A stretch of DNA of 64,000 bases from Microbacteriaceae bacterium (lineage in GTDB: Bacteria > Actinomycetota > Actinomycetes > Actinomycetales > Microbacteriaceae): NCBI GenBank assembly GCA_036510655.1, contig DATCDQ010000008.1:5101-69100 (forward strand), written 5' to 3'. Made by a program: the position numbers and the translations under genes. The number at the start of each line of letters is the position of its first letter. Position 1 is the stretch's first letter. The notes beneath the pieces were generated by a model. It did not search any database. It had not been told where the DNA came from and was given only the letters and a program-made list of their open reading frames with translations. Positions 1-64,000 of the stretch are shown in pieces.

Positions 1-610
1 CACGCTCGTCCGTTTGAGGCACGGGCGCTGCCCGGACCCATCTTCGTATACTCGGGGTGGTGCACCTGAATCGAAGCTTCGTCGCTGCGACCGCCACCAT
101 CCGGGGTGCCATCGGTGCTGTGCTCTGGTTCCTCAGCGGGCTTGCGATCTTCGCCGTTGCGTCACTTTCGATCCGCTGGGAGGCCGCCATTGCGCTCCTC
201 ATTCCGCCGACGGTTCCAGTTGGCACGTGCGTGGCAACAACTGGCGCCATGGAATCTGCTACTGCCGACGCTCGGCGCACTGCTGTTCGGCGGGCTTCTC
301 GGCCTTGCGTTGTGCGGGTTGCTCGGCTGGCGGCGCTGGCGCGACCGCGGTGACCCTTGCGCCCGGCGCTTCGGTCGGGGCCCACCTCGGCTGGGGCGCG
401 ACAGGCGCCGTGGACGATACGGCCCGCACACTCTGGGTGGCGGCATACCCGGGAGCGCAACGCACACAACTCGCGATCGACACGGACCTGGTCGATGATT
501 CGCGAGTCTCGGTCACGGCCTGGGCGGTGCCGCAGGCGTCGGGCTGACTCGGGTGCGCAGAGCCGGTGGTCGGGGCTGAGTCGCCGGCCGGCATCGAACG
601 ATGCTCTAAT

Positions 611-735
611 GGACGAGCGTTGTCGCATCGGACGAGCGTGCATGCCCAGGCAGGCACGCTCGTCCGTTTCTGGCACGCTCGTCCGTTTCAGGCATGTTTC
701 AGGCACGCTCGTCCGTTTCAGGCACGCTTGGTTTC
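611..735. repeat. Cluster of family-B repeats (core GGCACGCTCGTCCGTTTC)
   Basis: Direct copies at 653-670, 672-689 and 702-719. Partial copies at 691-700 and 721-735. Inverted half-sites GGACGAGCG lie within 611-642. CGGACGAGCGTGC-N12-GCACGCTCGTCCG forms a hairpin. A further copy sits at the window edge (1-17). Confidence 0.85.
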
Positions 736-748
736 GAAGCGGAGCCGG

Positions 749-1336
749 TTAACTTCGCGCTCGCAGTTCGCCCAACGCTGTGTGCAGCCGATCGCCGAAG
801 CGGTCGGGCAGCTGCGACGGCAGCGCATCGATCGGCCACCACGCGACGGCCTCGCTTTCGGCGCTGACTTCGGGTGTGGCATCCGCCTCGGCCAACGCGA
901 CATAGCCGACGTCCCAATGGGTCGCGCAACGACCGAAGGCCGCCGCCAGAGCATGTCGATTCAGGTCGTACGGCGTCGGGTTGGTGAGCTCGTCGTCAAT
1001 CAGCGTCAGCCCGGCGAGGCCACTCTCCTCGCGCGCCTCGCGCAGAGCGGCGGATGCGACCGACGCATCGTCCGCCTCGATGTGGCCGCCGAGCTGCACC
1101 CAGAACCGCCCCTTCTTGTGAAAGCAGAGCAGGGTGTGCGTAAGCTTCGGCGTGAACACGAAGCAACTCGCGGTCAGATGCTGTGGCCCGCCGTCACGGG
1201 CGAGAGCGGATGCGCCGCGCGCGTCGAGAAAGTCGAGATACTCGAGCCGTAGCTCGCGCTGTTCAGAAGCTACGGGCATCCACTCGGTCAACGCCGCAGC
1301 CAAGGTCTGTACTCGGAAGCCCGTGTCGATCGTCAC
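749..1336 (-). CDS. NUDIX hydrolase
   Basis: 195-aa ORF with Nudix box GGHIEADDASVASAALREAREESGL. Confidence 0.85.
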   Translation of the reverse strand: MTIDTGFRVQTLAAALTEWMPVASEQRELRLEYLDFLDARGASALARDGGPQHLTASCFVFTPKLTHTLLCFHKKGRFWVQLGGHIEADDASVASAALREAREESGLAGLTLIDDELTNPTPYDLNRHALAAAFGRCATHWDVGYVALAEADATPEVSAESEAVAWWPIDALPSQLPDRFGDRLHTALGELRARS

Positions 1337-1408
1337 GACTTCAGGCTAGCCGCGCACCCGCACGGGCAGTGGCGATGATGCCGTCGAGTGAGCTGTCCGC
1401 AGCGACGC

Positions 1409-2107
1409 TCAGTACACGAGCGGCACGAACTTCGCGGTGCGCTTGGCGTAGTCCGTGAACGGTTCCCCGTGGTGCTCGGCCAGGTGCTTGTCGAGCATCG
1501 GAATGTTGCCGAACACGAACAGGCACACCATCAGCCCCGGAATGATCAGCGCCCAGGCGCTTCCGGCAATGAACGCGAATCCGATGAACAGCATGCAGTC
1601 GCCGAAGTAGTTGATGTGCACTGCGTAGCGGAACAGACCGCCGGTGTACAGCTGGCCGACGTGCGCCGGGTCGGTCTTCCAGCGCTTGCGCAGATACTCC
1701 GACGCCGTATTCAGCACGGAACCGACCAGGTAGAGGACGATGCCAACTGCGGTCCCGATGCCCACGGCATCCGGATTGAGTGCACCGAGGGTCGCCATCG
1801 TGACATGGATGGCGATGATCCAGATTCCGACCCCGATCGCCTCACCGTATTTCACTTCGCGATTGACCATGACGAACGTCGTGGCGATGATGCGTGCGAG
1901 ATAGACGAATGAACATGCGACGAGCAGGATACGACGCGGGAGCGCAGCATCCGGAACGCTTGCCCCGAACCAACCCGCAATCACGGCCAGACCGCCGAAA
2001 AGCAGCCACGCACCGATCGCGACACCCAGCGCGTTAAGGCCGACCAGGACGAGCTTCGCGCCGATCGACGGCGTGCGTGTGCGGTACATCTCATTTCCTT
2101 CTTTCAC
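1409..2107 (-). CDS. Polytopic membrane methyltransferase-like protein (ICMT / DUF1295-like)
   Basis: 232-aa hydrophobic ORF. The C-terminal motif YAVHINYFGDCMLFIGFA...DKHLAEHHGEPFTDYAKRT is typical of isoprenylcysteine carboxyl methyltransferase-like proteins. It lies downstream of a TetR gene on the same strand. Confidence 0.6.
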   Translation of the reverse strand: MKEGNEMYRTRTPSIGAKLVLVGLNALGVAIGAWLLFGGLAVIAGWFGASVPDAALPRRILLVACSFVYLARIIATTFVMVNREVKYGEAIGVGIWIIAIHVTMATLGALNPDAVGIGTAVGIVLYLVGSVLNTASEYLRKRWKTDPAHVGQLYTGGLFRYAVHINYFGDCMLFIGFAFIAGSAWALIIPGLMVCLFVFGNIPMLDKHLAEHHGEPFTDYAKRTAKFVPLVY

Positions 2108-2147
2108 TTGTCTCGCGATCCAACTTTCACTTGCCCCGCGATCGGGG

Positions 2148-2840
2148 TCACAGCGGCACAGATGGAGCGGTCAGGCCGCCGCCGTAGACGGCCAGAAGCT
2201 CGCCGCCCCAGAGCGCCATGCCATCCGGCGACAGCGGATCCACCCGAAGAACCTCGTTCAATCGGCGATGCAGAATGATCACCGCCAGGTCATTAGCAAG
2301 GAGAACCGCAGCCCGTGCGTTCGGGTTCGCGCCGGGCGCCGCTGTTCCTGCCGCAACCATGCCGTCCAGGCCTGCGCGCGCCAGTTCGAACAGCTGCCGG
2401 AACAGCGTGCTCGCCGCCGCGCTCTCAGAAACCAGCATGCGCGCCAGATAATCCGGCATGGCGGAATCCGTCGGGAAGTACGCGGACATGGTCTGCGCCA
2501 GTGACGCGCTGTCGCGCGGGTCAGTGGGGGCAACGCTCGCCGGTTCGGCGCGCGTGACTTCGCTGATCATCCCCTCGAATTGGGCCAGCACGTGCGCGTC
2601 GACAGCCTCACGCAGGCCGTCTTTTGATCCGTAGTGCTGAATCACGAGCGCAGGCGACACGGATGCGGCTCCCGCGATATCCCGGACCGTCACCGCATCC
2701 GCACCACGCAGAGCGAACAGGCGCATGGCTTCATCACGAATAACTGCCTTGGCGGTGCGGTCCCCTCGTGCCGGGCGGCCCCCTCGAGTCGCGTGACCGG
2801 CGCGACCCTCGCCGGCGCCATCAATATTTTGTGAACCCAT
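2148..2840 (-). CDS. TetR family transcriptional regulator
   Basis: N-terminal HTH AVIRDEAMRLFALRGADAVTVRDIAGAASVSPALVIQHYGSKDGL. The start was chosen at MGSQNIDG (2840); the ORF is open to 2888. Confidence 0.8.
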   Translation of the reverse strand: MGSQNIDGAGEGRAGHATRGGRPARGDRTAKAVIRDEAMRLFALRGADAVTVRDIAGAASVSPALVIQHYGSKDGLREAVDAHVLAQFEGMISEVTRAEPASVAPTDPRDSASLAQTMSAYFPTDSAMPDYLARMLVSESAAASTLFRQLFELARAGLDGMVAAGTAAPGANPNARAAVLLANDLAVIILHRRLNEVLRVDPLSPDGMALWGGELLAVYGGGLTAPSVPL

Positions 2841-2850
2841 GTTTAGCATT

Positions 2851-2864
2851 ATAAACGGCTGTTT
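2851..2864. promoter_or_regulatory. Candidate TetR operator (imperfect palindrome TAAACGG/CTGTTTA)
   Basis: AT-rich patch directly upstream of the TetR start in otherwise GC-rich DNA. 6 of 7 positions are symmetric. Confidence 0.3.
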
Positions 2865-3150
2865 ACAACTGTGACAAGACTGTTCCACACCTTTGGCAAC
2901 AACGAGGCGGATCGGGCATCGCGCCGGGCAAATGACGGTGACCGTGGTTCCTCATTCAGGACCGGCGGCGCGATTTGCTGCAGTCCACGTCTTCAACCCC
3001 CGATCCAACCTGAATTCGGTACAGCGTGAACGGCTCCAAGGCCATTCCAGTAGCCGCCGCGGACAGTCACGGCAGCCAGTCGCGGCAGCGGTCGCAGCCA
3101 GTCACGGCTGCCGCCGCAGTTAGTCGCTGCGGCGAAGCGCGGCGCGGCGG

Positions 3151-3510
3151 TCAGTCGCGGTCGCGCATCCAGTGTTCGCGGAGGAACATCCGACCGAAGC
3201 GATCCGACAGCCGGGAACCGGTGAATTCTTCGGGATCGGCCTCGAACACGGCATCGCCGTCGGGCTTGGGCAGGTCGGCAGCGCGCTCATCCGTGATGCT
3301 GGTCTGCACGACTGCCGCGGTGATCATTGCAATTTGCGCGGCGTCAACGAAACGCAGGCCTGAGGCGGTCCTGAGCACGATACCGTCGAAGAGGTCGAGT
3401 TCTGGGTCCGCCAGCACGTGCTCGACGGTGCCCAGCTTGCTGCCCGACGCGCTGTCAACCGGGGTGCCCTTCGTCAAAGCCGTATACGCGATCGGGTCAT
3501 TGTCACTCAT
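3151..3510 (-). CDS. Hypothetical protein, PRC-barrel-like
   Basis: 119-aa ORF with good GC3. The pattern G.PV.SASGSKLGTVEHVL..P..D.FDGIVL resembles a PRC barrel. No firm family assignment. Confidence 0.5.
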   Translation of the reverse strand: MSDNDPIAYTALTKGTPVDSASGSKLGTVEHVLADPELDLFDGIVLRTASGLRFVDAAQIAMITAAVVQTSITDERAADLPKPDGDAVFEADPEEFTGSRLSDRFGRMFLREHWMRDRD

Positions 3511-3610
3511 GCGCTGCCTTCGCTGTCGAATCGGTTGGCTTATCCCAACCTAACGCCGCCGGGTTAGGGACGCGCCGAGAATTCCACGCTGTGTCCGGAC
3601 CGGGGCCGCT

Positions 3611-3686
3611 CGCCGGTGAAACACGGATGGCAGGTGAAACACGAATGGCCGGTGAAACACGGCTTGCCGGTGAAACACGGCTTGAC
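3611..3686. repeat. 4 x 18-bp tandem direct repeat (core GGTGAAACACG)
   Basis: Cores at 3615, 3633, 3651 and 3669 with an exact 18-bp period. Lies in the divergent spacer between the PRC-like gene and the pRiA4b-ORF3-like gene. Confidence 0.9.
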
Positions 3687-3898
3687 TCACGGGCGACACC
3701 GTCCCGCATTCAGGCTGGGCGGCGCGCATTGCCACGGTTCACAGCCACGGTTCACGAGTTCACGCTCGACTTCAACCTGAATTCGGCCCCGGTGGGCAGA
3801 ATGGGGCGCACAGTCCCGCCGACGACTACGGTTAATCGACTCCGTAGTTGACCCTGTGCACTGCGACCAGCGCACGCACTTCGACCCTTGTGAGCGAC

Positions 3899-5731
3899 AT
3901 GCCGAAAAAGAAGAAGAAACGAACCAGCGGCGCCAGCGGTGATCGAAACCGCCGGAACGGCGGCGGGACCCCCCTCGCGGCGGAGACGGCATTGCAACGA
4001 CGGTTCATCAGTTGGTACGAGCATCACGACGGGTTGGACGACGCGCATTTGTCGACGCCGGCCGTCTCGGCCTTGGTCGCGCGCCTTTTCGCGATGGTCC
4101 GGGAGCTGGGCCACGGTCGAACGCTCGCAGATCCGCGCCACACGACGCTGACGGCACTGCTCGACGCCATCGACGCGGAGGACGACGCTTTCACGCTGGC
4201 CGGCGATGCCGTCGACGTGTTGGGGCACTACCTCGACTTCCTCGATGACACCGATTCCTGGAACACCTCCGACGAAGAGTTTGACGCGAGTTACGCGATC
4301 CTCGACGATATTGACACTCCGGAATCCGGCGTCCTTCGCGAACTCATGGCCGCGCTCGACGAGGTGCCGGAGGTCTTTCCCTCCGACCAATTGAGGGCAA
4401 TGAACGCGCTCCCGATCGTCGACGGTGTTGACCGATTTCTTGCGTGGGTTGGAAGCAGCCGCACACTCACCTCCACCGGTGCGCTGCGACTCGTCGACAT
4501 CCAACCGGTTGCGGCGTTGATTGGCCTCGCTGCGGTCGGTCGCAAGAATGCGGAAGTCGAGAACGAGTTCGAGGCGCTCCTCACCGGCGCAGATCAGGCG
4601 CTGCACGGCGACCCTGCGACCACCAAGGCACCAATCGAGGTCGGCACGATGTGGGATCTCCCAGAACTCGCCGCGTGGTGGGTCACCCTGGACGACCTCA
4701 GCGTGATCGAGATCACGGCGACAACTGTGCGCCCCGGTCCCGCGGCTGCCGCCTGGCGGTCGACGGATGCGCCCGAGCACTTCACGCTGCGCACCGCATT
4801 CCTGCGGCTCTACGTGGGCTCGTGGTGGCAGCGCGAACTCGAGAGTGACGACCTCCTCGGGCCGCTGGCTGTCATCAACCTGATCGGACAACTGGCCGCC
4901 GCTGTCAGCCCGCACGTGTTGCCGGAGCTCAGCACGTCCGCACTGGCCGATATCTTCAGCGAATCCACCGACTTCGCCGGACTGGGCGTCGGCGCCGTCG
5001 GTGCTGGGCGATGTGCGATCGCGCTGCGCCATCTGTACGGAACCGGAATCCTCGTGAAACACGTCACGGCGGATGGCGCCGTTCGCTATGCGGTGCCCCC
5101 TGAACTGCGGCCCGTGGTCGCGGAGGCTCTGATCGAGGCGCAGACAGACCTGTTGGAGCCCGAGGACGACGAGCTGGATGACGAACTGCTCGACAGCCCG
5201 CACCCGACTGGCACGCTCCTGCAACTGAAGATCGCGCTGGTCGATGCGCGTCCCGTCGTCTGGCGTCGCATCCTCATCGAAGCGGATGCCACGCTCGGCG
5301 AATTGCACGAAGCCATTCAGCGCTCATTCCAGTGGAATGACAGCCACCTGCACCGTTTCACAGTGGACGACTGGTATTCAGGCGGTCCCACATTCGGACC
5401 CGTTCCTGACGGGGTCAGCAGTGGCGTGCTCGGCGGCGCCTTCGACGAGAATCTGATTGAGCTCGGAGCGCTGCTGCGCGAGCCGGCAGACGACCTTTTT
5501 TACATCTACGACTTCGGTGACGAGTGGCGGCACCTGATTCGGCTCGAGGAGCTCCGGCCGGCCGGCTTTGCAGACGCCCCGGCCTGCACCGACGGCCGCG
5601 GGGCAGCGCCGGACGAGGACTCGGGCGGCCCGAGCGGATGGGCGCAGCAGCTACGCAGTGATGCCGTCGCAGCCCGCTTCGATCGCGACGCGGTGAACGC
5701 GCGGCTGGCGCCGTTGCGCCGCATCCGCTGA
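3899..5731 (+). CDS. Plasmid pRiA4b ORF-3-like domain protein (large, unknown function)
   Basis: C-terminal LQLKIALVDARPVVWRRILIEADATLGELHEAIQRSFQWNDSHLHRF...YIYDFGDEWRHLIRLEE is the pRiA4b ORF-3 family signature. The start was chosen at MPKKKKKRT; the ORF is open from 3848. Confidence 0.75.
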   Translation: MPKKKKKRTSGASGDRNRRNGGGTPLAAETALQRRFISWYEHHDGLDDAHLSTPAVSALVARLFAMVRELGHGRTLADPRHTTLTALLDAIDAEDDAFTLAGDAVDVLGHYLDFLDDTDSWNTSDEEFDASYAILDDIDTPESGVLRELMAALDEVPEVFPSDQLRAMNALPIVDGVDRFLAWVGSSRTLTSTGALRLVDIQPVAALIGLAAVGRKNAEVENEFEALLTGADQALHGDPATTKAPIEVGTMWDLPELAAWWVTLDDLSVIEITATTVRPGPAAAAWRSTDAPEHFTLRTAFLRLYVGSWWQRELESDDLLGPLAVINLIGQLAAAVSPHVLPELSTSALADIFSESTDFAGLGVGAVGAGRCAIALRHLYGTGILVKHVTADGAVRYAVPPELRPVVAEALIEAQTDLLEPEDDELDDELLDSPHPTGTLLQLKIALVDARPVVWRRILIEADATLGELHEAIQRSFQWNDSHLHRFTVDDWYSGGPTFGPVPDGVSSGVLGGAFDENLIELGALLREPADDLFYIYDFGDEWRHLIRLEELRPAGFADAPACTDGRGAAPDEDSGGPSGWAQQLRSDAVAARFDRDAVNARLAPLRRIR

Positions 5732-5893
5732 GGGGCATCCGCCGACGGACATCCGCCAACCCGCATCCATCGACCGGCATCCGTCGAGCCTGGGCGGCGC
5801 TCGTGGCAAACCCTCAGCTGACGCAACCATCTGGTTGCACTCTGCTTGCTGTTATGCGAATATGTGATTGCACGTTAGCCGAAGGGAATATCG

Positions 5894-6382
5894 ATGACAG
5901 CGAATACCGACAGGATCGTGCGCGAGGTCACGATTGCGGCGAGTGCGCAGCGCGTCTGGGAACTGATCCGTGTTCCTGGTTGGTGGATCAACGAGGGCAC
6001 GATCGTCGAGGTCGCATATGACGCAACGAGTGATGTCAACGTGATCTGGCATCCGCAGTACGGTGGCTTTCGCGTCCAGACCGTCACGCTCGAGGAACCA
6101 TGGCACGCCGCGTTTCGCTGGCTCGCCGGCGAGGGCGAGGATGACGAGTCTGCAGGGGGCTCGACGTCGACCCTCGTCGAATTCTGGATTGACCCGCGGC
6201 CGGGTGGAGTCACTCTGCGCGTTGTGGAGAGCGGATTCGACTCACTGTCTGTCAATGACGAGCAACGGCGGAAGAATATCGATGGCAATACGGAGGGCTG
6301 GGAGATCGAGCTGGCCGCCGCAATCGACTGGGTCGAGCGGACCGAGCCGGCCAGGCGAAGCGAGCCGGCCAAGCGGGTATGA
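5894..6382 (+). CDS. SRPBCC / AHSA1-like domain protein
   Basis: 162 aa, VTIAASAQRVWELIRVPGWW. Overlaps by 4 nt with the downstream ArsR gene, which is the classic ArsR-SRPBCC pairing. Confidence 0.7.
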   Translation: MTANTDRIVREVTIAASAQRVWELIRVPGWWINEGTIVEVAYDATSDVNVIWHPQYGGFRVQTVTLEEPWHAAFRWLAGEGEDDESAGGSTSTLVEFWIDPRPGGVTLRVVESGFDSLSVNDEQRRKNIDGNTEGWEIELAAAIDWVERTEPARRSEPAKRV

Positions 6383-6738
6383 ATCTGGCAGCTCTCGCAA
6401 CGACAGCACCCGCCGCAACAGCGCCGGTCTTCGCAGCGCTCGGGGACGCGAACAGGCAACGACTGCTGTTCCTGCTGGTGCGTGACGGGCGGGCATCCGC
6501 CTCGTCGCTCGCGCCTTCGTTGGAGGTCTCCCGGCAAGCCGTGGACAAGCATCTGCGCGTGCTCGCGCGCGCCGGACTCGTCGAGTCCGCGCGTGCGGGC
6601 CGCGAGGTGCTCTATTCGGTCCGGCGCGAAGAACTCGAACGGTCGGCCGCGTGGCTGCGCGAACTCGCCGACGGCTGGGACACTCGGCTGGCGTCGATCA
6701 AAGCTGCAGCCGAGGCCATCGATCAGCATGAAACCTAA
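6379..6738 (+). CDS. ArsR/SmtB family transcriptional regulator
   Basis: VFAALGDANRQRLLFLLVRDGRASASSLAPSLEVSRQAVDKHLRVLARAGLV winged HTH. Confidence 0.85.
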   Translation: MNLAALATTAPAATAPVFAALGDANRQRLLFLLVRDGRASASSLAPSLEVSRQAVDKHLRVLARAGLVESARAGREVLYSVRREELERSAAWLRELADGWDTRLASIKAAAEAIDQHET

Positions 6739-6816
6739 AGAGCCCGGGGCCCCATGGGTCCCGGGCTCGCTGGAGCTCCCGCGATCTCGTCAGCCAGTGA
6801 TCTGGACGGCTGCGAT

Positions 6817-7461
6817 CTAGTCGGCCAGGATCAGGTAGAGGGCGCGGCGCGCCTCGTCGAGCTTCTCGATTGCGGCGGTGCGTTGCGCATCCGTCGCCGA
6901 GTGCCGCATTTGGTGCACGACCCCCATCAGCTTGCCGACGCTCGCGATGAACGCGGCATCCGCTTCAGTCGGGCCTGGGTTTGACTGCCAGGTGCGCGCG
7001 AGTTCGTCGGCGTTCTCCTCGACGTATTCGCGGCCCGCGTCGGACAGCTCGTACTCGGTGCGCTTACTGTCGCCGTTGGCGACAATCAGCTCCTCATCGA
7101 CGAGCTGTTGCAAGGTCGGGTAGACCGACCCGGGACTTGGGCGCCATGATCCGCCGGTCTTCTCGGCGATGGCCTTGATCAGGCCGTAACCGTTGGACGG
7201 CCCTTCTGCCAAGAGCGACAGGATGGCGGAGCGGATGTCGCCGCGATTTGCGCGGCGTCCTCCGCGCGGACCGAAACCACGAGGGCCAAAACCGCCAGGT
7301 CCGAAACCGCCGAAGCCAGGGCCGAACCCCGCGAAGCCGGCGAAGCCAGGGCCGAAGCCGGCAGCGCCCATTCCGTGGCCGCGCCCGTGGTGGCCTTCAG
7401 AGGGGTCGTGGTTGAATCGCCCGAACGGCGATCCGTGTTCTGAGTTGTGTGCGTCTTTCAT
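6817..7461 (-). CDS. PadR family transcriptional regulator with Gly/Phe/Pro-rich N-terminal low-complexity region
   Basis: ILSLLAEGPSNGYGLIKAIAEKTGGSWRPSPGSVYPTLQQLVDEELI. The N-terminal region carries GFGPGFAGFAGFGPGFGGFGPGGFGPRGFGPRGG. Confidence 0.85.
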   Translation of the reverse strand: MKDAHNSEHGSPFGRFNHDPSEGHHGRGHGMGAAGFGPGFAGFAGFGPGFGGFGPGGFGPRGFGPRGGRRANRGDIRSAILSLLAEGPSNGYGLIKAIAEKTGGSWRPSPGSVYPTLQQLVDEELIVANGDSKRTEYELSDAGREYVEENADELARTWQSNPGPTEADAAFIASVGKLMGVVHQMRHSATDAQRTAAIEKLDEARRALYLILAD

Positions 7462-7520
7462 CGTCGCAGTATCCTTTCATTGCTCCCCACATGGGAGCTA
7501 TCGCAGCAGTTCTGCGATGT

Positions 7521-7540
7521 GTCAAAGATATATCGTTGAC
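7521..7540. promoter_or_regulatory. Candidate PadR operator (GTCAAAGATATATCGTTGAC)
   Basis: 18/20 palindrome in an AT-rich patch about 60 nt upstream of the PadR start. GTGTCAAA recurs at 7547. Confidence 0.35.
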
Positions 7541-7679
7541 TATCGTGTGTCAAATGGTTTTCAGAAAACTCGCAGGTAAAGGGCTTCGGCCACAAGTCCC
7601 GGCTGCACGAACGTGCGGTATAGGGTGGCCCGCCGGCTTCGCTCAGGGAACGACTTCGGTCGCCGCCCGCCGGTTTCGC

Positions 7680-9371
7680 TCAGGGAACGAGTACCCGCCG
7701 CGAGCGCGCCCGCAGCCGGAGGGCGAAGAAGAAGCCGAGTGCCAGGAATCCGGATGCGGCGAGCAGTGACGCGCGCGACGCATCCGCCATGCCGTTGGAG
7801 AGTGCACTGGCGACGGCTGGTCCAGATGCGCCAAGCGTGCCGCGGTCGCCCTGCGCTCGGATCGGCGCGATCGTTCCGCCGGCGGAAAGTTGTGTCGAAT
7901 CCGACAGCTGCTGAGACACTGCGGGCGGCAGCCCGGGCACAGTGCCCAGTTGGGCGGGCACCGCCTGCGCCAGCCCGATGGCGAGCACGGCGCCGATCAA
8001 TGCCGTTCCGAGTGCTGCGCCGACCTGCCGCACGGTGCTCTGCGTGGCCGAGCCCTGGCCGGACTGCTCCGGCGGGATATCCCGCAGAACCGTTCCGGTC
8101 AGCTGGGCCGAGGCGAGGCCGAGCCCGAGCCCGTAGAACACCAGCAGTGCGGCGAGCAGCCACGGCGATCCGTGCGCACCAAGCGTCAGCGCGGTCGCTA
8201 TGACGCCAACCACCTCGATGCCGAGGCCGAGAAGAACGACGTTCGGCGCCCCCATCCGCTCGGACAGGTGCCGAGCCATCGATCCGGAGAAGAACGCGCC
8301 GACGCCCATAGCCGCCAGAACGAAGCCGGCACCGAGTGTAGTGAGCCCCATCGCATTGACGATGAACAACGGCAGCACGAACAGCAGGCCGAACTCGCCG
8401 ATCGCCACGCACAGTGCGGTCAGATTGCCCCAGGTGAAGGTCGGCACAGCGAACAGCTTGAGATCAAGGATGGCAGAGCGCCCATTGTGCCCGCGATGCC
8501 GTTCCCAGAGCACGAACAGCACGATCGCGGCGATGCCGATTGCGCCAATCACAGGTATCGGCGAAATCGGTGCAGTTTGCGGCCAGATCCAGCCGAAGAT
8601 GCGGAAGTCCGCCACCGATGCCCACCACCCGAGCGTGCGCCCCTCGATCATGGCGAAGACGAGCGCGCCGAAGCCGATCGCGCTCAGCAGCAGTCCGTCG
8701 ACATCGAGTCCGCGTGCGCGGATGACCGTCTTCGTCTCGGCGACGGTCAAATAGGTGCCGATGAGCACCAGCACGCCGAATGGAACGTTGACGATGAAGA
8801 TCCACTGCCAGGTGAACGCCGTGGTCAGCCAGCCGCCGATCAGCGGGCCGAACGCGGCCATGCCGGAGATCACGGCGCCCCAGACGCCGAACGCGACGGC
8901 CCGATCGCGGCCGCGGAACGTTGCATTCACGGTCGACAGAGTGGTCGGCAGAATCAGCGCGCCGCCGACGCCCTGCACCACGCGCGCCAGGATCAGTGCG
9001 CCAGCACTGCCGGAGAGCACGGCCAGCAGACTGCCGAGCATGAAGATGAGAACGCCGACCACGAGCATCCGTCGCCGGCCGAGGCGGTCACCAAGCCGGC
9101 CGGCGGTCAGCAACAGTGCCGCGAAAACGACGGAATAAATACCATTGACCCATTGAGCCTGGCTCAGGTCGAGTTTCAGGTCATCGATCAGCACGGGGAG
9201 AGCAACACCCACGATTGTGCCGTCGAGCACGATCATGGAAAGCGCCGCAGCCAGCACGCCCAGGCCGATCCAGCGACGCCGACCGGATGGCGCTGCGGCT
9301 GCCGCGGCTGCACCCGGAGCGCGCGCCGCTGCCGTCTCTGCTGCTTCCGTTTCCGCGCGCCCGTCCGTCAT
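7680..9371 (-). CDS. MFS transporter, DHA2 (EmrB/QacA-like, 14-TMS type)
   Basis: Long polytopic ORF with LGDRLGRRRMLVVGV motif A. The start was chosen at MTDGRAETE. Confidence 0.85.
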   Translation of the reverse strand: MTDGRAETEAAETAAARAPGAAAAAAAPSGRRRWIGLGVLAAALSMIVLDGTIVGVALPVLIDDLKLDLSQAQWVNGIYSVVFAALLLTAGRLGDRLGRRRMLVVGVLIFMLGSLLAVLSGSAGALILARVVQGVGGALILPTTLSTVNATFRGRDRAVAFGVWGAVISGMAAFGPLIGGWLTTAFTWQWIFIVNVPFGVLVLIGTYLTVAETKTVIRARGLDVDGLLLSAIGFGALVFAMIEGRTLGWWASVADFRIFGWIWPQTAPISPIPVIGAIGIAAIVLFVLWERHRGHNGRSAILDLKLFAVPTFTWGNLTALCVAIGEFGLLFVLPLFIVNAMGLTTLGAGFVLAAMGVGAFFSGSMARHLSERMGAPNVVLLGLGIEVVGVIATALTLGAHGSPWLLAALLVFYGLGLGLASAQLTGTVLRDIPPEQSGQGSATQSTVRQVGAALGTALIGAVLAIGLAQAVPAQLGTVPGLPPAVSQQLSDSTQLSAGGTIAPIRAQGDRGTLGASGPAVASALSNGMADASRASLLAASGFLALGFFFALRLRARSRRVLVP

Positions 9372-9498
9372 CGTTCGATCACCTTTCCATCTCCGAGAAT
9401 AGGGAACCGGCGAACGCTGTCGCATCGTTCAAAGGTTGGAATCACTATCGTTCACCGCACGGCGCGGCCGATCGCAGCGCGGCTCGACGAGCCAGACC

Positions 9499-9711
9499 TT
9501 ACTCCCGGCGCCGCAACCGGAACACGTCGAACAGCACGCGCAGCACAAGCAGCGCCGCGAGCACGATGAGCGTGTAGCCGAAGATCTGATACAGGCTCAG
9601 GGTCGGAGTGACCTCCGGCCCACCGCCGCTGATCAGCAGCAGTGTCGCCATGATGCCCGCGACGCCCGCCAGGAATGCCAGCACGGCCTCATTCACCAGG
9701 CTGCGGATCAT
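9499..9711 (-). CDS. Possible small membrane protein
   Basis: MIRSLVNEAVLAFLAGVAGIMATLLLISGG...IFGYTLIVLAALLVLRVLF gives two predicted TM helices. No homology recognised. Confidence 0.3.
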   Translation of the reverse strand: MIRSLVNEAVLAFLAGVAGIMATLLLISGGGPEVTPTLSLYQIFGYTLIVLAALLVLRVLFDVFRLRRRE

Positions 9712-9755
9712 GCCTCGGTCGCGGCGGTCCTTCCATGCGTTGAGCCTACGATGCC

Positions 9756-10988
9756 TCAAACCTTTGTCGACGCCGTCACCGTGAACTTCTCGTTGCGACC
9801 GATCTGGCGAGTCGGGCCGACAAACCGGCGCAACATCTGTTGATAGGCCAGATGCGAGTTGAAGACTGTCCACAACTCGCCGCCCGCTGCGAGCACTCGG
9901 CCAGCGTCTTCGATGAGCTTCAACCCGGCGCTTGCGTGCACGGCCGTGCCCACATGAAAGGGCGGGTTCAGCAGGATCAGCTCTGCGGATGCATCCGGCC
10001 GGCTTGCCAACGCGTCATCGCGTAGCGCCGCGACCCGATCGGCAACACCGTTCGCCTGCGCGGTGGCTCGGGCGGATGCGATAGCCGCCGCCGACTGGTC
10101 CGTCGCCAGCACGCGGATGCCCGGGCGCGCTTTCGCGAGCGCGACCGCCAAGATGCCGGTGCCACATCCGAGATCGATGGCGGATGCCGCATCCGGCTTC
10201 GCCTGCTCGAGGAAGCCGAGTAGAAAGCGGGTACCGAGGTCGACAGTCGTGCCCGCGAACGCGGCGCCGTGGGCGCAGACCCACAGGTCAAGGTCGGCGT
10301 GAAACTCCCGTCGTGGCCACTCACCGTTGGCCGCGGCTTCCGGTCCCTGGGCTTGTCGAAGGGCGCGCGTATTGAGACCACCTCGCACGGCCCCCAGAGG
10401 GGTCTCGATACGCTCGTTCCTCGCTACTCGACCACCGGAGACCGTGAGCACCCGGGCCTTCTGGCGGGCGAGCCCTGCCTGCACGTCGCTGAGCGACACC
10501 GCGAGCACGTCGTTCATCGACCGAGTCATGTGCTTGAGCATTCCACCGGCATAGACGGTTACATCCTCGGCGGCGTAACGTGCGATGGTCTGGGCGAGCT
10601 CTTCCAGGGCGGCCAGGCTCTTCGGCAGCCGCAGGAGCACGATCCGAGCGCCGGCCAACAACTCGGCGTCGAGGTCATGCGACGTGTACACACCGTCAAG
10701 CCCGAATCGCGCCGCATTCTCAGCCAGCGCCCGTTCGCCGGTCAGCGGATCCTGATGCGCGCGGATGCCGCGCACCCCGTGCAGCGCAGCAGCCCCGAGG
10801 GTGAGCGCGCCGTAGTTGTCCCCGATCACGACGACCTGGCCGGGTGTGGAAACCGCAAGTGCGTCGGCCGCGACGTCAAGGATCAGCCGGTCGGCGGCAT
10901 CCGCTGCGAACAGGTTCGCCGCTTCAACGTCGGGATGCCGACGCAACGCGTCGAACGAGATCGGTACCGGTTCGGGAATTACTCTCAC
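9756..10988 (-). CDS. Two-domain class I SAM methyltransferase, RlmG/RsmC-like (rRNA m2G type)
   Basis: The C-terminal domain has IDLGCGTGILAVAL (motif I) and LILLNPPFH (NPPF/Y catalytic motif). The N-terminal domain is a non-catalytic duplicate. It carries an in-frame repeat-derived insert (see findings). Confidence 0.75.
   Translation of the reverse strand: MRVIPEPVPISFDALRRHPDVEAANLFAADAADRLILDVAADALAVSTPGQVVVIGDNYGALTLGAAALHGVRGIRAHQDPLTGERALAENAARFGLDGVYTSHDLDAELLAGARIVLLRLPKSLAALEELAQTIARYAAEDVTVYAGGMLKHMTRSMNDVLAVSLSDVQAGLARQKARVLTVSGGRVARNERIETPLGAVRGGLNTRALRQAQGPEAAANGEWPRREFHADLDLWVCAHGAAFAGTTVDLGTRFLLGFLEQAKPDAASAIDLGCGTGILAVALAKARPGIRVLATDQSAAAIASARATAQANGVADRVAALRDDALASRPDASAELILLNPPFHVGTAVHASAGLKLIEDAGRVLAAGGELWTVFNSHLAYQQMLRRFVGPTRQIGRNEKFTVTASTKV
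10335..10433. repeat. Composite dispersed-repeat insert inside the methyltransferase CDS
   Basis: Contains GGGTCTCGATACGCTCGTTCCTCGCTACTCGACC (10400-10433), nearly identical to the reverse complement of the intergenic copy at 38925-38958, plus GGTCCCTGGGCTTGTCGAAGGG (10342-10363), the CCCTTCGACAAGCTCAGG-family module. Confidence 0.85.
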
Positions 10989-11012
10989 GCGCCCACGCTA
11001 CCTTCCCGTGAA

Positions 11013-11342
11013 TTGCCCCAAATGACCCTTCGCAGCTTGACAATGCCCGTCGTGGGGCCACGCACGGGTCGGGGCATGCCCCGCGGCTGCGAGGCGCGCC
11101 GAATTCAGGCTGGATGCGACATTTTTGGCAGGTTGCTGCCGCGAACCCCCGGTTCAGCCTGAATTTGGTCCGCGGGATGGCCGTAGCGACGATTTCGCTG
11201 GTCGAATAGCGCATGAGCGCAGCGAATGCGCGTATCGAGTCCCACACAGCGACGCAGCAGGTCTCGAGCCGCCACCCCCTCGGTGAGGTGCGGACTTGTG
11301 TCGCTTCCCGCGCTTCGAGAGCGACCGAAGTCCGCACCTCAC
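11013..11342. repeat. Intergenic cluster of four different palindromic/dispersed elements
   Basis: TTGCCCCAAATGACCCTTC at 11013-11031 (a second copy at 41466-41484). AATTCAGGCTG...CAGCCTGAATT inverted repeat at 11102-11165. Family-A REP at 11200-11243. Perfect 16-bp-stem hairpin GGTGAGGTGCGGACTT/AAGTCCGCACCTCACC at 11282-11342. Confidence 0.85.
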
Positions 11343-11381
11343 CGGGGGATGGGGATCTGGGTGCGGACGGTTGTGCCCGGG

Positions 11382-12440
11382 TCACCGGGCCTTGCCGGTC
11401 GACCCGCGAACGACCAGGGTCGTGGCGAGCTCTTCGCGCAAGACGTTTGGATGCGCACCCGACCGGATGCGCAGCAGCATTCTCAGCGCCGCCGCACCCA
11501 TTTCGGCGATCGGTTGCTGCACCGTGGTGAGCTGCGGACGCATCCATTGTGCTTCGGGCAGATCATCGAAACCGACCACGCTGACTTCGTCAGGGATGCC
11601 AAGCCCGAGCTCGGCCGCCGCGTCGTACACTCCAAGCGCCATCGTGTCGGAGCAGGCGAAGATCGCGGTCGGCCGAGCTGCCGTTCGCAGCAGGTCAGCG
11701 CTCAGCGCGGCAGCATCCGCCCGTCGCCAGTCCGCGTGGACTACTCGGTCGGCGGGCAACTCGAGACTGCCGTTCAATACGGCCGACCGAAAACCGTCGA
11801 TACGAGCCTGGCTGTACAGGTGTTCTCGTCGTCCACCGATGACGGCAAACCGTGTGTGTCCGAGGGCGATGAGGTGTTCGGCCGCAGCACGCCCGCCTCC
11901 CCAGTTGGTGGCCCCGACGCTGGCGACCGATTCCGGAGGTTGGCGCACCGGGTCGAGCAGCACGACCGGCACGTTCGCCGCTGCGAGCGTCGCGAGTTGA
12001 GGCCCCGTCGTGTCGACGAGCGCCAGAACGGCACCGCGCAGATTTCGCGCGAGCAGTCGCGCGAGCCAAGCGTCGTCCGGCACGCGTGCGACGGAGACAA
12101 CCAGATCGACGCCGGCCTGCACTGCAGCGCTCTCCACGCCGCTGAGTGCACGGTTCGACCAGGTCCCTTCTACGCTGCTGAGCACGAGATCGACGAGTGC
12201 CGCGGTTCCAAGTTGTCCGACCGCACGTTGCCCTCCTGCGCGTAGCCCGCTTACGTCGTGCCCGACGGCGCCATTCCCCGGTCGCCGCCGGTAGTCGACC
12301 TCCTCAAGGATGCCCATGATCCGCGAGCGCAGTTCAGCCGACACATCCGCTCGACCGTTGAGCACTTTCGACACGGTGGGGACGGTCGTTCCGGCTCGCC
12401 GAGCGACGTCCGCCAGTGTAATTCGACGACGTGCTGCCAT
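11382..12440 (-). CDS. LacI family transcriptional regulator
   Basis: N-terminal ITLADVARRAGTTVPTVSKVLNGR HTH followed by a periplasmic-binding-protein-like sugar-binding domain. Confidence 0.9.
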   Translation of the reverse strand: MAARRRITLADVARRAGTTVPTVSKVLNGRADVSAELRSRIMGILEEVDYRRRPGNGAVGHDVSGLRAGGQRAVGQLGTAALVDLVLSSVEGTWSNRALSGVESAAVQAGVDLVVSVARVPDDAWLARLLARNLRGAVLALVDTTGPQLATLAAANVPVVLLDPVRQPPESVASVGATNWGGGRAAAEHLIALGHTRFAVIGGRREHLYSQARIDGFRSAVLNGSLELPADRVVHADWRRADAAALSADLLRTAARPTAIFACSDTMALGVYDAAAELGLGIPDEVSVVGFDDLPEAQWMRPQLTTVQQPIAEMGAAALRMLLRIRSGAHPNVLREELATTLVVRGSTGKAR

Positions 12441-12628
12441 AGCCGGACACTAACAAGCTCACGAGTGTTTGCGCAACTTTGAATCTGATTATGGATTGAC
12501 TTCCCTCATAAATCGGAATAGAAATGCGTGGTGAGGAATCAGTGCACAGCCGAAGTTGCGCAAATTTCAAACGCGGCGAACATCACCTCAACACCTTAAA
12601 ACTTCAACACAATGAAAGGGGGCAGCCC

Positions 12629-13726
12629 GTGGGCCAGCCGCTGAGAATCGGGATCGTGGGAGTCGGCGCAATCTCCGGCGCATATCTCTCCACCTTCGAA
12701 CGACTGGAGGCCGTGCGTCTGACCGCGATCGCCGACATCGATGCGGCGCGCGCCGCATCCGTTGCCGCCGAACAGGGCGTGCGTGCGCTCGCGGTCGACC
12801 AACTGATCACGTCTCCTGACGTAGACCTCGTGCTCAATCTCACGATTCCGGCCGCACACGCCGACGTCGCGTTGAAGGCGATCGCCGCCGGCAAGTCCGT
12901 TTACGGCGAGAAACCCCTCGCAGCCACGCTCGTAGACGCACGAGCCGTCATCGATGCGGGCCGCGCTGCCGGCGTGCGCGTCGGATGCGCGCCCGACACC
13001 GTGCTCGGCACGGGTGTGCAAACCGCCCGACAGTCGATCGACAACGGCGCGATCGGCACCCCGATTGCGGCAACGGCCACGATGGTCACGCCCGGCCACG
13101 AGCGCTGGCATCCGAACCCCGACTTCTACTACCAGCCGGGCGGCGGCCCTCTGCTCGACATGGGGCCGTATTACGTGACCGCCCTCGTCACTCTGCTCGG
13201 CCCGGTCGAATCCGTGATCGGCGCCGCGAGCCACACGCGAGCGACGCGCACGATCGGTTCGGGTCCGCGCGAAGGTGAGGCGATTCCTGTGGACGTCGAC
13301 ACCCATGTTACCGGTGTGCTTCGTCACGAATCCGGCGCGCTGTCCACGATCGTCATGAGTTTCGACGTCGTCGCCAGCCGCGCCTCGAACATCGAGGTCC
13401 ACGGGCCGGCAGGCTCGATTATCGTGCCGGATCCGAATGGATTCGACGGCAGCGTCCTGCTGCACGAACTCGGCGGAGAATGGCACACTCTGGCGCCGAG
13501 CGCAGGCTACCGTGACGCGTCGCGCGGTTACGGCATCGCCGACCTTGCGACAACCGCGCCGGACCGGATGCCGCGGGCGAACGGCGACCTCGCATATCAC
13601 GTGCTCGACGTCATGACCTCGCTGCTCACCTCGGCCGCGTCTGGCCGGAGCGTCGTGGTTGAGAGCTCCTGCGAACGCCCGGCGGCCGTGCCGTTGTCGG
13701 ACGCGCCCGGCGGCATCCGCCGCTAG
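12629..13726 (+). CDS. Gfo/Idh/MocA family oxidoreductase
   Basis: LRIGIVGVGAISGAY Rossmann start and EKPLA motif. The GTG start at 12629 is preceded by AAAGGGGG. The ORF is open from 12524. Confidence 0.85.
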   Translation: MGQPLRIGIVGVGAISGAYLSTFERLEAVRLTAIADIDAARAASVAAEQGVRALAVDQLITSPDVDLVLNLTIPAAHADVALKAIAAGKSVYGEKPLAATLVDARAVIDAGRAAGVRVGCAPDTVLGTGVQTARQSIDNGAIGTPIAATATMVTPGHERWHPNPDFYYQPGGGPLLDMGPYYVTALVTLLGPVESVIGAASHTRATRTIGSGPREGEAIPVDVDTHVTGVLRHESGALSTIVMSFDVVASRASNIEVHGPAGSIIVPDPNGFDGSVLLHELGGEWHTLAPSAGYRDASRGYGIADLATTAPDRMPRANGDLAYHVLDVMTSLLTSAASGRSVVVESSCERPAAVPLSDAPGGIRR

Positions 13727-14607
13727 TCGCTGATCGGAGCCGTCTCACACACGCTGGGCTCCAATGCGAAGCTCGCGCTCAGTGTCGCATCGCCGGCGAG
13801 AGTCAGCGGGCCGAGGGAGCCGGCATCCGCGTCGTAAGGCCGCGAAGCGGGCTCGAGCGCAATGGTGTCGACACGCCCCCACCACGGGAAGCCCGCCGTG
13901 TCGCGATGTTCCTGCCAGACATAGAGATAGGGAAACAATTCCGGGTTCCAGCGCAGCACGATAGCGGTGCCCGTGTCGTCGTTATGCAATCTCACGGAAC
14001 TGCGCCCGGCGGCCGGCACGGTGCAGAATCCCGAAAAACTCTCGTCCGCGTCAGGGAACACGAGCTCGATCTCATCTCCGTCGATCGACAGCGATGAGCG
14101 CGGACCGATGAGCGCGCCGCTGAGTGCGGGATGCTCGGTCCAACTGAACGCGATGTCACGCCCGGACAGATTGGTGATGCTCTGCGTCACCTGCAAGCCG
14201 GCGCTCGTCGCCGCGAGTCGGCGTCGAACCGCGAACGGAACCGTCCGCAGCACGATGTCGAACGTGCACGAGGTTGCATCACGTTCGGTCAATCGCCAAG
14301 GTCGCCAGGCGGCCTCGCCGTGGAACGGATGCTGTACGCCGTCGAGCGTACGAGCGTCGCCTGCATGGGGCAGTAGGGTATGCCATCCGCCCGCGTAGCG
14401 CCGGTGCCATTCCTCGTTCGAGCGATCGGATGAGTATCCGCCGGAGAAATCCTCGCCTGCCCACGGTGTAGCGAGTAGAAATTCCGTTCCGCTGGCCGCG
14501 TGAACGAGCGACGATACGCGAGCACCGAGTCGGTCGACGGCCACGGCGAACGTGCCATCGACCGAGGCCAGCAATACCTGCCTATCGGGACCCTGATGAC
14601 CGCTCAC
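13723..14607 (-). CDS. Aldose 1-epimerase (galactose mutarotase-like) family protein
   Basis: 294 aa with a mutarotase-like pattern (HPFHGEAAWRPW, SWTEHPAL). 4-nt overlap with the upstream ROK gene. Its stop overlaps the stop of the convergent gene. Confidence 0.6.
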   Translation of the reverse strand: MSGHQGPDRQVLLASVDGTFAVAVDRLGARVSSLVHAASGTEFLLATPWAGEDFSGGYSSDRSNEEWHRRYAGGWHTLLPHAGDARTLDGVQHPFHGEAAWRPWRLTERDATSCTFDIVLRTVPFAVRRRLAATSAGLQVTQSITNLSGRDIAFSWTEHPALSGALIGPRSSLSIDGDEIELVFPDADESFSGFCTVPAAGRSSVRLHNDDTGTAIVLRWNPELFPYLYVWQEHRDTAGFPWWGRVDTIALEPASRPYDADAGSLGPLTLAGDATLSASFALEPSVCETAPISD

Positions 14608-15896
14608 CGAAAGCTGTTCTGCCGCGTGCGCCGCACAGACGGCGCGAAGGACGCATGGAAGATCGTCGAGGCCGCACCGAGGGCGCCTGCCTCCAACTTC
14701 AAGAGTGAGCGTTGCACGGACACGTGACGGGCATGGTATGCCGTCGGCATTGAGTTCACCGCACGATCAATGGTCGTCACGACGATCTCTTCGAGTTCCG
14801 GCTCGAATGCGGGGCCGCCGATGACAAGCAACGGCAGGTCGAGAAGGTCGATCAACGCGACGGCGCCGAGCGCGATGACGTCGGCGACCTGATGCGCGGC
14901 CGCAACAACGGCCGGATTCGTCGCACCGACCTCGGCGCAAAACTCCTTGTAGGTGCGGGCCGCCCCCGCATAGCCCAACTCACGAGCAATTTCCGGGATC
15001 GCAACGGGAGGGTTGCATTCGCGCACCAGCTGAGGTCGCCCGGCGTCATCGATGCGGCCGAGGCGTATGGCGCAGAGTTGGCCGAACTCACCCGCGTTGG
15101 CGCTGAAACCGCGGTACGTTTCGCCGTTGAGCACCAGCCCGGAGCCCATACCGGTTCCGAAATACAGGTAGACAAAATCGCCTGCACGCTCGGTTCGGCC
15201 GATCCATCGTTCCCCGACCGCGGCCGCCGCACCGTCTTTCTCCACGACAACGGGGCAGTCGAGGCGTTCTGCGAGCAGGGATTGCAGCGGAACATTGCGC
15301 CAGGCCTCGGAAAGCGGAAGGTCCAGAAGCTCACCGTCCGCGGTGATCGGGCCGGGTACGGCGACGCCGACGCCGAGGAAAGTGCTCCGGTCGATTCCGG
15401 ATGCGTAGACCACATCATGCACGCAACCTGCGATGAGCTCGACGAGTGCGGGCGGCGCGATCTCCCCGTGCAACGGAACAGTTCTGCGTTCGACCATTCG
15501 GCCGTCCAGATCCGCCAAGACGACCGATATCAACTCAGGGTCGACGAGGATGCCCACTGCGTGCGCCGCTTCGGCGCGCAGACGCACCGGAGTACGCGGC
15601 TTGCCCAACCGTTCGGTACGCTCCTGGGCGCCTTCGACCAGGAGGCCGCGCTCGAGAAGCACGCGCAAGATCCGTGAAACGGACTGTTGCGTCAGCCCAG
15701 TCTGCTCGGATATTTCCGTTCGACTGATTGTGCCAGCTTGTCTGATCGTTTCGATGATTGTGGACTCATTGAATGACCCGAGATCGTATTGATTCGCACC
15801 CGGCTGCTTCCGGCCACTCAGCGAGCGCGGATTCCGCGTCGCATACGGCCGGATGCTGCTCAGCGGTCGGGTGGCGGGGTCGGTCAGTTTGCTCAC
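14604..15896 (-). CDS. ROK family transcriptional regulator
   Basis: N-terminal wHTH IIETIRQAGTISRTEISEQTGLTQQSVSRILRVLLERGLL followed by a ROK sugar-kinase-like domain. The in-frame GTG at 15896 overlaps the upstream stop (GTGA). Confidence 0.8.
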   Translation of the reverse strand: MSKLTDPATRPLSSIRPYATRNPRSLSGRKQPGANQYDLGSFNESTIIETIRQAGTISRTEISEQTGLTQQSVSRILRVLLERGLLVEGAQERTERLGKPRTPVRLRAEAAHAVGILVDPELISVVLADLDGRMVERRTVPLHGEIAPPALVELIAGCVHDVVYASGIDRSTFLGVGVAVPGPITADGELLDLPLSEAWRNVPLQSLLAERLDCPVVVEKDGAAAAVGERWIGRTERAGDFVYLYFGTGMGSGLVLNGETYRGFSANAGEFGQLCAIRLGRIDDAGRPQLVRECNPPVAIPEIARELGYAGAARTYKEFCAEVGATNPAVVAAAHQVADVIALGAVALIDLLDLPLLVIGGPAFEPELEEIVVTTIDRAVNSMPTAYHARHVSVQRSLLKLEAGALGAASTIFHASFAPSVRRTRQNSFR

Positions 15897-17149
15897 GGCG
15901 CCTCCAGCGCTCCATCTGGGCGGCGAACGCCCGCGGCCCAGGCGTCGTGTCCGGACAGCTCTGCTGGATAGTGTGCCGCCTTTTCCTCGTCGATGTCGAT
16001 CCCCCAACCCGGGGCGTCGTTCGGGAACAGCCAGCCGTTTGTGATGCTCAACGTGCCGGGGAAAACCTCGTGGGTGGCCTCGTTGTACACGTGGCCCTCC
16101 TGGATTCCGAAGGCGACCGACGACACGTCGAGCGCGACGTTCGCGGCCGCACCGATCGGCGACGTGTCGCCCGGTCCGTGCCATGCGGTCTTGACTCCGC
16201 AGAGTTCCGCCAGATCCGCGACCTTGCGTGCCGGGGTGAGTCCGCCGATGTCGGATACGTGGCTACGGATGAAGTCGACGCCGCCGTCGCGGACGAGCCG
16301 CACGGCATCCGTCAGCGATGTCGTCAGCTCGCCCACGGCGAGCGGGATGGGACTCGCCGCGCGCACCTCGGGCAGTCGGTCCCAGTGCTCGGGCGGCAGC
16401 ACATCCTCGAGGAAGAACAGGCGATACGGCTCGAGAGCGCGGGCCAGCCAGACAGCGTCTTTGGGCGTCAACCGAGAATGCACGTCATGCAGGAGCTCGA
16501 TGTGGTCGGGCAGGGCGGCACGTGCGGCCTCGAACAACCCGGGAACGCGCCGAAGGTAGTCCCGCGCACTCCAGCCGTTGGAGTAGGGGGCGTTCGGGTA
16601 CTCCGTCGGCAACGCCGGTGCCCCGTATCCGCCCCCGCCCGGCGTCGACAACTGCAAACGGATGTGCCGCCATCCGTCCTCGATGAACCGGTGCGCCTGA
16701 GCTATGGCTTCTTCGGCCGTGCGTCCGGCGGCATGGATGTAGGTGTCGGCAGCGGCGCGCACCTTTCCACCCAGCAGTTCGTGCACCGGCAGCCCGGCCC
16801 GCTTGCCCGCGATGTCCCACAACGCTTGATCAACACCAGAGATGGCATTGTTCGTCACGGGTCCGCCTCGCCAGTATCCGGTGTAGCCGATCAGTCGGGT
16901 CAGGTCGCCGATGTCACCGGGGTATCGACCGATCAGCAATCGCGCGACATGCTCATCGACGTAGGTCTGCACAGCCTTCCACCGCTGGGTGAATGTGGCG
17001 CAGCCGAGCCCGTAGAGGCCGGGCACATTCGTGTCGATCCGCACGACCACGAGCGCGGTATTTTCCGGCGCCGTCGTGATTGCACGCACGGACGTGATCC
17101 GGATGTTCTCTCGCGCCGGCCACGGGTTGGCGAACGTGTCGATGGGCAT
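15893..17149 (-). CDS. Enolase-superfamily dehydratase, D-mannonate dehydratase (ManD/RspA)-like
   Basis: ITSVRAITTAPENTALVVVRIDTNVPGLYGLGCATFTQRWKAV together with the mandelate racemase/muconate lactonising enzyme C-terminal barrel. The start is ambiguous (17149, 17167 or TTG 17173). Confidence 0.75.
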   Translation of the reverse strand: MPIDTFANPWPARENIRITSVRAITTAPENTALVVVRIDTNVPGLYGLGCATFTQRWKAVQTYVDEHVARLLIGRYPGDIGDLTRLIGYTGYWRGGPVTNNAISGVDQALWDIAGKRAGLPVHELLGGKVRAAADTYIHAAGRTAEEAIAQAHRFIEDGWRHIRLQLSTPGGGGYGAPALPTEYPNAPYSNGWSARDYLRRVPGLFEAARAALPDHIELLHDVHSRLTPKDAVWLARALEPYRLFFLEDVLPPEHWDRLPEVRAASPIPLAVGELTTSLTDAVRLVRDGGVDFIRSHVSDIGGLTPARKVADLAELCGVKTAWHGPGDTSPIGAAANVALDVSSVAFGIQEGHVYNEATHEVFPGTLSITNGWLFPNDAPGWGIDIDEEKAAHYPAELSGHDAWAAGVRRPDGALEAP

Positions 17150-17188
17150 GGGTGGTGGGCCTTTCATACTCAATAGTGCTACGGAAAC

Positions 17189-18070
17189 TCACAGGCCGTC
17201 GGGAAGGTCGAGCGTGTGCAGGTCGAGTTCGTGTCGTGCCTCGAAGCCGATGAGCTCGCGTGCGGGCGTCAGATCCATCGGAACCTCGCGTTCGACGAAG
17301 CGCCGACTTCTCGGGGTGTCGGGCACGAACGCGTCCAACATGTCCTCGGTTTGATACGGCGCATTCGTTCGATTGGCCGCAAGGAAGAACGCGTGGGCGC
17401 CTTTCGTCTGGGCTGTGAGGCCGAGCTCGATGGCTCGCGCCGCATCCCGGGTGTCGAGGTAGGACCAGGCTTCGCGAATTCCGGCACGCGGATTCAGCTG
17501 CAGTTGCCGTGACTGCTCCAGCAGGTTGTCGACACTGTTCACGTGAGGGAACCGCAACGTGATCACGTCGATTCCCCACCGCCGCCACGCCATCCGCGAC
17601 GTGTTCTCGTCGTTGAGCTTCGACAGGGAGTACCAATCGCCGATGTCGACCGGGATGCCGGCGTCGAGCGGAAAGTACGCTGGCGTCACCTCGTGGAAGT
17701 TTTGCGGAAGGCCGTATGCGTTGATGCTGCCCGCGACCACGGCTCGAGTGATTCCTCGTTCCCCGGCCTGCGCGAGAACGTTGAATGTCGACGCCACGTT
17801 GGTCGTGTACACCTCGTATGCGGGCGCGATGTCACGGTGCGCCAGCGCGGCGAGGTGCACCACGAAGTCGACGCCGTCAAGTGCGTCGGCGACATCCGCC
17901 TCCGAACGAGTGTCGCCGATGATCACGCGGTCCGCGACCAGCAACGGGTTTTCGCGGTCGGACAACGCGGTGACTTTCGCTCCGAGCGCCGTGAGATGCT
18001 CGGCTGTCACCAAGCCGATTCGCCCGGATGCTCCGGTAACGAGCACTCTGGCGTCTGAAAGATTGCTCAT
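17189..18070 (-). CDS. NAD-dependent epimerase/dehydratase (extended SDR)
   Basis: MSNLSDARVLVTGASGRIG glycine-rich loop. The ATGA start/stop overlaps the upstream permease. Confidence 0.8.
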   Translation of the reverse strand: MSNLSDARVLVTGASGRIGLVTAEHLTALGAKVTALSDRENPLLVADRVIIGDTRSEADVADALDGVDFVVHLAALAHRDIAPAYEVYTTNVASTFNVLAQAGERGITRAVVAGSINAYGLPQNFHEVTPAYFPLDAGIPVDIGDWYSLSKLNDENTSRMAWRRWGIDVITLRFPHVNSVDNLLEQSRQLQLNPRAGIREAWSYLDTRDAARAIELGLTAQTKGAHAFFLAANRTNAPYQTEDMLDAFVPDTPRSRRFVEREVPMDLTPARELIGFEARHELDLHTLDLPDGL

Positions 18071-19041
18071 CCTTTGATGCCTCCGGCCGAACTGACGCCG
18101 CGCAGGAACTGCTTCTGGAAGATCGCGAACAGAATCACTGGGATGATGATCGTCAGGAACACCGCAGCCATTTGCACGGAGAATGGTTGCGATGTTCCGT
18201 TGGCGAAGCCGCCGAGCGTCACCGAAACCGGCTGAAGGTTCGGATCGGTCAGCACCAGCATCGGCCAGAGGAAGTCCTTCCACGACGCCACGATCGTCAG
18301 CAGGGCCACGACGCCGATGATGGGGCGGGAGAGCGGGATCACCAGGGTGGTCAGCACACGCAAGGGTCCAGCGCCGTCGATCTTGGCCGCCTCGATCAAC
18401 TCCCGAGGGATGGAATCGAAGAAGCGCTTGAGCACGATGACGTTGAAGGCGCTCGCGCCCGCCGGCAACCACACCGCCCAGAACGTGTTCTGCAGGCTCA
18501 CCCCGATAACCGGCATGTGCAGGATCGTCAAATAGAGCGGCACAAGCGAGATCACGCCGGGAAGGAACAGCGTGGCGAGCACTGCGCCGGACAGGACTGG
18601 GCTCCATTTCGGGCGCAGCACACTCAGCAGGTAGGCGCCGGTCGTGCTGATGAACAGCGTGGAGATCGTGCAACCGACGGCAACGATGACGGTGTTGCCG
18701 AGCGATGATCCGATCTGAGCGCCGTTCCAGGCATGCACCAGGTTCACCCAGAAGACCGGGGAGAACCAGATGCCCGTCGGATCCGTGATGATCTGCTGGC
18801 TCCCAGATACGGCCGCTCGCGCCGACCAGGCGATCGGGCCGAATCCGGCAACCAGCAGCCCGATGAACATCAGGATCTGGATGATCCACATGCTGGCCTT
18901 GACGATCGGGCGCTTGCGGTCGGCAGACGAGATCGCCCCCCGCTCCTTTGCGACGACAAGTTTCTTTTTCGCCCGGGGTACCGCGTCCAGCACCGCTGGC
19001 TCGACAAGGCTGACGGTGACTTGTGTACCGATCGCGCTCAT
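18067..19041 (-). CDS. Carbohydrate ABC transporter permease (MalG-like)
   Basis: EAA-loop region ELIEAAKIDGAGPLRVLTTLVIP. The start at 19041 has GGAG 7 nt upstream and overlaps the upstream stop (ATGA). Confidence 0.85.
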   Translation of the reverse strand: MSAIGTQVTVSLVEPAVLDAVPRAKKKLVVAKERGAISSADRKRPIVKASMWIIQILMFIGLLVAGFGPIAWSARAAVSGSQQIITDPTGIWFSPVFWVNLVHAWNGAQIGSSLGNTVIVAVGCTISTLFISTTGAYLLSVLRPKWSPVLSGAVLATLFLPGVISLVPLYLTILHMPVIGVSLQNTFWAVWLPAGASAFNVIVLKRFFDSIPRELIEAAKIDGAGPLRVLTTLVIPLSRPIIGVVALLTIVASWKDFLWPMLVLTDPNLQPVSVTLGGFANGTSQPFSVQMAAVFLTIIIPVILFAIFQKQFLRGVSSAGGIKG

Positions 19042-19973
19042 GATGGGCTCCATCTCTTGGTCACGAAGTGGTAGACGACCGACAGCAGGCACAAGAAAAT
19101 CGCGAGCAGCACACTCAGCGCCGTCGCCGCGCCGTAGTCGCCGTTGATGAAGGCGTAGTTGTAGATCTTGAGCATGATCGTCTGGGTGGCGTTGTTCGGC
19201 CCGCCGCCGGTGAACAGGAACGGCTCGGTGAACAGCTGGAACGTGCCGATCAGTTGCAGCAACATCATGATGAAGATGATGTTGCGCAGCTGCGGGATGG
19301 TGATGTGCCACAACCGCGACCAGATGCCCGCGCCGTCGATCTCGGCGGCTTCGTACAGTTCGGAACTGATCCCCCCTATCGCGGCGAGGTAGATGATCGC
19401 GGTTGCGCCCGCACCCGCCCAAGTCGTATAGAGCACAAGGGAGGGCATCGCCATGGCCTCCGAGTTCAGCCACGGCAGCGGGCCCACTCCGAACCAGCCG
19501 AGCATCGTGTTGAAGATGCCCTCGCCCGACGGGTCGTAGAAGAACTTCCAGAGCAGAATGCCTGCTACGGGCGGTACGACCGCAGGCAGGTACGCGAGCA
19601 GGTTGTACATCCAGTCGTATTTGCGAAGCTCATTGATGAACACGGCGATAAGGATCGGCACGGGGAATCCGAACACCAGCCCCAGCAAGGCGTAGTACCC
19701 GGTGTTGAGCGCGGCCTGCGGCAATCCCGGATCGGTGAGCACGAACTCGAAGTTCTTCAGGCCCACCCAGCTCGCCGCCGAAACCAGATTGGTGCGCTGC
19801 ACGCTGAGCACGACGCCTTGGACGATCGGCCCCCACGTGAAGTACAGGAAGATCAGCACGATTGGCACCGCGAACAAGACGGCGGTGAATCCGCCCGACT
19901 GGTACCAGCGCACGACGTTGAACGGTTTGCGGCGCGAGGTCGGCCGCAGTTCTATGGCAAGTGTCTTGGACAT
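19038..19973 (-). CDS. Carbohydrate ABC transporter permease (MalF-like)
   Basis: ELYEAAEIDGAGIWSRLWHITIPQL EAA loop and 6 predicted TM helices. Confidence 0.85.
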   Translation of the reverse strand: MSKTLAIELRPTSRRKPFNVVRWYQSGGFTAVLFAVPIVLIFLYFTWGPIVQGVVLSVQRTNLVSAASWVGLKNFEFVLTDPGLPQAALNTGYYALLGLVFGFPVPILIAVFINELRKYDWMYNLLAYLPAVVPPVAGILLWKFFYDPSGEGIFNTMLGWFGVGPLPWLNSEAMAMPSLVLYTTWAGAGATAIIYLAAIGGISSELYEAAEIDGAGIWSRLWHITIPQLRNIIFIMMLLQLIGTFQLFTEPFLFTGGGPNNATQTIMLKIYNYAFINGDYGAATALSVLLAIFLCLLSVVYHFVTKRWSPS

Positions 19974-20039
19974 GTTTCGTATCCGATCGGTTGGGCCTGC
20001 CCCGAAGAGGGCAGGCCCGGCCGTTGGCGGTTTCGGGTG

Positions 20040-21425
20040 TCAGCCCGCGGCCTGCGACAGGTTGCGGTCTATGGTTTGCGCGGCCGTACTGATCAGCTGC
20101 TTGATGTTCGCGTTCTGATCAGTCAGCACCTTCTGCACAACGGGATCCAACGCTGCATAGGTGTTCTGCGCATCCGCGGGCTCCGGGATCAGCGGCAGCG
20201 TCGACGACGTGTAGCCCTTGAACTGGTCGAGCGGCACGTTGATGTAGTCCTTGATCCAACCGAGGTAGCGACTATTGATGCTGTCCGCCACCGGAGGCAG
20301 GCCCGGAGTTCCGACCGCTTTGTTCGAAGCGGAGTCCGCCTTGGCGCCCGCCACTGCGGTGGTCTTGTCGAAGTATTTCTCGAACTCCTTGAACTTAACC
20401 CACTTTGCTGCCGCCAGAAGCTGGTTCGGGGTCGCCTTCGCATTGAACATCGCGATCGTGCCACCCGTGAGCGTACCGTTCGTGCCGTTCGCCTGCGGCA
20501 GCGCACTCTGACCGAAATCAGCAGGCTTCATGCCATAGGTCGGAATCGCCTGAGTGTAGATGTCCGGCGCCTGCAGCACCATGCCGATCTTGCCGGCCGA
20601 GAAGGACTTGCGGATATCATCTTGGTTGTATAGGAACTGGCTACCCATCGAGTTGTCCACCCAGCGCATGTTGTGCAGCAATTGCAGCGCCTGCTCGGTA
20701 GCCGGCCCCATGTCGGTCTTGGTCCCCGCCTTGTTCGTGACAGTGCCACCCATGCTGTAGGTCATGGTGGTGAGCATCCAGCCACCGGTGTTGTTCGTGG
20801 TCAGCTGTGCATAGCCGGCGACCCCGGGCACGTTGTCGTGGATCTGCTTGGCGTCAGCGCGCACCTCGTCCCAGGTGGTCGGCGGCTTGTTCGGGTCGAG
20901 TCCGGCCTTGGTGAAGATCGCACGGTTGTATGAGATTCCGACCGAGAACAGACCGTACGGCACGGTATAGACATCGCCCTTGCTGTCTTTGACGTTGTTC
21001 AAGGCGAGCGGGTTCAGTTCGCCGAGCAGGCCGGCCTGTTTGAGATACGGCGTCATGTTCGGCAGCTGGTGATTGGCGATGAGTTGTTTGCTGTAGGTCA
21101 GCGAGACGTTCATTGTGGTCGGCAACGTGCCACCGGCCAGCTTCGCCTGGAACGTCTGAGCCTGCCAGTATTCGGTCGACGGCTTGACGGTGATGTTGGG
21201 ATTGGCTTTCTCGAACTGTTGGACCATCGTGAGAAAGTTGGCCCGGTCCGCAGCCTTGTCGGCGGTCGGCTCATCGCCGACTGTGATGGTGACTTTCGCG
21301 TTCGGATCCGCCTTCGATGCGTCTGTGCTCGCTGAGCCTGTTCCGCCGGCGGAGCACGCCGTCAACGCGGTAAGGATCCCGATCGTTCCGACTGCGAGCG
21401 TGAGCCGCAGGTTCTGTTTCTTCAT
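20040..21425 (-). CDS. Carbohydrate ABC transporter substrate-binding lipoprotein
   Basis: Signal peptide with lipobox LTACSAGG. 461 aa, family-1 solute-binding-protein composition. Confidence 0.85.
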   Translation of the reverse strand: MKKQNLRLTLAVGTIGILTALTACSAGGTGSASTDASKADPNAKVTITVGDEPTADKAADRANFLTMVQQFEKANPNITVKPSTEYWQAQTFQAKLAGGTLPTTMNVSLTYSKQLIANHQLPNMTPYLKQAGLLGELNPLALNNVKDSKGDVYTVPYGLFSVGISYNRAIFTKAGLDPNKPPTTWDEVRADAKQIHDNVPGVAGYAQLTTNNTGGWMLTTMTYSMGGTVTNKAGTKTDMGPATEQALQLLHNMRWVDNSMGSQFLYNQDDIRKSFSAGKIGMVLQAPDIYTQAIPTYGMKPADFGQSALPQANGTNGTLTGGTIAMFNAKATPNQLLAAAKWVKFKEFEKYFDKTTAVAGAKADSASNKAVGTPGLPPVADSINSRYLGWIKDYINVPLDQFKGYTSSTLPLIPEPADAQNTYAALDPVVQKVLTDQNANIKQLISTAAQTIDRNLSQAAG

Positions 21426-21740
21426 TGAAACTCCCGTGAGTTTGTGTGAGTTGTGGATGGTGTGGTGCCAAGGGCCGAACCCTTGTGGAACTATAAAACC
21501 ATAAGTGTTACTAAGTCAACAGAACTCCGCAAATTGTCCTTCACGGTTTTCCAACCGCTTCAGACCGCTCAGAGGCGCCCGAATACGCAGGCAAACCCGA
21601 GAATTCCGCAACTTTCATAAATTCGGCGCAAAGCATTGACTTAATAACATTGTTGGTTTTATATGGGTTCGACCCCGGCGCAGCGGATGCGACCGGGATG
21701 TCGTCAATCAGCCACAGTCAGCATCACAAGGAGAAATCGA

Positions 21741-23612
21741 ATGGCAAAGGAGCAAGACTTCTTCCGGCGGCCTGTCACGCGGCGCGCCGTTCTCGGCGGG
21801 ATCGCAGGAGCCACCGCGCTCACCGGCCTGGCATCGTTTGGGCCGTCAGTGACCCCGGCCAACGCGAGCACAGCCAATGACGGCAGGACCTACGCGAACG
21901 CCGGCGCCACCACACCGTTCATGACGATCGGAGCCGAATCAGGCACGCTCGGCGGGGGTGCACGCATCCGCTCGTTCAGCCCAGGGATGCTTGTTCCGGC
22001 CGTTGCGACGCTCGAGTTGGAAGCATCGGGCTATGCCCTGGTCGAACTGAAGAGCATCGGCGATTCGGTGACCATCGCCAACGACACAAAAGTGACCGCG
22101 AATACGATCGTGGTTCGTGCGTCAATACCGGATGCGCCGACGGGCGGAGGCATCACCGCAACCCTGAACCTGTACGTCGACGGAGTGTTCCGGCAAGCGC
22201 TCACTCTGAGTTCCGCGCAAGCGTGGATCTACCGCAATTCGTCGACCACGCCCGATAACCCGAACGGCGGCGGAACGCCCTATCGCTTCTACAACGAGTT
22301 CCCCTTCTGGCTCACGGGAGCTCCGATCGCGCCCGGCAGCACGATCACCCTTCGCAAAGATGCCGACAACACAGCAACGGTCTACGACATCGATTGCATC
22401 GACCTCGAGAACGTCTCGGGCCCGCTGGAACGGCCCGCAGGCGCGCTGTCCGTCATTGATTTCGGGGCCGACCCGACGTTCCAGAAGGACTCGACCGTCG
22501 CCATCCAAAACGCCGTGAACGAAGCCCGGGCGCAGGGCCGCACCGTGTGGATTCCGCAGGGCAAATACCTGACGAACAGCTTGGCGCCGACACCGCTGGA
22601 CTTCACCGGCGTGACGGTGAACGGGTCAGGAATGTGGCATTCGATCATCTACCGCAACGTCCCGTCCACGCCGGTGGTGCGCTGGCGGTCCGAGATCCTC
22701 ATCGGATCGGGCACCACGTTGACCGACATCCAGATCGATTCCAATGCGCCCACGAGAAACCTCGGGGTCACCGGGGGTTCAGACTACGGCGTCAACGCCA
22801 GTGGCGCCGACGGGTGGCTGATCGACCGCATGTGGACGCGGCACTGCGACGCCAATTGGTTGTCCGGCAGCAACGCGACAATTCAGAACTGCCGAACTGG
22901 CGACGGGTATGGCGACGGATTCAACGTCAACAACAGCAACACCCCGAATCCCGACAAATTGGCGCACAACATGACGGTTCGAAACAATTTCGCCCGGGGA
23001 ACCGGCGACGACTCATTCGCCGTGTATTCCGATTCCGGTGCGAGTGGAACCAACGGCCAGGTGCGTCGAGTGCGCATCGTCAACAACACGGCGGTCGCGC
23101 CGTGGTGGGCGAACGGCATCCGCGTCGCCGGCGGCCAGGACATCGAGATATTCGACAATGTGGTTGACACCGTCTCCGCCAACAGCGCCATGGACATCGG
23201 CGTGTACGGTGACAGCGGGCATCCGTTGGAGTCCTGCCTGGTCAACGGGAACGTTCTGCTCGGCGGTGGCGGCTGGAACACTGTCCGTCATGGCGTGCGG
23301 ATCAGTTCGCCTGCGAGTACCTCCAGGTTTCCGACCGCGCACACGAATGTGTCGATGACGAACAATCTGATGCGCGGATCCCTTCGTTCTGGCCTGTTCA
23401 TCGACCACACCTACGACGACGTGACGCTCACGAACAACACGATCGACGCGCCAGCGAATCAGGGCGTCTACATCAACTCTGGCGTCATCGGCAATGGATT
23501 GTTCATCCACACCACTGTTCAGAATCTGCGCAGCGGTCAGGCCGCGTACCAGAACGACTCGCCTGCGACATTTGCAGCGACGTTGACGAACAATTCCTGG
23601 CAGGCGCACTAG
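21741..23612 (+). CDS. Tat-secreted right-handed beta-helix glycoside hydrolase, possibly GH87-type alpha-1,3-glucanase/mycodextranase-like
   Basis: Twin-arginine signal FFRRPVTRRAVLGGIAGATALTGLA. N-terminal beta-sandwich-like region followed by repetitive beta-helix segments (NNTAVAPWWANGIRVAGGQDIEIFDNVV...). The GH family assignment is tentative. AAGGAG RBS lies before ATG 21741. Confidence 0.55.
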   Translation: MAKEQDFFRRPVTRRAVLGGIAGATALTGLASFGPSVTPANASTANDGRTYANAGATTPFMTIGAESGTLGGGARIRSFSPGMLVPAVATLELEASGYALVELKSIGDSVTIANDTKVTANTIVVRASIPDAPTGGGITATLNLYVDGVFRQALTLSSAQAWIYRNSSTTPDNPNGGGTPYRFYNEFPFWLTGAPIAPGSTITLRKDADNTATVYDIDCIDLENVSGPLERPAGALSVIDFGADPTFQKDSTVAIQNAVNEARAQGRTVWIPQGKYLTNSLAPTPLDFTGVTVNGSGMWHSIIYRNVPSTPVVRWRSEILIGSGTTLTDIQIDSNAPTRNLGVTGGSDYGVNASGADGWLIDRMWTRHCDANWLSGSNATIQNCRTGDGYGDGFNVNNSNTPNPDKLAHNMTVRNNFARGTGDDSFAVYSDSGASGTNGQVRRVRIVNNTAVAPWWANGIRVAGGQDIEIFDNVVDTVSANSAMDIGVYGDSGHPLESCLVNGNVLLGGGGWNTVRHGVRISSPASTSRFPTAHTNVSMTNNLMRGSLRSGLFIDHTYDDVTLTNNTIDAPANQGVYINSGVIGNGLFIHTTVQNLRSGQAAYQNDSPATFAATLTNNSWQAH

Positions 23613-23624
23613 CACCCTCGACCT

Positions 23625-23659
23625 GCGTGCGGCCCTAGCCTGGCAGTGGGGCCGCACGC
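23625..23659 (+). terminator. Stem-loop after the hydrolase gene (GCGTGCGGCC...GGCCGCACGC)
   Basis: 10-bp GC stem 13 nt after the stop. No T-tract, which fits the actinobacterial I-shaped type. Confidence 0.35.
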
Positions 23660-23724
23660 GGGGCAGCAGCGGCAGGGCCGCAATCTGAGCGCCGCAGCAG
23701 AAGAAGAACAAAGGAGAGAGATAG

Positions 23725-24582
23725 ATGACGAGGATCGGCGTGCAGGGAACCTTGCTCGTGGACGAGATCGCACGGTCGGGGATCTTCGAGACTCTCCGCT
23801 CGGTGAGCAAGATCGGCTATCACGCGCTCGAAGTCGCCGGTATGGCGATGACGCCCGAGAACGTCGCGGAGCTGGAGAGGGCGCGCACAGAACTCGGCAT
23901 GGACATCGCCTCGATCTCGGGGTCGCTTGCACCCGCAGGAAGCGGCGGCGAATCACTGACGACCCAGTTCGACAAGTACGTCGATGACGCTCAGCGACTC
24001 GGTGCGACCATGATCAGGGTCGGCATGCTTCCGGCTGAGGCCATGGCGTCGACGGCAATGCTGCTCGAGTTCTGCGATCGCAGCAACGACGTGGCCGCGC
24101 GGCTTCGAGAGCACGGCATCAGGCTGTACTACCACAACCACCACATCGACTTCACGAAGTACGACGGGCGGTACTTACTGGACGTTATCGCGGAACGCGC
24201 TCCGCTGGTCGGCTTCGAAGTCGACGTGCACTGGGTGCAGCGCGGTGGCCTCGACCCGGTCGCCACGCTGAAGAAGTATGGAGAGCGCGTCGCCATGGTT
24301 CACCTGAAGGACTACCGGATCGGGCGCATCTCCGCCAGTGCGTTCGACGAGCTCGACGCGGGTGACCGAACCGCCTTCAATGCTGAACTGGCCACGGTGG
24401 TGCAGTTTGCCGAAGTCGGCGAAGGCAACCTCGACTTCGCTTCGATCATTCCGGTGAGTCAGCAGATCGGCGCGCAGTATTTGCTCGTCGAGCAAGACGA
24501 ACACTACGGTCGCACACCGCTCGAGTGTCTGCAGACCTCTTACGACAACATTGTCGCGCTGGGCTACGGACACCTGTTCTAG
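23725..24582 (+). CDS. Sugar phosphate isomerase/epimerase (xylose isomerase-like TIM barrel)
   Basis: 285 aa. VHLKDY and EVGEGNLDF motifs are typical of AP-endonuclease-2/xylose-isomerase-like barrels. Confidence 0.75.
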   Translation: MTRIGVQGTLLVDEIARSGIFETLRSVSKIGYHALEVAGMAMTPENVAELERARTELGMDIASISGSLAPAGSGGESLTTQFDKYVDDAQRLGATMIRVGMLPAEAMASTAMLLEFCDRSNDVAARLREHGIRLYYHNHHIDFTKYDGRYLLDVIAERAPLVGFEVDVHWVQRGGLDPVATLKKYGERVAMVHLKDYRIGRISASAFDELDAGDRTAFNAELATVVQFAEVGEGNLDFASIIPVSQQIGAQYLLVEQDEHYGRTPLECLQTSYDNIVALGYGHLF

Positions 24583-24638
24583 CCCTGCCGCGGCCTTCAC
24601 AGCACAACCTTGACAGCAAAACGAATGGAGCAATTTTC

Positions 24639-25808
24639 GTGGCGGACAACGTACGTTTGGGCATCATTGGGCTCGGAATACAAGGGTCGATCTATGCGAG
24701 ATACCTCGCCGATGCGTTGATACCAGAACTGACCCTCGGCGCCATCGCCGACACCGATCCGGCGAAAGCCGCCATCGCGGCCGCGGACTACCCGGGTGTG
24801 CCCTTCTTCGATGACTACGTCTCCCTGCTCGATTCCGGCACGGTCGACGCGGTCGTCACGACCGTTCCGCACTATTTGCACCCCCAGATCGGCATCGATG
24901 CGCTGGAACGGAGCATCCATGTGCTGATCGAGAAACCGGCCGGCGTCTACACGAAACAGGTTGCGGAACTGAACGCCTTCGCGGCGACCAAACCCGATCT
25001 GACGTTCGCCATTATGTTCAACCAGCGAAACAACCCGCTCTATCGCAGGCTCAAGGAGATTGTCGCGAACGGTGAAATCGGGGCCATCCGGCGCACCAAC
25101 TGGATCATCACCACCTGGTGGCGCACGCAGGGCTATTACGATCAGAGCGCGTGGCGCGCCACCTGGGGCGGAGAAGGCGGCGGGGTGCTGGTCAACCAGG
25201 CGCCGCATCAACTCGATCTGTGGCAGTGGATCTGCGGCGTTCCGAAGTCCGTGTACTCCAAGGTCGCGTACGGGTTCCGCCGCGACATCGCCGTCGAAGA
25301 CGAGGTGACGGCCCTCGTCGACTACGGCAACGGAGCAACCGGCGTATTCGTTACTGCCACACACGACATGATCGGCACCGACCGGCTGGAGATCCTCGGC
25401 GACCAGGGCAAGATCGTCGTCGAAGACAGCAAAACGGCGACGGTCACGCGATTCGCAAAACCCGAACGAGAACTCAGCGGCGTCCACCACGACGAGTACT
25501 TTTCCGAAGGTCGCACCGCCGCGGACTATTCCACGGAAGAGACGATCGAGTTCGAATCAGCGTGGGGCGACCAGCACGCGGGCGTATTGCAGAACTTCGC
25601 TGCGCACATCCTGCATGGAACGCCGTTGTTCGCGCCCGGGTCCGACGGCATCATGGGTGTTCGGCTCGCCAACGCGATCCACCTCTCCAGCTGGCTCGGC
25701 AAGGAGGTTCCGCTGGATTTCGACGACGACGAGTTTCTCGCACTATTGAACGAGCGCATCCGCGATGAGGGAAAATATCCCGAATCACTGCTCCCGGTGG
25801 TCGAGTAG
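24639..25808 (+). CDS. Gfo/Idh/MocA family oxidoreductase
   Basis: VRLGIIGLGIQGSIY Rossmann start and EKPAG motif. The GTG at 24639 has GGAG 8 nt upstream. The last two codons and the stop lie inside a REP element. Confidence 0.85.
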   Translation: MADNVRLGIIGLGIQGSIYARYLADALIPELTLGAIADTDPAKAAIAAADYPGVPFFDDYVSLLDSGTVDAVVTTVPHYLHPQIGIDALERSIHVLIEKPAGVYTKQVAELNAFAATKPDLTFAIMFNQRNNPLYRRLKEIVANGEIGAIRRTNWIITTWWRTQGYYDQSAWRATWGGEGGGVLVNQAPHQLDLWQWICGVPKSVYSKVAYGFRRDIAVEDEVTALVDYGNGATGVFVTATHDMIGTDRLEILGDQGKIVVEDSKTATVTRFAKPERELSGVHHDEYFSEGRTAADYSTEETIEFESAWGDQHAGVLQNFAAHILHGTPLFAPGSDGIMGVRLANAIHLSSWLGKEVPLDFDDDEFLALLNERIRDEGKYPESLLPVVE

Positions 25809-25900
25809 CGCATGAGCGCAGCGAATACGCGTATCGAGACCCACACAGGCGTCGATGGGTCTCGATACGCCCGCTCGCTGCGCTCGCAGGCTACTCGACC
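25799..25900. repeat. Inverted pair of family-A REP-like elements (25799-25842 and 25858-25900)
   Basis: GGTCGAGTAGCGCATGAGCGCAGCGAATACGCGTATCGAGACCC and its near reverse complement. Both convergent genes stop inside the outer arms. Confidence 0.9.
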
Positions 25901-27288
25901 AACGACTCCTGGTAGCGAAAGCTCGCGCCCTTGTGCTCGGCGGGCAGCCGGTCGCCACGTCCGTGCAGCTTCTGCCGGAGCGTACCCGGCGTGTACTCCG
26001 TCTGGTACGCACCGCGCTTCTGCAGTTCGGGGACGACGAATTCCACAACGTCCTCGAACGTCCCGGGTGTGATGGCGTATGCAAGGTTAAAGCCGTCGAC
26101 ATCCGTCTCGGCCACCCACTCCTGAAGCTGGTCCGCGATCTCCGCGCCCGACCCGACGATGAACGGCCCAAGCCCGCCGATCGCACCTTGCGTGCCGATG
26201 TCGCCGACGGTCCACTCGCCGCCGTCTTCGTTGGCTCGCTGATAGTTGGCGACGACCGACTGGATGGCGTTGCTCTTCACGTTGCCGATCGGCTCGTCCA
26301 GACCATACCCGGAGAGGTCGACGCCCATCCAGCCAGACATGAACGTGAGCGCACCCTCCGCGGACGCGTACGACAGATAGTCCTCGTATTTGGCCTGGGC
26401 CTTCTCGGGCGTGGCATCCGTGATGATCGTGAGCAACGTGTATATCCGCGCCGAGTAACGTCCGCGGCCGGCTGCCTCCAACGCATCCCGGATCTTCGTC
26501 ACCGTTGCCTTCAGGCCTTCTTTGGTCGAGGCCGCCACGAAGATCGCCTCCGCGTTGCCGGCCGCGAACGCGATGCCGCGGGAGGATGCGCCGGCCTGGT
26601 AGATCACCGGCGAACGCTGCGGGCTCGGCTCCGAGATGTGGATGCCGGGCACCGTGAAGTTCTTGCCGTAGTGCCCGATTTCGTGCACCTTGCTCGGGTC
26701 GGTGAACACGCCGCTCTCACGATCGCGCACGACTGCGTCGTCTTCCCACGAGCCTTCCCACAGCTTGTAGAGCACCTCGAGGTATTCGTCCGCGTAGTCG
26801 TAGCGGTCGTCGTGCTCCAGCTGGTCGTCGTGACCCATGTTGCGCGCGGCCGACGGCAGGTAGCCGGTGACGACGTTCCACCCGATCCGCCCCTTGGTCA
26901 AGTGGTCGAGCGTGGACATCCGTCGGGCGAACGGATACGGATGCTCGTACGCCGTCCCAGCCGTCACCCCGAACCCGAGATTCTTGGTGACCAGCGCCAT
27001 CGCCGAGATGAGCATCAAGGGGTCGCCGACCGGCACCTGCGCGCCGTGCTTGATCGCAGCTTCGTTGTTGCCGCCGTACACGTCGTAGGTACCGAGCACA
27101 TCGGCGATGAAGATGCCGTCGAACTTGCCGCGCTCCAACAGCTTGGCCAATTCCGTCCAGTACTCCAGGTCGGTATAGCTGGCCGACCGGTCGTCCGGAT
27201 GCCGCCACAGCCCCGAGGACTGGTGCGCGACACAGTTCATGTCGAACGCGTTGAAACGGATCTGGCGGGGCGTGTCGGTCTCAGGCAT
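25891..27288 (-). CDS. LLM-class flavin-dependent monooxygenase (NtaA/SnaA/DszA family)
   Basis: 465 aa, RQIRFNAFDMNCVAHQSSGLWRHPDD...GIFIADVLG, the typical N-terminus of the NtaA/DszA family. Confidence 0.85.
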   Translation of the reverse strand: MPETDTPRQIRFNAFDMNCVAHQSSGLWRHPDDRSASYTDLEYWTELAKLLERGKFDGIFIADVLGTYDVYGGNNEAAIKHGAQVPVGDPLMLISAMALVTKNLGFGVTAGTAYEHPYPFARRMSTLDHLTKGRIGWNVVTGYLPSAARNMGHDDQLEHDDRYDYADEYLEVLYKLWEGSWEDDAVVRDRESGVFTDPSKVHEIGHYGKNFTVPGIHISEPSPQRSPVIYQAGASSRGIAFAAGNAEAIFVAASTKEGLKATVTKIRDALEAAGRGRYSARIYTLLTIITDATPEKAQAKYEDYLSYASAEGALTFMSGWMGVDLSGYGLDEPIGNVKSNAIQSVVANYQRANEDGGEWTVGDIGTQGAIGGLGPFIVGSGAEIADQLQEWVAETDVDGFNLAYAITPGTFEDVVEFVVPELQKRGAYQTEYTPGTLRQKLHGRGDRLPAEHKGASFRYQESLVE

Positions 27289-27358
27289 ACGACTATGGTG
27301 AAGCCGGCCGGCGGATGCTGCGACTCGCGCCGCAACACAGCGTCACACTCGCGAGGGC

Positions 27359-27412
27359 GTCCGTTTCGGACGAGCGCGTCAGGTAGAACCCGCACGCTCG
27401 TCCGAAACGGAC
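27359..27412. repeat. Family-B repeat as a perfect hairpin (18-bp stem, 18-nt loop)
   Basis: GTCCGTTTCGGACGAGCG ... CGCTCGTCCGAAACGGAC, the same core as the 611-735 cluster. Confidence 0.9.
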
Positions 27413-27455
27413 ACTGTCAGTAGGCAATCCAGGCGCGACCGAGAGTGGGCTTCGC

Positions 27456-28028
27456 TCAGCGGTTAGCGTCGTAGGCGGCTTGCAGCCACCCGATCGTCTC
27501 GCTGTCGAAGTCATCCACGGACGCCAGGCCGAATCGCAGTGCGATCGCTACGTTGCCGAGACTCTTGGTCGGCACGAGTCGGCCGCCCGCAGCCTCGCTG
27601 CCGAGCCGCAGCCCGACATCGACGCGAGTGCGGGTGGTCGCTTGAACCACGGCGAAAGTGCGCCTGGGTGTGACCAGTGCCACATAGGTTTTGCGTGCTT
27701 GCACGCTGACGTCGCCGAAGCCGCTCACCACACCGATGACCGCATCGAAGATCGCCCGCAGCGCGGGCCGATCGACGTACTGCGCGTCGAACAGTTCGTC
27801 GGCGCTCGCAACGAGAAAATCCGGGTAGCCGAACGTCTCCCAGACCAGCAGCATCTGCGGGTATCCGCCCACCTGCTGCTCGCCCAGCCACAGGCGTAGC
27901 GCGGCCTCATCGGCGGGTGCTTGGGTCGCGATCTTCGCGTTCCACGCGTCGATTCCGGCTCCGGTCTGGCGTTCGAGCTGCGCACGGATTTTCTCGCGCA
28001 TGGGCTCCCAGGTCTGTACCTCGGTCAT
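27456..28028 (-). CDS. Hypothetical protein (DUF4287/DUF5655-like)
   Basis: 190 aa. The pattern resembles the DUF4287 N-terminus and DUF5655 C-terminus (ARKTYVALVTPRRTFAVV). Assignment is from memory only. Confidence 0.45.
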   Translation of the reverse strand: MTEVQTWEPMREKIRAQLERQTGAGIDAWNAKIATQAPADEAALRLWLGEQQVGGYPQMLLVWETFGYPDFLVASADELFDAQYVDRPALRAIFDAVIGVVSGFGDVSVQARKTYVALVTPRRTFAVVQATTRTRVDVGLRLGSEAAGGRLVPTKSLGNVAIALRFGLASVDDFDSETIGWLQAAYDANR

Positions 28029-28055
28029 GCGTGCATCCTACGTGGCGCGCCGCGC

Positions 28056-28472
28056 CTACCGGCGGTCGAGCGGCCGCCAGACGACGATCTGGTTGCTGCG
28101 CCGCATTCTCGTGCCGGCCTTGAGCGAGATGACCTCGCCCTCCGAGTCGGAGGCGAAGACGCGACCACCGGGCCGATGCAGCAACTCGTCGGCGAGTGCC
28201 GCCTCGAGCTCACGCACGCGCGCAGCCAGCTGCGACACCTGATTCTCGAGCTTGATGATGCGATGGATGCCTTCCAAGCTCACCCCTTCGGCGCTGAGCC
28301 GGGAGATCTCCCGCAGTTGCACGACGTCCCGCATCGAATAACGCCGGGATTTGCCTGCGGTGCGCTGCGGCACGACCAGCCCGAGACGGTCGTACTGGCG
28401 AAGTGTCTGCGGATGCATAGCCGCGAGCTCCGCGGCGATCGCGATTGCGAACAGCGGGCTCGACTCATCCAT
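28056..28472 (-). CDS. hspR: Heat-shock repressor HspR (MerR family)
   Basis: FAIAIAAELAAMHPQTLRQYDRLGLVVPQRTAGKSRRYSMRDV. It is the last gene of the dnaK-grpE-dnaJ-hspR operon. Confidence 0.9.
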   Translation of the reverse strand: MDESSPLFAIAIAAELAAMHPQTLRQYDRLGLVVPQRTAGKSRRYSMRDVVQLREISRLSAEGVSLEGIHRIIKLENQVSQLAARVRELEAALADELLHRPGGRVFASDSEGEVISLKAGTRMRRSNQIVVWRPLDRR

Positions 28473-28493
28473 CGCTGACCCCTCGTTCCATGG

Positions 28494-29483
28494 CTATCCG
28501 CGTGCTTTCGCGAGCAGTTCCTCACGCGGGTTTTCGGCGGGAATCTTCGCTTCGAATGCCTTGAGTGCTTCTTCCGCTTCCTTTGACAAATGAGACGGAA
28601 CGGCCACTTGAACGATGGCGAGCAGGTCGCCTGTGCCCTTGTCCGTGACGACGCCGCGACCCTTGACCCGCAAGATCCGGCCACTCGGAGTGCCGGCAGA
28701 GACTCGCAGTTTTACAGGGTTGCCGCCCAGAGTCGGCACCTCGATCGTCGCGCCGAGGGCTGCCTCTGCGAAGGTCACTGGTACGGTGACGCGCAGATTC
28801 AACCCGTCCCGCTCGAACACCGGATGTTTGCGCACCGTGACAGTCAACACCATGTCGCCGGGCGTTCCGCCATCGAGCGAACGGTGACCCTTGCCGCGCA
28901 GCTTGATCTTCTGCTTGTCCGCAACACCGGCGGGAATCTTCACCTTGATCGGTTTGCCATCCGCCGCCTGCAGGGTGATGGTCTCGCCCCTGGTCGCGGT
29001 GATGAAATCGATGGTGGTCGTCGCTGTGACATCCTGCCCGCGGGTCGGGCCGCCGTAACCGCGGTAGCCGCCGCTGGTCTGCCCGAATCGGCCGCTCCCG
29101 AACAATCCGCCGAGCAGGTCGTCGTATTCGCCGCCGCCCTGTTGGAATGTATAGTTCTGACCGCGCGAGCCGCCGAACATGCCGCCGAAGACATCCTCGA
29201 AGCCGCCATTGCTGCCGCCGGCGCCCGGGGCTGTGAAGCGAGCGCCGGAACCCATCGCGCGAATCTGGTCGTACTCTTTGCGTTGCTCGGGATCCGAGAG
29301 CACGGAGTGCGCCTCGCTGATCTCCTTGAACTTGTTCTCTGCTGCGGCGTCGCCCGGATTGGAATCCGGGTGATATTTGCGCGCCAGCTTGCGATACGTC
29401 TTCTTCAGCTCTGCGGGCGTCACGTCTTTGGAGACGCCGAGCACCTTGTAGAAGTCCTTGTCGAACCAGTCTTGACTAGCCAC
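28494..29483 (-). CDS. dnaJ: J-domain co-chaperone DnaJ (class B type, no zinc-finger CxxCxGxG repeats)
   Basis: J domain DFYKVLGVSKDVTPAELKKTYRKLARKYHPDSNPGD, then a G/F-rich region. 329 aa. Confidence 0.9.
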   Translation of the reverse strand: MASQDWFDKDFYKVLGVSKDVTPAELKKTYRKLARKYHPDSNPGDAAAENKFKEISEAHSVLSDPEQRKEYDQIRAMGSGARFTAPGAGGSNGGFEDVFGGMFGGSRGQNYTFQQGGGEYDDLLGGLFGSGRFGQTSGGYRGYGGPTRGQDVTATTTIDFITATRGETITLQAADGKPIKVKIPAGVADKQKIKLRGKGHRSLDGGTPGDMVLTVTVRKHPVFERDGLNLRVTVPVTFAEAALGATIEVPTLGGNPVKLRVSAGTPSGRILRVKGRGVVTDKGTGDLLAIVQVAVPSHLSKEAEEALKAFEAKIPAENPREELLAKARG

Positions 29484-29506
29484 GGCGCCTCCTTTCTGAG
29501 ATTGGT

Positions 29507-29614
29507 GGTCGAGTAGCGAGGAGCAAGCGTATCGAGACCCGTATCGAGACCCCGGAATTGTTGCCTCCGGGGGTCTCGATACGGCTGCTCGCTATGCTCG
29601 CGGCCTACTCGACC
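29507..29614. repeat. Family-A REP-like inverted pair inside the dnaK operon (29507-29540, 29569-29614; extra half-site at 29541-29553)
   Basis: GGTCGAGTAGCGAGGAGCAAGCGTATCGAGACCC ... GGGGGTCTCGATACGGCTGCTCGCTATGCTCGCGGCCTACTCGACC. Confidence 0.9.
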
Positions 29615-29634
29615 AGCGAGACCAACGACTGCTA

Positions 29635-30303
29635 TTACTCCGGCACCGCCACGACGACCTTCGCCGCACGAACGAGCGTTGATCCCAGTTTGTACCCGGT
29701 CTCGACGACGTCGGCAATCGTGTCCACCTCGACTCCAGGAGTCGGCTGCTGGAAGATCGCTTCGTGCAGGTTGTGGTCGAACGGCTCGCCGGCGGTGCCG
29801 AATGGCGCCAGCCCGAGCTTCTCGGCCACACCGCGCAGCTTCGCGGCAATGGTCGCGAACGCGCTTTCGCCCTCGAGATCACCGTGTTTTTCAGCACGGT
29901 CGAGGTCGTCGAGCACGGGCAGCAGAGCCTTCGCAGTCTCGGCAACCGAGCGCTCCCGCTCGACCTCACGACCGGTCTCCGTGCGCTTGCGATAGTTGGC
30001 ATACTCCGCGGTCACCCGCTGCAGATCGGCGAGCCGTTCTGCAGCGAGCTCCTCAGCGGTTGCCTGGCCGGAGAGAAAGTCGAGGTCGGCATCCGAGAGC
30101 GACGTCTCGACATCCGGTCCCTCGTAGCCCTCGCCGGTATCTACGACCTGCTCGTGCTCGAGATCCGACGCGGCATCCGCGGATGCGGCATCCGGAGATG
30201 CGGCATCCGGAGACGGACGAACCTTCCCTGTCTCGGGGTCGATGCGTCGCTTGTCGTGAACGACCGGTTCCTCGTTTTCGTTGGATTCGTCTCGCTTCGC
30301 CAT
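29635..30303 (-). CDS. grpE: Nucleotide exchange factor GrpE
   Basis: 222 aa, RVTAEYANYRKRTE...VLDDLDRA...GEPFDHNLHEAI, the GrpE signature. Confidence 0.9.
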   Translation of the reverse strand: MAKRDESNENEEPVVHDKRRIDPETGKVRPSPDAASPDAASADAASDLEHEQVVDTGEGYEGPDVETSLSDADLDFLSGQATAEELAAERLADLQRVTAEYANYRKRTETGREVERERSVAETAKALLPVLDDLDRAEKHGDLEGESAFATIAAKLRGVAEKLGLAPFGTAGEPFDHNLHEAIFQQPTPGVEVDTIADVVETGYKLGSTLVRAAKVVVAVPE

Positions 30304-30305
30304 GG

Positions 30306-32183
30306 CTACTTCGCGCCCTCTTCGTCATCCACGACCTCGGCGTCGACGACATCCTCATCGGATGCCGCGTCACCGGATGCCTCGCCCTCGGGTGCAGCGC
30401 CATCAGCACTTGCTGACTTCGCGGCATCCGCCTGAGCAGAAGCATAGATCGCTTCGCCGAGCTTGCCTTGGCTGGCGGTCAGCTTGTCGAACGCGGTCTT
30501 CACCGCGCCATCGTCGTCGCCCGCGAGCGCACTCTTCAGACCATCGACATCGCCTTGCACCTCGTTCTTGACGTCCTCGGGCAGCTTGTCGGTGTTGTCC
30601 TTGATGAGCTTGTCGATCGAGTAGGCCAGCTGTTCTGCGCTGTTGCGTGTCTCAGCCGACTCGCGGCGCTTCTTGTCCTCTGCCGCGTTCTCCTCGGCCT
30701 CGCGAACCATGCGCTCGATGTCTTCCTTCGGCAGCGAGGAGCCGCCGGTGATCGTCATCGACTGCTCCTTGCCGGTGCCCTTGTCCTTGGCGGACACGTG
30801 CACGATCCCGTTCGCGTCGATGTCGAACGTGACCTCGACCTGCGGGATGCCGCGGGGCGCCGGGGCAATCCCGGTCAGCTCGAACGTGCCGAGCGGCTTG
30901 TTGTCTCGGGTGAACTCGCGCTCGCCCTGGAAGACCTGGATCGCGACGGACGGCTGATTGTCATCCGCAGTGGTGAATGTTTCGCTGCGCTTGGTCGGGA
31001 TCGCCGTGTTGCGGTCGATCAGGCGCGTCATGATGCCGCCCTTGGTTTCGATGCCGAGCGACAGCGGGGTGACGTCGATGAGCAGAACGTCCTTGCGCTC
31101 ACCGCGCAGAACGCCGGCCTGCAGTGCGGCGCCGACGGCGACGACCTCATCCGGGTTCACGCCCTTGTTCGGGTCCTTGCCGCCGGTCTCCTGCTTGACC
31201 AGCTCGGAGACCGCGGGCATGCGGGTCGAGCCGCCGACCAGAACGACGTGGGCGATGTCACTGACCTTGATGCCGGCTTCCTTGATCACGTCTTGGAACG
31301 GCTTCTTGGTGCGGTCGATCAGATCGCTGGTCATCTGCTCGAACTGGGCGCGCGACAGCGTTTCGTCGAGGTTGGCCGGGCCGTTCTCGGTCAGCGACAG
31401 GTAGGGCAGCTGGATGCTCGTCGACATACTCGACGACAGCTCCTTCTTCGCCTGCTCGGCGGCTTCCTTCAGGCGCTGCTTGGCGATCTTGTCGTTGGAG
31501 ACGTCGACACCGGTGGTGTCCTTGAACTTCTTGATCAGCCACTCGACGATGCGCTGGTCCCAGTCGTCGCCACCGAGACGGTTGTCACCGGCGGTCGAAC
31601 GCACCTGGATAGTCGAGAAGTCGTCGTCCTTGCCCACCTCAAGCAGGGAGACGTCGAACGTTCCGCCACCGAGGTCGAACACCAGGATGAGCTCGTCTTC
31701 CTTGCCCTTGTCCAGCCCGTAGGCCAGCGCGGCAGCGGTCGGCTCGTTGATGATGCGCAGCACGTTGAGGCCCGCGATCTCGCCGGCTTCCTTTGTGGCC
31801 TGACGCTCGGCGTCGTTGAAGTACGCGGGAACGGTGATGACGGCATCCGTCACGGTGTCGCCGAGGTACTGCTCTGCATCTCGCTTGAGCTTGCTCAGGA
31901 TGCGCGCGGAGATCTCCTGCGCCGTGTACTTCTTGCCGTCGATGTCCGCCTTCCAGTCCGTGCCCATGTGGCGCTTGACGGATGCGATCGTGTGGTCGAC
32001 GTTCGTGACGGCCTGACGCTTGGCGGTTTCACCGACCAGCACTTCGCCGTCCTTCGTGAAGGCGACGACCGACGGGGTCGTGCGGAAGCCCTCCGCATTG
32101 GCGATGACGGTCGGCTCACCGCCCTCGAGGACTGAGACCACCGAGTTGGTCGTTCCCAGGTCGATTCCTACTGCTCGTGACAT
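30306..32183 (-). CDS. dnaK: Molecular chaperone DnaK (Hsp70)
   Basis: [16 protein letters not shown]..., [13 protein letters not shown], 625 aa. Confidence 0.98.
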
Positions 32184-32254
32184 AGTTGTTACCTTTCTGC
32201 GGGCCTTCGCCCTGACATGTTCTACGCTGACGTGATCAAAGCCTGAATGTGAGA

Positions 32255-32275
32255 GTTGAGTCTCACTGGCTCAAG
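32255..32275. promoter_or_regulatory. HAIR (HspR-associated inverted repeat) operator 1
   Basis: GTTGAGT-CTCACTG-GCTCAAG, compared with the consensus CTTGAGT-N7-ACTCAAG. Lies upstream of dnaK. Confidence 0.75.
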
Positions 32276-32316
32276 TTTATCAACCGTGGATGCTGTGTCA
32301 AGTTGAAATCACGGAA

Positions 32317-32337
32317 CTTGAGTTTACCTGTGTCAAG
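32317..32337. promoter_or_regulatory. HAIR operator 2
   Basis: CTTGAGT-TTACCTG-TGTCAAG upstream of dnaK. Confidence 0.7.
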
Positions 32338-32393
32338 TTTACGGATTTGCTGGGGTGCCAGCCCGAGTTGGGGCAAGTGCTACAATGTAGAAC

Positions 32394-32669
32394 ATGACTG
32401 AGGTCGGGATTCGCGCACTCAAGCAGAACGCATCCGCGGTCGTCGCCCGGGCGAGCGCGGGCGAGACCATCACGATTACCGATAGGGGCCGACCGGTCGC
32501 CGCGTTGTCTGCGATTCCGTCATCTCGACTGCAGCAACTCGTCAGCTCGGGGCGCGCGCGCCTTCCTCGGATCAGTATCGATCAGCTGCCTGCTCCCCGG
32601 CCGATGTCACCATCGAGCACGAGCCTCTCCGATGAGCTGACAGCGATGCGAAGCGAGGAGCGGTACTGA
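32394..32669 (+). CDS. Type II antitoxin, Phd/YefM family
   Basis: MTEVGIRALKQNASAVVARASAGETITITDRGRPVAAL. A TACAAT -10 box lies 7 nt before the ATG, which suggests a leaderless transcript. Confidence 0.8.
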   Translation: MTEVGIRALKQNASAVVARASAGETITITDRGRPVAALSAIPSSRLQQLVSSGRARLPRISIDQLPAPRPMSPSSTSLSDELTAMRSEERY

Positions 32670-32671
32670 GC

Positions 32672-33064
32672 GTGGCGTACTATTTCGACACGTCGGCACT
32701 CGTCAAGCTCGTCGTAGCCGAGCCTGAGACCGCGGCCTTGCGTGAGTGGCTCGGGTCTGCAGATCGCGGTGCGATCTCGTGCGATTTGGCTCGCACTGAG
32801 CTGTTGCGAGCGGTTCGCCGCGCTGCGCCCGATCGGGTGACGCAAGCGCGAACGGTCATTGCATCGATCACGCTGCTCGAGGTCACCACTGCGATCTTCG
32901 AGGAGGCAAGTCGCCTCGACCCAGCCATCTTGCGCTCCCTCGACGCCATCCATCTCGCGGCTGCGCTTGCACTCGGAGACGATCTCGACGGATTCGTCAC
33001 CTACGACGACAGGCTCGCGCAGGCGGCCGCGGCCAACGGCATCCAGGTGATCAGACCGGCCTGA
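32672..33064 (+). CDS. vapC: Type II toxin VapC (PIN domain ribonuclease)
   Basis: YYFDTSALVKLVVAE...LRSLDAIHLAAAL...VTYDDRL, carrying the PIN acidic residues. Confidence 0.85.
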   Translation: MAYYFDTSALVKLVVAEPETAALREWLGSADRGAISCDLARTELLRAVRRAAPDRVTQARTVIASITLLEVTTAIFEEASRLDPAILRSLDAIHLAAALALGDDLDGFVTYDDRLAQAAAANGIQVIRPA

Positions 33065-33124
33065 GCTCGTTCTGCTCGCACAACGACCACGGGCAGCCCG
33101 CGTTCGCGCCGGAGAATAGGGTAC

Positions 33125-33285
33125 TCATTTTTGCTATTTCAGATCCGCCCTATATAAAGCAGAGCTGAAATAGCGAAAACGGACACGCACTTTGCCGGGC
33201 GAGACCGCTTCGCCCGCTGCCCTTCGACAAGCTCAGGAACCGCGCTGTAGCCGAAGCGCCAGCCCGCAGCGCCGAACGAACACGC
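33125..33285. repeat. Composite ~160-bp dispersed repeat with an AT-rich core, inverted copy of 53424-53632
   Basis: The reverse complement aligns by eye to 53424-53632: GGCTGGCGCTTCGGCT, CCTGAGCTTGTCGAAGGGCAG, CAAAGTGC, GTTTTCGCT, TTATATAGGGCGGATCTGAAATA. Confidence 0.85.
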
Positions 33286-33355
33286 GGTACACAGTTGCCC
33301 TTCGGCTACGCCCAGGGCGCGGGCAGACCTCGGTCACCTGCCTGCATCCTCGCCC

Positions 33356-34432
33356 CTACGGCACTCGATACAGCCACTCGTCCGTAGCGAACTTTTCGTT
33401 GACCAGCCGCTCCGCCCGTGCCAGCTCCTCGCTCGACACTTCGCTCGCACTCAACCCATACAACCCACGGAAGGTGTCTTCCATGCGCACCATGATCGCC
33501 TCGCGGGACATGCCGGTCTGGCTGCGCAGCGGATCGACGCGCTTCTTCGCACTGGTCGTGCCCTTGTCGCTCAACTTCTCCCGACCGATGCGCAGCACCT
33601 GCGTCATCTTGTCGGCATCCATGTCGTAGCTCATCGTCACGTGGTGCAGCAGCGCACCGCTGCCGAGCCGTTTTTGCGCGGCGCCACCGATCTTGCCGAG
33701 CGGCGAGGTGATGTCGTTGATCGGCTTGTACGACGCGTCGATTCCGACCGAACGCAGCGCCGTCAGAACCCAGTCGTCGAGGAACGCGTATGAGTCACCG
33801 AACGACATCCCGTTCACCAGTGCGATCGGCGCGTACAGCGAATAGGTGATGAACGAACCGGGCTCGACGAACATGGCACCGCCGCCGGTGATGCGCCGAA
33901 CGAGCTGCACGCCGTAACGCGCGGCCGCAGCCAGGTCGACTTCGTTCTTCACCGACTGGAAGCTGCCGATGATCACCGCCGGCTCCGAACGCTCCCAGAA
34001 TCGCAGTGTCGGCCTGCGCCGGCCGGCCGCAACCTCCTCGGTCAGCACCTGGTCCAGAGCCATCTGCAGCTGCTCGGGGTAGGCCGGGCCGTGGATCAAC
34101 TGCCAGTCATAATCCGCCCACGTGCTCGCCTTAGACAGTGCCCGCCTGACCGCGACGGCCACACCATCCGAGGTGAGGCCGAGCATCGTCACGTCACTGG
34201 GCACCGCACGATCGATCGCTTCAGCCAGAGCGGATGCCGCGGTGTCCGCCCGCAGACCGGTCAGCGCCGCATTGATGGCGTCGAGCGCGTCGTCTGGTTC
34301 GAGAAAGAAGTCTCCAGACACGTGGACGTTCGCCAGAACGTCGCCAACCACGTCGAAGTCGACGACCACGAGTTTGCCGCCGGGGATCTTGTATTCGCTG
34401 TGCACACATCCAGCGTTGCAGATTTGCGGCAC
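33356..34432 (-). CDS. lplA: Lipoate-protein ligase, circularly permuted domain order
   Basis: The catalytic domain (RFWERSEPAVIIGSFQS, GKIGGAAQKR) is preceded rather than followed by the accessory LplA C-terminal-type domain (KLVVVDFDVVGDVLANVHVSGDFFLEPDDAL). Confidence 0.75.
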   Translation of the reverse strand: MPQICNAGCVHSEYKIPGGKLVVVDFDVVGDVLANVHVSGDFFLEPDDALDAINAALTGLRADTAASALAEAIDRAVPSDVTMLGLTSDGVAVAVRRALSKASTWADYDWQLIHGPAYPEQLQMALDQVLTEEVAAGRRRPTLRFWERSEPAVIIGSFQSVKNEVDLAAAARYGVQLVRRITGGGAMFVEPGSFITYSLYAPIALVNGMSFGDSYAFLDDWVLTALRSVGIDASYKPINDITSPLGKIGGAAQKRLGSGALLHHVTMSYDMDADKMTQVLRIGREKLSDKGTTSAKKRVDPLRSQTGMSREAIMVRMEDTFRGLYGLSASEVSSEELARAERLVNEKFATDEWLYRVP

Positions 34433-34454
34433 ATTGGCTGGCGTGCGTCGATGC

Positions 34455-34498
34455 GGGTCTCGATACGCCTGCTCGCTACGCTCGCGGGCTACTCGACC
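34455..34498. repeat. Family-A REP-like element
   Basis: GGGTCTCGATACGCCTGCTCGCTACGCTCGCGGGCTACTCGACC, between the lplA start and the beta-glucosidase stop. Confidence 0.9.
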
Positions 34499-34508
34499 AC
34501 CGGACGCC

Positions 34509-35876
34509 CTACTTGTACGCCTGAATCACGTCGCGATACCAGCGATACGAATCCTTCGGCGTACGTTTCTGCGTCTCGAAGTCCACGTGCACGAGTCCGA
34601 AACGCTGGGAGTAACCAACCGCCCACTCGAAGTTGTCCAGCAGCGACCAGTGGAAATAGCCGCGCACATCCACGCCGGCGGCGATCGCATCCGCCACCGC
34701 ACCGAGGTGCGCCTCGGTGTAGGCGATCCGCCGGTTGTCGTGCACCGCGCCATCGGCACCGGGTTTGAGGTTGATCGCGCATCCGTTCTCGGTGATGTAG
34801 ATCGTCAGCAGCGCGTCACCGTAGCGTTCCTTGAAGCCGGTGAGCAGTTCCGTGAACGCACTCGGCACGACCGGCCAGGCGAAGTCCGTGAGCGGGTAGC
34901 CCTTGATCTCGCGCACGCTGAACGGCAGCGTCGAGTCCAGCGCGTGCCCGTCAACCAGGCCGGCGGATGCCGCGCTCGGCGCCCCGACGAGCGTCGGGTT
35001 GTAGTAATTGACGCCGTACCAGTCGATGGGTGCGCTGATCTCGCGCAGGTCATCGCCAGCGTTCACCGGCAGCAGCGGCTCGAGCTCGGCCGGATACTGG
35101 CCGAGCAGAATCGGGTCGGCGAACATCCAGTTCGCGAGGTTGTCGTAGAGGCCGGCGGCGATCAGGTCCTCCTCGTGGTCGCTGGCCGGCCAGGTCGGCG
35201 CGTGGTTGTTGGCGATGCCGATATTGCCGACGCCGGCAGCCCGCAGCGCCGTCACCGCACGGCCGTGGCCGAGTAGCAAGTTGTGCGCGGCAGGCAGCGC
35301 CTCGAGGCCGAGCTTCTCGCCGGGCGCGTGAATGCCTGCCCCGTAGCCGAGCATCGTCAGCACGACCGGCTCGTTGATGGTGATCCAGCGCGGAATCCGG
35401 TCGGCGAAGTGCTCGCCCATCAGGTGTGCGTAGTCCGCGAACCGTTCGGTGATGTCTCGGTTCAGCCAACCGCCCTTCTCCTCCAGCTCCAACGGGGTGT
35501 CCCAGTGGAACAGCGTCGGCGACGGCTGAATGCCGGCGGTCAACAGCGCATCGACCAAGCGGTCGTAAAAGGCGAGCCCTTCCTGGTTGACCTGACCGCG
35601 ACCGGACGGCTGGATGCGCGACCACGAGAACGAGAACCGGTAGGCGTCGATGCCGAGCTCCTTCATCAATGCGACGTCTTCGGGGTAGCGGTGATAGTGA
35701 TCGCAGGCGACGTCGCCCGTGTCGCCGCCGTGCACGCGTCCCGGCTCGCGCACGAACGCATCCCAGCTGGATGGCCCTCGCCGGCCCTCCATGACGGCAC
35801 CCTCGATCTGATAGGCGGCCGTCGACACTCCCCAGAGGAAGTCCGATGGGAGGGCAAACGGGCGGTCGTTCGGCAT
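34509..35876 (-). CDS. GH1 beta-glucosidase
   Basis: FLWGVSTAAYQIEGA, TINEP (acid/base Glu) and ITENG (nucleophile Glu). The start at MPNDRPF has a GAAAGGA RBS. Confidence 0.92.
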   Translation of the reverse strand: MPNDRPFALPSDFLWGVSTAAYQIEGAVMEGRRGPSSWDAFVREPGRVHGGDTGDVACDHYHRYPEDVALMKELGIDAYRFSFSWSRIQPSGRGQVNQEGLAFYDRLVDALLTAGIQPSPTLFHWDTPLELEEKGGWLNRDITERFADYAHLMGEHFADRIPRWITINEPVVLTMLGYGAGIHAPGEKLGLEALPAAHNLLLGHGRAVTALRAAGVGNIGIANNHAPTWPASDHEEDLIAAGLYDNLANWMFADPILLGQYPAELEPLLPVNAGDDLREISAPIDWYGVNYYNPTLVGAPSAASAGLVDGHALDSTLPFSVREIKGYPLTDFAWPVVPSAFTELLTGFKERYGDALLTIYITENGCAINLKPGADGAVHDNRRIAYTEAHLGAVADAIAAGVDVRGYFHWSLLDNFEWAVGYSQRFGLVHVDFETQKRTPKDSYRWYRDVIQAYK

Positions 35877-36111
35877 GGGGGTCCTTTCATGCGTGCTGCT
35901 CAGTGTCAACGAGAAGGTCAGCGTCACCTAGCAAGTCAGTGTCTCACCCTCACGGCCCAATGCCGTGCCACCACTGGTGAGCGCGACCAGTTGCAAGGAG
36001 CGGTTGCAAGGAGATAGTCGAGTTTGAAGGATAGTTTTGGCCGAAGCGACCTTCTAACCGAACTATCTCCTTCAAACCTCGTGCGAACCCGACCACGGGG
36101 CGGGCGGAACC

Positions 36112-36633
36112 CTAATGCCGATTCAACCGCTCCCAGGCGTCGAGTGCCGCGTCCTCGTCGTAGATCGGGCGACCGCCGCGGGCGTCGCGGTAGGCGAGAA
36201 TCACGGCCGCCACCGACAGGATGGCACAGACCATGCCGGCCGGGTTCGTCACGCCGATCGCGATGCCCAGGCCCGGTTCATGCGCGCCACTGACGATGGT
36301 CTGCAGACCGGAGGGAGTCGCATCCGGCAACGTCAGCCCGCAGAGGATGCCGAATGCCCACGACGAGAGCAGGATCGCGATCGTCCAGCCGCGGGCCGCA
36401 TACCCTGCCCGCGCACCGCGGATCAGCGCGCGCCCGGCTGCCACCTGCAAGGCTGCGATGACGAGCCCGATGAAGAGATAAAGCGGGGTCAGGCTGCCCT
36501 CCACACCGAACGGAAATCGCCCGACCGCGATCCACGCCGCAACCAGCAATCCGCCGACGATGATCAGGATGCCGGGGGCCACCGAAACCGGCGTGCGCGG
36601 CTCGGCCGCGGCATCCGCCGTTTCTTCGCTCAT
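36112..36633 (-). CDS. Hypothetical integral membrane protein
   Basis: 4-5 predicted TM helices. No family recognised. The start was chosen at MSEETADAAAE. Confidence 0.5.
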   Translation of the reverse strand: MSEETADAAAEPRTPVSVAPGILIIVGGLLVAAWIAVGRFPFGVEGSLTPLYLFIGLVIAALQVAAGRALIRGARAGYAARGWTIAILLSSWAFGILCGLTLPDATPSGLQTIVSGAHEPGLGIAIGVTNPAGMVCAILSVAAVILAYRDARGGRPIYDEDAALDAWERLNRH

Positions 36634-36674
36634 AGTCCCACGATATCCGGGCGGCACGGCACTAACCTGAGTGC

Positions 36675-38033
36675 ATGACCGAGGAAAACGGCCCGATTCA
36701 CAACGACGTGGCCGGCATCAGCACGATGGTCGGCACGAGTGCCGCCGAGCGCATCCCGAAGCGCCGCATCCTGGCCTGGGGGCTGTGGGACTGGGGCTCG
36801 GCATCGTTCAACGCCGTCGCGACGACGTTCGTCTTCACGGTCTACCTGACCGGCAAGGCGTTCGGCGGCGACGCCGTCGTGTCGGCGCAGCTCGGCTGGG
36901 CGTTGGCGATCGCCGGTGTCGCTGTCGCCTTGCTCGCCCCGATCACCGGGCAACGCTCCGACCACGGCGGGCGCCGCAAGCTGTGGCTGGCGGTGAACAC
37001 GTATCTGGTGGTCATTGCGCTCGCGCTGATGTTCTTCGTCGAGGCAAAGCCGAGTTTCCTCCTGTTCGGCCTCGTTCTGATCGCGGCTGGCACGATCTTC
37101 TTCGAATTCGCCGGCGTCAATTACAACGCGATGCTCGCGCAGGTTTCCACGCCGCGCACGATCGGCAAGGTGAGCGGGTTCGGCTGGGGCATGGGCTACA
37201 TCGGCGGCATCGTGCTGCTGCTCATCGTCTACTTCGGGTTCATCCACCCGGACGTCGGCCTGTTCGGCGTCACCAGCGCGGACGGCTTGTCGGTGCGCGT
37301 TTCGATGCTCATCGCCGCCGCCTGGTTCGGCCTGTTCGCGCTGCCCGTGCTCTTTTCGGTTCCCGGCAACCGGGCGATGACGGATGCCGCGGCCAAGCGG
37401 GTCAGCTTCTTCCGCTCCTACGCGATCCTCGGCCACGACATCGCGCGCCTCTGGCGCACTAGCCGGCACACCGTGTATTTTCTGATTGCCAGCGCGATCT
37501 TCCGTGATGGACTCACCGGCGTCTTCACCTTCGGCGGTGTGCTTGCTGCGGGCACATTCGGCTTCAAGCCTGCGGAGGTGATCATTTTCGCCATCGCCGC
37601 GAACGTGGTGGCCGGCATCTCGACCGTCGCGGTCGGGGCACTCGACGACCGGCTCGGCCCGAAGCCGGTGATCGTGACCGCCTTGATCGGTCTGGTGGTC
37701 TGCGGAACGCTGGTCTTCGTGCTGCATTCCGGTGGCCAAACCGTGTTCTGGATCTTCGGCTTAGCTCTGTGCCTGTTCGTCGGACCCGCGCAGTCAGCCA
37801 GTCGCTCATTCCTCGCGCGGCTGATCCCGAACGGCAGGGAGGGCGAGGTCTTCGGCCTGTATGCCACGACCGGGAAGGCGGCAACCGCACTGGCGCCCGC
37901 CGCCTTCGCCCTGTTCGTGACGATCGGCGGTGCTCAGTACTGGGGCATCCTCGGCATCGTGCTCGTGCTCGCGATCGGTCTCGGACTGCTCATCCCGGTG
38001 CGCGCGAAGCAGGAGCAGCTCGCCGACCGCTGA
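36675..38033 (+). CDS. MFS transporter (UMF1/Atg22-like)
   Basis: 452 aa, 12 predicted TM helices. N-terminal WGLWDWGSASFNAV is typical of the Atg22-like family. Confidence 0.75.
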   Translation: MTEENGPIHNDVAGISTMVGTSAAERIPKRRILAWGLWDWGSASFNAVATTFVFTVYLTGKAFGGDAVVSAQLGWALAIAGVAVALLAPITGQRSDHGGRRKLWLAVNTYLVVIALALMFFVEAKPSFLLFGLVLIAAGTIFFEFAGVNYNAMLAQVSTPRTIGKVSGFGWGMGYIGGIVLLLIVYFGFIHPDVGLFGVTSADGLSVRVSMLIAAAWFGLFALPVLFSVPGNRAMTDAAAKRVSFFRSYAILGHDIARLWRTSRHTVYFLIASAIFRDGLTGVFTFGGVLAAGTFGFKPAEVIIFAIAANVVAGISTVAVGALDDRLGPKPVIVTALIGLVVCGTLVFVLHSGGQTVFWIFGLALCLFVGPAQSASRSFLARLIPNGREGEVFGLYATTGKAATALAPAAFALFVTIGGAQYWGILGIVLVLAIGLGLLIPVRAKQEQLADR

Positions 38034-38092
38034 GCCGCAGCGCATTCGTAATTCTCACGCAGCGCACAAGGCTGTGCTTTAGGTTTGACGCC

Positions 38093-38908
38093 GTGAGCAC
38101 AGAATTCGAATTGACTGCATCCGTTTTGGGCGAGTCGCCGCATCCTGATTGGTTGACAGACCGAGCCGCCCATGCGCTCGAGGGCGTCGACGATACGACG
38201 CTCGATGAGATCCGGCTTTTGCGAGACGATTTCGCCCGGTTCATGATGCCGTACAAGTTCGGCATCGACGAGGTCAATACGAAGATCTCGATCCTGCGCG
38301 AAGAGTTCAGCCAGCTGCACGATTACAACCCGATCGAACACGTTTCGAGCCGCTTGAAAACGCCTGAGAGCATCGTCGCGAAGGTGGTTCGCAAGGAGTG
38401 CGACCCCTCATTCGATGCGATCGGTGCAACGATCATGGACATCGCCGGCGTGCGTGTCACCTGCAGTTTCAGTTCGGATGTCTATCGCGTCTTCGAACTG
38501 CTCACCGGCCAAAGCGACATTCGCCTCGTGACCGCCAAGGACTATATCGCTCATCCCAAGCCGAACGGCTACAAGAGCCTGCACGCGATCGTCGAGGTGC
38601 CGGTCTTCCTGTCTGCCGGGCCGAAGCCGGTATTCGTCGAGGTGCAGATCCGCACGGTCGCGATGGACTTCTGGGCCAGCCTCGAGCACAAGATCTACTA
38701 CAAGTACGACAGGGCCGTTCCGCAGGACCTGCTCGACGAACTCAAGGAGGCTGCGGAGACCGCCAGCCGCCTGGACGCGAAAATGGAACGTCTGCACTCC
38801 GAGATCCGCGGTGCTGTCGAGCCGAACGAGCCGCGCCTGGCGCTGGTGCCCGGCGACGACACGCTGCAGCAGTTCCACGAGGCGCGCCAACAATTCAGCG
38901 ACGTGTAG
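38093..38908 (+). CDS. Small alarmone synthetase (RelA/SpoT-domain GTP pyrophosphokinase, RelP/RelQ-like)
   Basis: DIAGVRVTCSF, YKSLHAIVEVPV and VEVQIRTVAMDFWASLEHKIYYKY. The GTG start at 38093 is tentative. Confidence 0.8.
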   Translation: MSTEFELTASVLGESPHPDWLTDRAAHALEGVDDTTLDEIRLLRDDFARFMMPYKFGIDEVNTKISILREEFSQLHDYNPIEHVSSRLKTPESIVAKVVRKECDPSFDAIGATIMDIAGVRVTCSFSSDVYRVFELLTGQSDIRLVTAKDYIAHPKPNGYKSLHAIVEVPVFLSAGPKPVFVEVQIRTVAMDFWASLEHKIYYKYDRAVPQDLLDELKEAAETASRLDAKMERLHSEIRGAVEPNEPRLALVPGDDTLQQFHEARQQFSDV

Positions 38909-38924
38909 CCCTGGCCCGCACGGT

Positions 38925-38958
38925 GGTCGAGTAGCGAGGAACGAGCGTATCGAGACCC
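38925..38958. repeat. Family-A REP-like element (short form)
   Basis: GGTCGAGTAGCGAGGAACGAGCGTATCGAGACCC. Confidence 0.9.
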
Positions 38959-38997
38959 GTTTTCCGCGCACGGCGGGCCAGGGGCGAAAATGGACCT

Positions 38998-39537
38998 ATG
39001 AGCTCCACACGCGCGCACACCGAACAAGTCGTCCTCCTCGCCGAGGACGGCACCCCGATCGGTGTCACGGACAAGGCAACAGTGCACGATGCGAACACTC
39101 CCCTGCACCTGGCCTTTTCCTGCCACGTTTACGACGGCGAAGGCCGCATCCTGGTCACCCAGCGCGCTCTGTCCAAGCGCACCTGGCCGGGCATCTGGAC
39201 GAACTCGTTCTGCGGGCATCCGGCACCGGACGAAGCAAGCGAGGATGCCGTGCAGCGGCGCTCGCGACGCGAGTTGGGCGTCCGCGTTGAGGAGCTGACG
39301 CTCGCGCTGCCCGACTTCCGCTACCGGGCGACGGATGCCAGCGGTGTCGTCGAGAACGAGATCTGCCCTGTCTACACCGCAACCACGACGGATGCGATCG
39401 CCCCCGCCGCAGACGAGGTCGCCGCATGGCGCTGGGTCGACCCGGCCGACTTGCTCACCGCCGTCGCCGCGACCCCGTGGGCGTTCAGCCCGTGGCTCAC
39501 TCTGCAGTTGCCACTGCTGTACGCCGCGGCGGTGTAA
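38998..39537 (+). CDS. idi: Isopentenyl-diphosphate delta-isomerase, type 1
   Basis: LHLAFSCHVYDGEGRILVTQRALSKRTWPGIWTNSFCGHP...ENEICPVY. Confidence 0.9.
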   Translation: MSSTRAHTEQVVLLAEDGTPIGVTDKATVHDANTPLHLAFSCHVYDGEGRILVTQRALSKRTWPGIWTNSFCGHPAPDEASEDAVQRRSRRELGVRVEELTLALPDFRYRATDASGVVENEICPVYTATTTDAIAPAADEVAAWRWVDPADLLTAVAATPWAFSPWLTLQLPLLYAAAV

Positions 39538-39566
39538 GGCGGCCCACTCGAGCGGGCACAGCGGGA

Positions 39567-40091
39567 TTACGCGATGCGCGTTCCGTCGACGTGGCCGACA
39601 TGCAACCAGGTGGCGGCGTCGTCGCTGGATACCCAGCCGTCCCAGGTGTAGCTCTCGCGGGTGATCTCGCTGAAGTTCCAGCGGATCAGTCGTCCGTCGT
39701 TTTGCGTGCCGTCCTGCCGGATGCCTTTGTGCCAGCCGATCGCCACAAGGTTCGCATACTGGTTCGCGGCCGGGCTGAAGAAGCTGACCCGTACGACCCC
39801 GGCGACCGGGTCGTACACGCGCAGCGCTGTCGCGACCGTCTCGGAAACTGACGGGTCTTCTGCACTCGGCACGACCTCGACATCCTGAACGGCGCGCCCG
39901 CCGAGCACGAATGACACGACCCAGGTGAACGAACGCTCCGCCCACTGGCCGGTGGCTTCGTCGAGGCTGCGGCCGCGGGCATCCCAGGTGCCGATGAGCT
40001 TGCCGAAACGGCGCATCCGCGCGGGATATTTGGTGGTCGGCCCATCCGTGATCAGGGCGCGAGCGAAGTCGCTTGGCGGGTTGTCGGTCAC
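39567..40091 (-). CDS. Hypothetical protein
   Basis: Good coding signal (RRFGKLIGTWDARGRSLDEATGQWAERSFTWVVSFVLGGRAVQD). The GTG at 40091 avoids overlap with dcd; ATG 40136 is an alternative start. Confidence 0.5.
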   Translation of the reverse strand: MTDNPPSDFARALITDGPTTKYPARMRRFGKLIGTWDARGRSLDEATGQWAERSFTWVVSFVLGGRAVQDVEVVPSAEDPSVSETVATALRVYDPVAGVVRVSFFSPAANQYANLVAIGWHKGIRQDGTQNDGRLIRWNFSEITRESYTWDGWVSSDDAATWLHVGHVDGTRIA

Positions 40092-40098
40092 GCGCGTC

Positions 40099-40704
40099 TC
40101 ACCGGCCCGCTTTTCCGGCTTCGGATGCGCCGACATCCGTCCTGTGGAAGTTCTGGAACGACCTCGAGGCGGTCGGCCCACGCTGTCCTTGGTAGCGCGA
40201 ACTGTACGGGCCGGACCCATATGGATGCTCCGCGGCCGACGACAGCCGGAAAAAGCACATCTGCCCGATCTTCATTCCCGGCCAGAGCTTGATCGGAAGC
40301 GTCGCGACGTTGCTGAGCTCGAGCGTGACGTGCCCCGTGAAGCCGGGGTCGATGAATCCGGCCGTCGAATGGGTGAGCAGGCCGAGCCGGCCGAGCGAGC
40401 TCTTGCCCTCCAGGCGCGCGGCCACATCGTCGGGCAGCGACACCTGCTCGTAGGTGGACCCGAGCACGAATTCTCCGGGATGCAGGATGAACGCCTGGTC
40501 GGTGTCGACCTCGACCAGGTGGGTGAGTTCTGGCTGATCTTCCGCCGGGTCGATGAAGGGATACTTGTGATTGTCGAACAGCCGGAAGTAGCGGTCGATG
40601 CGCACGTCGATGCTGGATGGCTGCAGCATGTCGGGGTCATACGGATGCAGCGCAATCCGCCCGGCGTTCAACTCGGCCTTGATATCACGATCAGACAGCA
40701 GCAC
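40099..40704 (-). CDS. dcd: dCTP deaminase (possibly the bifunctional dCTP deaminase/dUTPase type)
   Basis: MLLSDRDIK...[10 protein letters not shown]...[21 protein letters not shown]. Confidence 0.92.
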
Positions 40705-40831
40705 ACGGCCAGACTATCGGAACGGATGTTGCGGGCGGATTTCGGATGCGAGCGCCGTGCGGATGCCGGCGCCTTGCGGATGCGTCGCGTTGCGGATGCG
40801 CATGCCTTGCTTCGCGCTCTAGCCTGTCAGC

Positions 40832-41464
40832 ATGCAGACAACACGCGGCCTCGATCGACTGGTGTTCTTCACGGACGCGGTGACCGCCATCGCGATCACA
40901 CTACTCATTCTTCCGCTCGTCACCTCGGTAACCGAGGCTGCGGCCGCCGGGCACACAGCCGCGCAGTTTCTCGGCGACAATGTCGACCAGTTGGCAGCGT
41001 TTGCCCTGAGCTTCGCCGTGATCGCGCGCTTCTGGGTATCGCATCACGCGATGTTCGAGCACATCACGTCATACAACGGGCAGCTGCTTCTGCTCAGTCT
41101 GATCTGGGCGTTCACCATCGTTGTGCTGCCGCTGCCAACGGAAATGATCTCGCAATTCAAGACGACGCCGGCAACCATCGGCATCTACATCGGCACGTTG
41201 ACCGTGAGCAGTCTAACGCTGACGGTGATGGCGCTACTGATCCGCAAGCATCCGGTGCTTGAGGACCCGAACAATCCCCTGAAAGGCAATAGAGCGTTCG
41301 CCAGCATCAGCACAACGATCCTGTTTGCTATCGCACTCGTGATCGGCGTGCTCGTGCCGCCGATCAACTTCTTCGCACTGCTCATCGTCTTCCTGTCGAT
41401 TCCGGCGCAGGCGATCTACGACCGCCGCGCTGCCGCGCGTGCCCCCATCCGGACCATCCGCTGA
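40832..41464 (+). CDS. TMEM175-family (DUF1211) potassium channel
   Basis: RLVFFTDAVTAIAITLLILPL signature on helix 1 and 6 predicted TM helices. Confidence 0.75.
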   Translation: MQTTRGLDRLVFFTDAVTAIAITLLILPLVTSVTEAAAAGHTAAQFLGDNVDQLAAFALSFAVIARFWVSHHAMFEHITSYNGQLLLLSLIWAFTIVVLPLPTEMISQFKTTPATIGIYIGTLTVSSLTLTVMALLIRKHPVLEDPNNPLKGNRAFASISTTILFAIALVIGVLVPPINFFALLIVFLSIPAQAIYDRRAAARAPIRTIR

Positions 41465-41641
41465 CTTGCCCCAAATGACCCTTCCCGAGGCAACTCACCG
41501 ATTGTGCGGCGTTCGCGCGAGCGCAGCGAGCAAGCCGACCGGGACCCCGTCGAATTGGACATATGCCTGTCCGTCAAACCAGACACTTGTCCGATTGGGC
41601 TGTCACTTGTATGACTGATCGGACAGGAGGGACGGTGTCGG

Positions 41642-42306
41642 ATGGACCTTGGGTCGCCGTCTGCAACGCTTGCAGGGCGAATGGATGCCGCTATCCTGAG
41701 CGTTCTCGCGCGAGCCGACAGCGAATTCGCCGGTCGGCAGATTCACCGGCTCGCAAACTTCGGAAGCTCCTCAGGGGTGAACTCCGCTCTGAATCGGCTC
41801 GTTGAGACGCGCCTCGTCCACTCGACAATTCGACCGTGCGCCATCCTGTACCGCGCTAGCCGGGACCGTGTTCTGTGGCCCGTTGTCGAAGCAGGATTGA
41901 GCGCCGGCGTCGAGTTGCGGAATCGAATTCGGTCGTTCGCCGAGACTTCGTCTCCTCCGGGGGCAACAGTCGCTATCTACGGCTCGGTCGCCCATGGAGG
42001 CGCAAATTCCCAATCGGACATGGACATCGTCATTGTCACCCCGACAATGTTCCTCCAGAGGTATCCGAAGAATTCTCCTATCTGCTTGCCAACAACACGG
42101 AGACGTGGTCCGGCAACATGGCAGATCGCCGGAGCGTGAGGCCACCCGAATGCTGCTATCCGCGGGATTTTGCACTAGTCCGACGCTCAATGGTGACTGC
42201 GAAAGGCACCCCGTCGTGCCTCTTTCCAAGGCGCAGCCCGTGGCAGCGGATCCATGACCGCGGTGCTGCCGGGCGCTGCGTCACCCACAGCGCCGCCCAG
42301 CGGTAG
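41642..42306 (+). pseudogene. wHTH-nucleotidyltransferase (MNT-like) gene, apparently frameshifted
   Basis: Frame A encodes the wHTH and the NTase motif IYGSVAHGGANSQSDMDIVIVTP, then degenerates. The expected continuation DNVPPEVSEEFSYLLANNTETWSGN is in the -1 (= +2) frame (open to 42306). By eye the region has lower GC than its surroundings. Confidence 0.5.
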
Positions 42307-42444
42307 CGCCACCCCCAAAACAGGTGGTTCGCACCAAAGCAGGCGGAAGCCGCCTGTTCTCATGTGAACGCGGCGAATGTGCCTGCATCGTGACACGGGG
42401 AACAGCAGCGGTACCATTCTTATGCCAAATAGGTACTATCAAGT

Positions 42445-42729
42445 ATGGCAACCAATCTCCGACTCCGCCCTGACGTCGCAGCGGCGGTCAAGGCCGAGGC
42501 CGCGCGCACCGGCCGGTCGCAGCAGGACGTCATGCGCGACGCGATCGAGGCCTACCTCACAGCGGATGCAACATCGCCCGGGTCAGCGCCGGTGCCGGAT
42601 GAGGTCGCCGGTCTCGCAAATCTTGGCCTCATTCCGCCGCGAGCCGCATGGCGGCGGGCGGCGACCCGCATCCGCCTTGCACCCGGCGTCTCGTCATCCG
42701 ACCTCCTCGACCGCAAGGATCGGATCTGA
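42445..42729 (+). CDS. Ribbon-helix-helix (CopG-like) antitoxin VapB
   Basis: MATNLRLRPDVAAAVKAEAARTGRSQQDVMRDAIEAYL. Lies immediately upstream of a PIN toxin. Confidence 0.8.
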   Translation: MATNLRLRPDVAAAVKAEAARTGRSQQDVMRDAIEAYLTADATSPGSAPVPDEVAGLANLGLIPPRAAWRRAATRIRLAPGVSSSDLLDRKDRI

Positions 42730-43155
42730 GTGCGCATCTATGTCGGCAGCAGTGCGCTGATCAAACGCGTTGTCGCCGAGCCGGAATCTGATGTGCTCGT
42801 CAGCTACCTTGAGCAATGCGTAGGGGACGGGAACGTCCTCGTCAGTTCTTCGCTTGCGTGGGTCGAAGTGACGCGCGCGCTGCGCACGCGGCTGGACCAC
42901 GAACATCCGTCGACGATCACAGAACTGGCGGATGTCGCGTTGTCCGGCATCTCCGAATTCTCACTGGATGCTCGCGTTGTCGCGCTTGCCCGCCGCATCG
43001 GGCCGCCGATCCTTCGAACTTTGGATGCGCTTCATCTCGCGAGCGCGACCCTGCTCGACGCAGATGTCATGGTCGTGTACAATCAGCGTCTCGCTGCCGC
43101 TGCCGACGAACTCGGCATCCGAACGATTGCGCCGGGGGCTTCGCCGGTCGAGTAA
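42730..43155 (+). CDS. vapC: Type II toxin VapC (PIN domain)
   Basis: IYVGSSALIKRVVAE...LRTLDALHLASA...VVYNQRL. The final GTC GAG TAA lies in a REP element. Confidence 0.8.
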   Translation: MRIYVGSSALIKRVVAEPESDVLVSYLEQCVGDGNVLVSSSLAWVEVTRALRTRLDHEHPSTITELADVALSGISEFSLDARVVALARRIGPPILRTLDALHLASATLLDADVMVVYNQRLAAAADELGIRTIAPGASPVE

Positions 43156-43189
43156 CCCGCGAGCGCAGCGAGCGAGCGTATCGAGACCC
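43146..43189. repeat. Family-A REP-like element
   Basis: GGTCGAGTAACCCGCGAGCGCAGCGAGCGAGCGTATCGAGACCC. Confidence 0.9.
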
Positions 43190-43202
43190 CGTTCGCCGGT
43201 TG

Positions 43203-43720
43203 TCAGCGTTCCGCAGCGAGGATGCGGTCGCAGAGCTCCATCGTGTGCACGTTGTCGCGGCCACTGTTCGTCGCCTCCGAGACGGCCACCGCCGGATCGG
43301 CGAAGGCGCGCAGTCCCTCGACGAATCCGCGCAGATGCAGGTCGCGCTCAAGAACGACGGCAGACCCGTCAGGTTGAGCGTGCCGATCACGCCAGAGGCG
43401 AAGCGCAGGCTGACCGCCAGCGCCACCAGGTTCCCGACCGAATTGTTCCGGGTGTGCACGTCGGCCACCTCGCCGAACAGCTACCGCAAGAGATCGACGA
43501 CGTGAATTGCCGCCAGCTTCAGGTAGTCGTCCTCGTTGGCGCAGAATGTGGTGCTGCCGCATCCGAAGCCCAGTCGGAACGAGTGGATCGGCCCGAGCGG
43601 CTTCTCGACGAAGACATTCTTGCCGGCGGCGATCGCTTGGCGGACGAGCCGGGCCTGGTCATCCGGCTGGGCAACAATCACGACATTGCCTTCAGGCAGC
43701 GCGATGCCGTGCCTTAGGAT
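43203..43720 (-). pseudogene. Gfo/Idh/MocA oxidoreductase remnant (truncated and frameshifted)
   Basis: Fragments in three frames: IVAQPDDQARLVRQAIAAGKNVFVEKPL (43481-43681), VGNLVALAVSLRFASGVIGTLNL, and a C-terminal piece ending at 43203. The Rossmann N-terminus is absent next to the tRNA. Confidence 0.6.
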
Positions 43721-43752
43721 AGTTGTCGATCGTCGGCGCGTCCGTCGAGCAT

Positions 43753-43823
43753 GCGGATGTAGTTCAATGGCAGAACTTCAGCTTCCCAAGCTGATAGCGC
43801 GGGTTCGATTCCCGTCATCCGCT
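43753..43823 (+). tRNA. tRNA-Gly (anticodon CCC)
   Basis: Hand-folded cloverleaf: acceptor GCGGATG/CATCCGC, D arm GTTC-AATGGCA-GAAC, anticodon arm TCAGC-TTCCCAA-GCTGA, T arm GCGGG-TTCGATT-CCCGT, discriminator T. Confidence 0.9.
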
Positions 43824-44009
43824 CTACCAGTAAAGTCCCGGTCAGAGCCTCTTTTTGAAGGAGATTCTGGCCGGGACTTCTTCACGTAGACAGGCCGTTC
43901 GTGCCCTTCGCGTGCCCAAAGGTACAAACTTTGATACAGAAAACGGCCTTCCAGACACCACTAGGTACCTAGTGGTACATTCGAGAGTAACCAACCAAAG
44001 GGGGCACCC

Positions 44010-44213
44010 ATGGCCATGAATCTGCGCCTCGACACAGCGCACGAAGAATTGCTGAATGCTCTCGCTGCACAGGAGCGTCGGACGAAGACTGAGATCGTCA
44101 AGATCGCAATCGAAGAGCGTGCCGCCAAGGCCGACAAGAGCACCCGCACCAGAGCGATCTTCGAGCGCATCATGCAGGAAGACGCTGAACTGCTCGACGC
44201 TCTCTCCAAGTGA
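44010..44213 (+). CDS. Orphan ribbon-helix-helix protein (antitoxin-like)
   Basis: MAMNLRLDTAHEELLNALAAQERRTKTEIVKIAIEERA. AAGGGGG RBS. A 20-bp perfect palindrome lies upstream. Confidence 0.7.
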   Translation: MAMNLRLDTAHEELLNALAAQERRTKTEIVKIAIEERAAKADKSTRTRAIFERIMQEDAELLDALSK

Positions 44214-44241
44214 CGGAGCATCTGGAGCCCTCCGACGTCAC

Positions 44242-44890
44242 TCAGACTCCCGGCGCACCCTTCTTCATGGCTGCGCTCATGCCGTCTGCGATGATGCGTC
44301 CACGCTCTTCGGCAGCGTGCTGATACTTCATCGCTGCTGATGATGTGGAGTGCCCCGCGCGTGACATCAATTCTCGAATCGTCGCTCCGGACTGAGCGGC
44401 CAGCGTGTGTCCGCGTCCGCTGTGGCGGAGGTCGTGGAAGTGGTATTGGGGGAGCTGCACTGCGGTCCGGGCCTTCTTGAAGGCGTGTTGGAGCTGCGCC
44501 CTGGTGAGAGCCTTCCCATCAGCCCGGATGAATAGCGGAGCGGACGGCAACGCCTTCGGCACCGTCGCGAGGTACTCGATCATCGTCTCGACAGTGACCA
44601 GGCGGCGTAGCCTCCTGGTAGCGCGGCCCAGATAGCAGCGCATCTTGACTACATCTGTGTGAAATAGTCAGACGGCTGGTTGCTTTCGAGCGGAATCGTT
44701 CCTCGCGTCTTCCGGCCCGTTCGCGAGGAAGCTGCCCTTAAGGGGCAATTCTTCACGATCTGATCGGGAGCGCGGAGGCGAGCCGAATGCGCCCATGTGG
44801 TCGGTTTGGGGGCCCGCAGACGGCCCAGAACGACCACATGGCCGCACTCGGCGTGCTCTTGCGGGTCGTCGCGAGAGAATCGACCGGTCG
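44242..44890 (-). mobile_element. Tyrosine recombinase (phage-type integrase) remnant
   Basis: The 44242-44643 ORF holds only the C-terminal catalytic part (HFHDLRHSG...GHSTSSAAMKYQH). A possible upstream piece (KTRGTIPLES) is in another frame. The N-terminal domain is missing. Confidence 0.7.
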
Positions 44891-44897
44891 CTCGCCA

Positions 44898-45356
44898 CTA
44901 CGCGGCGGCTGACAAGCGCTCGCGGGTCGCTTGCGGGTCGATCGGCAGTGCGGCCAGCAGCGCGGCCGCCGGGTCGGGCTCGCGCCGGTCGAGCAGGGCG
45001 AGCATCATGTGCCGAGTCGTGATCGTTCGGGCCTTCTCCGCCGTCGCAGTGAGGATGGTCTGATGCAGCACAGCCTTGACCCCCGCGGTCAGCGGCACTC
45101 GCGTGCCGAGGGCGGCGTGCGCGGTCGGTGCGGGGTCGGCTTCCAGTCCGATTGCGGCGAGCGCTGAGCGATCGAGCTGGTCGGCCGTGTCATGCGCGGT
45201 CTCGGCATCGACACCGACAATTCCCGCTAGCTCGTCATCCCGCAGCAGTGCGATCAGCAAGTGCTCGGTGCCGATCCTTCGATCGCCCCGGCGCCCCGCT
45301 TCGTAGCGGGCGTCGTCGATGGCGATCCGTGCGGGTCGCGCAAATCTCTCAAACAT
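44898..45356 (-). CDS. Clp_N (ClpA/B N-terminal repeat) domain protein
   Basis: MFERFARPARIAIDDARYEAGRRGDRRIGTEHLLIALL, followed by a second repeat ITTRHMMLALL. Confidence 0.75.
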   Translation of the reverse strand: MFERFARPARIAIDDARYEAGRRGDRRIGTEHLLIALLRDDELAGIVGVDAETAHDTADQLDRSALAAIGLEADPAPTAHAALGTRVPLTAGVKAVLHQTILTATAEKARTITTRHMMLALLDRREPDPAAALLAALPIDPQATRERLSAAA

Positions 45357-45597
45357 CGCTGCTCTCCCTCTCACCTTTCTTCTGGCTGTCTCCGCGCTTG
45401 CCATACTTCGCGTGCACCGACTGGCGTGTGACACCGAGTGCGTCGCCAATCTGTTCCCACGACCATCCCGCGCGCCGCGCCTCGGCGACATGCGTCGCCT
45501 CGACGCGCTCAGCGAGCCGATGCAGCGCGCCGACGGCGCGCAAACCTATCATCGGATCGGTCGTGCGCAACTGCTGTGCGAACTCCGGTGGTTCCAT
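45349..45597 (-). CDS. Small HTH DNA-binding protein
   Basis: AGWSWEQIGDALGVTRQSVHAKYGK HTH. 8-nt overlap with the Clp_N gene. Confidence 0.65.
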   Translation of the reverse strand: MEPPEFAQQLRTTDPMIGLRAVGALHRLAERVEATHVAEARRAGWSWEQIGDALGVTRQSVHAKYGKRGDSQKKGERESSDV

Positions 45598-45985
45598 ACT
45601 GTCAGTCTGACTTGACACTGTAGTTTTGTCAACTCAGGCTGACGTGATGATCGATTACCCTCAACCCGAAAGCTTCCCCGCGGATGTCGATGTCGCGATC
45701 GCCGGCGACGCCGGCCGCTACTTTCGCCCGCGGCTCATTCAGTGTGCGCGAAATGCTGGAATGAATCGCCAATCGGACATTCTGCGCACATTGAACGCCT
45801 GGGTGCCCGGCGCCAAGCGGGCGGAATGCATGAATTGGGCGGGAGTGCATGAATTGGGCGTGAATCGGAATTAACCTGAGCAGAGTGGCCGCGAAGTACG
45901 TAACTAATGCGGGTACTCGCGAGAGCATCGGCCGGTCGCTCGCCGCTGCGCCCCTGACTGAGCGGATTCCCGCCCGACCGGCGGT

Positions 45986-46678
45986 CTAGGCTCCCCTCGA
46001 TACGCGCCTCAACGGCGCGTTCAGCAGCGGAACGATGACCTCGTCAACCAACTCCACGACGTCGAAGCCATCGAGCTCACGGAACAGAAAGTGGTTCCGC
46101 AGGATCGATGGCCCTGCCTCGAGTCGACGCCGCGTGACATGCGTACCGTCGAGCTCACCGCGCGCGACGGCACGCATCACGATCGTGCGCAGACTCTCCA
46201 CGGCGCCGTCGCGCGAGTAGTCCCGCACGCGGCGGGCCTGGTCAGCGTCGATGAGCGCCTCCCCGTGCAGGGCACGCAGCGCGTCGCCGAGCGCCCCAGA
46301 CAGCGGCACCATCGCCGTCGTCAGCATCTCGATCAGGTCGCCGCGGAGCGTGCCCGTCTCGGGAACGAGTTGCTCGGTCGGCAACGCATCGTAGACGGCA
46401 TCCATCACCAATTCGGTGCGCGTCGGCCAGCGCCGATACAAGGATGCCTTACCCGTGTGTGCCCGCTTGGCTACCGTTTCCATTGTCAGCGCAGCGTAGC
46501 CGTGACGCGTCAGCTCGGTCAGCGTCGCCTCATAGATGGCGGCGGTGAGGGCGGCCCCGCGCCGCCGAGTCCGCGCGCGATGGTCGCCGGTGGTCGGCGC
46601 CGTTGCGGCCACGGTTGCGGCCACCGCCCCGGCTGCCCCCGTCGCAGTTGCCCCTGCCGCCGCTACCACCGCCGTCAT
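45986..46678 (-). CDS. TetR family transcriptional regulator
   Basis: IYEATLTELTRHGYAALTMETVAKRAHTGKASLYRRWPTRTELV. ATGA overlap with the upstream gene. Confidence 0.85.
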   Translation of the reverse strand: MTAVVAAAGATATGAAGAVAATVAATAPTTGDHRARTRRRGAALTAAIYEATLTELTRHGYAALTMETVAKRAHTGKASLYRRWPTRTELVMDAVYDALPTEQLVPETGTLRGDLIEMLTTAMVPLSGALGDALRALHGEALIDADQARRVRDYSRDGAVESLRTIVMRAVARGELDGTHVTRRRLEAGPSILRNHFLFRELDGFDVVELVDEVIVPLLNAPLRRVSRGA

Positions 46679-49212
46679 GACGCCGTCACGACCCCGACTC
46701 CACCATCCACCGTGACGCGTTGCCCCGTACGCAGCGTTCGCGTGCCGTCCCCCGTGCCCATAATTGCGGGGATGCCGATCTCGCGCGCCACAATCGCGGC
46801 ATGCGAACCGATGCCCCCGGTGTCCACCACGACAGCCGCAGCGCTCTGGAACAGTGGAGTCCACGCGGGGTTTGTGTATGGACACACCAGAATCTCGCCG
46901 GGACGCAGCATGCCGAACTCGTCTGGCCCGTTGATGATGCGCACCGTTCCCGTCGCCCGCCCGGCGCAGGCCGGCGTTCCGCTGACCAAGGCATTCTGGT
47001 CACGGCCCGGGCGCCCGAAGATCGCCGCGTAGTCGACCATCCGCACGGATGAGAGCTGCTCGCGTTTCAGTTTCCGCGCCAGCACCCTCGCGCGCAGCTC
47101 CTCCACGCGCGCCGGGGCGAGCGTCGCCGCGTCGTCGATCGTCTCCAGTTCGCCGAGCCGCAGGTGGAAGACGTCGGCCGGTTCTGACAACACACCGGCG
47201 TCGCGCAGGCGAGTGCCGATCTCGAGGAGCGCGCGACGAAGCGGGGGGAGCGTGCGCATGAACGCGTCGTGAGAATCCTCACGGAATCCGATGCCGGCCC
47301 GAGCCGCCCGGATGCGCCGCCACATCCGCTCGCGCGCCCTCGGCGCTTGCAGGCGGCGATGTGCAAACAGCGCTTCCTCGGCATCCGCCGCCCGCGTGGC
47401 CACCGGGCGTTCGCTGTCGTCGGAGGCGAGCAGCGCAATCAGCCCGAGCACGGTTTCCGGAGCTTCGCTCCAGGTTGGGGAGGAGGCGAGCACGGGGCTG
47501 ATCGTCTCGCGGTGCCCGTACTCCTCGAGGTACTCGGCAAACGCGCTCGCGAAACCCGCAAACGCTGGATCGCTGGTGACGCGCTCGAGGGCGGCACGCG
47601 CATCCTGCTCGGTGAGCAAGGTGCGGAGCGTGGCATCCGCCCGCACGCTGTCGGCGAGCTCGCCGAGTCGTTCGTTTCCGCGCGCAGTAATCGTTGGGGC
47701 GCCGATGATGAGATCGCCCATCAGTCGGGTGCGCCGTAGCCGGATGAGCGCGAGGCGCAACCGAATGATCGCGACCGCCATGCCGGGCAGGTACTGCGTG
47801 CGCAGCGTCGTGATCGGGGCGACCAGTTCGAGGGCGGTGTGAACGGATGCAACGAGCTCCGGCCAGGTCGCGGTGGCCGGATCCCTGCCCGCGATGTCCT
47901 GCAGTCGCCGGTCGAAGTCGGCATAGCGAGGGTCCTTCGTCCATTGGGCCGGATCGTAGCGACGTGCGCGTGCCCGCACGCTGAACGGCGCCCTGACCAC
48001 ACGCCACGTCGGTGACGGCATCGGCGGCACGAACTGCACGACGACGCCGTCCTCTTCGGGAAGGATGCTCTCGAAGTTCGAGCGGATGCCGACACTCGCC
48101 ATCACGCGACCCATCATTCCGAGCGGGCCGTATGGAATCCAGGTGTCCATGTCGAGTGGGTACGGGCGCACGCTGAAGTAGTCGCTGAACACGCTGCCGA
48201 TGAGCCGCTGCACCCTGTTCAGCTTCTGCGGGATCGGAACTGCTGTCATCGGGCGAGCTTGGAGCAGCGCGAGCCCGTTGTTGGCGATCGCCCACTCGAT
48301 GTCTTGCGGGCTGCCAAAGTGCTCTGCGACCGCCTGCCCGAGGGATGCCAGTTCGGCGAGCAGCGCGTTGGACAGCAGCGGCATACCCGCCGAGGCGCCG
48401 GCCAGGGCGCCGGCCGGGGCACCCTCGGAGTGGGTCACGCCGCCATGCCCGTCGCTGCTGATGACGACTTCGCGTTTGCCGGGTGAGAATTCGAGAGTGC
48501 GGCCCGCGCTGTCGATCACGTAGTGGTCCGGCGTCACCAGCCCGGAGACGACGGCTTCGCCGAGCCCCGAGCTCGCGTCGATCACGAGGCGGTCGCGAGC
48601 GCCGGTCACCGGATCGGCGGTGAAGAGCACGCCCGCGACATCCGCTGGAACCAGGGACTGAACGACAACGGCGATCGCCACATCGGCCGGGTCAATCGAC
48701 AGTCGTCGACGGTAGGCGATCGCCCGTTCGTTCCACAGCGACGCCCAGCACGCGCGCACCGCGGCGAGCATCGCATCGGCCCCGACCACGCCGAGGTAGG
48801 TGTCTTGCTGCCCGGCGAATGCCGCGCCCGGGAGATCTTCGGCAGTCGCGCTTGAGCGCACGGCGACGATGCCGCCGAGCCGGGCGTACGCATCCGCGAT
48901 CGTCGCGGCCGTCTGCTCGGGTAGTTGCAGGGCGGTGATTGCGGCGCGCAGTGCTGCGCCGTCATCGGTGAGGTTGTGCGTGGCATGCGGGTCGTGCGGG
49001 TCGCCAACGCTCAGCCCGGCGGTCTCCATGGCGGAGCGGTACGCATCCGTCGTGACGATGAATCCGGCTGGGACAGGGAATCCAGCACGAACCAACTCAC
49101 CCAGATTGGCGCCTTTGCCGCCGGCCAGTGCAATGTCGTCGCGGCCGACTGAGCCAAGGTCGACGACGGCGCGCACGGAGGGCGACGCTGATTTCGATCG
49201 TGCCTGCGACAT
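46675..49212 (-). CDS. PEP-utilising enzyme family phosphotransferase, rifampicin phosphotransferase (RPH)-like architecture
   Basis: N-terminal PPDK_N/ATP-grasp (IALAGGKGANLGELVRAGFPVPAGFIVT), a long central region, and a C-terminal swivel His domain (VVDTGGIGSHAAIVAREIGIPAIMG). About 845 aa. Confidence 0.7.
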   Translation of the reverse strand: MSQARSKSASPSVRAVVDLGSVGRDDIALAGGKGANLGELVRAGFPVPAGFIVTTDAYRSAMETAGLSVGDPHDPHATHNLTDDGAALRAAITALQLPEQTAATIADAYARLGGIVAVRSSATAEDLPGAAFAGQQDTYLGVVGADAMLAAVRACWASLWNERAIAYRRRLSIDPADVAIAVVVQSLVPADVAGVLFTADPVTGARDRLVIDASSGLGEAVVSGLVTPDHYVIDSAGRTLEFSPGKREVVISSDGHGGVTHSEGAPAGALAGASAGMPLLSNALLAELASLGQAVAEHFGSPQDIEWAIANNGLALLQARPMTAVPIPQKLNRVQRLIGSVFSDYFSVRPYPLDMDTWIPYGPLGMMGRVMASVGIRSNFESILPEEDGVVVQFVPPMPSPTWRVVRAPFSVRARARRYDPAQWTKDPRYADFDRRLQDIAGRDPATATWPELVASVHTALELVAPITTLRTQYLPGMAVAIIRLRLALIRLRRTRLMGDLIIGAPTITARGNERLGELADSVRADATLRTLLTEQDARAALERVTSDPAFAGFASAFAEYLEEYGHRETISPVLASSPTWSEAPETVLGLIALLASDDSERPVATRAADAEEALFAHRRLQAPRARERMWRRIRAARAGIGFREDSHDAFMRTLPPLRRALLEIGTRLRDAGVLSEPADVFHLRLGELETIDDAATLAPARVEELRARVLARKLKREQLSSVRMVDYAAIFGRPGRDQNALVSGTPACAGRATGTVRIINGPDEFGMLRPGEILVCPYTNPAWTPLFQSAAAVVVDTGGIGSHAAIVAREIGIPAIMGTGDGTRTLRTGQRVTVDGGVGVVTAS

Positions 49213-49268
49213 ATGGCCAGCCTTCAATAGTGAACTGCGCGTTCTCTATCAGGATAGTCGAATGCCGT

Positions 49269-49314
49269 GGTCACGCATACAAGGTGGGGTCACGCAGACG
49301 TCTGCGGGTCACGC
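49269..49314. promoter_or_regulatory. Three GGTCACGC direct repeats at an exact 19-bp period, overlapping the palindrome CGCAGACGTCTGCG
   Basis: Copies at 49269, 49288 and 49307, in the 92-nt spacer between the NUDIX stop and the RPH-like start. Confidence 0.4.
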
Positions 49315-49319
49315 CGACG

Positions 49320-49769
49320 TCATGGGTATGCGCCGAATCGGGTCAGGTAGTCGATCAGGCTATCGGTGAGCGGCAGTGCCCGCAGCTCGTCTGCCGTGAA
49401 CCACCGCGCGTCCGCCGCATCGTCACCGGCGATCGGGTGCTCCGTGCCGCGGTCCTCAGCGACCGTCCGCTCAGCGGAAGCGTCGACAGCGTGCCCATCG
49501 GCGAGCTCTGCCCAGAAATCGTGGATCTCGAAGATGCGGCCATCCGCGGTCGGTGAGTCGAGGCATCCGATTTCGCGGACCGCCCGCACGATTAGCCCGG
49601 TCTCCTCGAGCACTTCGCGCTCTGCGGCTTCAGCAAGGGTCTCGCCGGGCTCGAGTTTGCCTCCGGGGATGCTCCAGCGGCCGGCTTGCGGCGCATCCGC
49701 TCGGAGCACCAGCAGGAAGCGCCCGTCGCGGTCTTTGACCACCGCACCTGCGGCGAGCACCCGATCCAT
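49320..49769 (-). CDS. NUDIX hydrolase
   Basis: [24 protein letters not shown] Nudix box. Confidence 0.85.
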
Positions 49770-50172
49770 GGCTTGAGTGTACGTTCACGCGGGCAGCTCG
49801 TACATGGTGCGCAAAGTGCTCTGAGGATTGAGGCGAAGAGCACTTTGCGCCGCAGCAATACAGCCCGGACTCGAGCCCTCCGACAAGTGGTGCAGAGACT
49901 GCTGTGGGCGGGCAGCCGAAACAGCAGCTCGCGCGCCAGTAACGCTCCAGCGCACGAACGACGCACCCCGCGACGCCCATGCCTCAAGGGATCACCGCCG
50001 CGGCAGTGCCTGGCGGGACGCCCGAGCAGCGCCCGGCCCGAAGATACCAACTGTGCGAATGCTGCCGATCGCGACGGTGCCCGATGTCGTTCGCAGCTCG
50101 GCGAAGTCCTCCGTCGAACACGCGGCGGGCAGGTCGAGCGCACGTTCACGCGGCCACAGCCCTGGTGAGCCG

Positions 50173-51174
50173 CTACCCGCCGCGGAGGGCGCGGTTGACC
50201 ATGAACTCCACCGCTTCGTTCATGTTGATGGGGTTCAGCGTGGTGCCTGGATGTTGCGCCGGCCACACACGGAGCACTTCATCGACGAAGCCTTGGCCTA
50301 CGTCCTCGACGCCGGCGAAGTCGACGTCGATGTCCCCGAATGTGTCCATACCGTCGAGCAAACGGCGGGCCTCGGAACGGGAGACGAAGCTTATTCCAGC
50401 ACCGAACAGCTTGACCGCCGGTCGGCTTTTCGCGAACGACTGCTCGCCATCGGTGAACTGTTCGAACACGGCGCGCAGGGTATGCGCTGCCGGGCGCGGA
50501 ATGCTTACCTTTACCACCGTTCCTGTGCTCACCCTGGATATTCCGAGCGCAACATCGCCCCTGGCGTTGTCAAAGGTGAGCCGCAAGCCGTTCGCCGAAA
50601 GGCGGAGCACTCCGACGGCCTTCGATGTGAAGAAGATTCCTTCTCCCGTATGCCGCTCTTTGAATGTCGTACGTTTCCCTTTGGTGAGCTCGCCGGCAGA
50701 CTCGATGTCCCTGTCAAGTCCGAGTCCGGACCGGATGCGCGCGAACACCCCCACGCCGTCATCCGCGATCCGGAATGCAAGCTCGTGCTGAGACGACCAC
50801 ACTTGGATGTTGGCGGATGTGCCGCCACTGTGGTCAATTGCGTTGTTCAGCATTTCGGTGAAGCCGTATGCAGCAACGCGCCCGTCCTCAGTCCTCCGAT
50901 CAATCTGAAGGGTGTCCGCGGCAATTGTCCACACTTGATCTTCATGTAGCCCGTCCAGCGCAAAGTCAGCTTCCCAGTCAGGCGGCGAGATCGGTAGTAT
51001 CGATGCCTCGGGAATCCGCCCGGATAGCGAACCCCTAACCGCATCGAGGTCGAAAACACGGTGTCCGCCCGGCGTGCGGCTTGACGGGATCTGCCCGCTG
51101 TCTGCCATTCTCCGCAGCGTCTTGATCGGGAGACCAAGCGAGTCGCTCAATTCGCCGATCCGAATCTCGTTCAT
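50173..51174 (-). CDS. HTH (MerR/excisionase-type) - GHKL ATPase (HATPase_c) - STAS-like DUF4325 protein
   Basis: MNEIRIGELSDSLGLPIKTLRRMADSGQIPSSRTPGGHRVFDL. N-box EMLNNAIDHS, G1 box IADDGVGVF, G2-like GEGIFFTSK. The C-terminal VSRSEARRLLDGMDTFGDIDVDFAGVEDVGQGFVDEVLRVW is DUF4325-like. Confidence 0.65.
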   Translation of the reverse strand: MNEIRIGELSDSLGLPIKTLRRMADSGQIPSSRTPGGHRVFDLDAVRGSLSGRIPEASILPISPPDWEADFALDGLHEDQVWTIAADTLQIDRRTEDGRVAAYGFTEMLNNAIDHSGGTSANIQVWSSQHELAFRIADDGVGVFARIRSGLGLDRDIESAGELTKGKRTTFKERHTGEGIFFTSKAVGVLRLSANGLRLTFDNARGDVALGISRVSTGTVVKVSIPRPAAHTLRAVFEQFTDGEQSFAKSRPAVKLFGAGISFVSRSEARRLLDGMDTFGDIDVDFAGVEDVGQGFVDEVLRVWPAQHPGTTLNPINMNEAVEFMVNRALRGG

Positions 51175-51408
51175 GTAATCTCCCTCAGCCGGGAGATTCG
51201 CCGTTCGTAAATCTACCCGCACGGGTAGATTATTTCAGACAGAGTCGTTAAACCTCCCCCTTCGGGTATGTTTGCGCCGGCGCCTCGTCAAAACCTCCCC
51301 GCTCGTGGAGATTCTGCCCGCGCCCATCAGGCAACCACAGTGGTCACCCCTCCGCACAGATCGATTGGGCGATGCGGTGTCATGGTTAAACGCGATTGAC
51401 GTGCACAC

Positions 51409-51977
51409 CTACCCGACAGTGCGCAGAAACCCCAGCGCGCGCTGTGTGAGCAGCGCCGCGGCGGTCGCGTCGTACGACGGCAGACTCTCGTCGGCGAACA
51501 GGTGCTTGTCGCCCGGATAGATGAACAGTTCGGCATCCGGGGTGGACTCCACGAGATCGCGAGCAGCGTCGACATCGCCCTCACCGATGAAGTAGGGGTC
51601 GGCATCCATCCCGTGAATCTGCACCGGCACGCCGGCGGGCCACTCCTCACCGAAGACCGAGACGGGCACGCACGAGTGGAATAGCAGCGCCCCCACCGCG
51701 CCCGGCCGGGTCTGTGCCAGTGACTGCGCGGGCACGACGCCCAGCGAGAACCCGGCGTAGACGAGCGCATCGGGCAGCCCAGCGGATGCGGCGCGGCCCC
51801 GTTCCACGGTCTCCTCGAAGCCGATCGAGTCCGCGTATGCAACGCCGGCATCGAGGTCGTCGAACGTGCGACCGTCATAGAGATCCGGGGTGTGCACGAC
51901 ATGTCCCGCCTCCCGCAGCGTCTGCGCGAACGCGAGAACTCCCGGCGTCAGCCCTTGTGCGTGATGGAACAGCAATA
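51409..51977 (-). CDS. Dienelactone hydrolase family protein
   Basis: VAEVLLFHHAQGLTPGVLAFAQTLREAGHVVHTPDLY...YPGDKHLFAD. The GTG start is preceded by GAGGAG. Confidence 0.75.
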
Positions 51978-52095
51978 CCTCTGCCACGATCTTCTCCTCA
52001 GTCGGGTGCGTACGATGCCGCAGGTATCTTAAGCACAAGCCGCCGACATCCGCATTGTCGCGGAGCCGCCCGCGGCTCCTGATACCCTCGCACAC

Positions 52096-53319
52096 GTGAG
52101 TGTATCTGGCTTGGCGACCCCGAGCCACGACGCCAAAACACTTGCTCGCTGGCGTAACGCGATCATCACAGCGTTCGCGCTGGGCGGTGTCAGCCTGGCC
52201 ACGTGGGGGCCGCGCCTGCCGAGTCTGCGCACGGATCTGGGGTTGAGCTACGAGTCGCTCGGCCTGCTGGTCGCCGCTGTAACGATTGGCTCGATCGCCG
52301 GACTTGTCAGTGCTTCAGCACTCCTGGCCTGGGTCGGACCGCGAGGCGGCATCTGGCTGACTCTGACGATCGACGCCATCGGCATCGCCGTCATCGGGCT
52401 CAGCGCGGGCGTGCTGCGCTCGGCCCCGGCAGCAACGGTCGGATTCGTTCTCGTCGGCTTCGGAATCGGTGCCGTCGACGTGATGATGAACGTGCAGGGC
52501 GCCGCGGTCGAACGCATCGCCAGCAAGACACTCATGCCGCTCATGCACGCGGCGTGGTCGGCGGGCGCGGTCCTCGGATCCGCCATCGGTGCCGCCTCCG
52601 CCGCCCTCGGGATCTCGGCCGGCATGCAATTGGTGGCCGAATCGGTGCTGATCGCTGCGGTCGCCGCAATCGCGGTGCAGTTCATTCCGAGAACGGATGG
52701 CGCAGCATCCGCAGAGGCGAAGCCACCGGTTGGCGAGCGCATCCGCTCCTGGTTCGCCGGATGGGCCGACGTGCGCCTGCTCATGATCGGACTGGTCATG
52801 CTCGGGGTCGAGCTGGGCGAGGGGTCGGCGAACAACTGGCTGACGCTCTCTGTGCGAGACGACCACCATCAAACGGATGCGATCGCCGCCCTTTTCTTCA
52901 CCGCGTTTGCGCTCGGCGAGACCCTCGCCCGCGTTTTCGGCGGACCGCTGGTCGACCGCGTCGGCCGGGTGCGCACGGTGCGATTCACGACGGCGCTCGG
53001 CGTGATCGGCGTGCTGTTGTTCATTCTGGGCGGTGCGCCGTGGCTCATTCTGATCGGAGTGATTCTGTGGGCCGTCGGCGTGTCGATGGGCTTCCCGCTC
53101 GGCATGTCAGCTGCCGCCGACAGCGGGCCGAATCCCGCGGCGCGGGTCAGCGTCGTCGCATCGATCGGCTATCTCGCGAACCTCGGCGGGCCCCCGGTCA
53201 TCGGGCTCCTCGCGCAACAGTTCGGGCTGTTGAATTCGCTCTGGCTGATCATCGTGCTCCTGGCCGTCTCGTTTGCGGCTGCGGGCGCGCTGCGGGCCGG
53301 GAGCAAGACAGACGCGTAG
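52096..53319 (+). CDS. MFS transporter
   Basis: 407 aa, 12 predicted TM helices, GTG start. Confidence 0.75.
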   Translation: MSVSGLATPSHDAKTLARWRNAIITAFALGGVSLATWGPRLPSLRTDLGLSYESLGLLVAAVTIGSIAGLVSASALLAWVGPRGGIWLTLTIDAIGIAVIGLSAGVLRSAPAATVGFVLVGFGIGAVDVMMNVQGAAVERIASKTLMPLMHAAWSAGAVLGSAIGAASAALGISAGMQLVAESVLIAAVAAIAVQFIPRTDGAASAEAKPPVGERIRSWFAGWADVRLLMIGLVMLGVELGEGSANNWLTLSVRDDHHQTDAIAALFFTAFALGETLARVFGGPLVDRVGRVRTVRFTTALGVIGVLLFILGGAPWLILIGVILWAVGVSMGFPLGMSAAADSGPNPAARVSVVASIGYLANLGGPPVIGLLAQQFGLLNSLWLIIVLLAVSFAAAGALRAGSKTDA

Positions 53320-53423
53320 TCGCTTCTTCGGGTTCGGTCTGGCTGAAGAGCGATTCACGAGGACCCGAAAGGCGGCGCGGCGGCGCTCCCTGAGCGAAGC
53401 CGAAGGGCGGCTGTATAGGGCCT

Positions 53424-53632
53424 GTTCGTGAGGCGCTGCAGGCTGGCGCTTCGGCTTCGCTCAGCGAACGGTGTCGAGTGCAGGCTGGCGCTTCGGCTGC
53501 AGCGCGGTGCCTGAGCTTGTCGAAGGGCAGCCTACGACGACGTGTCGCCCAGCAAAGTGCATGTCTGTTTTCGCTTTATCAGATCCGCCTTATATAGGGC
53601 GGATCTGAAATAAGAAAAACGGACGGACTGTT
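53424..53632. repeat. Composite ~210-bp dispersed repeat with a ~54-bp AT-rich near-perfect palindrome
   Basis: GTTTTCGCTTTATCAGATCCGCC-TTATATA-GGGCGGATCTGAAATAAGAAAAAC at about 53567-53620. Flanked by GC-rich modules (GGCTGGCGCTTCGGCT x2, CCTGAGCTTGTCGAAGGGCAG). A partial copy also lies at about 7610-7690. Confidence 0.85.
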
Positions 53633-53821
53633 TCCTGAGCAGGTCCGAAGGGCTGGTTTGCTCGTTCCCTGAGCGGAGTCGACCGGGGACTCGGCCAGCG
53701 ACCGATAGACTCGCTCAGCGACCGGGAGTTGCAGGCGCCTTGAATCATGCGGCCGGCTCACATCCTGCGCGCCTAACGTGTGGGGCGAACAGCTTGCGCA
53801 CATCGAGAGGGACACACCACC

Positions 53822-54022
53822 GTGAAAGTCGTCATCTATCAGCCGACCTGCATCTCCGCCGGGCAGTGCGCACTCTCAGCACCCAACGTGTTCTGGAACC
53901 GCGAAAGCGACGGCAAAGTCGAACTCTGGACCGACAACCCTCCCGAAGCCGAATATGACCAGGTGCGCGAAGCGGCGAGCCTGTGCCCGTCCGCATCCAT
54001 CACCATCGAAGAAGACGACTAG
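53822..54022 (+). CDS. Small single-cluster ferredoxin ([3Fe-4S]-type pattern)
   Basis: VKVVIYQPTCISAGQCALSAPNVF...AASLCPSASI (C-x5-C ... CP). GTG start. Confidence 0.75.
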   Translation: MKVVIYQPTCISAGQCALSAPNVFWNRESDGKVELWTDNPPEAEYDQVREAASLCPSASITIEEDD

Positions 54023-54026
54023 CGAC

Positions 54027-54668
54027 TCACGCTGTGGATGCCGCCCCCAGCACCACTCGCCCCATCACGTGATCGACAAGCCCGTATTCCAGCGCCGCGT
54101 GTGCAGTGAAAACCCGGTCACGATCGGTGTCCCGCCGCAGCGTCTCGACCGACTGCCCCGTATGCGCTGACAAGATCCCTTCAAGCTCGGCTCGGATGCG
54201 CACCACCTCGTCGGCCTGCAAGATCAAGTCGGGAATCGTGCCCCGCCCCTGCGCAGCCGGCTGATGCATAACCACCCGCGTGTGCGGCAGCACGGCGCGG
54301 CGCCCCGGAGCACCGGCGGCCAGCAGCACGGCACCGGCAGCAATCGCCTGCCCCACGCACGTGGTCGCTACCGGCGCCTGAATGTACTGCATTGTGTCGT
54401 ACACGGCGAGCATCGAGGTCATATCGCCGCCCTCGCAGTTGATGTAAAGGTTGATCTCGCGCTCGGAGTTGTCCGCCTCCAAATGCAACAGCTGGGCGAT
54501 GAGCGCATTGGCCACGCCCGAATCGATCGCAGTGCCCAGATAGATGATGCGCTCAGTCAAGAGGTGAGAATAGACATCCATGATTCGCTCGCCACGCGAG
54601 TTCTGCGTGATCACGTTCGGGATCATGTAGTTGTTCATAGTCGTGTTGTTCATGCTCGTGTTGCTCAT
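54027..54668 (-). CDS. ClpP-family subunit lacking the catalytic serine (ClpR-like)
   Basis: Clear ClpP fold sequence (RIIYLGTAIDSGVANALIAQLLHLEADNSEREINLYINCEGG, VMHQP, EYGLVDHV). The nucleophile motif reads GQAIAAGAVLL (codons GCG ATT GCT GCC GGT) where ClpP has G-x-A-A-S-M-G. Confidence 0.8.
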   Translation of the reverse strand: MSNTSMNNTTMNNYMIPNVITQNSRGERIMDVYSHLLTERIIYLGTAIDSGVANALIAQLLHLEADNSEREINLYINCEGGDMTSMLAVYDTMQYIQAPVATTCVGQAIAAGAVLLAAGAPGRRAVLPHTRVVMHQPAAQGRGTIPDLILQADEVVRIRAELEGILSAHTGQSVETLRRDTDRDRVFTAHAALEYGLVDHVMGRVVLGAASTA

Positions 54669-55285
54669 GCGTCCACCCCCAGTCCGACGTGCCGCCGTTT
54701 GGGCGGCATGACCTGCTCGAACGAGTCGACCACGTGATCGATGAATCCGTACTCCTGCGCCTCAGCAGCCGTGTACCAGCGGTCGTGCAGCGAGTCCTCG
54801 AAAACACGCTCGACGCTCTGGCCGGTGTCCTCGGCAACAAGGCCGAGCACGGTGTCCCGCGTGAAACGCAGATCGTCGGCTTGCACCTCGACCTCGACAG
54901 CGGAGCCGCCGATGCCCGCAGATCCCTGATGCATCAGAATGCGCGCGTGCGGCAGCGCGAACCGCTTGCCCTTCGCGCCGGACGACAGCAGGAATTGCCC
55001 TGCGCTGCACGCCAACCCGAGGGCGAGCGTGCTGACGTCACACGGCACGAGCCGCATCACGTCCCGGATCGCGAGCATCGCCGGCACCGAGCCGCCGGGC
55101 GAGTGAATCCACAGTGCGATATCTGCGGATGCGTCCTCAGCCGCAAGCGTCAGCAGTTGCGTTGCAAGCAGCGTTCCATTGTCGTCGTCGAGCACACCGT
55201 CGAGCACGAGGATGCGCTCGTGCAGCAACTGTGCGCGCATCCGGTCAGAGAAGGCAGGGTTCTTGGTGTTGTCGTCGTCAGCCAT
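54665..55285 (-). CDS. clpP: ATP-dependent Clp protease proteolytic subunit (ClpP paralog, triad intact)
   Basis: ILVLDGVLDDDNGTLLATQLLTLAAEDASADIALWIHSPGG, GLACSAGQFLL (Ser), ILMHQG (His), HDRWYTAAEAQEYGFIDHV (Asp). 4-nt overlap with the downstream paralog. Confidence 0.85.
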   Translation of the reverse strand: MADDDNTKNPAFSDRMRAQLLHERILVLDGVLDDDNGTLLATQLLTLAAEDASADIALWIHSPGGSVPAMLAIRDVMRLVPCDVSTLALGLACSAGQFLLSSGAKGKRFALPHARILMHQGSAGIGGSAVEVEVQADDLRFTRDTVLGLVAEDTGQSVERVFEDSLHDRWYTAAEAQEYGFIDHVVDSFEQVMPPKRRHVGLGVDA

Positions 55286-55361
55286 GTCACCAGACTGCGG
55301 CAAGCGTGACGGGTTGAACCCGTCGTACTGCTGTCAGCAGATCTGCTGACAGCAGACAGCC

Positions 55362-55468
55362 GTCTCGATACGCGGATTCGCTGCGCTCATGCGCTACTCG
55401 ACGAACGGTACCGGTGGTCGAGTAGCCCGCGAGCGCAGCGAGCGAGCGTATCGAGACCCGTGCAGTTC
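55362..55468. repeat. Family-A REP-like inverted pair (55362-55402 and 55425-55468)
   Basis: GTCTCGATACGCGGATTCGCTGCGCTCATGCGCTACTCGAC ... GGTCGAGTAGCCCGCGAGCGCAGCGAGCGAGCGTATCGAGACCC. Confidence 0.9.
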
Positions 55469-55476
55469 GACCAGCT

Positions 55477-56637
55477 CTACGCCCGATCGATCAGGTCGCG
55501 CGCAGCACGCCCGGGGTCTTCCCCGCGGTCTACCGCGTCTCGCACGGGCGACGTGATCGGCGCGGCCCACGGCGATGGCGCACCCGCATAGGCGGCGGCA
55601 CCGAGTCGGAAGTGCTGTGCCTGCTCCGCCGTCTCGACGAAAGGCATGTCCATCGCGAAGAGCCGGTCGCCGCGCGGCCGCGGCCCCGCCTTCGAGACCT
55701 TGCCCCACAGTTCGTGCCCGACGAACTCCTCCGCCAAGACGGATGCCTCGATCAAGCTGTCGAGATCGACCCCTGTATCGACACCCAGCTCGGTCAGCAG
55801 GTCGACGAGGTCCTCGGTGGGGATCATTCGTGTCATCCGCCCGTGACCGCCGTACGGGCAGCCTCCCATGCCTCCGATCGACGAGTCCAGCACGAGTGTG
55901 CGCTCCGGCGAAAGCACCTGCAGCGCTTGATACGCCGACAACATCGCCGTTCCGCGTGCATCGTGAAGGTGCAGGTGGAACGTCTCGATCTGTGGCCACC
56001 GGTCCTGGATCGCCAGCAGCTGCGAGGCAACCTGATCGGGCACGTTCCATGCCATCGGATCGCCGATCCACACCCGGTTCACGGTCACGCCGGCGGCATC
56101 CCACAGGTCAACTTGGCGAGCCAGCATGTCCATGCGATAGTCCTCGTCGAACGCGCCCAGCCAGTTCGAACCCCATGCGGCATTGATCGCGATCCCCGCG
56201 GTGTCAGCCCCAGCCGCAACGGCCGCATCGATCACCTGAGGCCACGCCTCGATCTCTTGCAGTTGTGTGCGATTGGTGTTGCGCCTCACGAAGACATCGC
56301 AGAGGTGCACAAGAGTGCGCGGGAATTCTCGCGACTCCGTCAGCAGAGGGGCGAAGCGACGCATCCGCTCTCGTCCTCGTTCGTTCAGCGCGAGCGCCGT
56401 GTAGGTGACGCCCTCGACCGGAGCGAACCCGGCGACGACATCGTCAATATTCGCCATCTGCGGCGTCCACTTCGGGCTGACGAACGACCCGACGACGATC
56501 GTCTGCAAGCCGGTCCGCGACAGCGCATTGAGCAGGCGGATCTTGTTCTCCACCGTGATCGACGAGCTTTCGATCTGCATGCCCTCGCGCATGCCCTCCT
56601 CGATGATGCGCACCGTTGGATAACGCGACTGTGACAT
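55477..56637 (-). CDS. HMGL-like (pyruvate carboxyltransferase/DRE-TIM) lyase family protein with a C-terminal extension
   Basis: VRIIEEGMREGMQIES...VGSFVSPKWTPQM...HLHLHDARGTAMLSAYQAL...GGMGGCPY. About 386 aa. Confidence 0.7.
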   Translation of the reverse strand: MSQSRYPTVRIIEEGMREGMQIESSSITVENKIRLLNALSRTGLQTIVVGSFVSPKWTPQMANIDDVVAGFAPVEGVTYTALALNERGRERMRRFAPLLTESREFPRTLVHLCDVFVRRNTNRTQLQEIEAWPQVIDAAVAAGADTAGIAINAAWGSNWLGAFDEDYRMDMLARQVDLWDAAGVTVNRVWIGDPMAWNVPDQVASQLLAIQDRWPQIETFHLHLHDARGTAMLSAYQALQVLSPERTLVLDSSIGGMGGCPYGGHGRMTRMIPTEDLVDLLTELGVDTGVDLDSLIEASVLAEEFVGHELWGKVSKAGPRPRGDRLFAMDMPFVETAEQAQHFRLGAAAYAGAPSPWAAPITSPVRDAVDRGEDPGRAARDLIDRA

Positions 56638-56652
56638 GCGAGTGACCTCTCT

Positions 56653-56708
56653 GGGTTGACCGTTTTGGGTTGACCGTTTTGGGTTGACCGTTTTGGGCTG
56701 ACCGTTCT
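56653..56708. repeat. 4 x 14-bp tandem repeat GGGTTGACCGTTTT
   Basis: Three perfect units plus one variant (GGGCTGACCGTTCT). Ends 16 nt upstream of the lyase start codon on the coding (-) strand, between the CoA-transferase and the lyase. Confidence 0.9.
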
Positions 56709-56725
56709 GACGTGGCCGCCGCGCT

Positions 56726-57958
56726 CTAAACGGCGCCGTGGGTGTGGAGTTCGGTGATTTCTTCGGCAGAGTAGCCGAGCGAGTCGAGAATCGAGTCCGT
56801 GTGCTCTCCGAGCAGCGGCGGTGGAGACGACGGTCCCAACGCTCGCGCATCGACGTGCACGCCGCTGCCGAGCACCACCGCCGCTTGGTGACCAGGCCCG
56901 CCCACACCGGGCCCACGCACATCTCCGACCGGAATCTCAACCTCGTGTAGCAGACCCCGAACGCGAACCTGATCCTGGTGCAGCGCCTGATCCACCGTCA
57001 ACACGCGGCCGGCCGGAATGCTGGCCGCCGCGAACATCGACTCCCATTCCGCGGCACCGTTGCCGGCGAGTCGCAGTTCCAGTTCCTCGGTCAGTTCGGC
57101 ACGATGCAGCTTGCGATCGGTGCGCGTCACGAAACGCGGGTCGTCGACGAGTTCGACGCAGTCGAGCAGGCGGCACAGCGTCTCGAATTGCGTCTGCGTG
57201 TTCGCCGCGATGTTCAGCAGGCCGTCGCCCGTCTGGAAGGTTCCGGACGGAGCGGATGTCGCGTTGCTGTTCCCGTTGCGCGTCACGTCGCGTCCGGCGA
57301 TCAGATGATCGGAGACAGCCCAGCCCATCGCTGTCAGCGCGGTCTCCAGCATCGACACGTCCAAGAAACAGCCCGTGCGATCGACGACCCGCCTGGCGAG
57401 GGCGGCGCAGATCGCCATCGACGCGGCGAAGCCGCCCAGGGTGTCGGCAATCGGGAAGCCGGCGCGCAACGGGCCGCCATCCGGAGAGCCTGTCACGTCT
57501 GCCATGCCCGCAAGGCCCTGGATGATCTGGTCGTAGGCCGGACGACTCGCGAACGGACCGGTCTGACCGAAACCGGAGACAGCACAATAGATGAGCTCGG
57601 GGTTGAGTTCGTGCAGACGTTCCCACGGAAAGCCGAGTCGGGCGAGGACGCCCGGGCGCATGTTCTCCAGCAGAACGTCCGCTGCTCGGAGCAGTCGTTC
57701 GAAGACCTTTGCGCCTTCTTCGGTCTTCAGGTTGAGGGTGATCGATCGCTTTCCACAGTTCTGCGCGACAAAAGACGCACCCATCATCGGGATGTGCGTC
57801 GCGCTTTCGCTGCTCAGCTCGCGCGCGAGGTCACCGGTCACGGGGAGTTCGATCTTGATGACATCCGCACCCAGCAGACTCAGCTGATACGCCGCGAACG
57901 GACCGGCGAGGATCGTCGTCAGATCCAAAACGCGGACACCTTCAAGTAGACCGGCCAC
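56726..57958 (-). CDS. Family III CoA-transferase (CaiB/BaiF)
   Basis: LEGVRVLDLTTILAGPFAAYQLSLLGADVIKIE and SGFGQTGP motifs. 410 aa. Confidence 0.88.
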   Translation of the reverse strand: MAGLLEGVRVLDLTTILAGPFAAYQLSLLGADVIKIELPVTGDLARELSSESATHIPMMGASFVAQNCGKRSITLNLKTEEGAKVFERLLRAADVLLENMRPGVLARLGFPWERLHELNPELIYCAVSGFGQTGPFASRPAYDQIIQGLAGMADVTGSPDGGPLRAGFPIADTLGGFAASMAICAALARRVVDRTGCFLDVSMLETALTAMGWAVSDHLIAGRDVTRNGNSNATSAPSGTFQTGDGLLNIAANTQTQFETLCRLLDCVELVDDPRFVTRTDRKLHRAELTEELELRLAGNGAAEWESMFAAASIPAGRVLTVDQALHQDQVRVRGLLHEVEIPVGDVRGPGVGGPGHQAAVVLGSGVHVDARALGPSSPPPLLGEHTDSILDSLGYSAEEITELHTHGAV

Positions 57959-58045
57959 GAACTGTCGTCCTTTCTGTCGCGAGCATGGCGGTCAAAGGGA
58001 GACCCCCTGACCGCCATGCCGCCGATGAACAATGTCTGTCGGCAA

Positions 58046-59314
58046 CTACCCGACGACGGATGCGATCTGAGCCGGAGTCACATACGTTCCGTTGGTGTTG
58101 GTCAGATCCGAATTGAACCCGACCACGGAGAAGCCGCTGAAGACGTTGTGGTACTTGTTGAAGTTGTCATCACCGCCTGCCCCGTCGTAGTTGATCTCGG
58201 TGCCCGCCTTGATCAACTTGACGCACGCCGCGTAGTCGGAACACTTCGTTCCAGGAGGACTCGCGACGCTGACGACGTCTTTCACCCAGACAGACGGATC
58301 CGTCGAGTTCGCCTTCGTCATGGCCAGCGACGCGATCACGATCGCGTCGTACTCGTTGAAGGTGGTCGGAAGCGGTTGAGCGCTGCCGTACACCTTCTTG
58401 TAGTCGGCAAGGAAGTGCGTGTAGCCATCACCGCTCGGCGAAGCCGCCACTGCAGCGAACAGGTTGGTCGACGCCCCGGAGCCGAACGCTTGAGCGTACG
58501 CTTTCGACGACTGCAGGTCGTCACCGACCCACGGGGTGCTCAGGTCACCGAGCTGAGCAGCGTTCGACCACAGCGTCGATGCTGTCTGCGTGTCGAACGA
58601 CGAGAAGATCACATCGGGGTGATTGGCGAATGCTTTCGTCAGTTCAGAACGGTATGACCCCTGCCCAGGCACGATCGTGATGCTCTGCTGCACGGTGCCA
58701 CCCAGCTTTTTGAACGCAGCGGTCAGCGGCGCAACAAAGCCCTGCGAGTTCGCCGAGTTGTCGAAGATGAGCGATGCCGTCTTGAAGCCCTTGACCTTCG
58801 CTGCGTAGTAGGCCATGGCGACTGACTCGTTCGAGTCGGACGACGTGGTGCGGAACACGTACGGGTAGTTCATCTTGTCCAGTGTCGTCGCACCGCCGAT
58901 CATCATGTCGACGACCTTGTTGGGGCCGAAGTCGCCGATGACTGCCTGGATGGTCGGTGAGAACGGCCCGATCACCGCCACCGGCTTGTCGAGCAGCAGC
59001 TTGCGGAACGCCGGCAGGGTGTCGACCGAATCCGCCGAGTCGTCGGCGCTTGCGGACTTGAGCTGGTGACCCAGCACTCCGCCGTTGTGGTTGACCTCGT
59101 ACAGGCCCGCCGCGACGCCGTGCGTGCCCCAGTCGGACAGGATCGCCTTCGACCCGGTGAACGGGAAGATCTCCCCGATCGTGAGTGCCTGGTGCGAGTT
59201 CGTACTCGATGAGCCGCTGGTACAGCCGGCTGCCGCGAGTGCGATGGCCAGCACGACGCTGGAACCCATCGCAACCCGGCGGATGCGGCGCATCCGCGCT
59301 TGTGGATTGTTCAT
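58046..59314 (-). CDS. ABC transporter substrate-binding lipoprotein (Leu/Ile/Val-binding, type I PBP family)
   Basis: Lipobox LAAAGCTSG. The LTIGEIFPFTGSKA start is typical of the LivJ/amide-binding family. Confidence 0.8.
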   Translation of the reverse strand: MNNPQARMRRIRRVAMGSSVVLAIALAAAGCTSGSSSTNSHQALTIGEIFPFTGSKAILSDWGTHGVAAGLYEVNHNGGVLGHQLKSASADDSADSVDTLPAFRKLLLDKPVAVIGPFSPTIQAVIGDFGPNKVVDMMIGGATTLDKMNYPYVFRTTSSDSNESVAMAYYAAKVKGFKTASLIFDNSANSQGFVAPLTAAFKKLGGTVQQSITIVPGQGSYRSELTKAFANHPDVIFSSFDTQTASTLWSNAAQLGDLSTPWVGDDLQSSKAYAQAFGSGASTNLFAAVAASPSGDGYTHFLADYKKVYGSAQPLPTTFNEYDAIVIASLAMTKANSTDPSVWVKDVVSVASPPGTKCSDYAACVKLIKAGTEINYDGAGGDDNFNKYHNVFSGFSVVGFNSDLTNTNGTYVTPAQIASVVG

Positions 59315-59372
59315 TGCAGTTACCTCGATTCTGTTGTGCATTGGTCTGTTGTGCATTGGTGAAGGTGGCGCA

Positions 59373-60107
59373 TCAGGCGCCCGCCGAGTTGTGCGGTGCC
59401 GCCTGGTCGTGCCCGAGGAAGATGCCAGCGAGGTCCAACTTCGCGATCTCCGCGACGGGCCCGTGAACGTGATTCGTGCCGGCGACGAGCACATGGACGT
59501 ACTGTGCATGTAACAGCGCCCGCTCAACGTTCTGCTCGATCACGAGCACCGCCGTGCCGCTCGCGGCGATGAGTTCGATCTGCTTCCAGACGACATCGGT
59601 GTAGGCCGGCGATAGGCCCGCCGTCGGCTCGTCGAGGATGATGACGGTCGGCTCCACCATCAGTGCGCGTGCCATTGCGAGCAGATTCTGCTGGCCGCCG
59701 GAAAGGTTGCCCGCCTTCTTCTCCTGTGCCTTTGCCAGATCGGGGAAGATTGCGTAGATCTCCTGCATCCGCGCTTTCGGGTCCTTTTTGGATGCGTAAC
59801 CGCCGACTTCGAGATTTTCCCGCACGGTCAGAGTGCGGAAGACGTTGTCGTTCTGCGGAACGTAGGCCAGCCCATGGCGTGGGAGCAGGTGGCCGGGCAT
59901 CCGCGTCACATCGGTTCCGTTCACCGTGATCGTGCCGGTGGTCGGCCGTAGGATGCCCGCGAGGGTCTTGGCGAATGTCGACTTTCCCGCCCCGTTCGGG
60001 CCGACGATCGCCGTGACCAGTCCGGCCGTCACGCTCACGCTGACGTTGCGCACGATCGGCGACCGCCCGTAGCCGCTCGAAATGTCCTCAGCTGTCAACG
60101 CGTCCAT
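59373..60107 (-). CDS. Branched-chain-type ABC transporter ATP-binding protein (LivF-like)
   Basis: Walker A GPNGAGKST, signature LSGGQQ, Walker B VIILDEP. Confidence 0.88.
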   Translation of the reverse strand: MDALTAEDISSGYGRSPIVRNVSVSVTAGLVTAIVGPNGAGKSTFAKTLAGILRPTTGTITVNGTDVTRMPGHLLPRHGLAYVPQNDNVFRTLTVRENLEVGGYASKKDPKARMQEIYAIFPDLAKAQEKKAGNLSGGQQNLLAMARALMVEPTVIILDEPTAGLSPAYTDVVWKQIELIAASGTAVLVIEQNVERALLHAQYVHVLVAGTNHVHGPVAEIAKLDLAGIFLGHDQAAPHNSAGA

Positions 60108-60912
60108 CGAGCACTCCTCCCAGGTAGGCGCGAACGACGTCTTTGTTGTCGCGCAGTTCGCTCATCAGGCCGGTCGCCAGCGTGCGGCCTTCTGCCAGCA
60201 CGATCACGTAGTCGCAGATCTTCTCGACCACGCCCAGGTTGTGTTCGACCATCAGCACGGTGACGCCGTCGTTCTTCAGGTCTTGGATGTGTTCGCCGAT
60301 CCGGTCGATCAGCACCGGGTTGACACCGGCCATCGGTTCGTCCAGCAGCAACAGCGTCGGTTCAGCCATCACAGCGCGCGAGATCTCGAGAAGGCGTTTC
60401 TGGCCGCCGGAAAGTTCCCGCGCCCACGTGTCGCGCAGCTCGTACAGGCCGTACTTCGCGAGGATCTCGCCGGCGCGTTCCCTGTTCGCGGCTTCGACGT
60501 TCTTGACAAGGCCCGGGCGGAAGTAGACGTTCGTGAGGGACTCGCCGGGTTGCTGTTTCGCGGCAACCATCAGGTTCTCCCACACGGTCAGACCGCCCAA
60601 TTCTCGGGAGAGCTGGAACGTGCGGATGAGCCCGAGACGCGCCCGCTTGTAGTTCGGCAGCTTCGTGACATCGTGCGTTCCGATCTTCACGTCACCGCTG
60701 TCTGCACTCATCGCCCCGGAGAGGATGTTGACGACGGTCGTCTTGCCGGCGCCGTTCGGCCCGATCAGGGCTGTGATCTGCCCTTTCGGAACGGAGAAGG
60801 TGGCTCCGTTCACGGCCTTCGCACCACCGAACGACTTGTGGATATCGGTGCAACTCAGCGCCGATTCCGTGCCTGCGCTCGGCGGGGCATGCAGCACATC
60901 CGGTTCGCTCAC
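60088..60912 (-). CDS. Branched-chain-type ABC transporter ATP-binding protein (LivG-like)
   Basis: GPNGAGKTT, LSGGQKR, LLLLDEPMAG. The GTG start overlaps the livM-like stop (GTGA). Confidence 0.85.
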   Translation of the reverse strand: MSEPDVLHAPPSAGTESALSCTDIHKSFGGAKAVNGATFSVPKGQITALIGPNGAGKTTVVNILSGAMSADSGDVKIGTHDVTKLPNYKRARLGLIRTFQLSRELGGLTVWENLMVAAKQQPGESLTNVYFRPGLVKNVEAANRERAGEILAKYGLYELRDTWARELSGGQKRLLEISRAVMAEPTLLLLDEPMAGVNPVLIDRIGEHIQDLKNDGVTVLMVEHNLGVVEKICDYVIVLAEGRTLATGLMSELRDNKDVVRAYLGGVLDGRVDS

Positions 60913-61937
60913 AATGTCTCCTCTCGGGTCAGCGCCGCGCGGTGTCCGGTTCCGGACTCCGGGGAGGACGGTGTCGCAGGCAATCTGCTGAGCCGCCGCC
61001 GCTCGGGGATGAGGCCCTGCGGGCGGAACCACAGCACCACGATCAGCAGGATGCCGATGGCCATGGCCGCGACGTTCAAGATCAGGCCGGGGTGGCCTGG
61101 CACATCCGGTAGGAACTTCGGCAGCTGCGTGAACAGCACGGGCACGATGAGTGCGCCGAGGATCATGCCCTTGTTGTTGCCGACTCCCCCGACGATCACC
61201 GCCGCGAAGATCAAGAAGGTCTCGCCGGGCAGCCATGCACTGGTGTTGAACGCGCCGGCGAACTCGACGATCAGCCCGCCGCCGATTCCTGCGTAGAAGG
61301 AACCGATCAGCATGGCGGTCAATTGGTAGCGGAACACGCTCTTGCCCAGTGCGGATGCCGCCTCCGGGTCATCGCGGATGGCACGGATCGTGCGGCCCAT
61401 CGGCGAGCGCGTGATCCTGCTCATCAGCCACCACATGATCAGGGCGATGATCAGCGTCACGACGGTGAAGAACGGAATGAAACTGTTCGCATCAAGGCTG
61501 AATAGGTCGGCCATCGGCTCCGGCACGTTCGTCAGGCCGTCCGCGCCGCCGAACAGCGGCACGTAGTTGTTGATGACGTCGTAGAGCACCAGCGACAGCG
61601 AGATCAACACCATCGCGAGGTAGTCGGTGCGCAACCGTCGGAAGGCCAGGAACGAGACCAGGAGTGCGAAGATGCACGCGGCGACGCCGCCGAGGATCAG
61701 CGGTATCGGGAACGGAAGAGACCAGCCGAAGAAGTACTGCACGCCGGAGCCGGGTGCCGGTGCCGGCATGCTCGTCGCGCCGGCGACGTACGCGCCGATT
61801 GCAACGAAACCGATGTAGGCGAAGTTCAGGATGCCGCCCTCGCCGAACTGCAGGTTGAGGCCCCAACCGAGGATGCAATAGGCGAAGACGAAGAACGCCA
61901 GTGTGATCAGGTAGTACACAAGGGGTGACATGCTCAA
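60909..61937 (-). CDS. Branched-chain-type ABC transporter permease (LivM-like)
   Basis: 342-aa polytopic protein in the operon. ATGA overlap with the upstream permease. Confidence 0.85.
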   Translation of the reverse strand: MSMSPLVYYLITLAFFVFAYCILGWGLNLQFGEGGILNFAYIGFVAIGAYVAGATSMPAPAPGSGVQYFFGWSLPFPIPLILGGVAACIFALLVSFLAFRRLRTDYLAMVLISLSLVLYDVINNYVPLFGGADGLTNVPEPMADLFSLDANSFIPFFTVVTLIIALIMWWLMSRITRSPMGRTIRAIRDDPEAASALGKSVFRYQLTAMLIGSFYAGIGGGLIVEFAGAFNTSAWLPGETFLIFAAVIVGGVGNNKGMILGALIVPVLFTQLPKFLPDVPGHPGLILNVAAMAIGILLIVVLWFRPQGLIPERRRLSRLPATPSSPESGTGHRAALTREETL

Positions 61938-62812
61938 GCCTTTCCAGGTCTGGCGAATAGGCCGTTCGGCCGGAACAACAGGGCGAGAATCAGGATCACG
62001 AACGCGACGTCGAGCTTGTAAGCCGGGTCGATGAACAGTGCGGAAACCTCGGTCGCGAGCCCGACGATGACAGCGCCGACGATCGCTCCATAGATGCTGC
62101 CGACACCGCCGACGATGACGGCGGCGAAGATCACGAACAGGAACGTCTCACCGGATCCCGGTGTGATGCTCGCCTGCGTGATGCCGAGCACGGTGCCGGC
62201 CAGGCCGGCGAGGCATCCGGACAGGAACCAGGTGAGCGTGGTGATCCGTCGCGTGTCGATTCCGCTGGTCATCGCCAGGGTGGTGTTGTCGGACATCGCC
62301 CGCATCGACTTGCCGATGCGGGTCGCCGTCAGCATCAAGTGGATCAGGATCATCAGGATGACCGCAATGCCGATGACAACGAGCTGGTCCGTCGTGAACA
62401 GGAACGGGCCGATGTGGAAGGGGTTCTCGTTCGAGATCGTGTAGCGCTGCACCTCGTTGCCCCAGATCGAACTCACAATGTTGAGCAGGATGAGCGACAG
62501 ACCGAACGTGACGATCAGAATGTAGAACAGTTTTTGGAAGCGTCTGGCGAACGGCGCCAGCAGGAACCGATTCAGCAGCACGGCCAGTATCCCAACGCTG
62601 AGCGCACCGACGACCATGGATACCCAGATGTTTAGGTGCCACGGACCGGTGTTGATCGTCCACGCGATGTACGCGCCGACGGCCATGAAATCGCCGTACG
62701 CGAAGTTGATGTAATTCGTGATGCCGAACTGAAGGCTGAGCCCGACCGCGGCGAGTGCCAGAACCGAGGCGACGACCAACCCGAAGCCGATGGCAAGGAA
62801 GAGTTCCGACAT
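61934..62812 (-). CDS. Branched-chain-type ABC transporter permease (LivH-like)
   Basis: 292-aa polytopic protein, the first gene of the transporter operon. Confidence 0.85.
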   Translation of the reverse strand: MSELFLAIGFGLVVASVLALAAVGLSLQFGITNYINFAYGDFMAVGAYIAWTINTGPWHLNIWVSMVVGALSVGILAVLLNRFLLAPFARRFQKLFYILIVTFGLSLILLNIVSSIWGNEVQRYTISNENPFHIGPFLFTTDQLVVIGIAVILMILIHLMLTATRIGKSMRAMSDNTTLAMTSGIDTRRITTLTWFLSGCLAGLAGTVLGITQASITPGSGETFLFVIFAAVIVGGVGSIYGAIVGAVIVGLATEVSALFIDPAYKLDVAFVILILALLFRPNGLFARPGKA

Positions 62813-63030
62813 GCGACTCCTTCGTCGTACGGTTGTGTGCAGCCCCGCATTGTGCCTAGACTTCGGGGCAGCTTGAGCCTCAAAGGGATCATCCGTTGAG
62901 CGTGAGAGCAGCCTAGGGAGAGTCGGGCGATGTCAACAGAGTTGTGGCATTTGAGTGCGATCCGCGCGTTCATTGCGGTTTTGTGCATTCTGCTCACGCC
63001 GCAGTCGCGCCTGCGTCTTCGGTCGCTGAC

Positions 63031-64000
63031 GTGAGCCGCCCACACGTCTATCGGCACTGGAAAACCTGGCCACTGGCCTCGCAGATCCTCGCCGTCGTGC
63101 TGACCATCCTGGTGCTGACCGTGTCGTTCGGTGCGCTGCTCTACTCCACCCTCAACGGGCAGGCACTTGAACAGCAATACCAATTGCGCGCGCTCGGGAT
63201 AGCGCAATCCGTGTCCCGGTCGCCGGAGATCGTGGCCGCTGTCGAGGCCGGAGATCCGAACCACACCATCAGAGTGTTGGCTGAGAAAGTACGCCAGACG
63301 ACCGGCGCCGCCTATGTCGTGGTGGCCGACCGCGAGGGCATCCGCTACTCGCACCCGAACCCGAAGCTGATCGGTAAGCGCCTGGAGGAAGGCGTCATCG
63401 CGCTCGACGGCAAGACCCACACCGGCGTCGACAAGGGCAGCCTCGGCAGGTCTGCGAATGGGATTGCGCCGATCTTCTCGATAACCGGTCAGGTTGTCGG
63501 CGAAGTGTCGGTCGGCATCCTCGAGACACAGGTTAACGACCAACTCGCCGTGGACAGCAGGCTGATCATCGGTTACTCGATCCTGGTGCTGATTCTGAGC
63601 GCGCTCGGCTCCGTGCTGCTGGCACGCAGGATCAAGCGTGTCACGTTCGGGCTAGAACCCGCGTCGATCGCGTCGCTCCTGCAGGAACGCGAAGCACTCC
63701 TGCACGGCATCCGCGAGGGCATGGTGGGTCTGGACACCGACGGCCGCATCACGGTCATCAATGAGGAGGGGAAACGGCTACTCGGCCTCGACGGGGATGT
63801 CGTGGGCAAAGCGCTGAATCAGGTGGTCGCTCCGGGTCGTCTCTTGGACACGCTCAGCGGCAAGGCAGCGGGCATCGACGAAACCACGGTGACCGACGAT
63901 TTCCTGCTCGTCGTCAACCATATGGACGTGGAGTTGTCGGGTCGGGCGATCGGATCCGTCGTGACGATCCGCGATCGTACCGAGGTCGAAGGGCTCGTCC
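63031..64000 (+). CDS. Sensor histidine kinase, DcuS/CitA-like (partial, runs off the window)
   Basis: Not in the ORF track because no stop is reached. Hand translation from GTG 63031 gives TM1 (ILAVVLTILVLTVSFGALLY), a Cache/PAS-like extracytoplasmic domain (VVVADREGIRYSHPNPKLIGKRLEEG...GSLGRSANGIAPIF), TM2, then a cytoplasmic PAS domain (REALLHGIREGMVGLDTDGRITVINEEGKRLLG). Confidence 0.75.
   Translation, partial: MSRPHVYRHWKTWPLASQILAVVLTILVLTVSFGALLYSTLNGQALEQQYQLRALGIAQSVSRSPEIVAAVEAGDPNHTIRVLAEKVRQTTGAAYVVVADREGIRYSHPNPKLIGKRLEEGVIALDGKTHTGVDKGSLGRSANGIAPIFSITGQVVGEVSVGILETQVNDQLAVDSRLIIGYSILVLILSALGSVLLARRIKRVTFGLEPASIASLLQEREALLHGIREGMVGLDTDGRITVINEEGKRLLGLDGDVVGKALNQVVAPGRLLDTLSGKAAGIDETTVTDDFLLVVNHMDVELSGRAIGSVVTIRDRTEVEGLV

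Follow-up and report, generated by a model that had tools for sequence, protein, structure and literature searches.

How a repeat that elsewhere in the same DNA lies between genes comes to be read in frame through a conserved enzyme, and whether the enzyme has gained anything thereby, is the question raised by a methyltransferase gene of a Microbacteriaceae bacterium. The gene is located within a stretch of 64,000 nt (GCA_036510655.1, contig DATCDQ010000008.1), which as a whole is referred to as the window, and an initial annotation of this stretch had suggested that a dispersed repeat was exapted here as an interdomain linker. The explanation that accounts best for the data, and that is considered very probable, is that a degraded inverted REP/REPIN-like doublet of a repeat family termed A, joined to a unit of another family termed B, is translated in frame within the methyltransferase linker, where it is carried as a tolerated passenger.

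The host enzyme and its linker

The gene call of the initial annotation (position, strand and a product of 410 aa, Table 1) was reproduced, and the peptide quoted therein, SGGRVARNERIETPLGAVRGGLNTRALRQAQGPEAAANGE, is present at residues 184-223. Profile comparisons identify the protein as a predicted member of the RlmG/RsmC family: the Pfam MTS domain (PF05175) covers aa 235-405 (E 3e-44), PF26049 is precomputed for the protein, which hence possesses the architecture RLMG_N followed by MTS, and E. coli RlmG (4DCM) was found as a profile match across both domains (E 1e-47). A Foldseek search with the structural model likewise returned 4DCM as top match (TM 0.81), with RsmC (2PJD) coming next. 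The equivalog scores are too low to assign a substrate, as they fall below the NCBIfam cut-offs for both RlmG (110.6 vs 468 bits) and RsmC (101 vs 295). The window protein resembles the two solved structures in having two methyltransferase-fold domains in tandem with a short linker between them, and in its C-terminal SAM-binding and NPPF motifs; it differs from them in sequence (20-25% identity) and in its linker insert, to which neither structure has anything comparable.

The N-terminal domain ends with the residues ARQKARVLT at about aa 181, and the C-terminal catalytic domain begins with WPRREFH at aa 224. Within the latter, the SAM-binding motif DLGCGxG (D272-L-G-C-G-T-G278) and the catalytic motif NPPF (N341-P-P-F344, as part of NPPFH) are invariant in alignment A1, and every residue that is invariant among 34 orthologs is kept in the window protein. 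The initial statement that the ORF is unbroken therefore holds, with neither the frame nor any catalytic motif disrupted. In the AlphaFold2 model (mean pLDDT 84.5) both domains are of high confidence, and the residues added by the repeat (~186-217) fall within its sole low-confidence stretch (aa 191-220, pLDDT <50). According to this model, the repeat lengthens a predicted-disordered linker by about 30 residues without affecting either folded domain or the catalytic motifs.

Composition of the insert and its intergenic relatives

The insert comprises window positions 10340-10437 and is composed of two dispersed repeat families, A and B, which otherwise are intergenic. A composite repeat of about 100 bp had been proposed at 10335-10433; its existence was confirmed and its boundaries were refined. 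Family A is described by CGGTGGTCGAGTAGC-loop-GCGTATCGAGACCC, and the gene contains one complete unit, an inverted partner of which only the right end is left (GCGTATTGAGACC, with one mismatch to the A-right motif), and a B unit. The partner is in convergent arrangement, as found at 25799/25858 and 29507/29572. The in-gene doublet copy amounts to 96 nt, whereas native doublets measure 100-116 nt with lengths that are not multiples of three. The spacer between the two in-gene halves corresponds to the spacers of 0-19 nt seen in the intergenic doublets.

Table 1. Positions of the methyltransferase gene, the parts of its insert and the related repeats within the window
Feature	Coordinates	Strand	Remarks
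RlmG/RsmC-type methyltransferase, two-domain, predicted rRNA guanine-N2	9756..10988	-	410-aa ORF
Family-B unit, 25 nt (in gene)	10340..10364	+	CCGGTCCCTGGGCTTGTCGAAGGGC; coding strand reads ALRQAQGP
Inverted partner, A-unit right end only (in gene)	10365..10382	+	GCGCGTATTGAGACCACC; in the fold, base-paired to the complete unit's right end
Spacer, hairpin loop between inverted doublet halves (in gene)	10383..10398	-	position in the fold of 10335-10441
Complete family-A unit (in gene)	10399..10437	-	coding strand CGGTGGTCGAGTAGCGAGGAACGAGCGTATCGAGACCCC, translated GGRVARNERIETP
Family-A unit and partial inverted partner	11196..11272	+	between LacI-family gene and methyltransferase start
Family-A inverted doublet between convergent genes	25795..25904	.	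hairpin dG -48.8 kcal/mol, z -10.4
Family-A inverted doublet, grpE-dnaJ spacer of dnaK operon	29504..29619	.	hairpin z -7.3; DnaJ by Pfam
Family-B unit within larger intergenic composite repeat 33128-33321	33220..33241	-	20/22 to in-gene unit
Family-A singlet, intergenic	34452..34503	-	repeat match
Family-A singlet, intergenic, identical to in-gene unit	38921..38958	+	39 nt upstream of NUDIX gene
Family-A singlet, intergenic	43141..43195	+	repeat match
Family-B unit within second composite-repeat copy 53384-53647	53506..53527	+	20/22 to in-gene unit
Family-A inverted doublet, divergent arrangement, clpP / HMGL-like intergenic	55361..55460	.	hairpin z -6.9

The segment 10400-10433 had been described as nearly identical to the reverse complement of 38925-38958. 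The match was found to be exact (34/34) and to extend to 38/38 when 10400-10437 is compared with 38921-38958, and a third family-A copy (29507-29540) deviates from the in-gene unit by two mismatches; matches of 34-38 nt did not occur in 100 shuffles. For the B unit, the two further sites proposed for the module 10342-10363 were likewise recovered, each with two mismatches and with coordinates corrected by a few bases, and matches of this quality (22 nt, two mismatches) are not expected by chance, as judged from shuffled sequence. The in-gene element and the intergenic copies are thus one and the same DNA.

Within 64 kb, family A is represented by 12 complete units at eight loci (eight pattern matches, with none expected in shuffles), seven of which are intergenic or overlap a gene by its stop codon only, the methyltransferase copy being the exception. 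That the element is intergenic elsewhere, as initially stated, hence is true at every other window locus. The stop-codon overlap concerns the doublet at 25795-25904, where two convergent genes, 24525..25808 (+) and 25891..27288 (-), both take their stop codon from the TAG within the GGTCGAGTAGC motif (25806-25808 and 25891-25893). In the methyltransferase, the frame through this motif is GGT CGA GTA GCG and skips the TAG, exactly as had been recognized from the start. The rough gene map contains some antisense shadow ORFs such as 11226..12245, the real gene at that position being of the LacI family, 11382..12440 (-).

Folding of the three intergenic doublets yielded hairpins of dG -40 to -49 kcal/mol with z-scores between -6.9 and -10.4, while singlets gave z-scores of about 0. 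The in-gene hairpin possesses no stability excess over shuffled sequence (RNA z -0.9, DNA z -1.7). A scan of 9600-11400 for promoter and terminator consensus sequences found none, for which reason a role of this hairpin as terminator or promoter is unsupported. In coding terms the insert contains six Arg among its 32 residues, and its GC3 is 0.56 vs 0.78 for the rest of the gene. An Rfam scan of the whole window returned one tRNA only and no repeat family, and among the ten element-adjacent window genes, all of them housekeeping, neither a Y1/RAYT nor any other transposase was found. As for other explanations of the extra segment, an intein was dismissed, the insert being 32 aa in length and intein motifs being absent, and so was a programmed frameshift, as the reading frame is continuous.

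Linker variation among orthologs and the origin of the insert

In Nocardia, Cryobacterium, Dermatophilaceae and others the linker comprises 24-30 aa, whereas that of the window protein comprises 57 aa. The gap relative to orthologs which had been anticipated at this position therefore exists but amounts to about 30 aa rather than 33-35, and the linkers of distant actinobacteria are not only shorter but also without similarity to the insert, so that the observation that would have spoken against a repeat origin, a like linker in distant relatives, was not made. The closest insert-free ortholog (L082/P0009) is 69% identical, has a linker of 27 aa and lacks the repeat DNA. At about 75-79% nucleotide identity, the filled site of the window and this empty one are too divergent for a target-site duplication to be recognized by comparing them, and the CCGG at both junctions of the insert belongs to the element consensus. 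For the window genome, of which 64 kb were covered, neither a transposase nor a target-site duplication nor a strain-level pair of empty and filled sites was found.

A lengthened linker was identified in 37 of 109 homologs, and across several Microbacteriaceae lineages different versions of the element occupy it. Translation of the A-left motif yields GRVA in the window protein and in about 20 homologs, but WSSS in three others (P0003, P0005 and P0022); the stop-containing frame was never encountered among the homologs compared, a set obtained by retrieval of full-length proteins, which would return frame-preserving versions of the linker only. Since the element DNA is read in other frames in sister lineages (GGRVA or RWSSS, GLDTL or RIET), conservation concerns the DNA rather than the peptide. 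The type of repeat found in a linker also matches that of the respective genome: L167 carries family B, the abundant intergenic repeat there, with 90% identity to its intergenic copies; the L168 linker is a perfect B doublet (arms 19/19), whereby the B unit is translated as FDKLRDR and PELVEG in these two linkers, in frames other than that of the window gene; and the L170 linker is a perfect A hairpin with arms of 15 nt (15/15). Even close relatives differ, as the domains of L161 and L162 are 99.8% identical and their linkers deviate by an in-frame indel of 93 nt and about seven substitutions within 50 nt, with a similar pattern for L164 and L165; here it has to be considered that the comparison sequences are mostly metagenome contigs and that hairpin repeats are prone to misassembly. 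Outside the linker, units of family A alternate in tandem arrays that span 0.86 kb and 2.3 kb in L171 and L172, and the array of L171 truncates malate synthase at about residue 345 without any continuation downstream. In L167, repeat copies at the 3' end of dnaK and the 5' end of grpE hint that translated copies may favour disordered linkers and protein termini.

Considering these data, either a doublet or several units in a small array may have entered the linker in an ancestor of this Microbacteriaceae group by way of the family's own spreading mechanism, i.e. a transposase or recombination. Thereafter, the element within the linker would have changed as intergenic arrays do, by expansion, contraction or overwriting through gene conversion or hairpin-mediated slippage, while selection on the downstream catalytic domain would let through only those variants which are free of stop codons and have a length that is a multiple of three. 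If only such variants pass, the insert would be a tolerated passenger in a permissive site, and this description fits the evidence better than exaptation. The initial wording was correct insofar as the element is located in the linker; it was overstated because a short linker had existed before, which the element only lengthens, and because the peptide is read in different frames in orthologs, is without GC3 bias and is predicted to be disordered. An old insertion is hard to reconcile with an in-gene unit that is 100% identical to 38921-38958, unless gene conversion or a recent re-insertion is invoked, both of which are hypothetical.

A possible, if doubtful, alternative is that the linker is a targeted hot spot, filled by recurrent site-specific insertion or gene conversion in many lineages independently rather than by one old event. 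In a neighbour-joining tree that was calculated with the linker masked and carries no robustness test, which weakens the clade split derived from it, insert-bearing orthologs appear in at least four to five separate clades among plain-linker clades; moreover, one and the same site of about 30 nt holds A doublets, a B doublet, A/B hybrids and arrangements with the reverse A unit first (L163, L081), the resemblance of linker copies to the repeats of their own genome points to recent events, and strains that are 99.8% identical differ in the linker. However, left and right junctions lie at nearly identical nucleotide positions, and the loop variant AGGAACGAG is common to the in-gene copies of the window gene, L161, L162, L163 and L169, hence common descent fits within this clade; as traces of the element are seen in all members but one of the window's own clade, one gain and one loss are more parsimonious there, and neither a targeting mechanism nor a target motif was found. 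That the linker is a genuine hot spot, into which REP-like elements are repeatedly inserted and in which they are amplified, deleted and overwritten from elsewhere in the genome, is regarded as unlikely. If this were true, the linker would be a naturally hypervariable protein segment even between almost identical strains, the coding region would be subject either to site-specific targeting by a mobilising enzyme or to frequent hairpin-templated gene conversion, and a natural system would be at hand in which non-coding repeats can be watched turning into peptide in several reading frames.

Selection for the insert itself, be it for a longer Arg-rich linker or for an mRNA hairpin serving substrate reach, RNA binding or expression, is highly improbable. 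The frequency of lengthened linkers, the Arg content within a predicted RNA-binding enzyme and an RNE(R) tripeptide that is in register in several orthologs would be in line with it, but unrelated peptides arise from the same DNA via different frames and orientations, the insert shows neither GC3 adaptation nor predicted order, L082 does without it, 31 aa were lost between near-identical strains, and the in-gene hairpin is no stronger than shuffled sequence in a region devoid of promoter or terminator consensus; nothing in the evidence points to a functional adaptation. Still less credible is a decaying pseudogene, whose frame would persist only for now after the insertion had inactivated the enzyme: the malate synthase of L171 documents that the same element family can destroy genes, yet the methyltransferase frame is of full length, the residues conserved in orthologs are kept including those for SAM binding and NPPF, both domains are modelled at high confidence, and insert alleles persist with both domains conserved across lineages that are 25-35% divergent at the protein level. 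Coincidence, a derivation of the intergenic copies from the linker, or an assembly artefact are rejected as barely conceivable. High-GC genomes do give many short chance matches, and single 11-mers with one or two mismatches are noise in unrelated loci, but the long A and B matches are absent from shuffled sequence; orthologs outside the group lack the segment, therefore the linker is not the source of the intergenic copies; and related inserts occur in independent assemblies (JGI, ENA, Logan, NCBI). Orthologs are collinear with both halves of the gene, for which reason a chimeric contig was dismissed.

Known repeat systems and wider bearing

The classic case of palindromic repeats residing in frame within protein-coding genes are the Rickettsia palindromic elements (RPEs; PMC10969869, citing Ogata et al. 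2000 and 2002), which are the closest precedent for the methyltransferase insert. Both are short dispersed palindromic repeats that are found between genes as well as inside ORFs, preserve the frame and add a peptide at a structurally permissive position of an intact host protein. They are unrelated in sequence, and RPEs are elements of about 100-150 bp from AT-rich alphaproteobacteria, whereas the window element is built from a GC-rich unit of about 40 nt, forms doublets of about 100 nt and belongs to Microbacteriaceae; homology is not indicated, given a Microbacteriaceae-like actinobacterial host, a composition of 64% GC and no Rfam match. RPE families furthermore encode a conserved peptide in one frame, unlike the window element, for which at least two frames and both orientations are seen across orthologs, and nearly half of the 44 RPE copies of R. 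conorii are in ORFs, as compared with one of eight family-A loci in the window.

In BIMEs, REP units are clustered in alternating orientation. Family A is lineage-specific and behaves like REP/REPIN/BIME elements in that it occurs as singlets, as hairpin-forming inverted doublets and in long alternating arrays. The likeness extends to GC-rich imperfect palindromes, to a mostly extragenic location near gene ends and to doublets that are better conserved than singlets, and with regard to the REPIN definition (PMC3116915, PMC3337134) the window contains an over-represented sequence with a palindromic core, inverted doublets forming hairpins and a prevailing extragenic location (7/8 loci). It departs from these elements in that REPs are extragenic by definition whereas the methyltransferase copy is predicted to be translated in frame, the RAYT (Y1) transposase, their defining partner, was not found in the 64-kb window, the host is an actinobacterium whereas REP/REPIN/BIME are elements of Proteobacteria, and single A units form no stable hairpin. 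MITE-like repeats, such as ERIC and RU-1/2/3, which occur intragenically in enterobacteria (PMC2759123), and other MITEs giving in-frame fusions (PMC10969869) are similar in being small, non-autonomous, usually intergenic and occasionally intragenic, thereby supplying new peptide or stop codons. In contrast to them, the window element has far shorter units and fills one and the same site in many lineages. Its doublets are inverted repeats as a whole, with no distinct TIRs defined around a unique core. Literature searches with the repeat cores and peptide signatures returned unrelated primer strings only, and those for REP/RAYT in Actinobacteria or palindromic repeats in Microbacteriaceae nothing specific.

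With the methyltransferase insert, an actinobacterial case joins those of Rickettsia, the genus in which the phenomenon is best known. As in-frame repeat insertions have been discussed mainly for that genus and a few MITEs, the phenomenon is thereby extended to a new phylum, and the case is a clean one, documented nucleotide by nucleotide, of a palindromic repeat that usually is extragenic and here is read through a conserved housekeeping enzyme. The comparative series of linkers, which ranges from empty sites and traces via hairpins and doublets to a small array, in differing frames, suggests that only the frame and the absence of stop codons are selected and provides a natural experiment on linker tolerance and on the origin of new peptides from selfish DNA. 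Annotators of Microbacteriaceae genomes should be aware of the peptide signatures GRVA, WSSS, GLDTLAGARYSTT, PELVEG and FDKLRDR, as gene calls there are inflated or cut short by families A and B. When motifs were counted across 166 related loci (938 kb), single 11-mers with one mismatch stayed at noise level, hence the taxonomic range of the family cannot be mapped from them. Concatenated element translations, compared with a database of 5.8 billion proteins in search of other in-frame copies, gave five significant matches only, which is uninformative on generality because, with so many entries, significance is out of reach for short peptides. The same search uncovered two element arrays.

The host methyltransferase and its interdomain linker

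The composite repeat resides in a minus-strand ORF (9756..10988) coding for 410 aa, the peptide quoted in the initial annotation corresponding to residues 184-223. Pfam placed an MTS methyltransferase domain at residues 235-405, and a profile built from 34 orthologs matched E. coli RlmG (4DCM) over both domains (E 1e-47). Structural comparison of the AlphaFold2 model (mean pLDDT 84.5, pTM 0.78) revealed RlmG as best match (TM 0.81), followed by RsmC, and neither the SAM-binding motif (DLGCGTG) nor the catalytic one (NPPFH) varies. As the protein falls below the NCBIfam equivalog cut-offs, it was assigned to the RlmG/RsmC family and not to a particular target nucleotide. Within the model, pLDDT values below 50 over at least 30 internal residues were found only at residues 191-220, i.e., the insert, whose GC3 is 0.56 as compared to 0.78 for the remaining gene. 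The 3' end of the gene is overlapped by 118 nt (9756-9873) by a 124-aa ORF (9499-9873, minus strand), a candidate small membrane protein gene whose product is hydrophobic in its C-terminal half and without Pfam matches.

Linker length, taken as the stretch separating the conserved QKARV(L) motif from AHGxxFAG, was compared across 166 related loci. It amounts to 24-30 aa in Nocardia, Rhodococcus, Cryobacterium, Dermatophilaceae and many Microbacteriaceae, as compared to 57 aa in the window. Of the 120 best homologs, 109 possess both motifs in recognisable form, and linkers of 27-29 aa are the commonest among these. The closest insert-free ortholog (P0009, locus L082, 69% identical) possesses a linker of 27 aa without repeat DNA, and in line with the proposed insertion no homologous linker of equal length and sequence was identified in distant actinobacteria.

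Two dispersed repeats and their organisation

The 34 nt at 10400-10433 had initially been described as nearly identical to the reverse complement of the intergenic stretch 38925-38958. The match was found to be exact and to extend to 38 nt (10400-10437 vs 38921-38958), while 29507-29540 carries two mismatches. The second module (10342-10363, 22 nt) recurs as proposed, with two mismatches each, whereby the positions of both copies required small corrections (33220-33241, minus; 53506-53527, plus). Since the 34-nt string had zero matches in 100 dinucleotide-preserving shuffles and none were expected by chance for the 22-nt string, the earlier observation holds.

The gapped pattern of family A (GGTCGAGTARC, a gap of 8-38 nt, GTATCGAGAC) occurs eight times in the window and not once in shuffled sequence, and a half-motif catalogue returned 12 complete units at 8 loci. 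When placed on a GC3-based, Pfam-checked gene map of the window, all family A loci except the methyltransferase copy are intergenic or overlap a stop codon only. Family B (CCGGTCCCTGAGCTTGTCGAAGGGC) has three copies in the window and is the dominant intergenic repeat of the relative L167. No Rfam family matched the repeats, and the literature searched contains no mention of their core sequences. A composite intergenic repeat of ~140-260 nt, present in two inverted copies (33128-33321 and 53384-53647; arms 141 nt, 86% complementary), contains a family-B unit and an AT-rich near-perfect palindrome (TTTTCGCTATTTCAGATCCGCC..TATA..GGCGGATCTGAAATAGCGAAAA) in a genome of 64% GC.

Parts of the in-gene copy and family A units of the half-motif catalogue
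Feature	Position in window	Strand	Remark
B unit	10340-10364		part of insert; plus-strand coordinates
Inverted A fragment, right end only	10365-10382		part of insert; plus-strand coordinates
Spacer, 16 nt	10383-10398		part of insert; plus-strand coordinates
Complete A unit	10399-10437		part of insert; plus-strand coordinates
A unit	10401-10433	-	catalogue; in-gene copy
A unit	11200-11242	+	catalogue
A unit pair	25799-25841 with 25858-25900	+ with -	catalogue
A unit pair	29507-29551 with 29572-29614	+ with -	catalogue
A unit	34456-34498	-	catalogue
A unit	38925-38957	+	catalogue
A unit	43146-43188	+	catalogue
A unit pair	55361-55403 with 55416-55458	- with +	catalogue

Folding of single family A units is on a par with that of shuffled sequence (z about 0); inverted A doublets form long near-perfect hairpins (dG -40 to -49 kcal/mol, z -6.9 to -10.4). 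The insert has the arrangement of the convergent A doublets at 25795 and 29504, except that a B unit has taken the place of one arm's outer half. Its inner arms still pair, and the whole segment is hardly stabler than shuffled sequence (z -1.7 as DNA, -0.9 as RNA). The in-gene copy measures 96 nt, a multiple of three, as compared to 100, 110 and 116 nt for the intergenic doublets. In any element copy, stop codons are absent from about half of the six frames.

In relatives, family A also builds alternating tandem arrays of ~0.86 kb (L171, 5020-5880) and ~2.3 kb (L172, 10054-12346). The occurrence of family A as singlets, as inverted doublets and as alternating arrays close to gene ends agrees with the organisation described for REP, REPIN and BIME sequences (PMC3116915). 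Three of four REPIN features were found (over-representation, hairpin-forming inverted doublets, extragenic bias), the fourth being a cognate RAYT, for which only the 64 kb of genome in the window were examined. No transposase was found near element copies, and no target-site duplication was established for the insert. The L172 array lies downstream of a LigD primase-polymerase gene, and an annotated 360-aa protein of this locus without domains (P0121) is made wholly of element translations from part of the array.

That a TAG within the element terminates other genes, as had been claimed, is borne out by the doublet 25795-25904, where the TAGs of its two GGTCGAGTAGC motifs (25806-25808 and 25891-25893) are the stops of the convergent genes 24525..25808 and 25891..27288. 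These encode a GFO/IDH/MocA oxidoreductase and a luciferase-like monooxygenase, and the hairpin sits exactly between them. As both stops lie inside the doublet arms, the last 3-4 codons of either gene are element-encoded. In the dnaK operon, the grpE-dnaJ spacer carries an A doublet in the window (29504-29619). L167 (B copies at 757-785, 801-829 and 1531-1556) has a B unit in this spacer and extra ones within the 3'-terminal codons of dnaK and the 5'-terminal codons of grpE; the latter copies likewise code for disordered tails. In L170, an element fragment (7098-7139, GCCTCGCTACTCGACCGG) provides the first codons of the called methyltransferase ORF (VPRYSTG...).

Occupancy of the linker in relatives

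Comparison of the linker DNA at 17 loci showed that many lineages carry element sequence at this site and that its state differs among them. L001 has an 11-nt trace (GGTCGAGTAGC), L162 a truncated unit and L170 a perfect hairpin with 15-nt arms; L161 and L169 have A doublets, L163 has one and a half doublets, L168 a perfect B doublet with 19-nt arms and L167 an A/B hybrid. Beside its hairpin, L170 has lost the conserved WP of WPRREFH. The window protein and about 20 homologs read the A-left motif as GRVA/GRVG/GRVT, and P0003, P0005 and P0022 read it as WSSS; the third frame, which contains the TAG, was never seen among homologs, whose retrieval as full-length proteins would admit frame-preserving alleles only. 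Family B is translated as ALRQAQGP (window), PELVEG (P0035) or FDKLRDR (P0027). Conservation thus applies to the DNA and not to the peptide.

Turnover is evident between close relatives, with the proviso that most sequences compared are metagenome contigs and that misassembly of hairpin repeats may occur in these. L161 and L162 are 99.8% identical in both domains, and their linkers are set apart by an in-frame indel of 93 nt together with ~7 substitutions within 50 nt; L164 and L165 (~99% identical) have linkers of 120 and 63 nt. A neighbour-joining tree calculated with masked linkers distributes the proteins that carry an insert over at least four or five clades, and all members of the window's clade but P0009 carry traces.

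Origin and fate of the insert

Common descent within the clade is supported by conserved junctions, by a AGGAACGAG loop variant common to the in-gene copies of five loci and by a parsimony count. Recent exchange or re-insertion is indicated as well: the in-gene unit is 38/38 identical to an intergenic copy of its own genome, the hairpin arms of L168 and L170 are perfect, and each linker matches the repeat type of the genome that carries it. Sequence comparison did not separate the two processes. The best-supported model combines an old doublet in the ancestral linker with subsequent array-like turnover under frame selection: a REP/REPIN-like doublet would have settled in linker-coding DNA of an ancestor of the window's group and thereafter acted as a miniature of the family's arrays, expanding, shrinking through hairpin-mediated slippage and being overwritten from other copies, whereby selection on the downstream catalytic domain would purge all frame-shifting or stop-introducing variants.

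Family A is not harmless. In L171, ~15 alternating A units (period about 117 nt) follow about residue 345 of the malate synthase gene, whose ORF stops at an element TAG; no C-terminal part was found between the array and the next gene, recQ, and the array appears to have truncated the gene. This supports the idea that the linker copy survives because its site is permissive. Of the initial proposal of an exapted linker, the in-frame insertion of an intergenic repeat is therefore retained and exaptation itself is not shown; the compared sequences support a reading of the insert as a tolerated, rapidly turning-over passenger of a permissive linker.

In-frame insertion of palindromic repeats into genes is already well known from the Rickettsia palindromic elements and occasionally from ERIC, RU and other MITEs (PMC10969869, PMC2759123). 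The window element yields the same outcome as the Rickettsia elements but differs from them in lacking a sequence relationship and a peptide conserved in one frame. The case is unusual in its phylum, in the REP/BIME-like character of its element, in the reading of that element in multiple frames and in the recurrent, fast-changing occupancy of a single linker.

Short tandem repeats were observed at 56643-56712 (14-nt unit, five copies, TGACCGTTTTGGGT), 3612-3679 (18-nt unit, 3-4 copies, GCCGGTGAAACACGGATG) and 651-728 (unit ~19-30 nt, CACGCTCGTCCGTTTCAGGCACG). The A units at 11196-11249 and 25795-25848 border a 14.6-kb block as direct repeats and share 93% identity over 54 nt, the flank CCCACACAG being included. 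In L163 and L170 the luciferase-like monooxygenase gene lies immediately upstream of the methyltransferase gene, and in the window the two are set apart by exactly this block, which points to an insertion or a rearrangement whose two breakpoints carry element copies.

What the first reader, a model, noticed from the sequence alone, without database searches (positions are those of the whole stretch)
54027..55303. Accessory ClpP pair in which one subunit has lost the catalytic serine (ClpR-like)
Two overlapping clpP paralogs sit away from the usual tig-clpP1-clpP2-clpX context. A REP pair and a lyase gene lie upstream, a convergent ferredoxin lies downstream, and no clpX or clpC is nearby.

The upstream paralog keeps Ser (GLACSAGQFLL), His (MHQG) and Asp (HDRW). 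The downstream paralog is unmistakably ClpP-like but reads GQAIAAGAVLL where the nucleophile motif G-x-A-A-S-M-G should be. The codon is GCT, so Ser is replaced by Ala, while His (VMHQP) and Asp (DRDRVF) are retained. It also has an unusual Asn-rich N-terminus (MSNTSMNNTTMNNYM).

Proteolytically dead ClpR subunits are established in cyanobacteria and plastids. I do not recall them being described for actinobacterial ClpP heterocomplexes, where ClpP1 and ClpP2 are both active. This could be a mixed active/inactive Clp core with specialised substrates. A Clp_N-domain protein is encoded about 9 kb away.
Basis: partly seen in the sequence, partly recalled or inferred. Interest (0 to 1): 0.72.

Follow-up and report, generated by a model that had tools for sequence, protein, structure and literature searches.

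The report
Backup Clp protease with dead ring
This is an accessory pair of ClpP protease genes, of the regulator-controlled "backup" kind known from Streptomyces, in which the second subunit has lost its catalytic serine, and related subunits in many other actinobacteria have also lost a catalytic residue.

Summary
Two clpP genes overlap by 4 bp on the minus strand. The upstream one (54665-55285) keeps Ser94/His119/Asp168. The downstream one (54027-54668) has Ala110 (GCT, 54339-54341) where every solved ClpP has the nucleophile Ser.

It is not an error. All 80 related genome loci carry the same pair. The downstream subunit has Ala in 57, Gly in 17 and Ser in 6; the upstream subunit keeps Ser in 79.

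Just upstream lie two 15-bp-spaced palindromes, TCTGCT-N3-AGCAGA, matching the published PopR operator of the Streptomyces lividans clpP3clpP4 operon. Most relatives also have a convergent PopR-like regulator ending in LAA.

Streptomyces ClpP4 itself keeps Ser but has His->Gly, and other ClpP4-type lineages lost other triad residues. Both window genes are under strong purifying selection (dN/dS about 0.05).

Most likely this is a PopR-type backup Clp core with a catalytic ClpP3-like ring and a non-catalytic ClpP4-like ring that docks the unfoldase.

The family is known. I found no paper noting its triad decay. The resemblance to ClpR is analogy, not membership. The Asn-rich N-terminus is a strain-specific 30-nt duplication. 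The Clp_N gene is not linked by synteny.

The parts
54665..55285 (-). clpP3-like (ClpP1-type) gene, 206 aa, with an intact triad: Ser94 (55004-55006), His119 (54929-54931), Asp168 (54782-54784). An alternative TTG start lies at 55303.
   Evidence: PF00574 hit at E 1e-53. Best solved relatives are M. tuberculosis ClpP1, with the triad in register. The start at ATG 55285 matches the R. soli annotation and the conserved CATGGCT in 80 loci.
54027..54668 (-). clpP4-like (ClpP2-type) gene, 213 aa. Its start overlaps the upstream stop (ATGA). It has Ala110 at the nucleophile position; His135 and Asp184 are kept. Its family hallmark is NCEGG in place of NSPGG (Cys78).
   Evidence: PF00574 hit at E 4e-66. 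Gapless alignment to solved ClpPs. Triad table. NCEGG is present in 311 of 321 family members. dN/dS against R. soli is 0.049.
54339..54341 (-). GCT codon for Ala110, at the position of the catalytic serine.
   Evidence: Related loci use GCG, GCC or GCA (Ala), GGC, GGG or GGT (Gly), or rarely TCG or TCC (Ser) at this codon.
54630..54670 (-). In-frame tandem repeat of a 15-nt unit, 2.7 copies. It adds 10 residues (MSNTSMNNTT) to the N-terminus of the ClpP4-like protein.
   Evidence: Tandem Repeats Finder result. A 30-nt gap appears in the alignment with R. soli, whose protein starts MSNYMIPNV.
55327..55356 (-). Tandem PopR-type operator. In gene orientation it reads TCTGCT-GTC-AGCAGA | TCTGCT-GAC-AGCAGT. 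The two 15-bp palindromes abut and end 42 nt upstream of the ATG.
   Evidence: The same tandem sits at the same offset in 31 of 80 related loci, and at least one site in 56 of 80, against 11 sites in 1.23 Mb elsewhere. It matches the S. lividans PopR site quoted in PMC9775585 and the S. fungicidicus clpP3 promoter.
55292..55297 (-). A -10-like hexamer, CAGTCT, with 6 nt between it and the ATG. This suggests a leaderless transcript. This is inferred.
   Evidence: The block CA-NNN-T + 6 nt + ATG is conserved across the 80 loci, for example GCAGGCTGGAGGCATGGCT. The generic sigma-70 scan found nothing, as expected for an activator-dependent actinobacterial promoter.

Best explanation
The locus is a self-contained, PopR-type regulated accessory Clp protease core operon of the clpP3-clpP4 kind.

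The upstream gene encodes a ClpP1/ClpP3-type subunit with a complete Ser-His-Asp triad. The translationally coupled downstream gene encodes a ClpP2/ClpP4-type subunit that is a natural pseudo-protease, with Ala110 in place of the nucleophile.

The two most likely assemble as a hetero-tetradecamer of one ring of each. All peptide-bond cleavage would occur in the ClpP3-like ring. The ClpP4-like ring keeps the canonical N-terminal hairpin sequence and would act as the docking and gating ring for the housekeeping unfoldases ClpX and ClpC.

Transcription is predicted to depend on a PopR-like activator that binds the tandem operator. That activator carries a C-terminal LAA degron and would be destroyed by the housekeeping ClpP1P2 protease. 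The pair would therefore be switched on only when the main Clp protease fails or is inhibited.

Shown here:
- gene anatomy and the Ser->Ala substitution
- conservation of the substitution across the family
- the operator and its conservation
- regulator synteny in relatives
- purifying selection on both genes

Inferred:
- ring composition
- which ring docks the ATPase
- the inducing condition
- the existence of a PopR gene elsewhere in this genome
For: 1. The Ser->Ala substitution is real, and its alignment to the catalytic Ser is gapless.

2. All 80 genome loci carry the same overlapping pair. The P4-like triad is A-H-D in 56, G-H-D in 17, S-H-D in 6 and A-D-D in 1. The P3-like triad is S-H-D in 79 of 80. 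Of 240 protein hits, 209 have Ala, 18 Gly and 10 Ser; the other three have Thr, Gln, or no aligned residue.

3. dN/dS against R. soli is 0.049 for the Ser-less gene and 0.042 for its partner. The overall identity of 71-86% across the genera confirms that the Ser-less protein is functional.

4. The tandem operator is conserved at a fixed offset. It matches the published PopR site (PMC9775585) and the S. fungicidicus clpP3 promoter.

5. A convergent XRE-type HTH gene sits directly downstream in 48 of 80 loci, and also in Streptomyces, Tsukamurella and Prescottella. Of 120 homologues of this regulator, 108 end in LAA.

6. Streptomyces ClpP4 also has a broken triad (His->Gly) in 15 of 15 sampled members of a 1534-member cluster. 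Other P4-type lineages read G-H-Q, W-H-D, A-H-P and A-S-?.

7. In the neighbour-joining tree, the P4 types group apart from canonical ClpP2, and the P3 types group with ClpP1/ClpP3.

8. In Streptomyces ClpP1P2, only the ClpP1 Ser is needed. ClpP2-S131A is fully active, and ClpP2 is the ring that binds ClpX, ClpC1 and ClpC2 (PMC9765437).

9. The canonical tig-clpP1-clpP2-clpX locus, with full triads, coexists with an accessory pair on one Tsukamurella record.

10. No AAA+ gene is a conserved neighbour.
Against: - No popR-like gene lies in the 64-kb window or in the 20-kb R. soli locus. A homologue search did not surface a Rathayibacter PopR. The activator in this genome is therefore assumed.
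- Sequence identity to Streptomyces ClpP4 is only 58%. A related upstream subunit (Tsukamurella) is 49% identical to ClpP3, which is not clearly closer than to M. tuberculosis ClpP1. Orthology rests mainly on operon architecture and the operator.
- The neighbour-joining tree has no support values.
- His and Asp are kept in about 98% of this family, and a Cys in NCEGG in about 97%. This could hint at a residual or altered chemistry.
- A few members, mainly Kribbella, still have Ser.
- I could not confirm that this genome also has the canonical clpP1P2 locus.
Confidence: 0.72

Rival explanations
1. The two subunits do not work mainly with each other but cross-pair with housekeeping subunits. For example, the ClpP3-like subunit might pair with ClpP2, or ClpP1 with the Ser-less ClpP4-like subunit. 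The dead subunit would then act as a modulator or replacement docking ring for the main protease, much as ClpP-ADEP pairs with ClpP2 in S. hawaiiensis.
For: PMC12607617 shows that an accessory ClpP1-type protein can form an active core with housekeeping ClpP2. The ClpP4-like protein belongs to the ClpP2/ClpP4 branch, so cross-pairing with a ClpP1-type ring is conceivable (inference).
Against: The two genes are translationally coupled by a 4-bp overlap and were found together in all 80 loci. They show matching evolutionary rates. In Streptomyces, ClpP3 and ClpP4 can sustain viability without ClpP1P2 (PMC9765437). All of this points to a self-sufficient pair.
Confidence: 0.1
2. The ClpP4-like subunit is still catalytic and uses another nucleophile. 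The candidate is the conserved Cys78 of the NCEGG motif, next to the oxyanion-hole glycines, acting with the retained His135 and Asp184.
For: Cys is present in 311 of 321 family members. His and Asp are retained in about 98%, although Ser is gone.
Against: - The Cys replaces the Ser of NSPGG, which is not the nucleophile position. Ten members have Ser there.
- Sister P4-type lineages lose His or Asp instead. This fits relaxed selection on catalysis as a whole.
- His and Asp also have structural roles in ring-ring coupling (established ClpP knowledge).
- Engineered ClpP Ser->Ala variants are inactive traps.
Confidence: 0.05
3. This is simply the organism's only, housekeeping ClpP1P2 pair, with rearranged synteny and a tolerated Ala variant.
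For: The rest of the genome could not be searched. ClpP2's Ser is dispensable in Streptomyces, so a housekeeping ClpP2 might in principle lose it.
Against: - The pair carries the PopR-type operator rather than the tig/clpX context.
- It clusters with P3/P4-type proteins, away from canonical ClpP1 and ClpP2.
- Identity to M. tuberculosis ClpP2 is only 46-47%.
- A Tsukamurella record has both a canonical tig-clpP1-clpP2-clpX locus with full triads and an accessory pair.
- Nocardia, Mycolicibacterium and Actinomadura also carry the accessory pair. From general knowledge, not tested here, these genera have canonical loci.
Confidence: 0.05
4. The Ala is a strain-specific SNP, a sequencing error or a sign of pseudogenisation.
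For: None beyond the prior possibility.
Against: The same residue is present in R. soli and in most of 80 genomes and 240 proteins. dN/dS is 0.049. The reading frame is intact over its full length, and Pfam coverage is 2-180 of 182 positions.
Confidence: 0.01
5. The pair is a target-duplicate self-resistance determinant of a biosynthetic gene cluster that makes a ClpP-directed natural product.
For: Accessory clpP genes do serve this role in some Streptomyces clusters (PMC12607617).
Against: The neighbours here are a CoA-transferase, an HMGL-like lyase, a ferredoxin, an MFS transporter and a dienelactone hydrolase. The flanks differ among the 80 loci, and the only conserved neighbour is the HTH regulator.
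Confidence: 0.02

Closest known systems
Streptomyces lividans/coelicolor clpP3-clpP4 operon with its activator PopR (Viala et al. 2000 and 2002, as summarised in PMC9765437 and PMC9775585)
   Same: - A bicistronic, overlapping pair with the ClpP1-type gene first and the ClpP2-type gene second.
- A tandem TCTGCY-N3-RGCAGA operator just upstream.
- In most relatives, a convergent XRE-type regulator ending in LAA.
- An accessory position away from tig and clpX.
- A second subunit with a broken triad.
   Different: - Identity is only 58% to ClpP4. A related upstream subunit (Tsukamurella) is 49% identical to ClpP3.
- The residue lost here is Ser (to Ala), whereas Streptomyces ClpP4 keeps Ser and has His->Gly.
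- This family has NCEGG and LWIHSPGG motif variants.
- No popR gene lies next to the pair in this window or in R. soli.
Housekeeping ClpP1P2 of Streptomyces and Mycobacterium
   Same: Both are two-ring hetero-tetradecamers with a division of labour. In Streptomyces, ClpP1 does the catalysis and ClpP2 docks the ATPases, and ClpP2-S131A is fully functional (PMC9765437). The subunit types and gene order are the same.
   Different: Both housekeeping subunits keep full triads. Their genes lie between tig and clpX, and they are controlled by ClgR rather than by the PopR-type operator.
ClpR of cyanobacteria and plastids
   Same: It is a ClpP paralogue without proteolytic activity that is built into a mixed Clp core.
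   Different: By established knowledge and PMC4673316, ClpR lacks the catalytic triad, belongs to a different lineage, and is mixed with ClpP3 within the same ring. Here only Ser is replaced, and a ring-per-subunit architecture is expected.
Listeria monocytogenes ClpP1 (Asn in place of the triad Asp)
   Same: It is a naturally imperfect triad in one partner of a ClpP1P2 heterocomplex.
   Different: The Listeria triad becomes aligned and active inside the heterocomplex (cited in PMC9765437). An Ala cannot be rescued as a nucleophile in that way.
Engineered ClpP Ser->Ala 'trap' variants
   Same: They carry the same substitution at the same position. By established knowledge, such variants still assemble and bind the unfoldases.
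   Different: They are laboratory mutants of homo-oligomeric ClpP, not a naturally fixed and conserved state.

Membership tests
ClpP / peptidase family S14 (PF00574) | Full-length ClpP fold by sequence profile | tested here: met
   Both proteins hit PF00574, at E 4e-66 and 1e-53, covering nearly the whole profile. They align without gaps over about 190 residues to solved ClpPs.
ClpP / peptidase family S14 (PF00574) | Ser-His-Asp catalytic triad | tested here: not met
   The upstream subunit has S94/H119/D168, so the feature is met there. The downstream subunit has A110/H135/D184, so the nucleophile is missing. The downstream protein is a family homologue but should not be called an active peptidase.
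clpP3-clpP4/PopR accessory operon (Streptomyces type) | Bicistronic pair with the ClpP1-type gene first and the ClpP2-type gene second, outside the tig-clpX locus | tested here: met
clpP3-clpP4/PopR accessory operon (Streptomyces type) | Tandem PopR operator (TCTGCC-N3-GGCAGA type) in the promoter | tested here: met
   The window has it at 55327-55356. It is conserved across the related loci. It matches the site in PMC9775585 and the S. fungicidicus clpP3 promoter.
clpP3-clpP4/PopR accessory operon (Streptomyces type) | Adjacent popR gene (ClgR paralogue with a C-terminal Ala-Ala degron) | tested here: not met
   It is absent from the window and from the R. soli flank. It is present in 48 of 80 relatives, and 108 of 120 homologues of it end in LAA. 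A copy elsewhere in this genome could not be searched for.
clpP3-clpP4/PopR accessory operon (Streptomyces type) | Orthology of the proteins to Streptomyces ClpP3 and ClpP4 | tested here: inconclusive
   The P4-like protein groups with Streptomyces ClpP4 and away from ClpP2. The P3-like protein falls in the ClpP1/ClpP3 branch but not next to ClpP3. The tree is neighbour-joining without support values. Identities are 58% and 49%.
clpP3-clpP4/PopR accessory operon (Streptomyces type) | Expression only when ClpP1P2 is absent or inhibited, with PopR degraded by ClpP1P2 | not testable with these tools
   This needs expression and degradation experiments.
ClpR (cyanobacteria and plastids) | Loss of the catalytic triad as a whole, and membership of the cyanobacterial/plastid ClpR lineage | tested here: not met
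   Only Ser is replaced; His and Asp are kept. The protein branches within the actinobacterial ClpP2/ClpP4 group. No ClpR sequence was included in the tree.
ClpR (cyanobacteria and plastids) | Incorporated as an inactive subunit in a mixed Clp core | not testable with these tools
   This is inferred from gene coupling and from the Streptomyces ClpP1P2 precedent. No assembly data exist for this pair.

The most novel reading that the evidence does not exclude
ClpP4-type subunits across Actinomycetota are natural pseudo-proteases. The second ring of the PopR-controlled backup Clp core has repeatedly and independently lost different triad residues:
- Ser->Ala, Gly or Trp in the large clade that includes this window
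- His->Gly in Streptomycetaceae
- Asp->Gln or Pro, and His->Ser, in smaller lineages

Throughout, the protein stays under strong purifying selection. The backup core would therefore run on seven active sites by design. It might be intrinsically insensitive to active-site-directed ClpP2 poisons. As far as I could find, this has not been described.
Probability: 0.45. Interest if true: 0.7.

Novelty: new variant of a known kind. Interest (0 to 1): 0.55.

Why it matters
Clp proteases are essential drug targets in actinobacteria, for example for ADEPs, beta-lactones and cyclomarins.

Experiments in 2022 showed that the ClpP2 active site is dispensable in Streptomyces ClpP1P2. The data here suggest that evolution has repeatedly taken this to its end point in the paralogous backup core. 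A whole ring is catalytically dead yet highly conserved, and this is seen in Nocardia, Mycolicibacterium, Tsukamurella, Actinomadura, Streptomyces and Microbacteriaceae.

This gives a natural system for asking what a ClpP ring does apart from catalysis, such as unfoldase docking, gating and allosteric activation of the partner ring. It also bears on how such bacteria may escape inhibitors that hit the housekeeping ClpP1P2.

For annotation, these proteins should not be labelled as active proteolytic subunits.

Tried and rejected
- **ClpC-like unfoldase.** I suspected the 850-aa ORF at 46675-49227 might be one. It is a PPDK_N/PEP-utilizers enzyme.
- **Clp_N protein as a partner.** I checked the protein at 44898-45491. 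It lies in a stretch that is not syntenic with R. soli and is not a conserved neighbour. Rejected.
- **popR in the window.** I searched with five different PopR-like queries. The only hit was a LacI-family gene.
- **Rathayibacter PopR by homologue search.** None appeared among the best 120 hits. Inconclusive.
- **Representative-library search.** It returned many frameshifted or fused fragments. Cluster look-ups gave no names. It was useful only for spotting further triad-defective lineages.
- **Generic sigma-70 scan.** It found no promoter.
- **Literature.** Several searches for any mention of triad loss in ClpP4 or accessory actinobacterial ClpPs found nothing. The primary Viala, Gominet and Compton papers are not in the library.
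- **Structure prediction.** Not run. The fold is not in doubt, and coordinates cannot be inspected here to test the Cys78 idea.
- **Rejected readings.** Sequencing error or pseudogene, biosynthetic-cluster self-resistance, and ClpR membership. The reasons are given under the rival explanations and the membership tests.
Full report
**The observation**

Two ORFs on the minus strand, at 54665-55303 and 54027-54668, overlap by ATGA. Both are full-length PF00574 Clp_protease proteins.

The upstream protein aligns best to M. tuberculosis ClpP1, with Ser (GLACSAG), His (LMHQG) and Asp (LHDRW) in register. The downstream protein aligns without gaps over about 190 residues to solved ClpPs. Its Ala110 in GQAIAAGAVLL lies exactly on the catalytic Ser of GQAASMGALLL. 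His135 and Asp184 are kept. The Ala codon is GCT at 54339-54341.

The window contains no other clpP, no tig and no clpX. The flanking genes are a family III CoA-transferase and an HMGL-like lyase upstream, and a convergent ferredoxin, an MFS transporter and a dienelactone hydrolase downstream.

Three details need correction:
- The upstream gene most likely starts at ATG 55285 (206 aa).
- The 'REP pair' is two separate features (see the section on regulation).
- The Asn-rich N-terminus is a 30-nt in-frame tandem duplication of a 15-nt unit (54630-54670). It is missing from the closest relative, whose protein begins MSNYMIPNV.

**Not an error, and not rare**

The closest named genome is Rathayibacter soli CP133020.1. 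It is 95% identical at the protein level, has the same synteny, and has the same Ala.

A scan of species-representative genomes found at least 575 loci that encode a relative. The 80 that were kept span:
- Microbacteriaceae
- Nocardia
- Mycolicibacterium
- Kribbella
- Actinomadura
- Streptosporangium
- Nonomuraea
- Embleya
- Glycomyces
- Oerskovia
- other genera

All 80 carry the same two-gene unit, mostly with the 4-bp overlap.

In a joint alignment, the triads are as follows:

| Subunit (80 loci) | Triad state | Loci |
|---|---|---|
| Upstream (P3-like) | S-H-D | 79 |
| Downstream (P4-like) | A-H-D | 56 |
| Downstream (P4-like) | G-H-D | 17 |
| Downstream (P4-like) | S-H-D | 6 |
| Downstream (P4-like) | A-D-D | 1 |

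Among 240 protein hits, 209 have Ala, 18 Gly and 10 Ser. The few Ser codons (TCG, TCC; mainly Kribbella) are one step from the common GCG and GCC.

Against R. soli, dN/dS is 0.049 for the Ser-less gene and 0.042 for its partner. Identity stays at 71-86% across the genera. The Ser-less protein is therefore functional and tightly constrained.

**What the pair is: regulation**

The 190-bp region upstream of the pair holds two things.

The first, at 55362-55457, is an inverted repeat with 48-nt arms. Its unit recurs at several other places in the window, so it is a genuine REP-like element.

The second, at 55327-55356, reads in gene orientation TCTGCT-GTC-AGCAGA | TCTGCT-GAC-AGCAGT. These are two abutting 15-bp palindromes.

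The strict pattern CTGCY-N3-RGCAG occurs within 200 bp upstream of the first gene in 56 of 80 related loci. In 31 of them it occurs as the same 15-bp-spaced tandem, always at the same offset. Only 11 sites occur in the other 1.23 Mb of those loci.

The motif matches the operator reported for PopR, the activator of the S. lividans clpP3clpP4 operon: TCTGCC-3N-GGCGAATCTGCC-3N-GGCAGA (PMC9775585, citing Viala 2000).

The only conserved neighbour of the pair is an XRE-type HTH gene. It lies convergently just downstream in 48 of 80 loci. Of 120 homologues of this regulator, 108 end in LAA. That is the kind of C-terminal Ala-Ala degron through which ClpP1P2 degrades PopR and ClgR in Streptomyces (PMC9775585, PMC9765437).

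Between the operator and the ATG, the loci share a CA-NNN-T hexamer followed by 6 nt and the ATG. In the window this is CAGTCT at 55292-55297. This suggests a leaderless, activator-dependent promoter (inference).

**Link to Streptomyces ClpP3P4**

A Streptomyces fungicidicus plasmid carries the arrangement clpP, clpP, then a convergent HTH gene. Its promoter contains the published PopR operator letter for letter, and its regulator ends in LAA. One member of its first-gene cluster is named 'proteolytic subunit 3' by its source.

Its second subunit, ClpP4, keeps Ser (GQAASTAAVLL) but reads ARVLLGQP where ClpPs have HQP. The catalytic His is replaced by Gly. The same holds in Streptomyces sp. N50, in Kitasatospora, and in 15 of 15 sampled members of a 1534-member cluster.

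Other ClpP4-type lineages have lost other residues:
- a Prescottella equi plasmid pair, which also has the operator and the HTH gene, reads G-H-Q
- metagenomic lineages read W-H-D, A-H-P and A-S-?

In a neighbour-joining tree, all these second subunits group together, apart from canonical ClpP2 proteins with full triads. The first subunits fall with ClpP1 and ClpP3 (no support values).

A related upstream subunit (Tsukamurella) is 49% identical to ClpP3 and 46% to ClpP1.

One Tsukamurella record contains both a canonical tig-clpP1-clpP2-clpX locus with full triads and, about 17 kb away, an accessory pair plus HTH gene with A-H-D. The accessory pair is therefore an addition to the housekeeping genes, not a replacement.

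**How it most likely works**

Published work on Streptomyces ClpP1P2 shows three things (PMC9765437):
- the core is a hetero-tetradecamer
- only the ClpP1 Ser is required (ClpP2-S131A is fully active in vitro and in vivo)
- ClpX, ClpC1 and ClpC2 dock on ClpP2

The ClpP4-like protein here keeps the canonical N-terminal segment, YxIPNVIxQxxRGERxxDVYSHLL. This matches the E. coli axial hairpin sequence (from memory). The ClpP3-like protein lacks that segment, as M. tuberculosis ClpP1 does.

I therefore propose a 7+7 core. The ClpP3-like ring does all the cleavage. The ClpP4-like ring is a non-catalytic docking and gating ring for the housekeeping unfoldases. No AAA+ gene is a conserved neighbour.

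Expression would follow the Streptomyces logic. PopR is continuously destroyed by ClpP1P2, so the pair is made only when the main protease fails (PMC9765437, PMC12607617).

The sequence features, conservation, operator, synteny and selection are shown here. The assembly, the docking side, the inducing signal and the presence of PopR in this genome are inferred.

**Weak points**

- No popR gene lies in the window or in the R. soli flank. A homologue search did not reveal a Rathayibacter PopR.
- I could not search the rest of the genome for the canonical locus.
- His, Asp and a Cys in the family-specific NCEGG motif (in place of NSPGG) are each kept in about 97-98% of members. This leaves a small chance of altered chemistry rather than none.

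**Rivals**

- Cross-pairing with housekeeping subunits is possible. It is made less likely by strict gene coupling and co-occurrence.
- The 'only ClpP locus' reading is contradicted by the operator, the tree and the Tsukamurella example.
- An SNP, sequencing error or pseudogene is excluded by the orthologues and by dN/dS.
- A role in biosynthetic-cluster self-resistance is not supported by the variable, non-biosynthetic flanks.

**Comparison and novelty**

The system works like the Streptomyces ClpP3P4/PopR backup. It resembles ClpR-containing cores only by analogy, and it is not a ClpR. Only one triad residue is lost and the lineage is different.

The family is widely present in databases as 'ClpP family protease', and its Streptomyces member is well studied genetically. 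In the searchable literature I found no statement that ClpP4-type subunits lack triad residues. The primary papers from 2000-2013 are not in the library, so prior mention cannot be excluded.

I rate this a new variant of a known kind. It is of moderate interest for the window itself, and of higher interest if the family-wide pseudo-protease ring proves to be unreported.

Noticed in passing
window 55362-55457; further copies at 43146-43187, 25800-25901, 34457-34503, 11201-11239 and 29573-29615: A REP-like dispersed repeat. At 55362-55457, two units form an inverted repeat with 48-nt arms (81% complementary) between the HMGL-like gene and the clpP operator. Single units of about 40 nt recur across the window.
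   Followed up: partly
L082 3992-4594 (S. fungicidicus plasmid p1), L084, L085; proteins P0513-P0527: Streptomyces and Kitasatospora ClpP4 keep the nucleophile Ser but have the catalytic His replaced by Gly (ARVLLGQP). This held in all 15 sampled members of a 1534-member cluster. I found no mention of this in the searchable literature.
   Followed up: yes
L086 2492-3091 (Prescottella equi plasmid p1-WH99); proteins P0244, P0265, P0278: Further ClpP4-type lineages have other triad defects: G-H-Q, W-H-D, A-H-P and A-S-?. The P. equi pair also has a downstream HTH gene and a PopR-type half-operator.
   Followed up: partly
window 54630-54670: A 15-nt unit is repeated 2.7 times in frame at the 5' end of the ClpP4-like gene. 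It adds 10 residues ahead of the conserved N-terminal hairpin sequence. The effect on processing or gating is unknown.
   Followed up: partly
window about 42000-51300: This stretch holds an integrase fragment (44242-44643), an orphan Clp_N-domain protein (44898-45491), a TetR-like gene, a PPDK_N/PEP-utilizers enzyme (46675-49227), a NUDIX gene and a MerR-HATPase-DUF4325 protein (50173-51222). It is not syntenic with the R. soli flank, so it may be an acquired island.
   Followed up: partly
L083 and L088 (NZ_LR134452.1, Tsukamurella tyrosinosolvens 'plasmid 10'): The record is labelled a plasmid but carries tig, clpP1, clpP2, clpX, obgE, proB and valS. It looks like a piece of chromosome.
   Followed up: no
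proteins P0393-P0512 (homologues of the PopR-like regulator of L052): 108 of 120 end in LAA, an ssrA-like C-terminal degron. This suggests that proteolytic feedback control of this regulator is general in Actinomycetota.
   Followed up: partly
window 54435-54437 (Cys78) and the family alignment: The near-universal NSPGG motif next to the oxyanion hole is NCEGG in 311 of 321 ClpP4-like proteins. The partner subunit has LWIHSPGG instead of LYINSPGG.
   Followed up: partly
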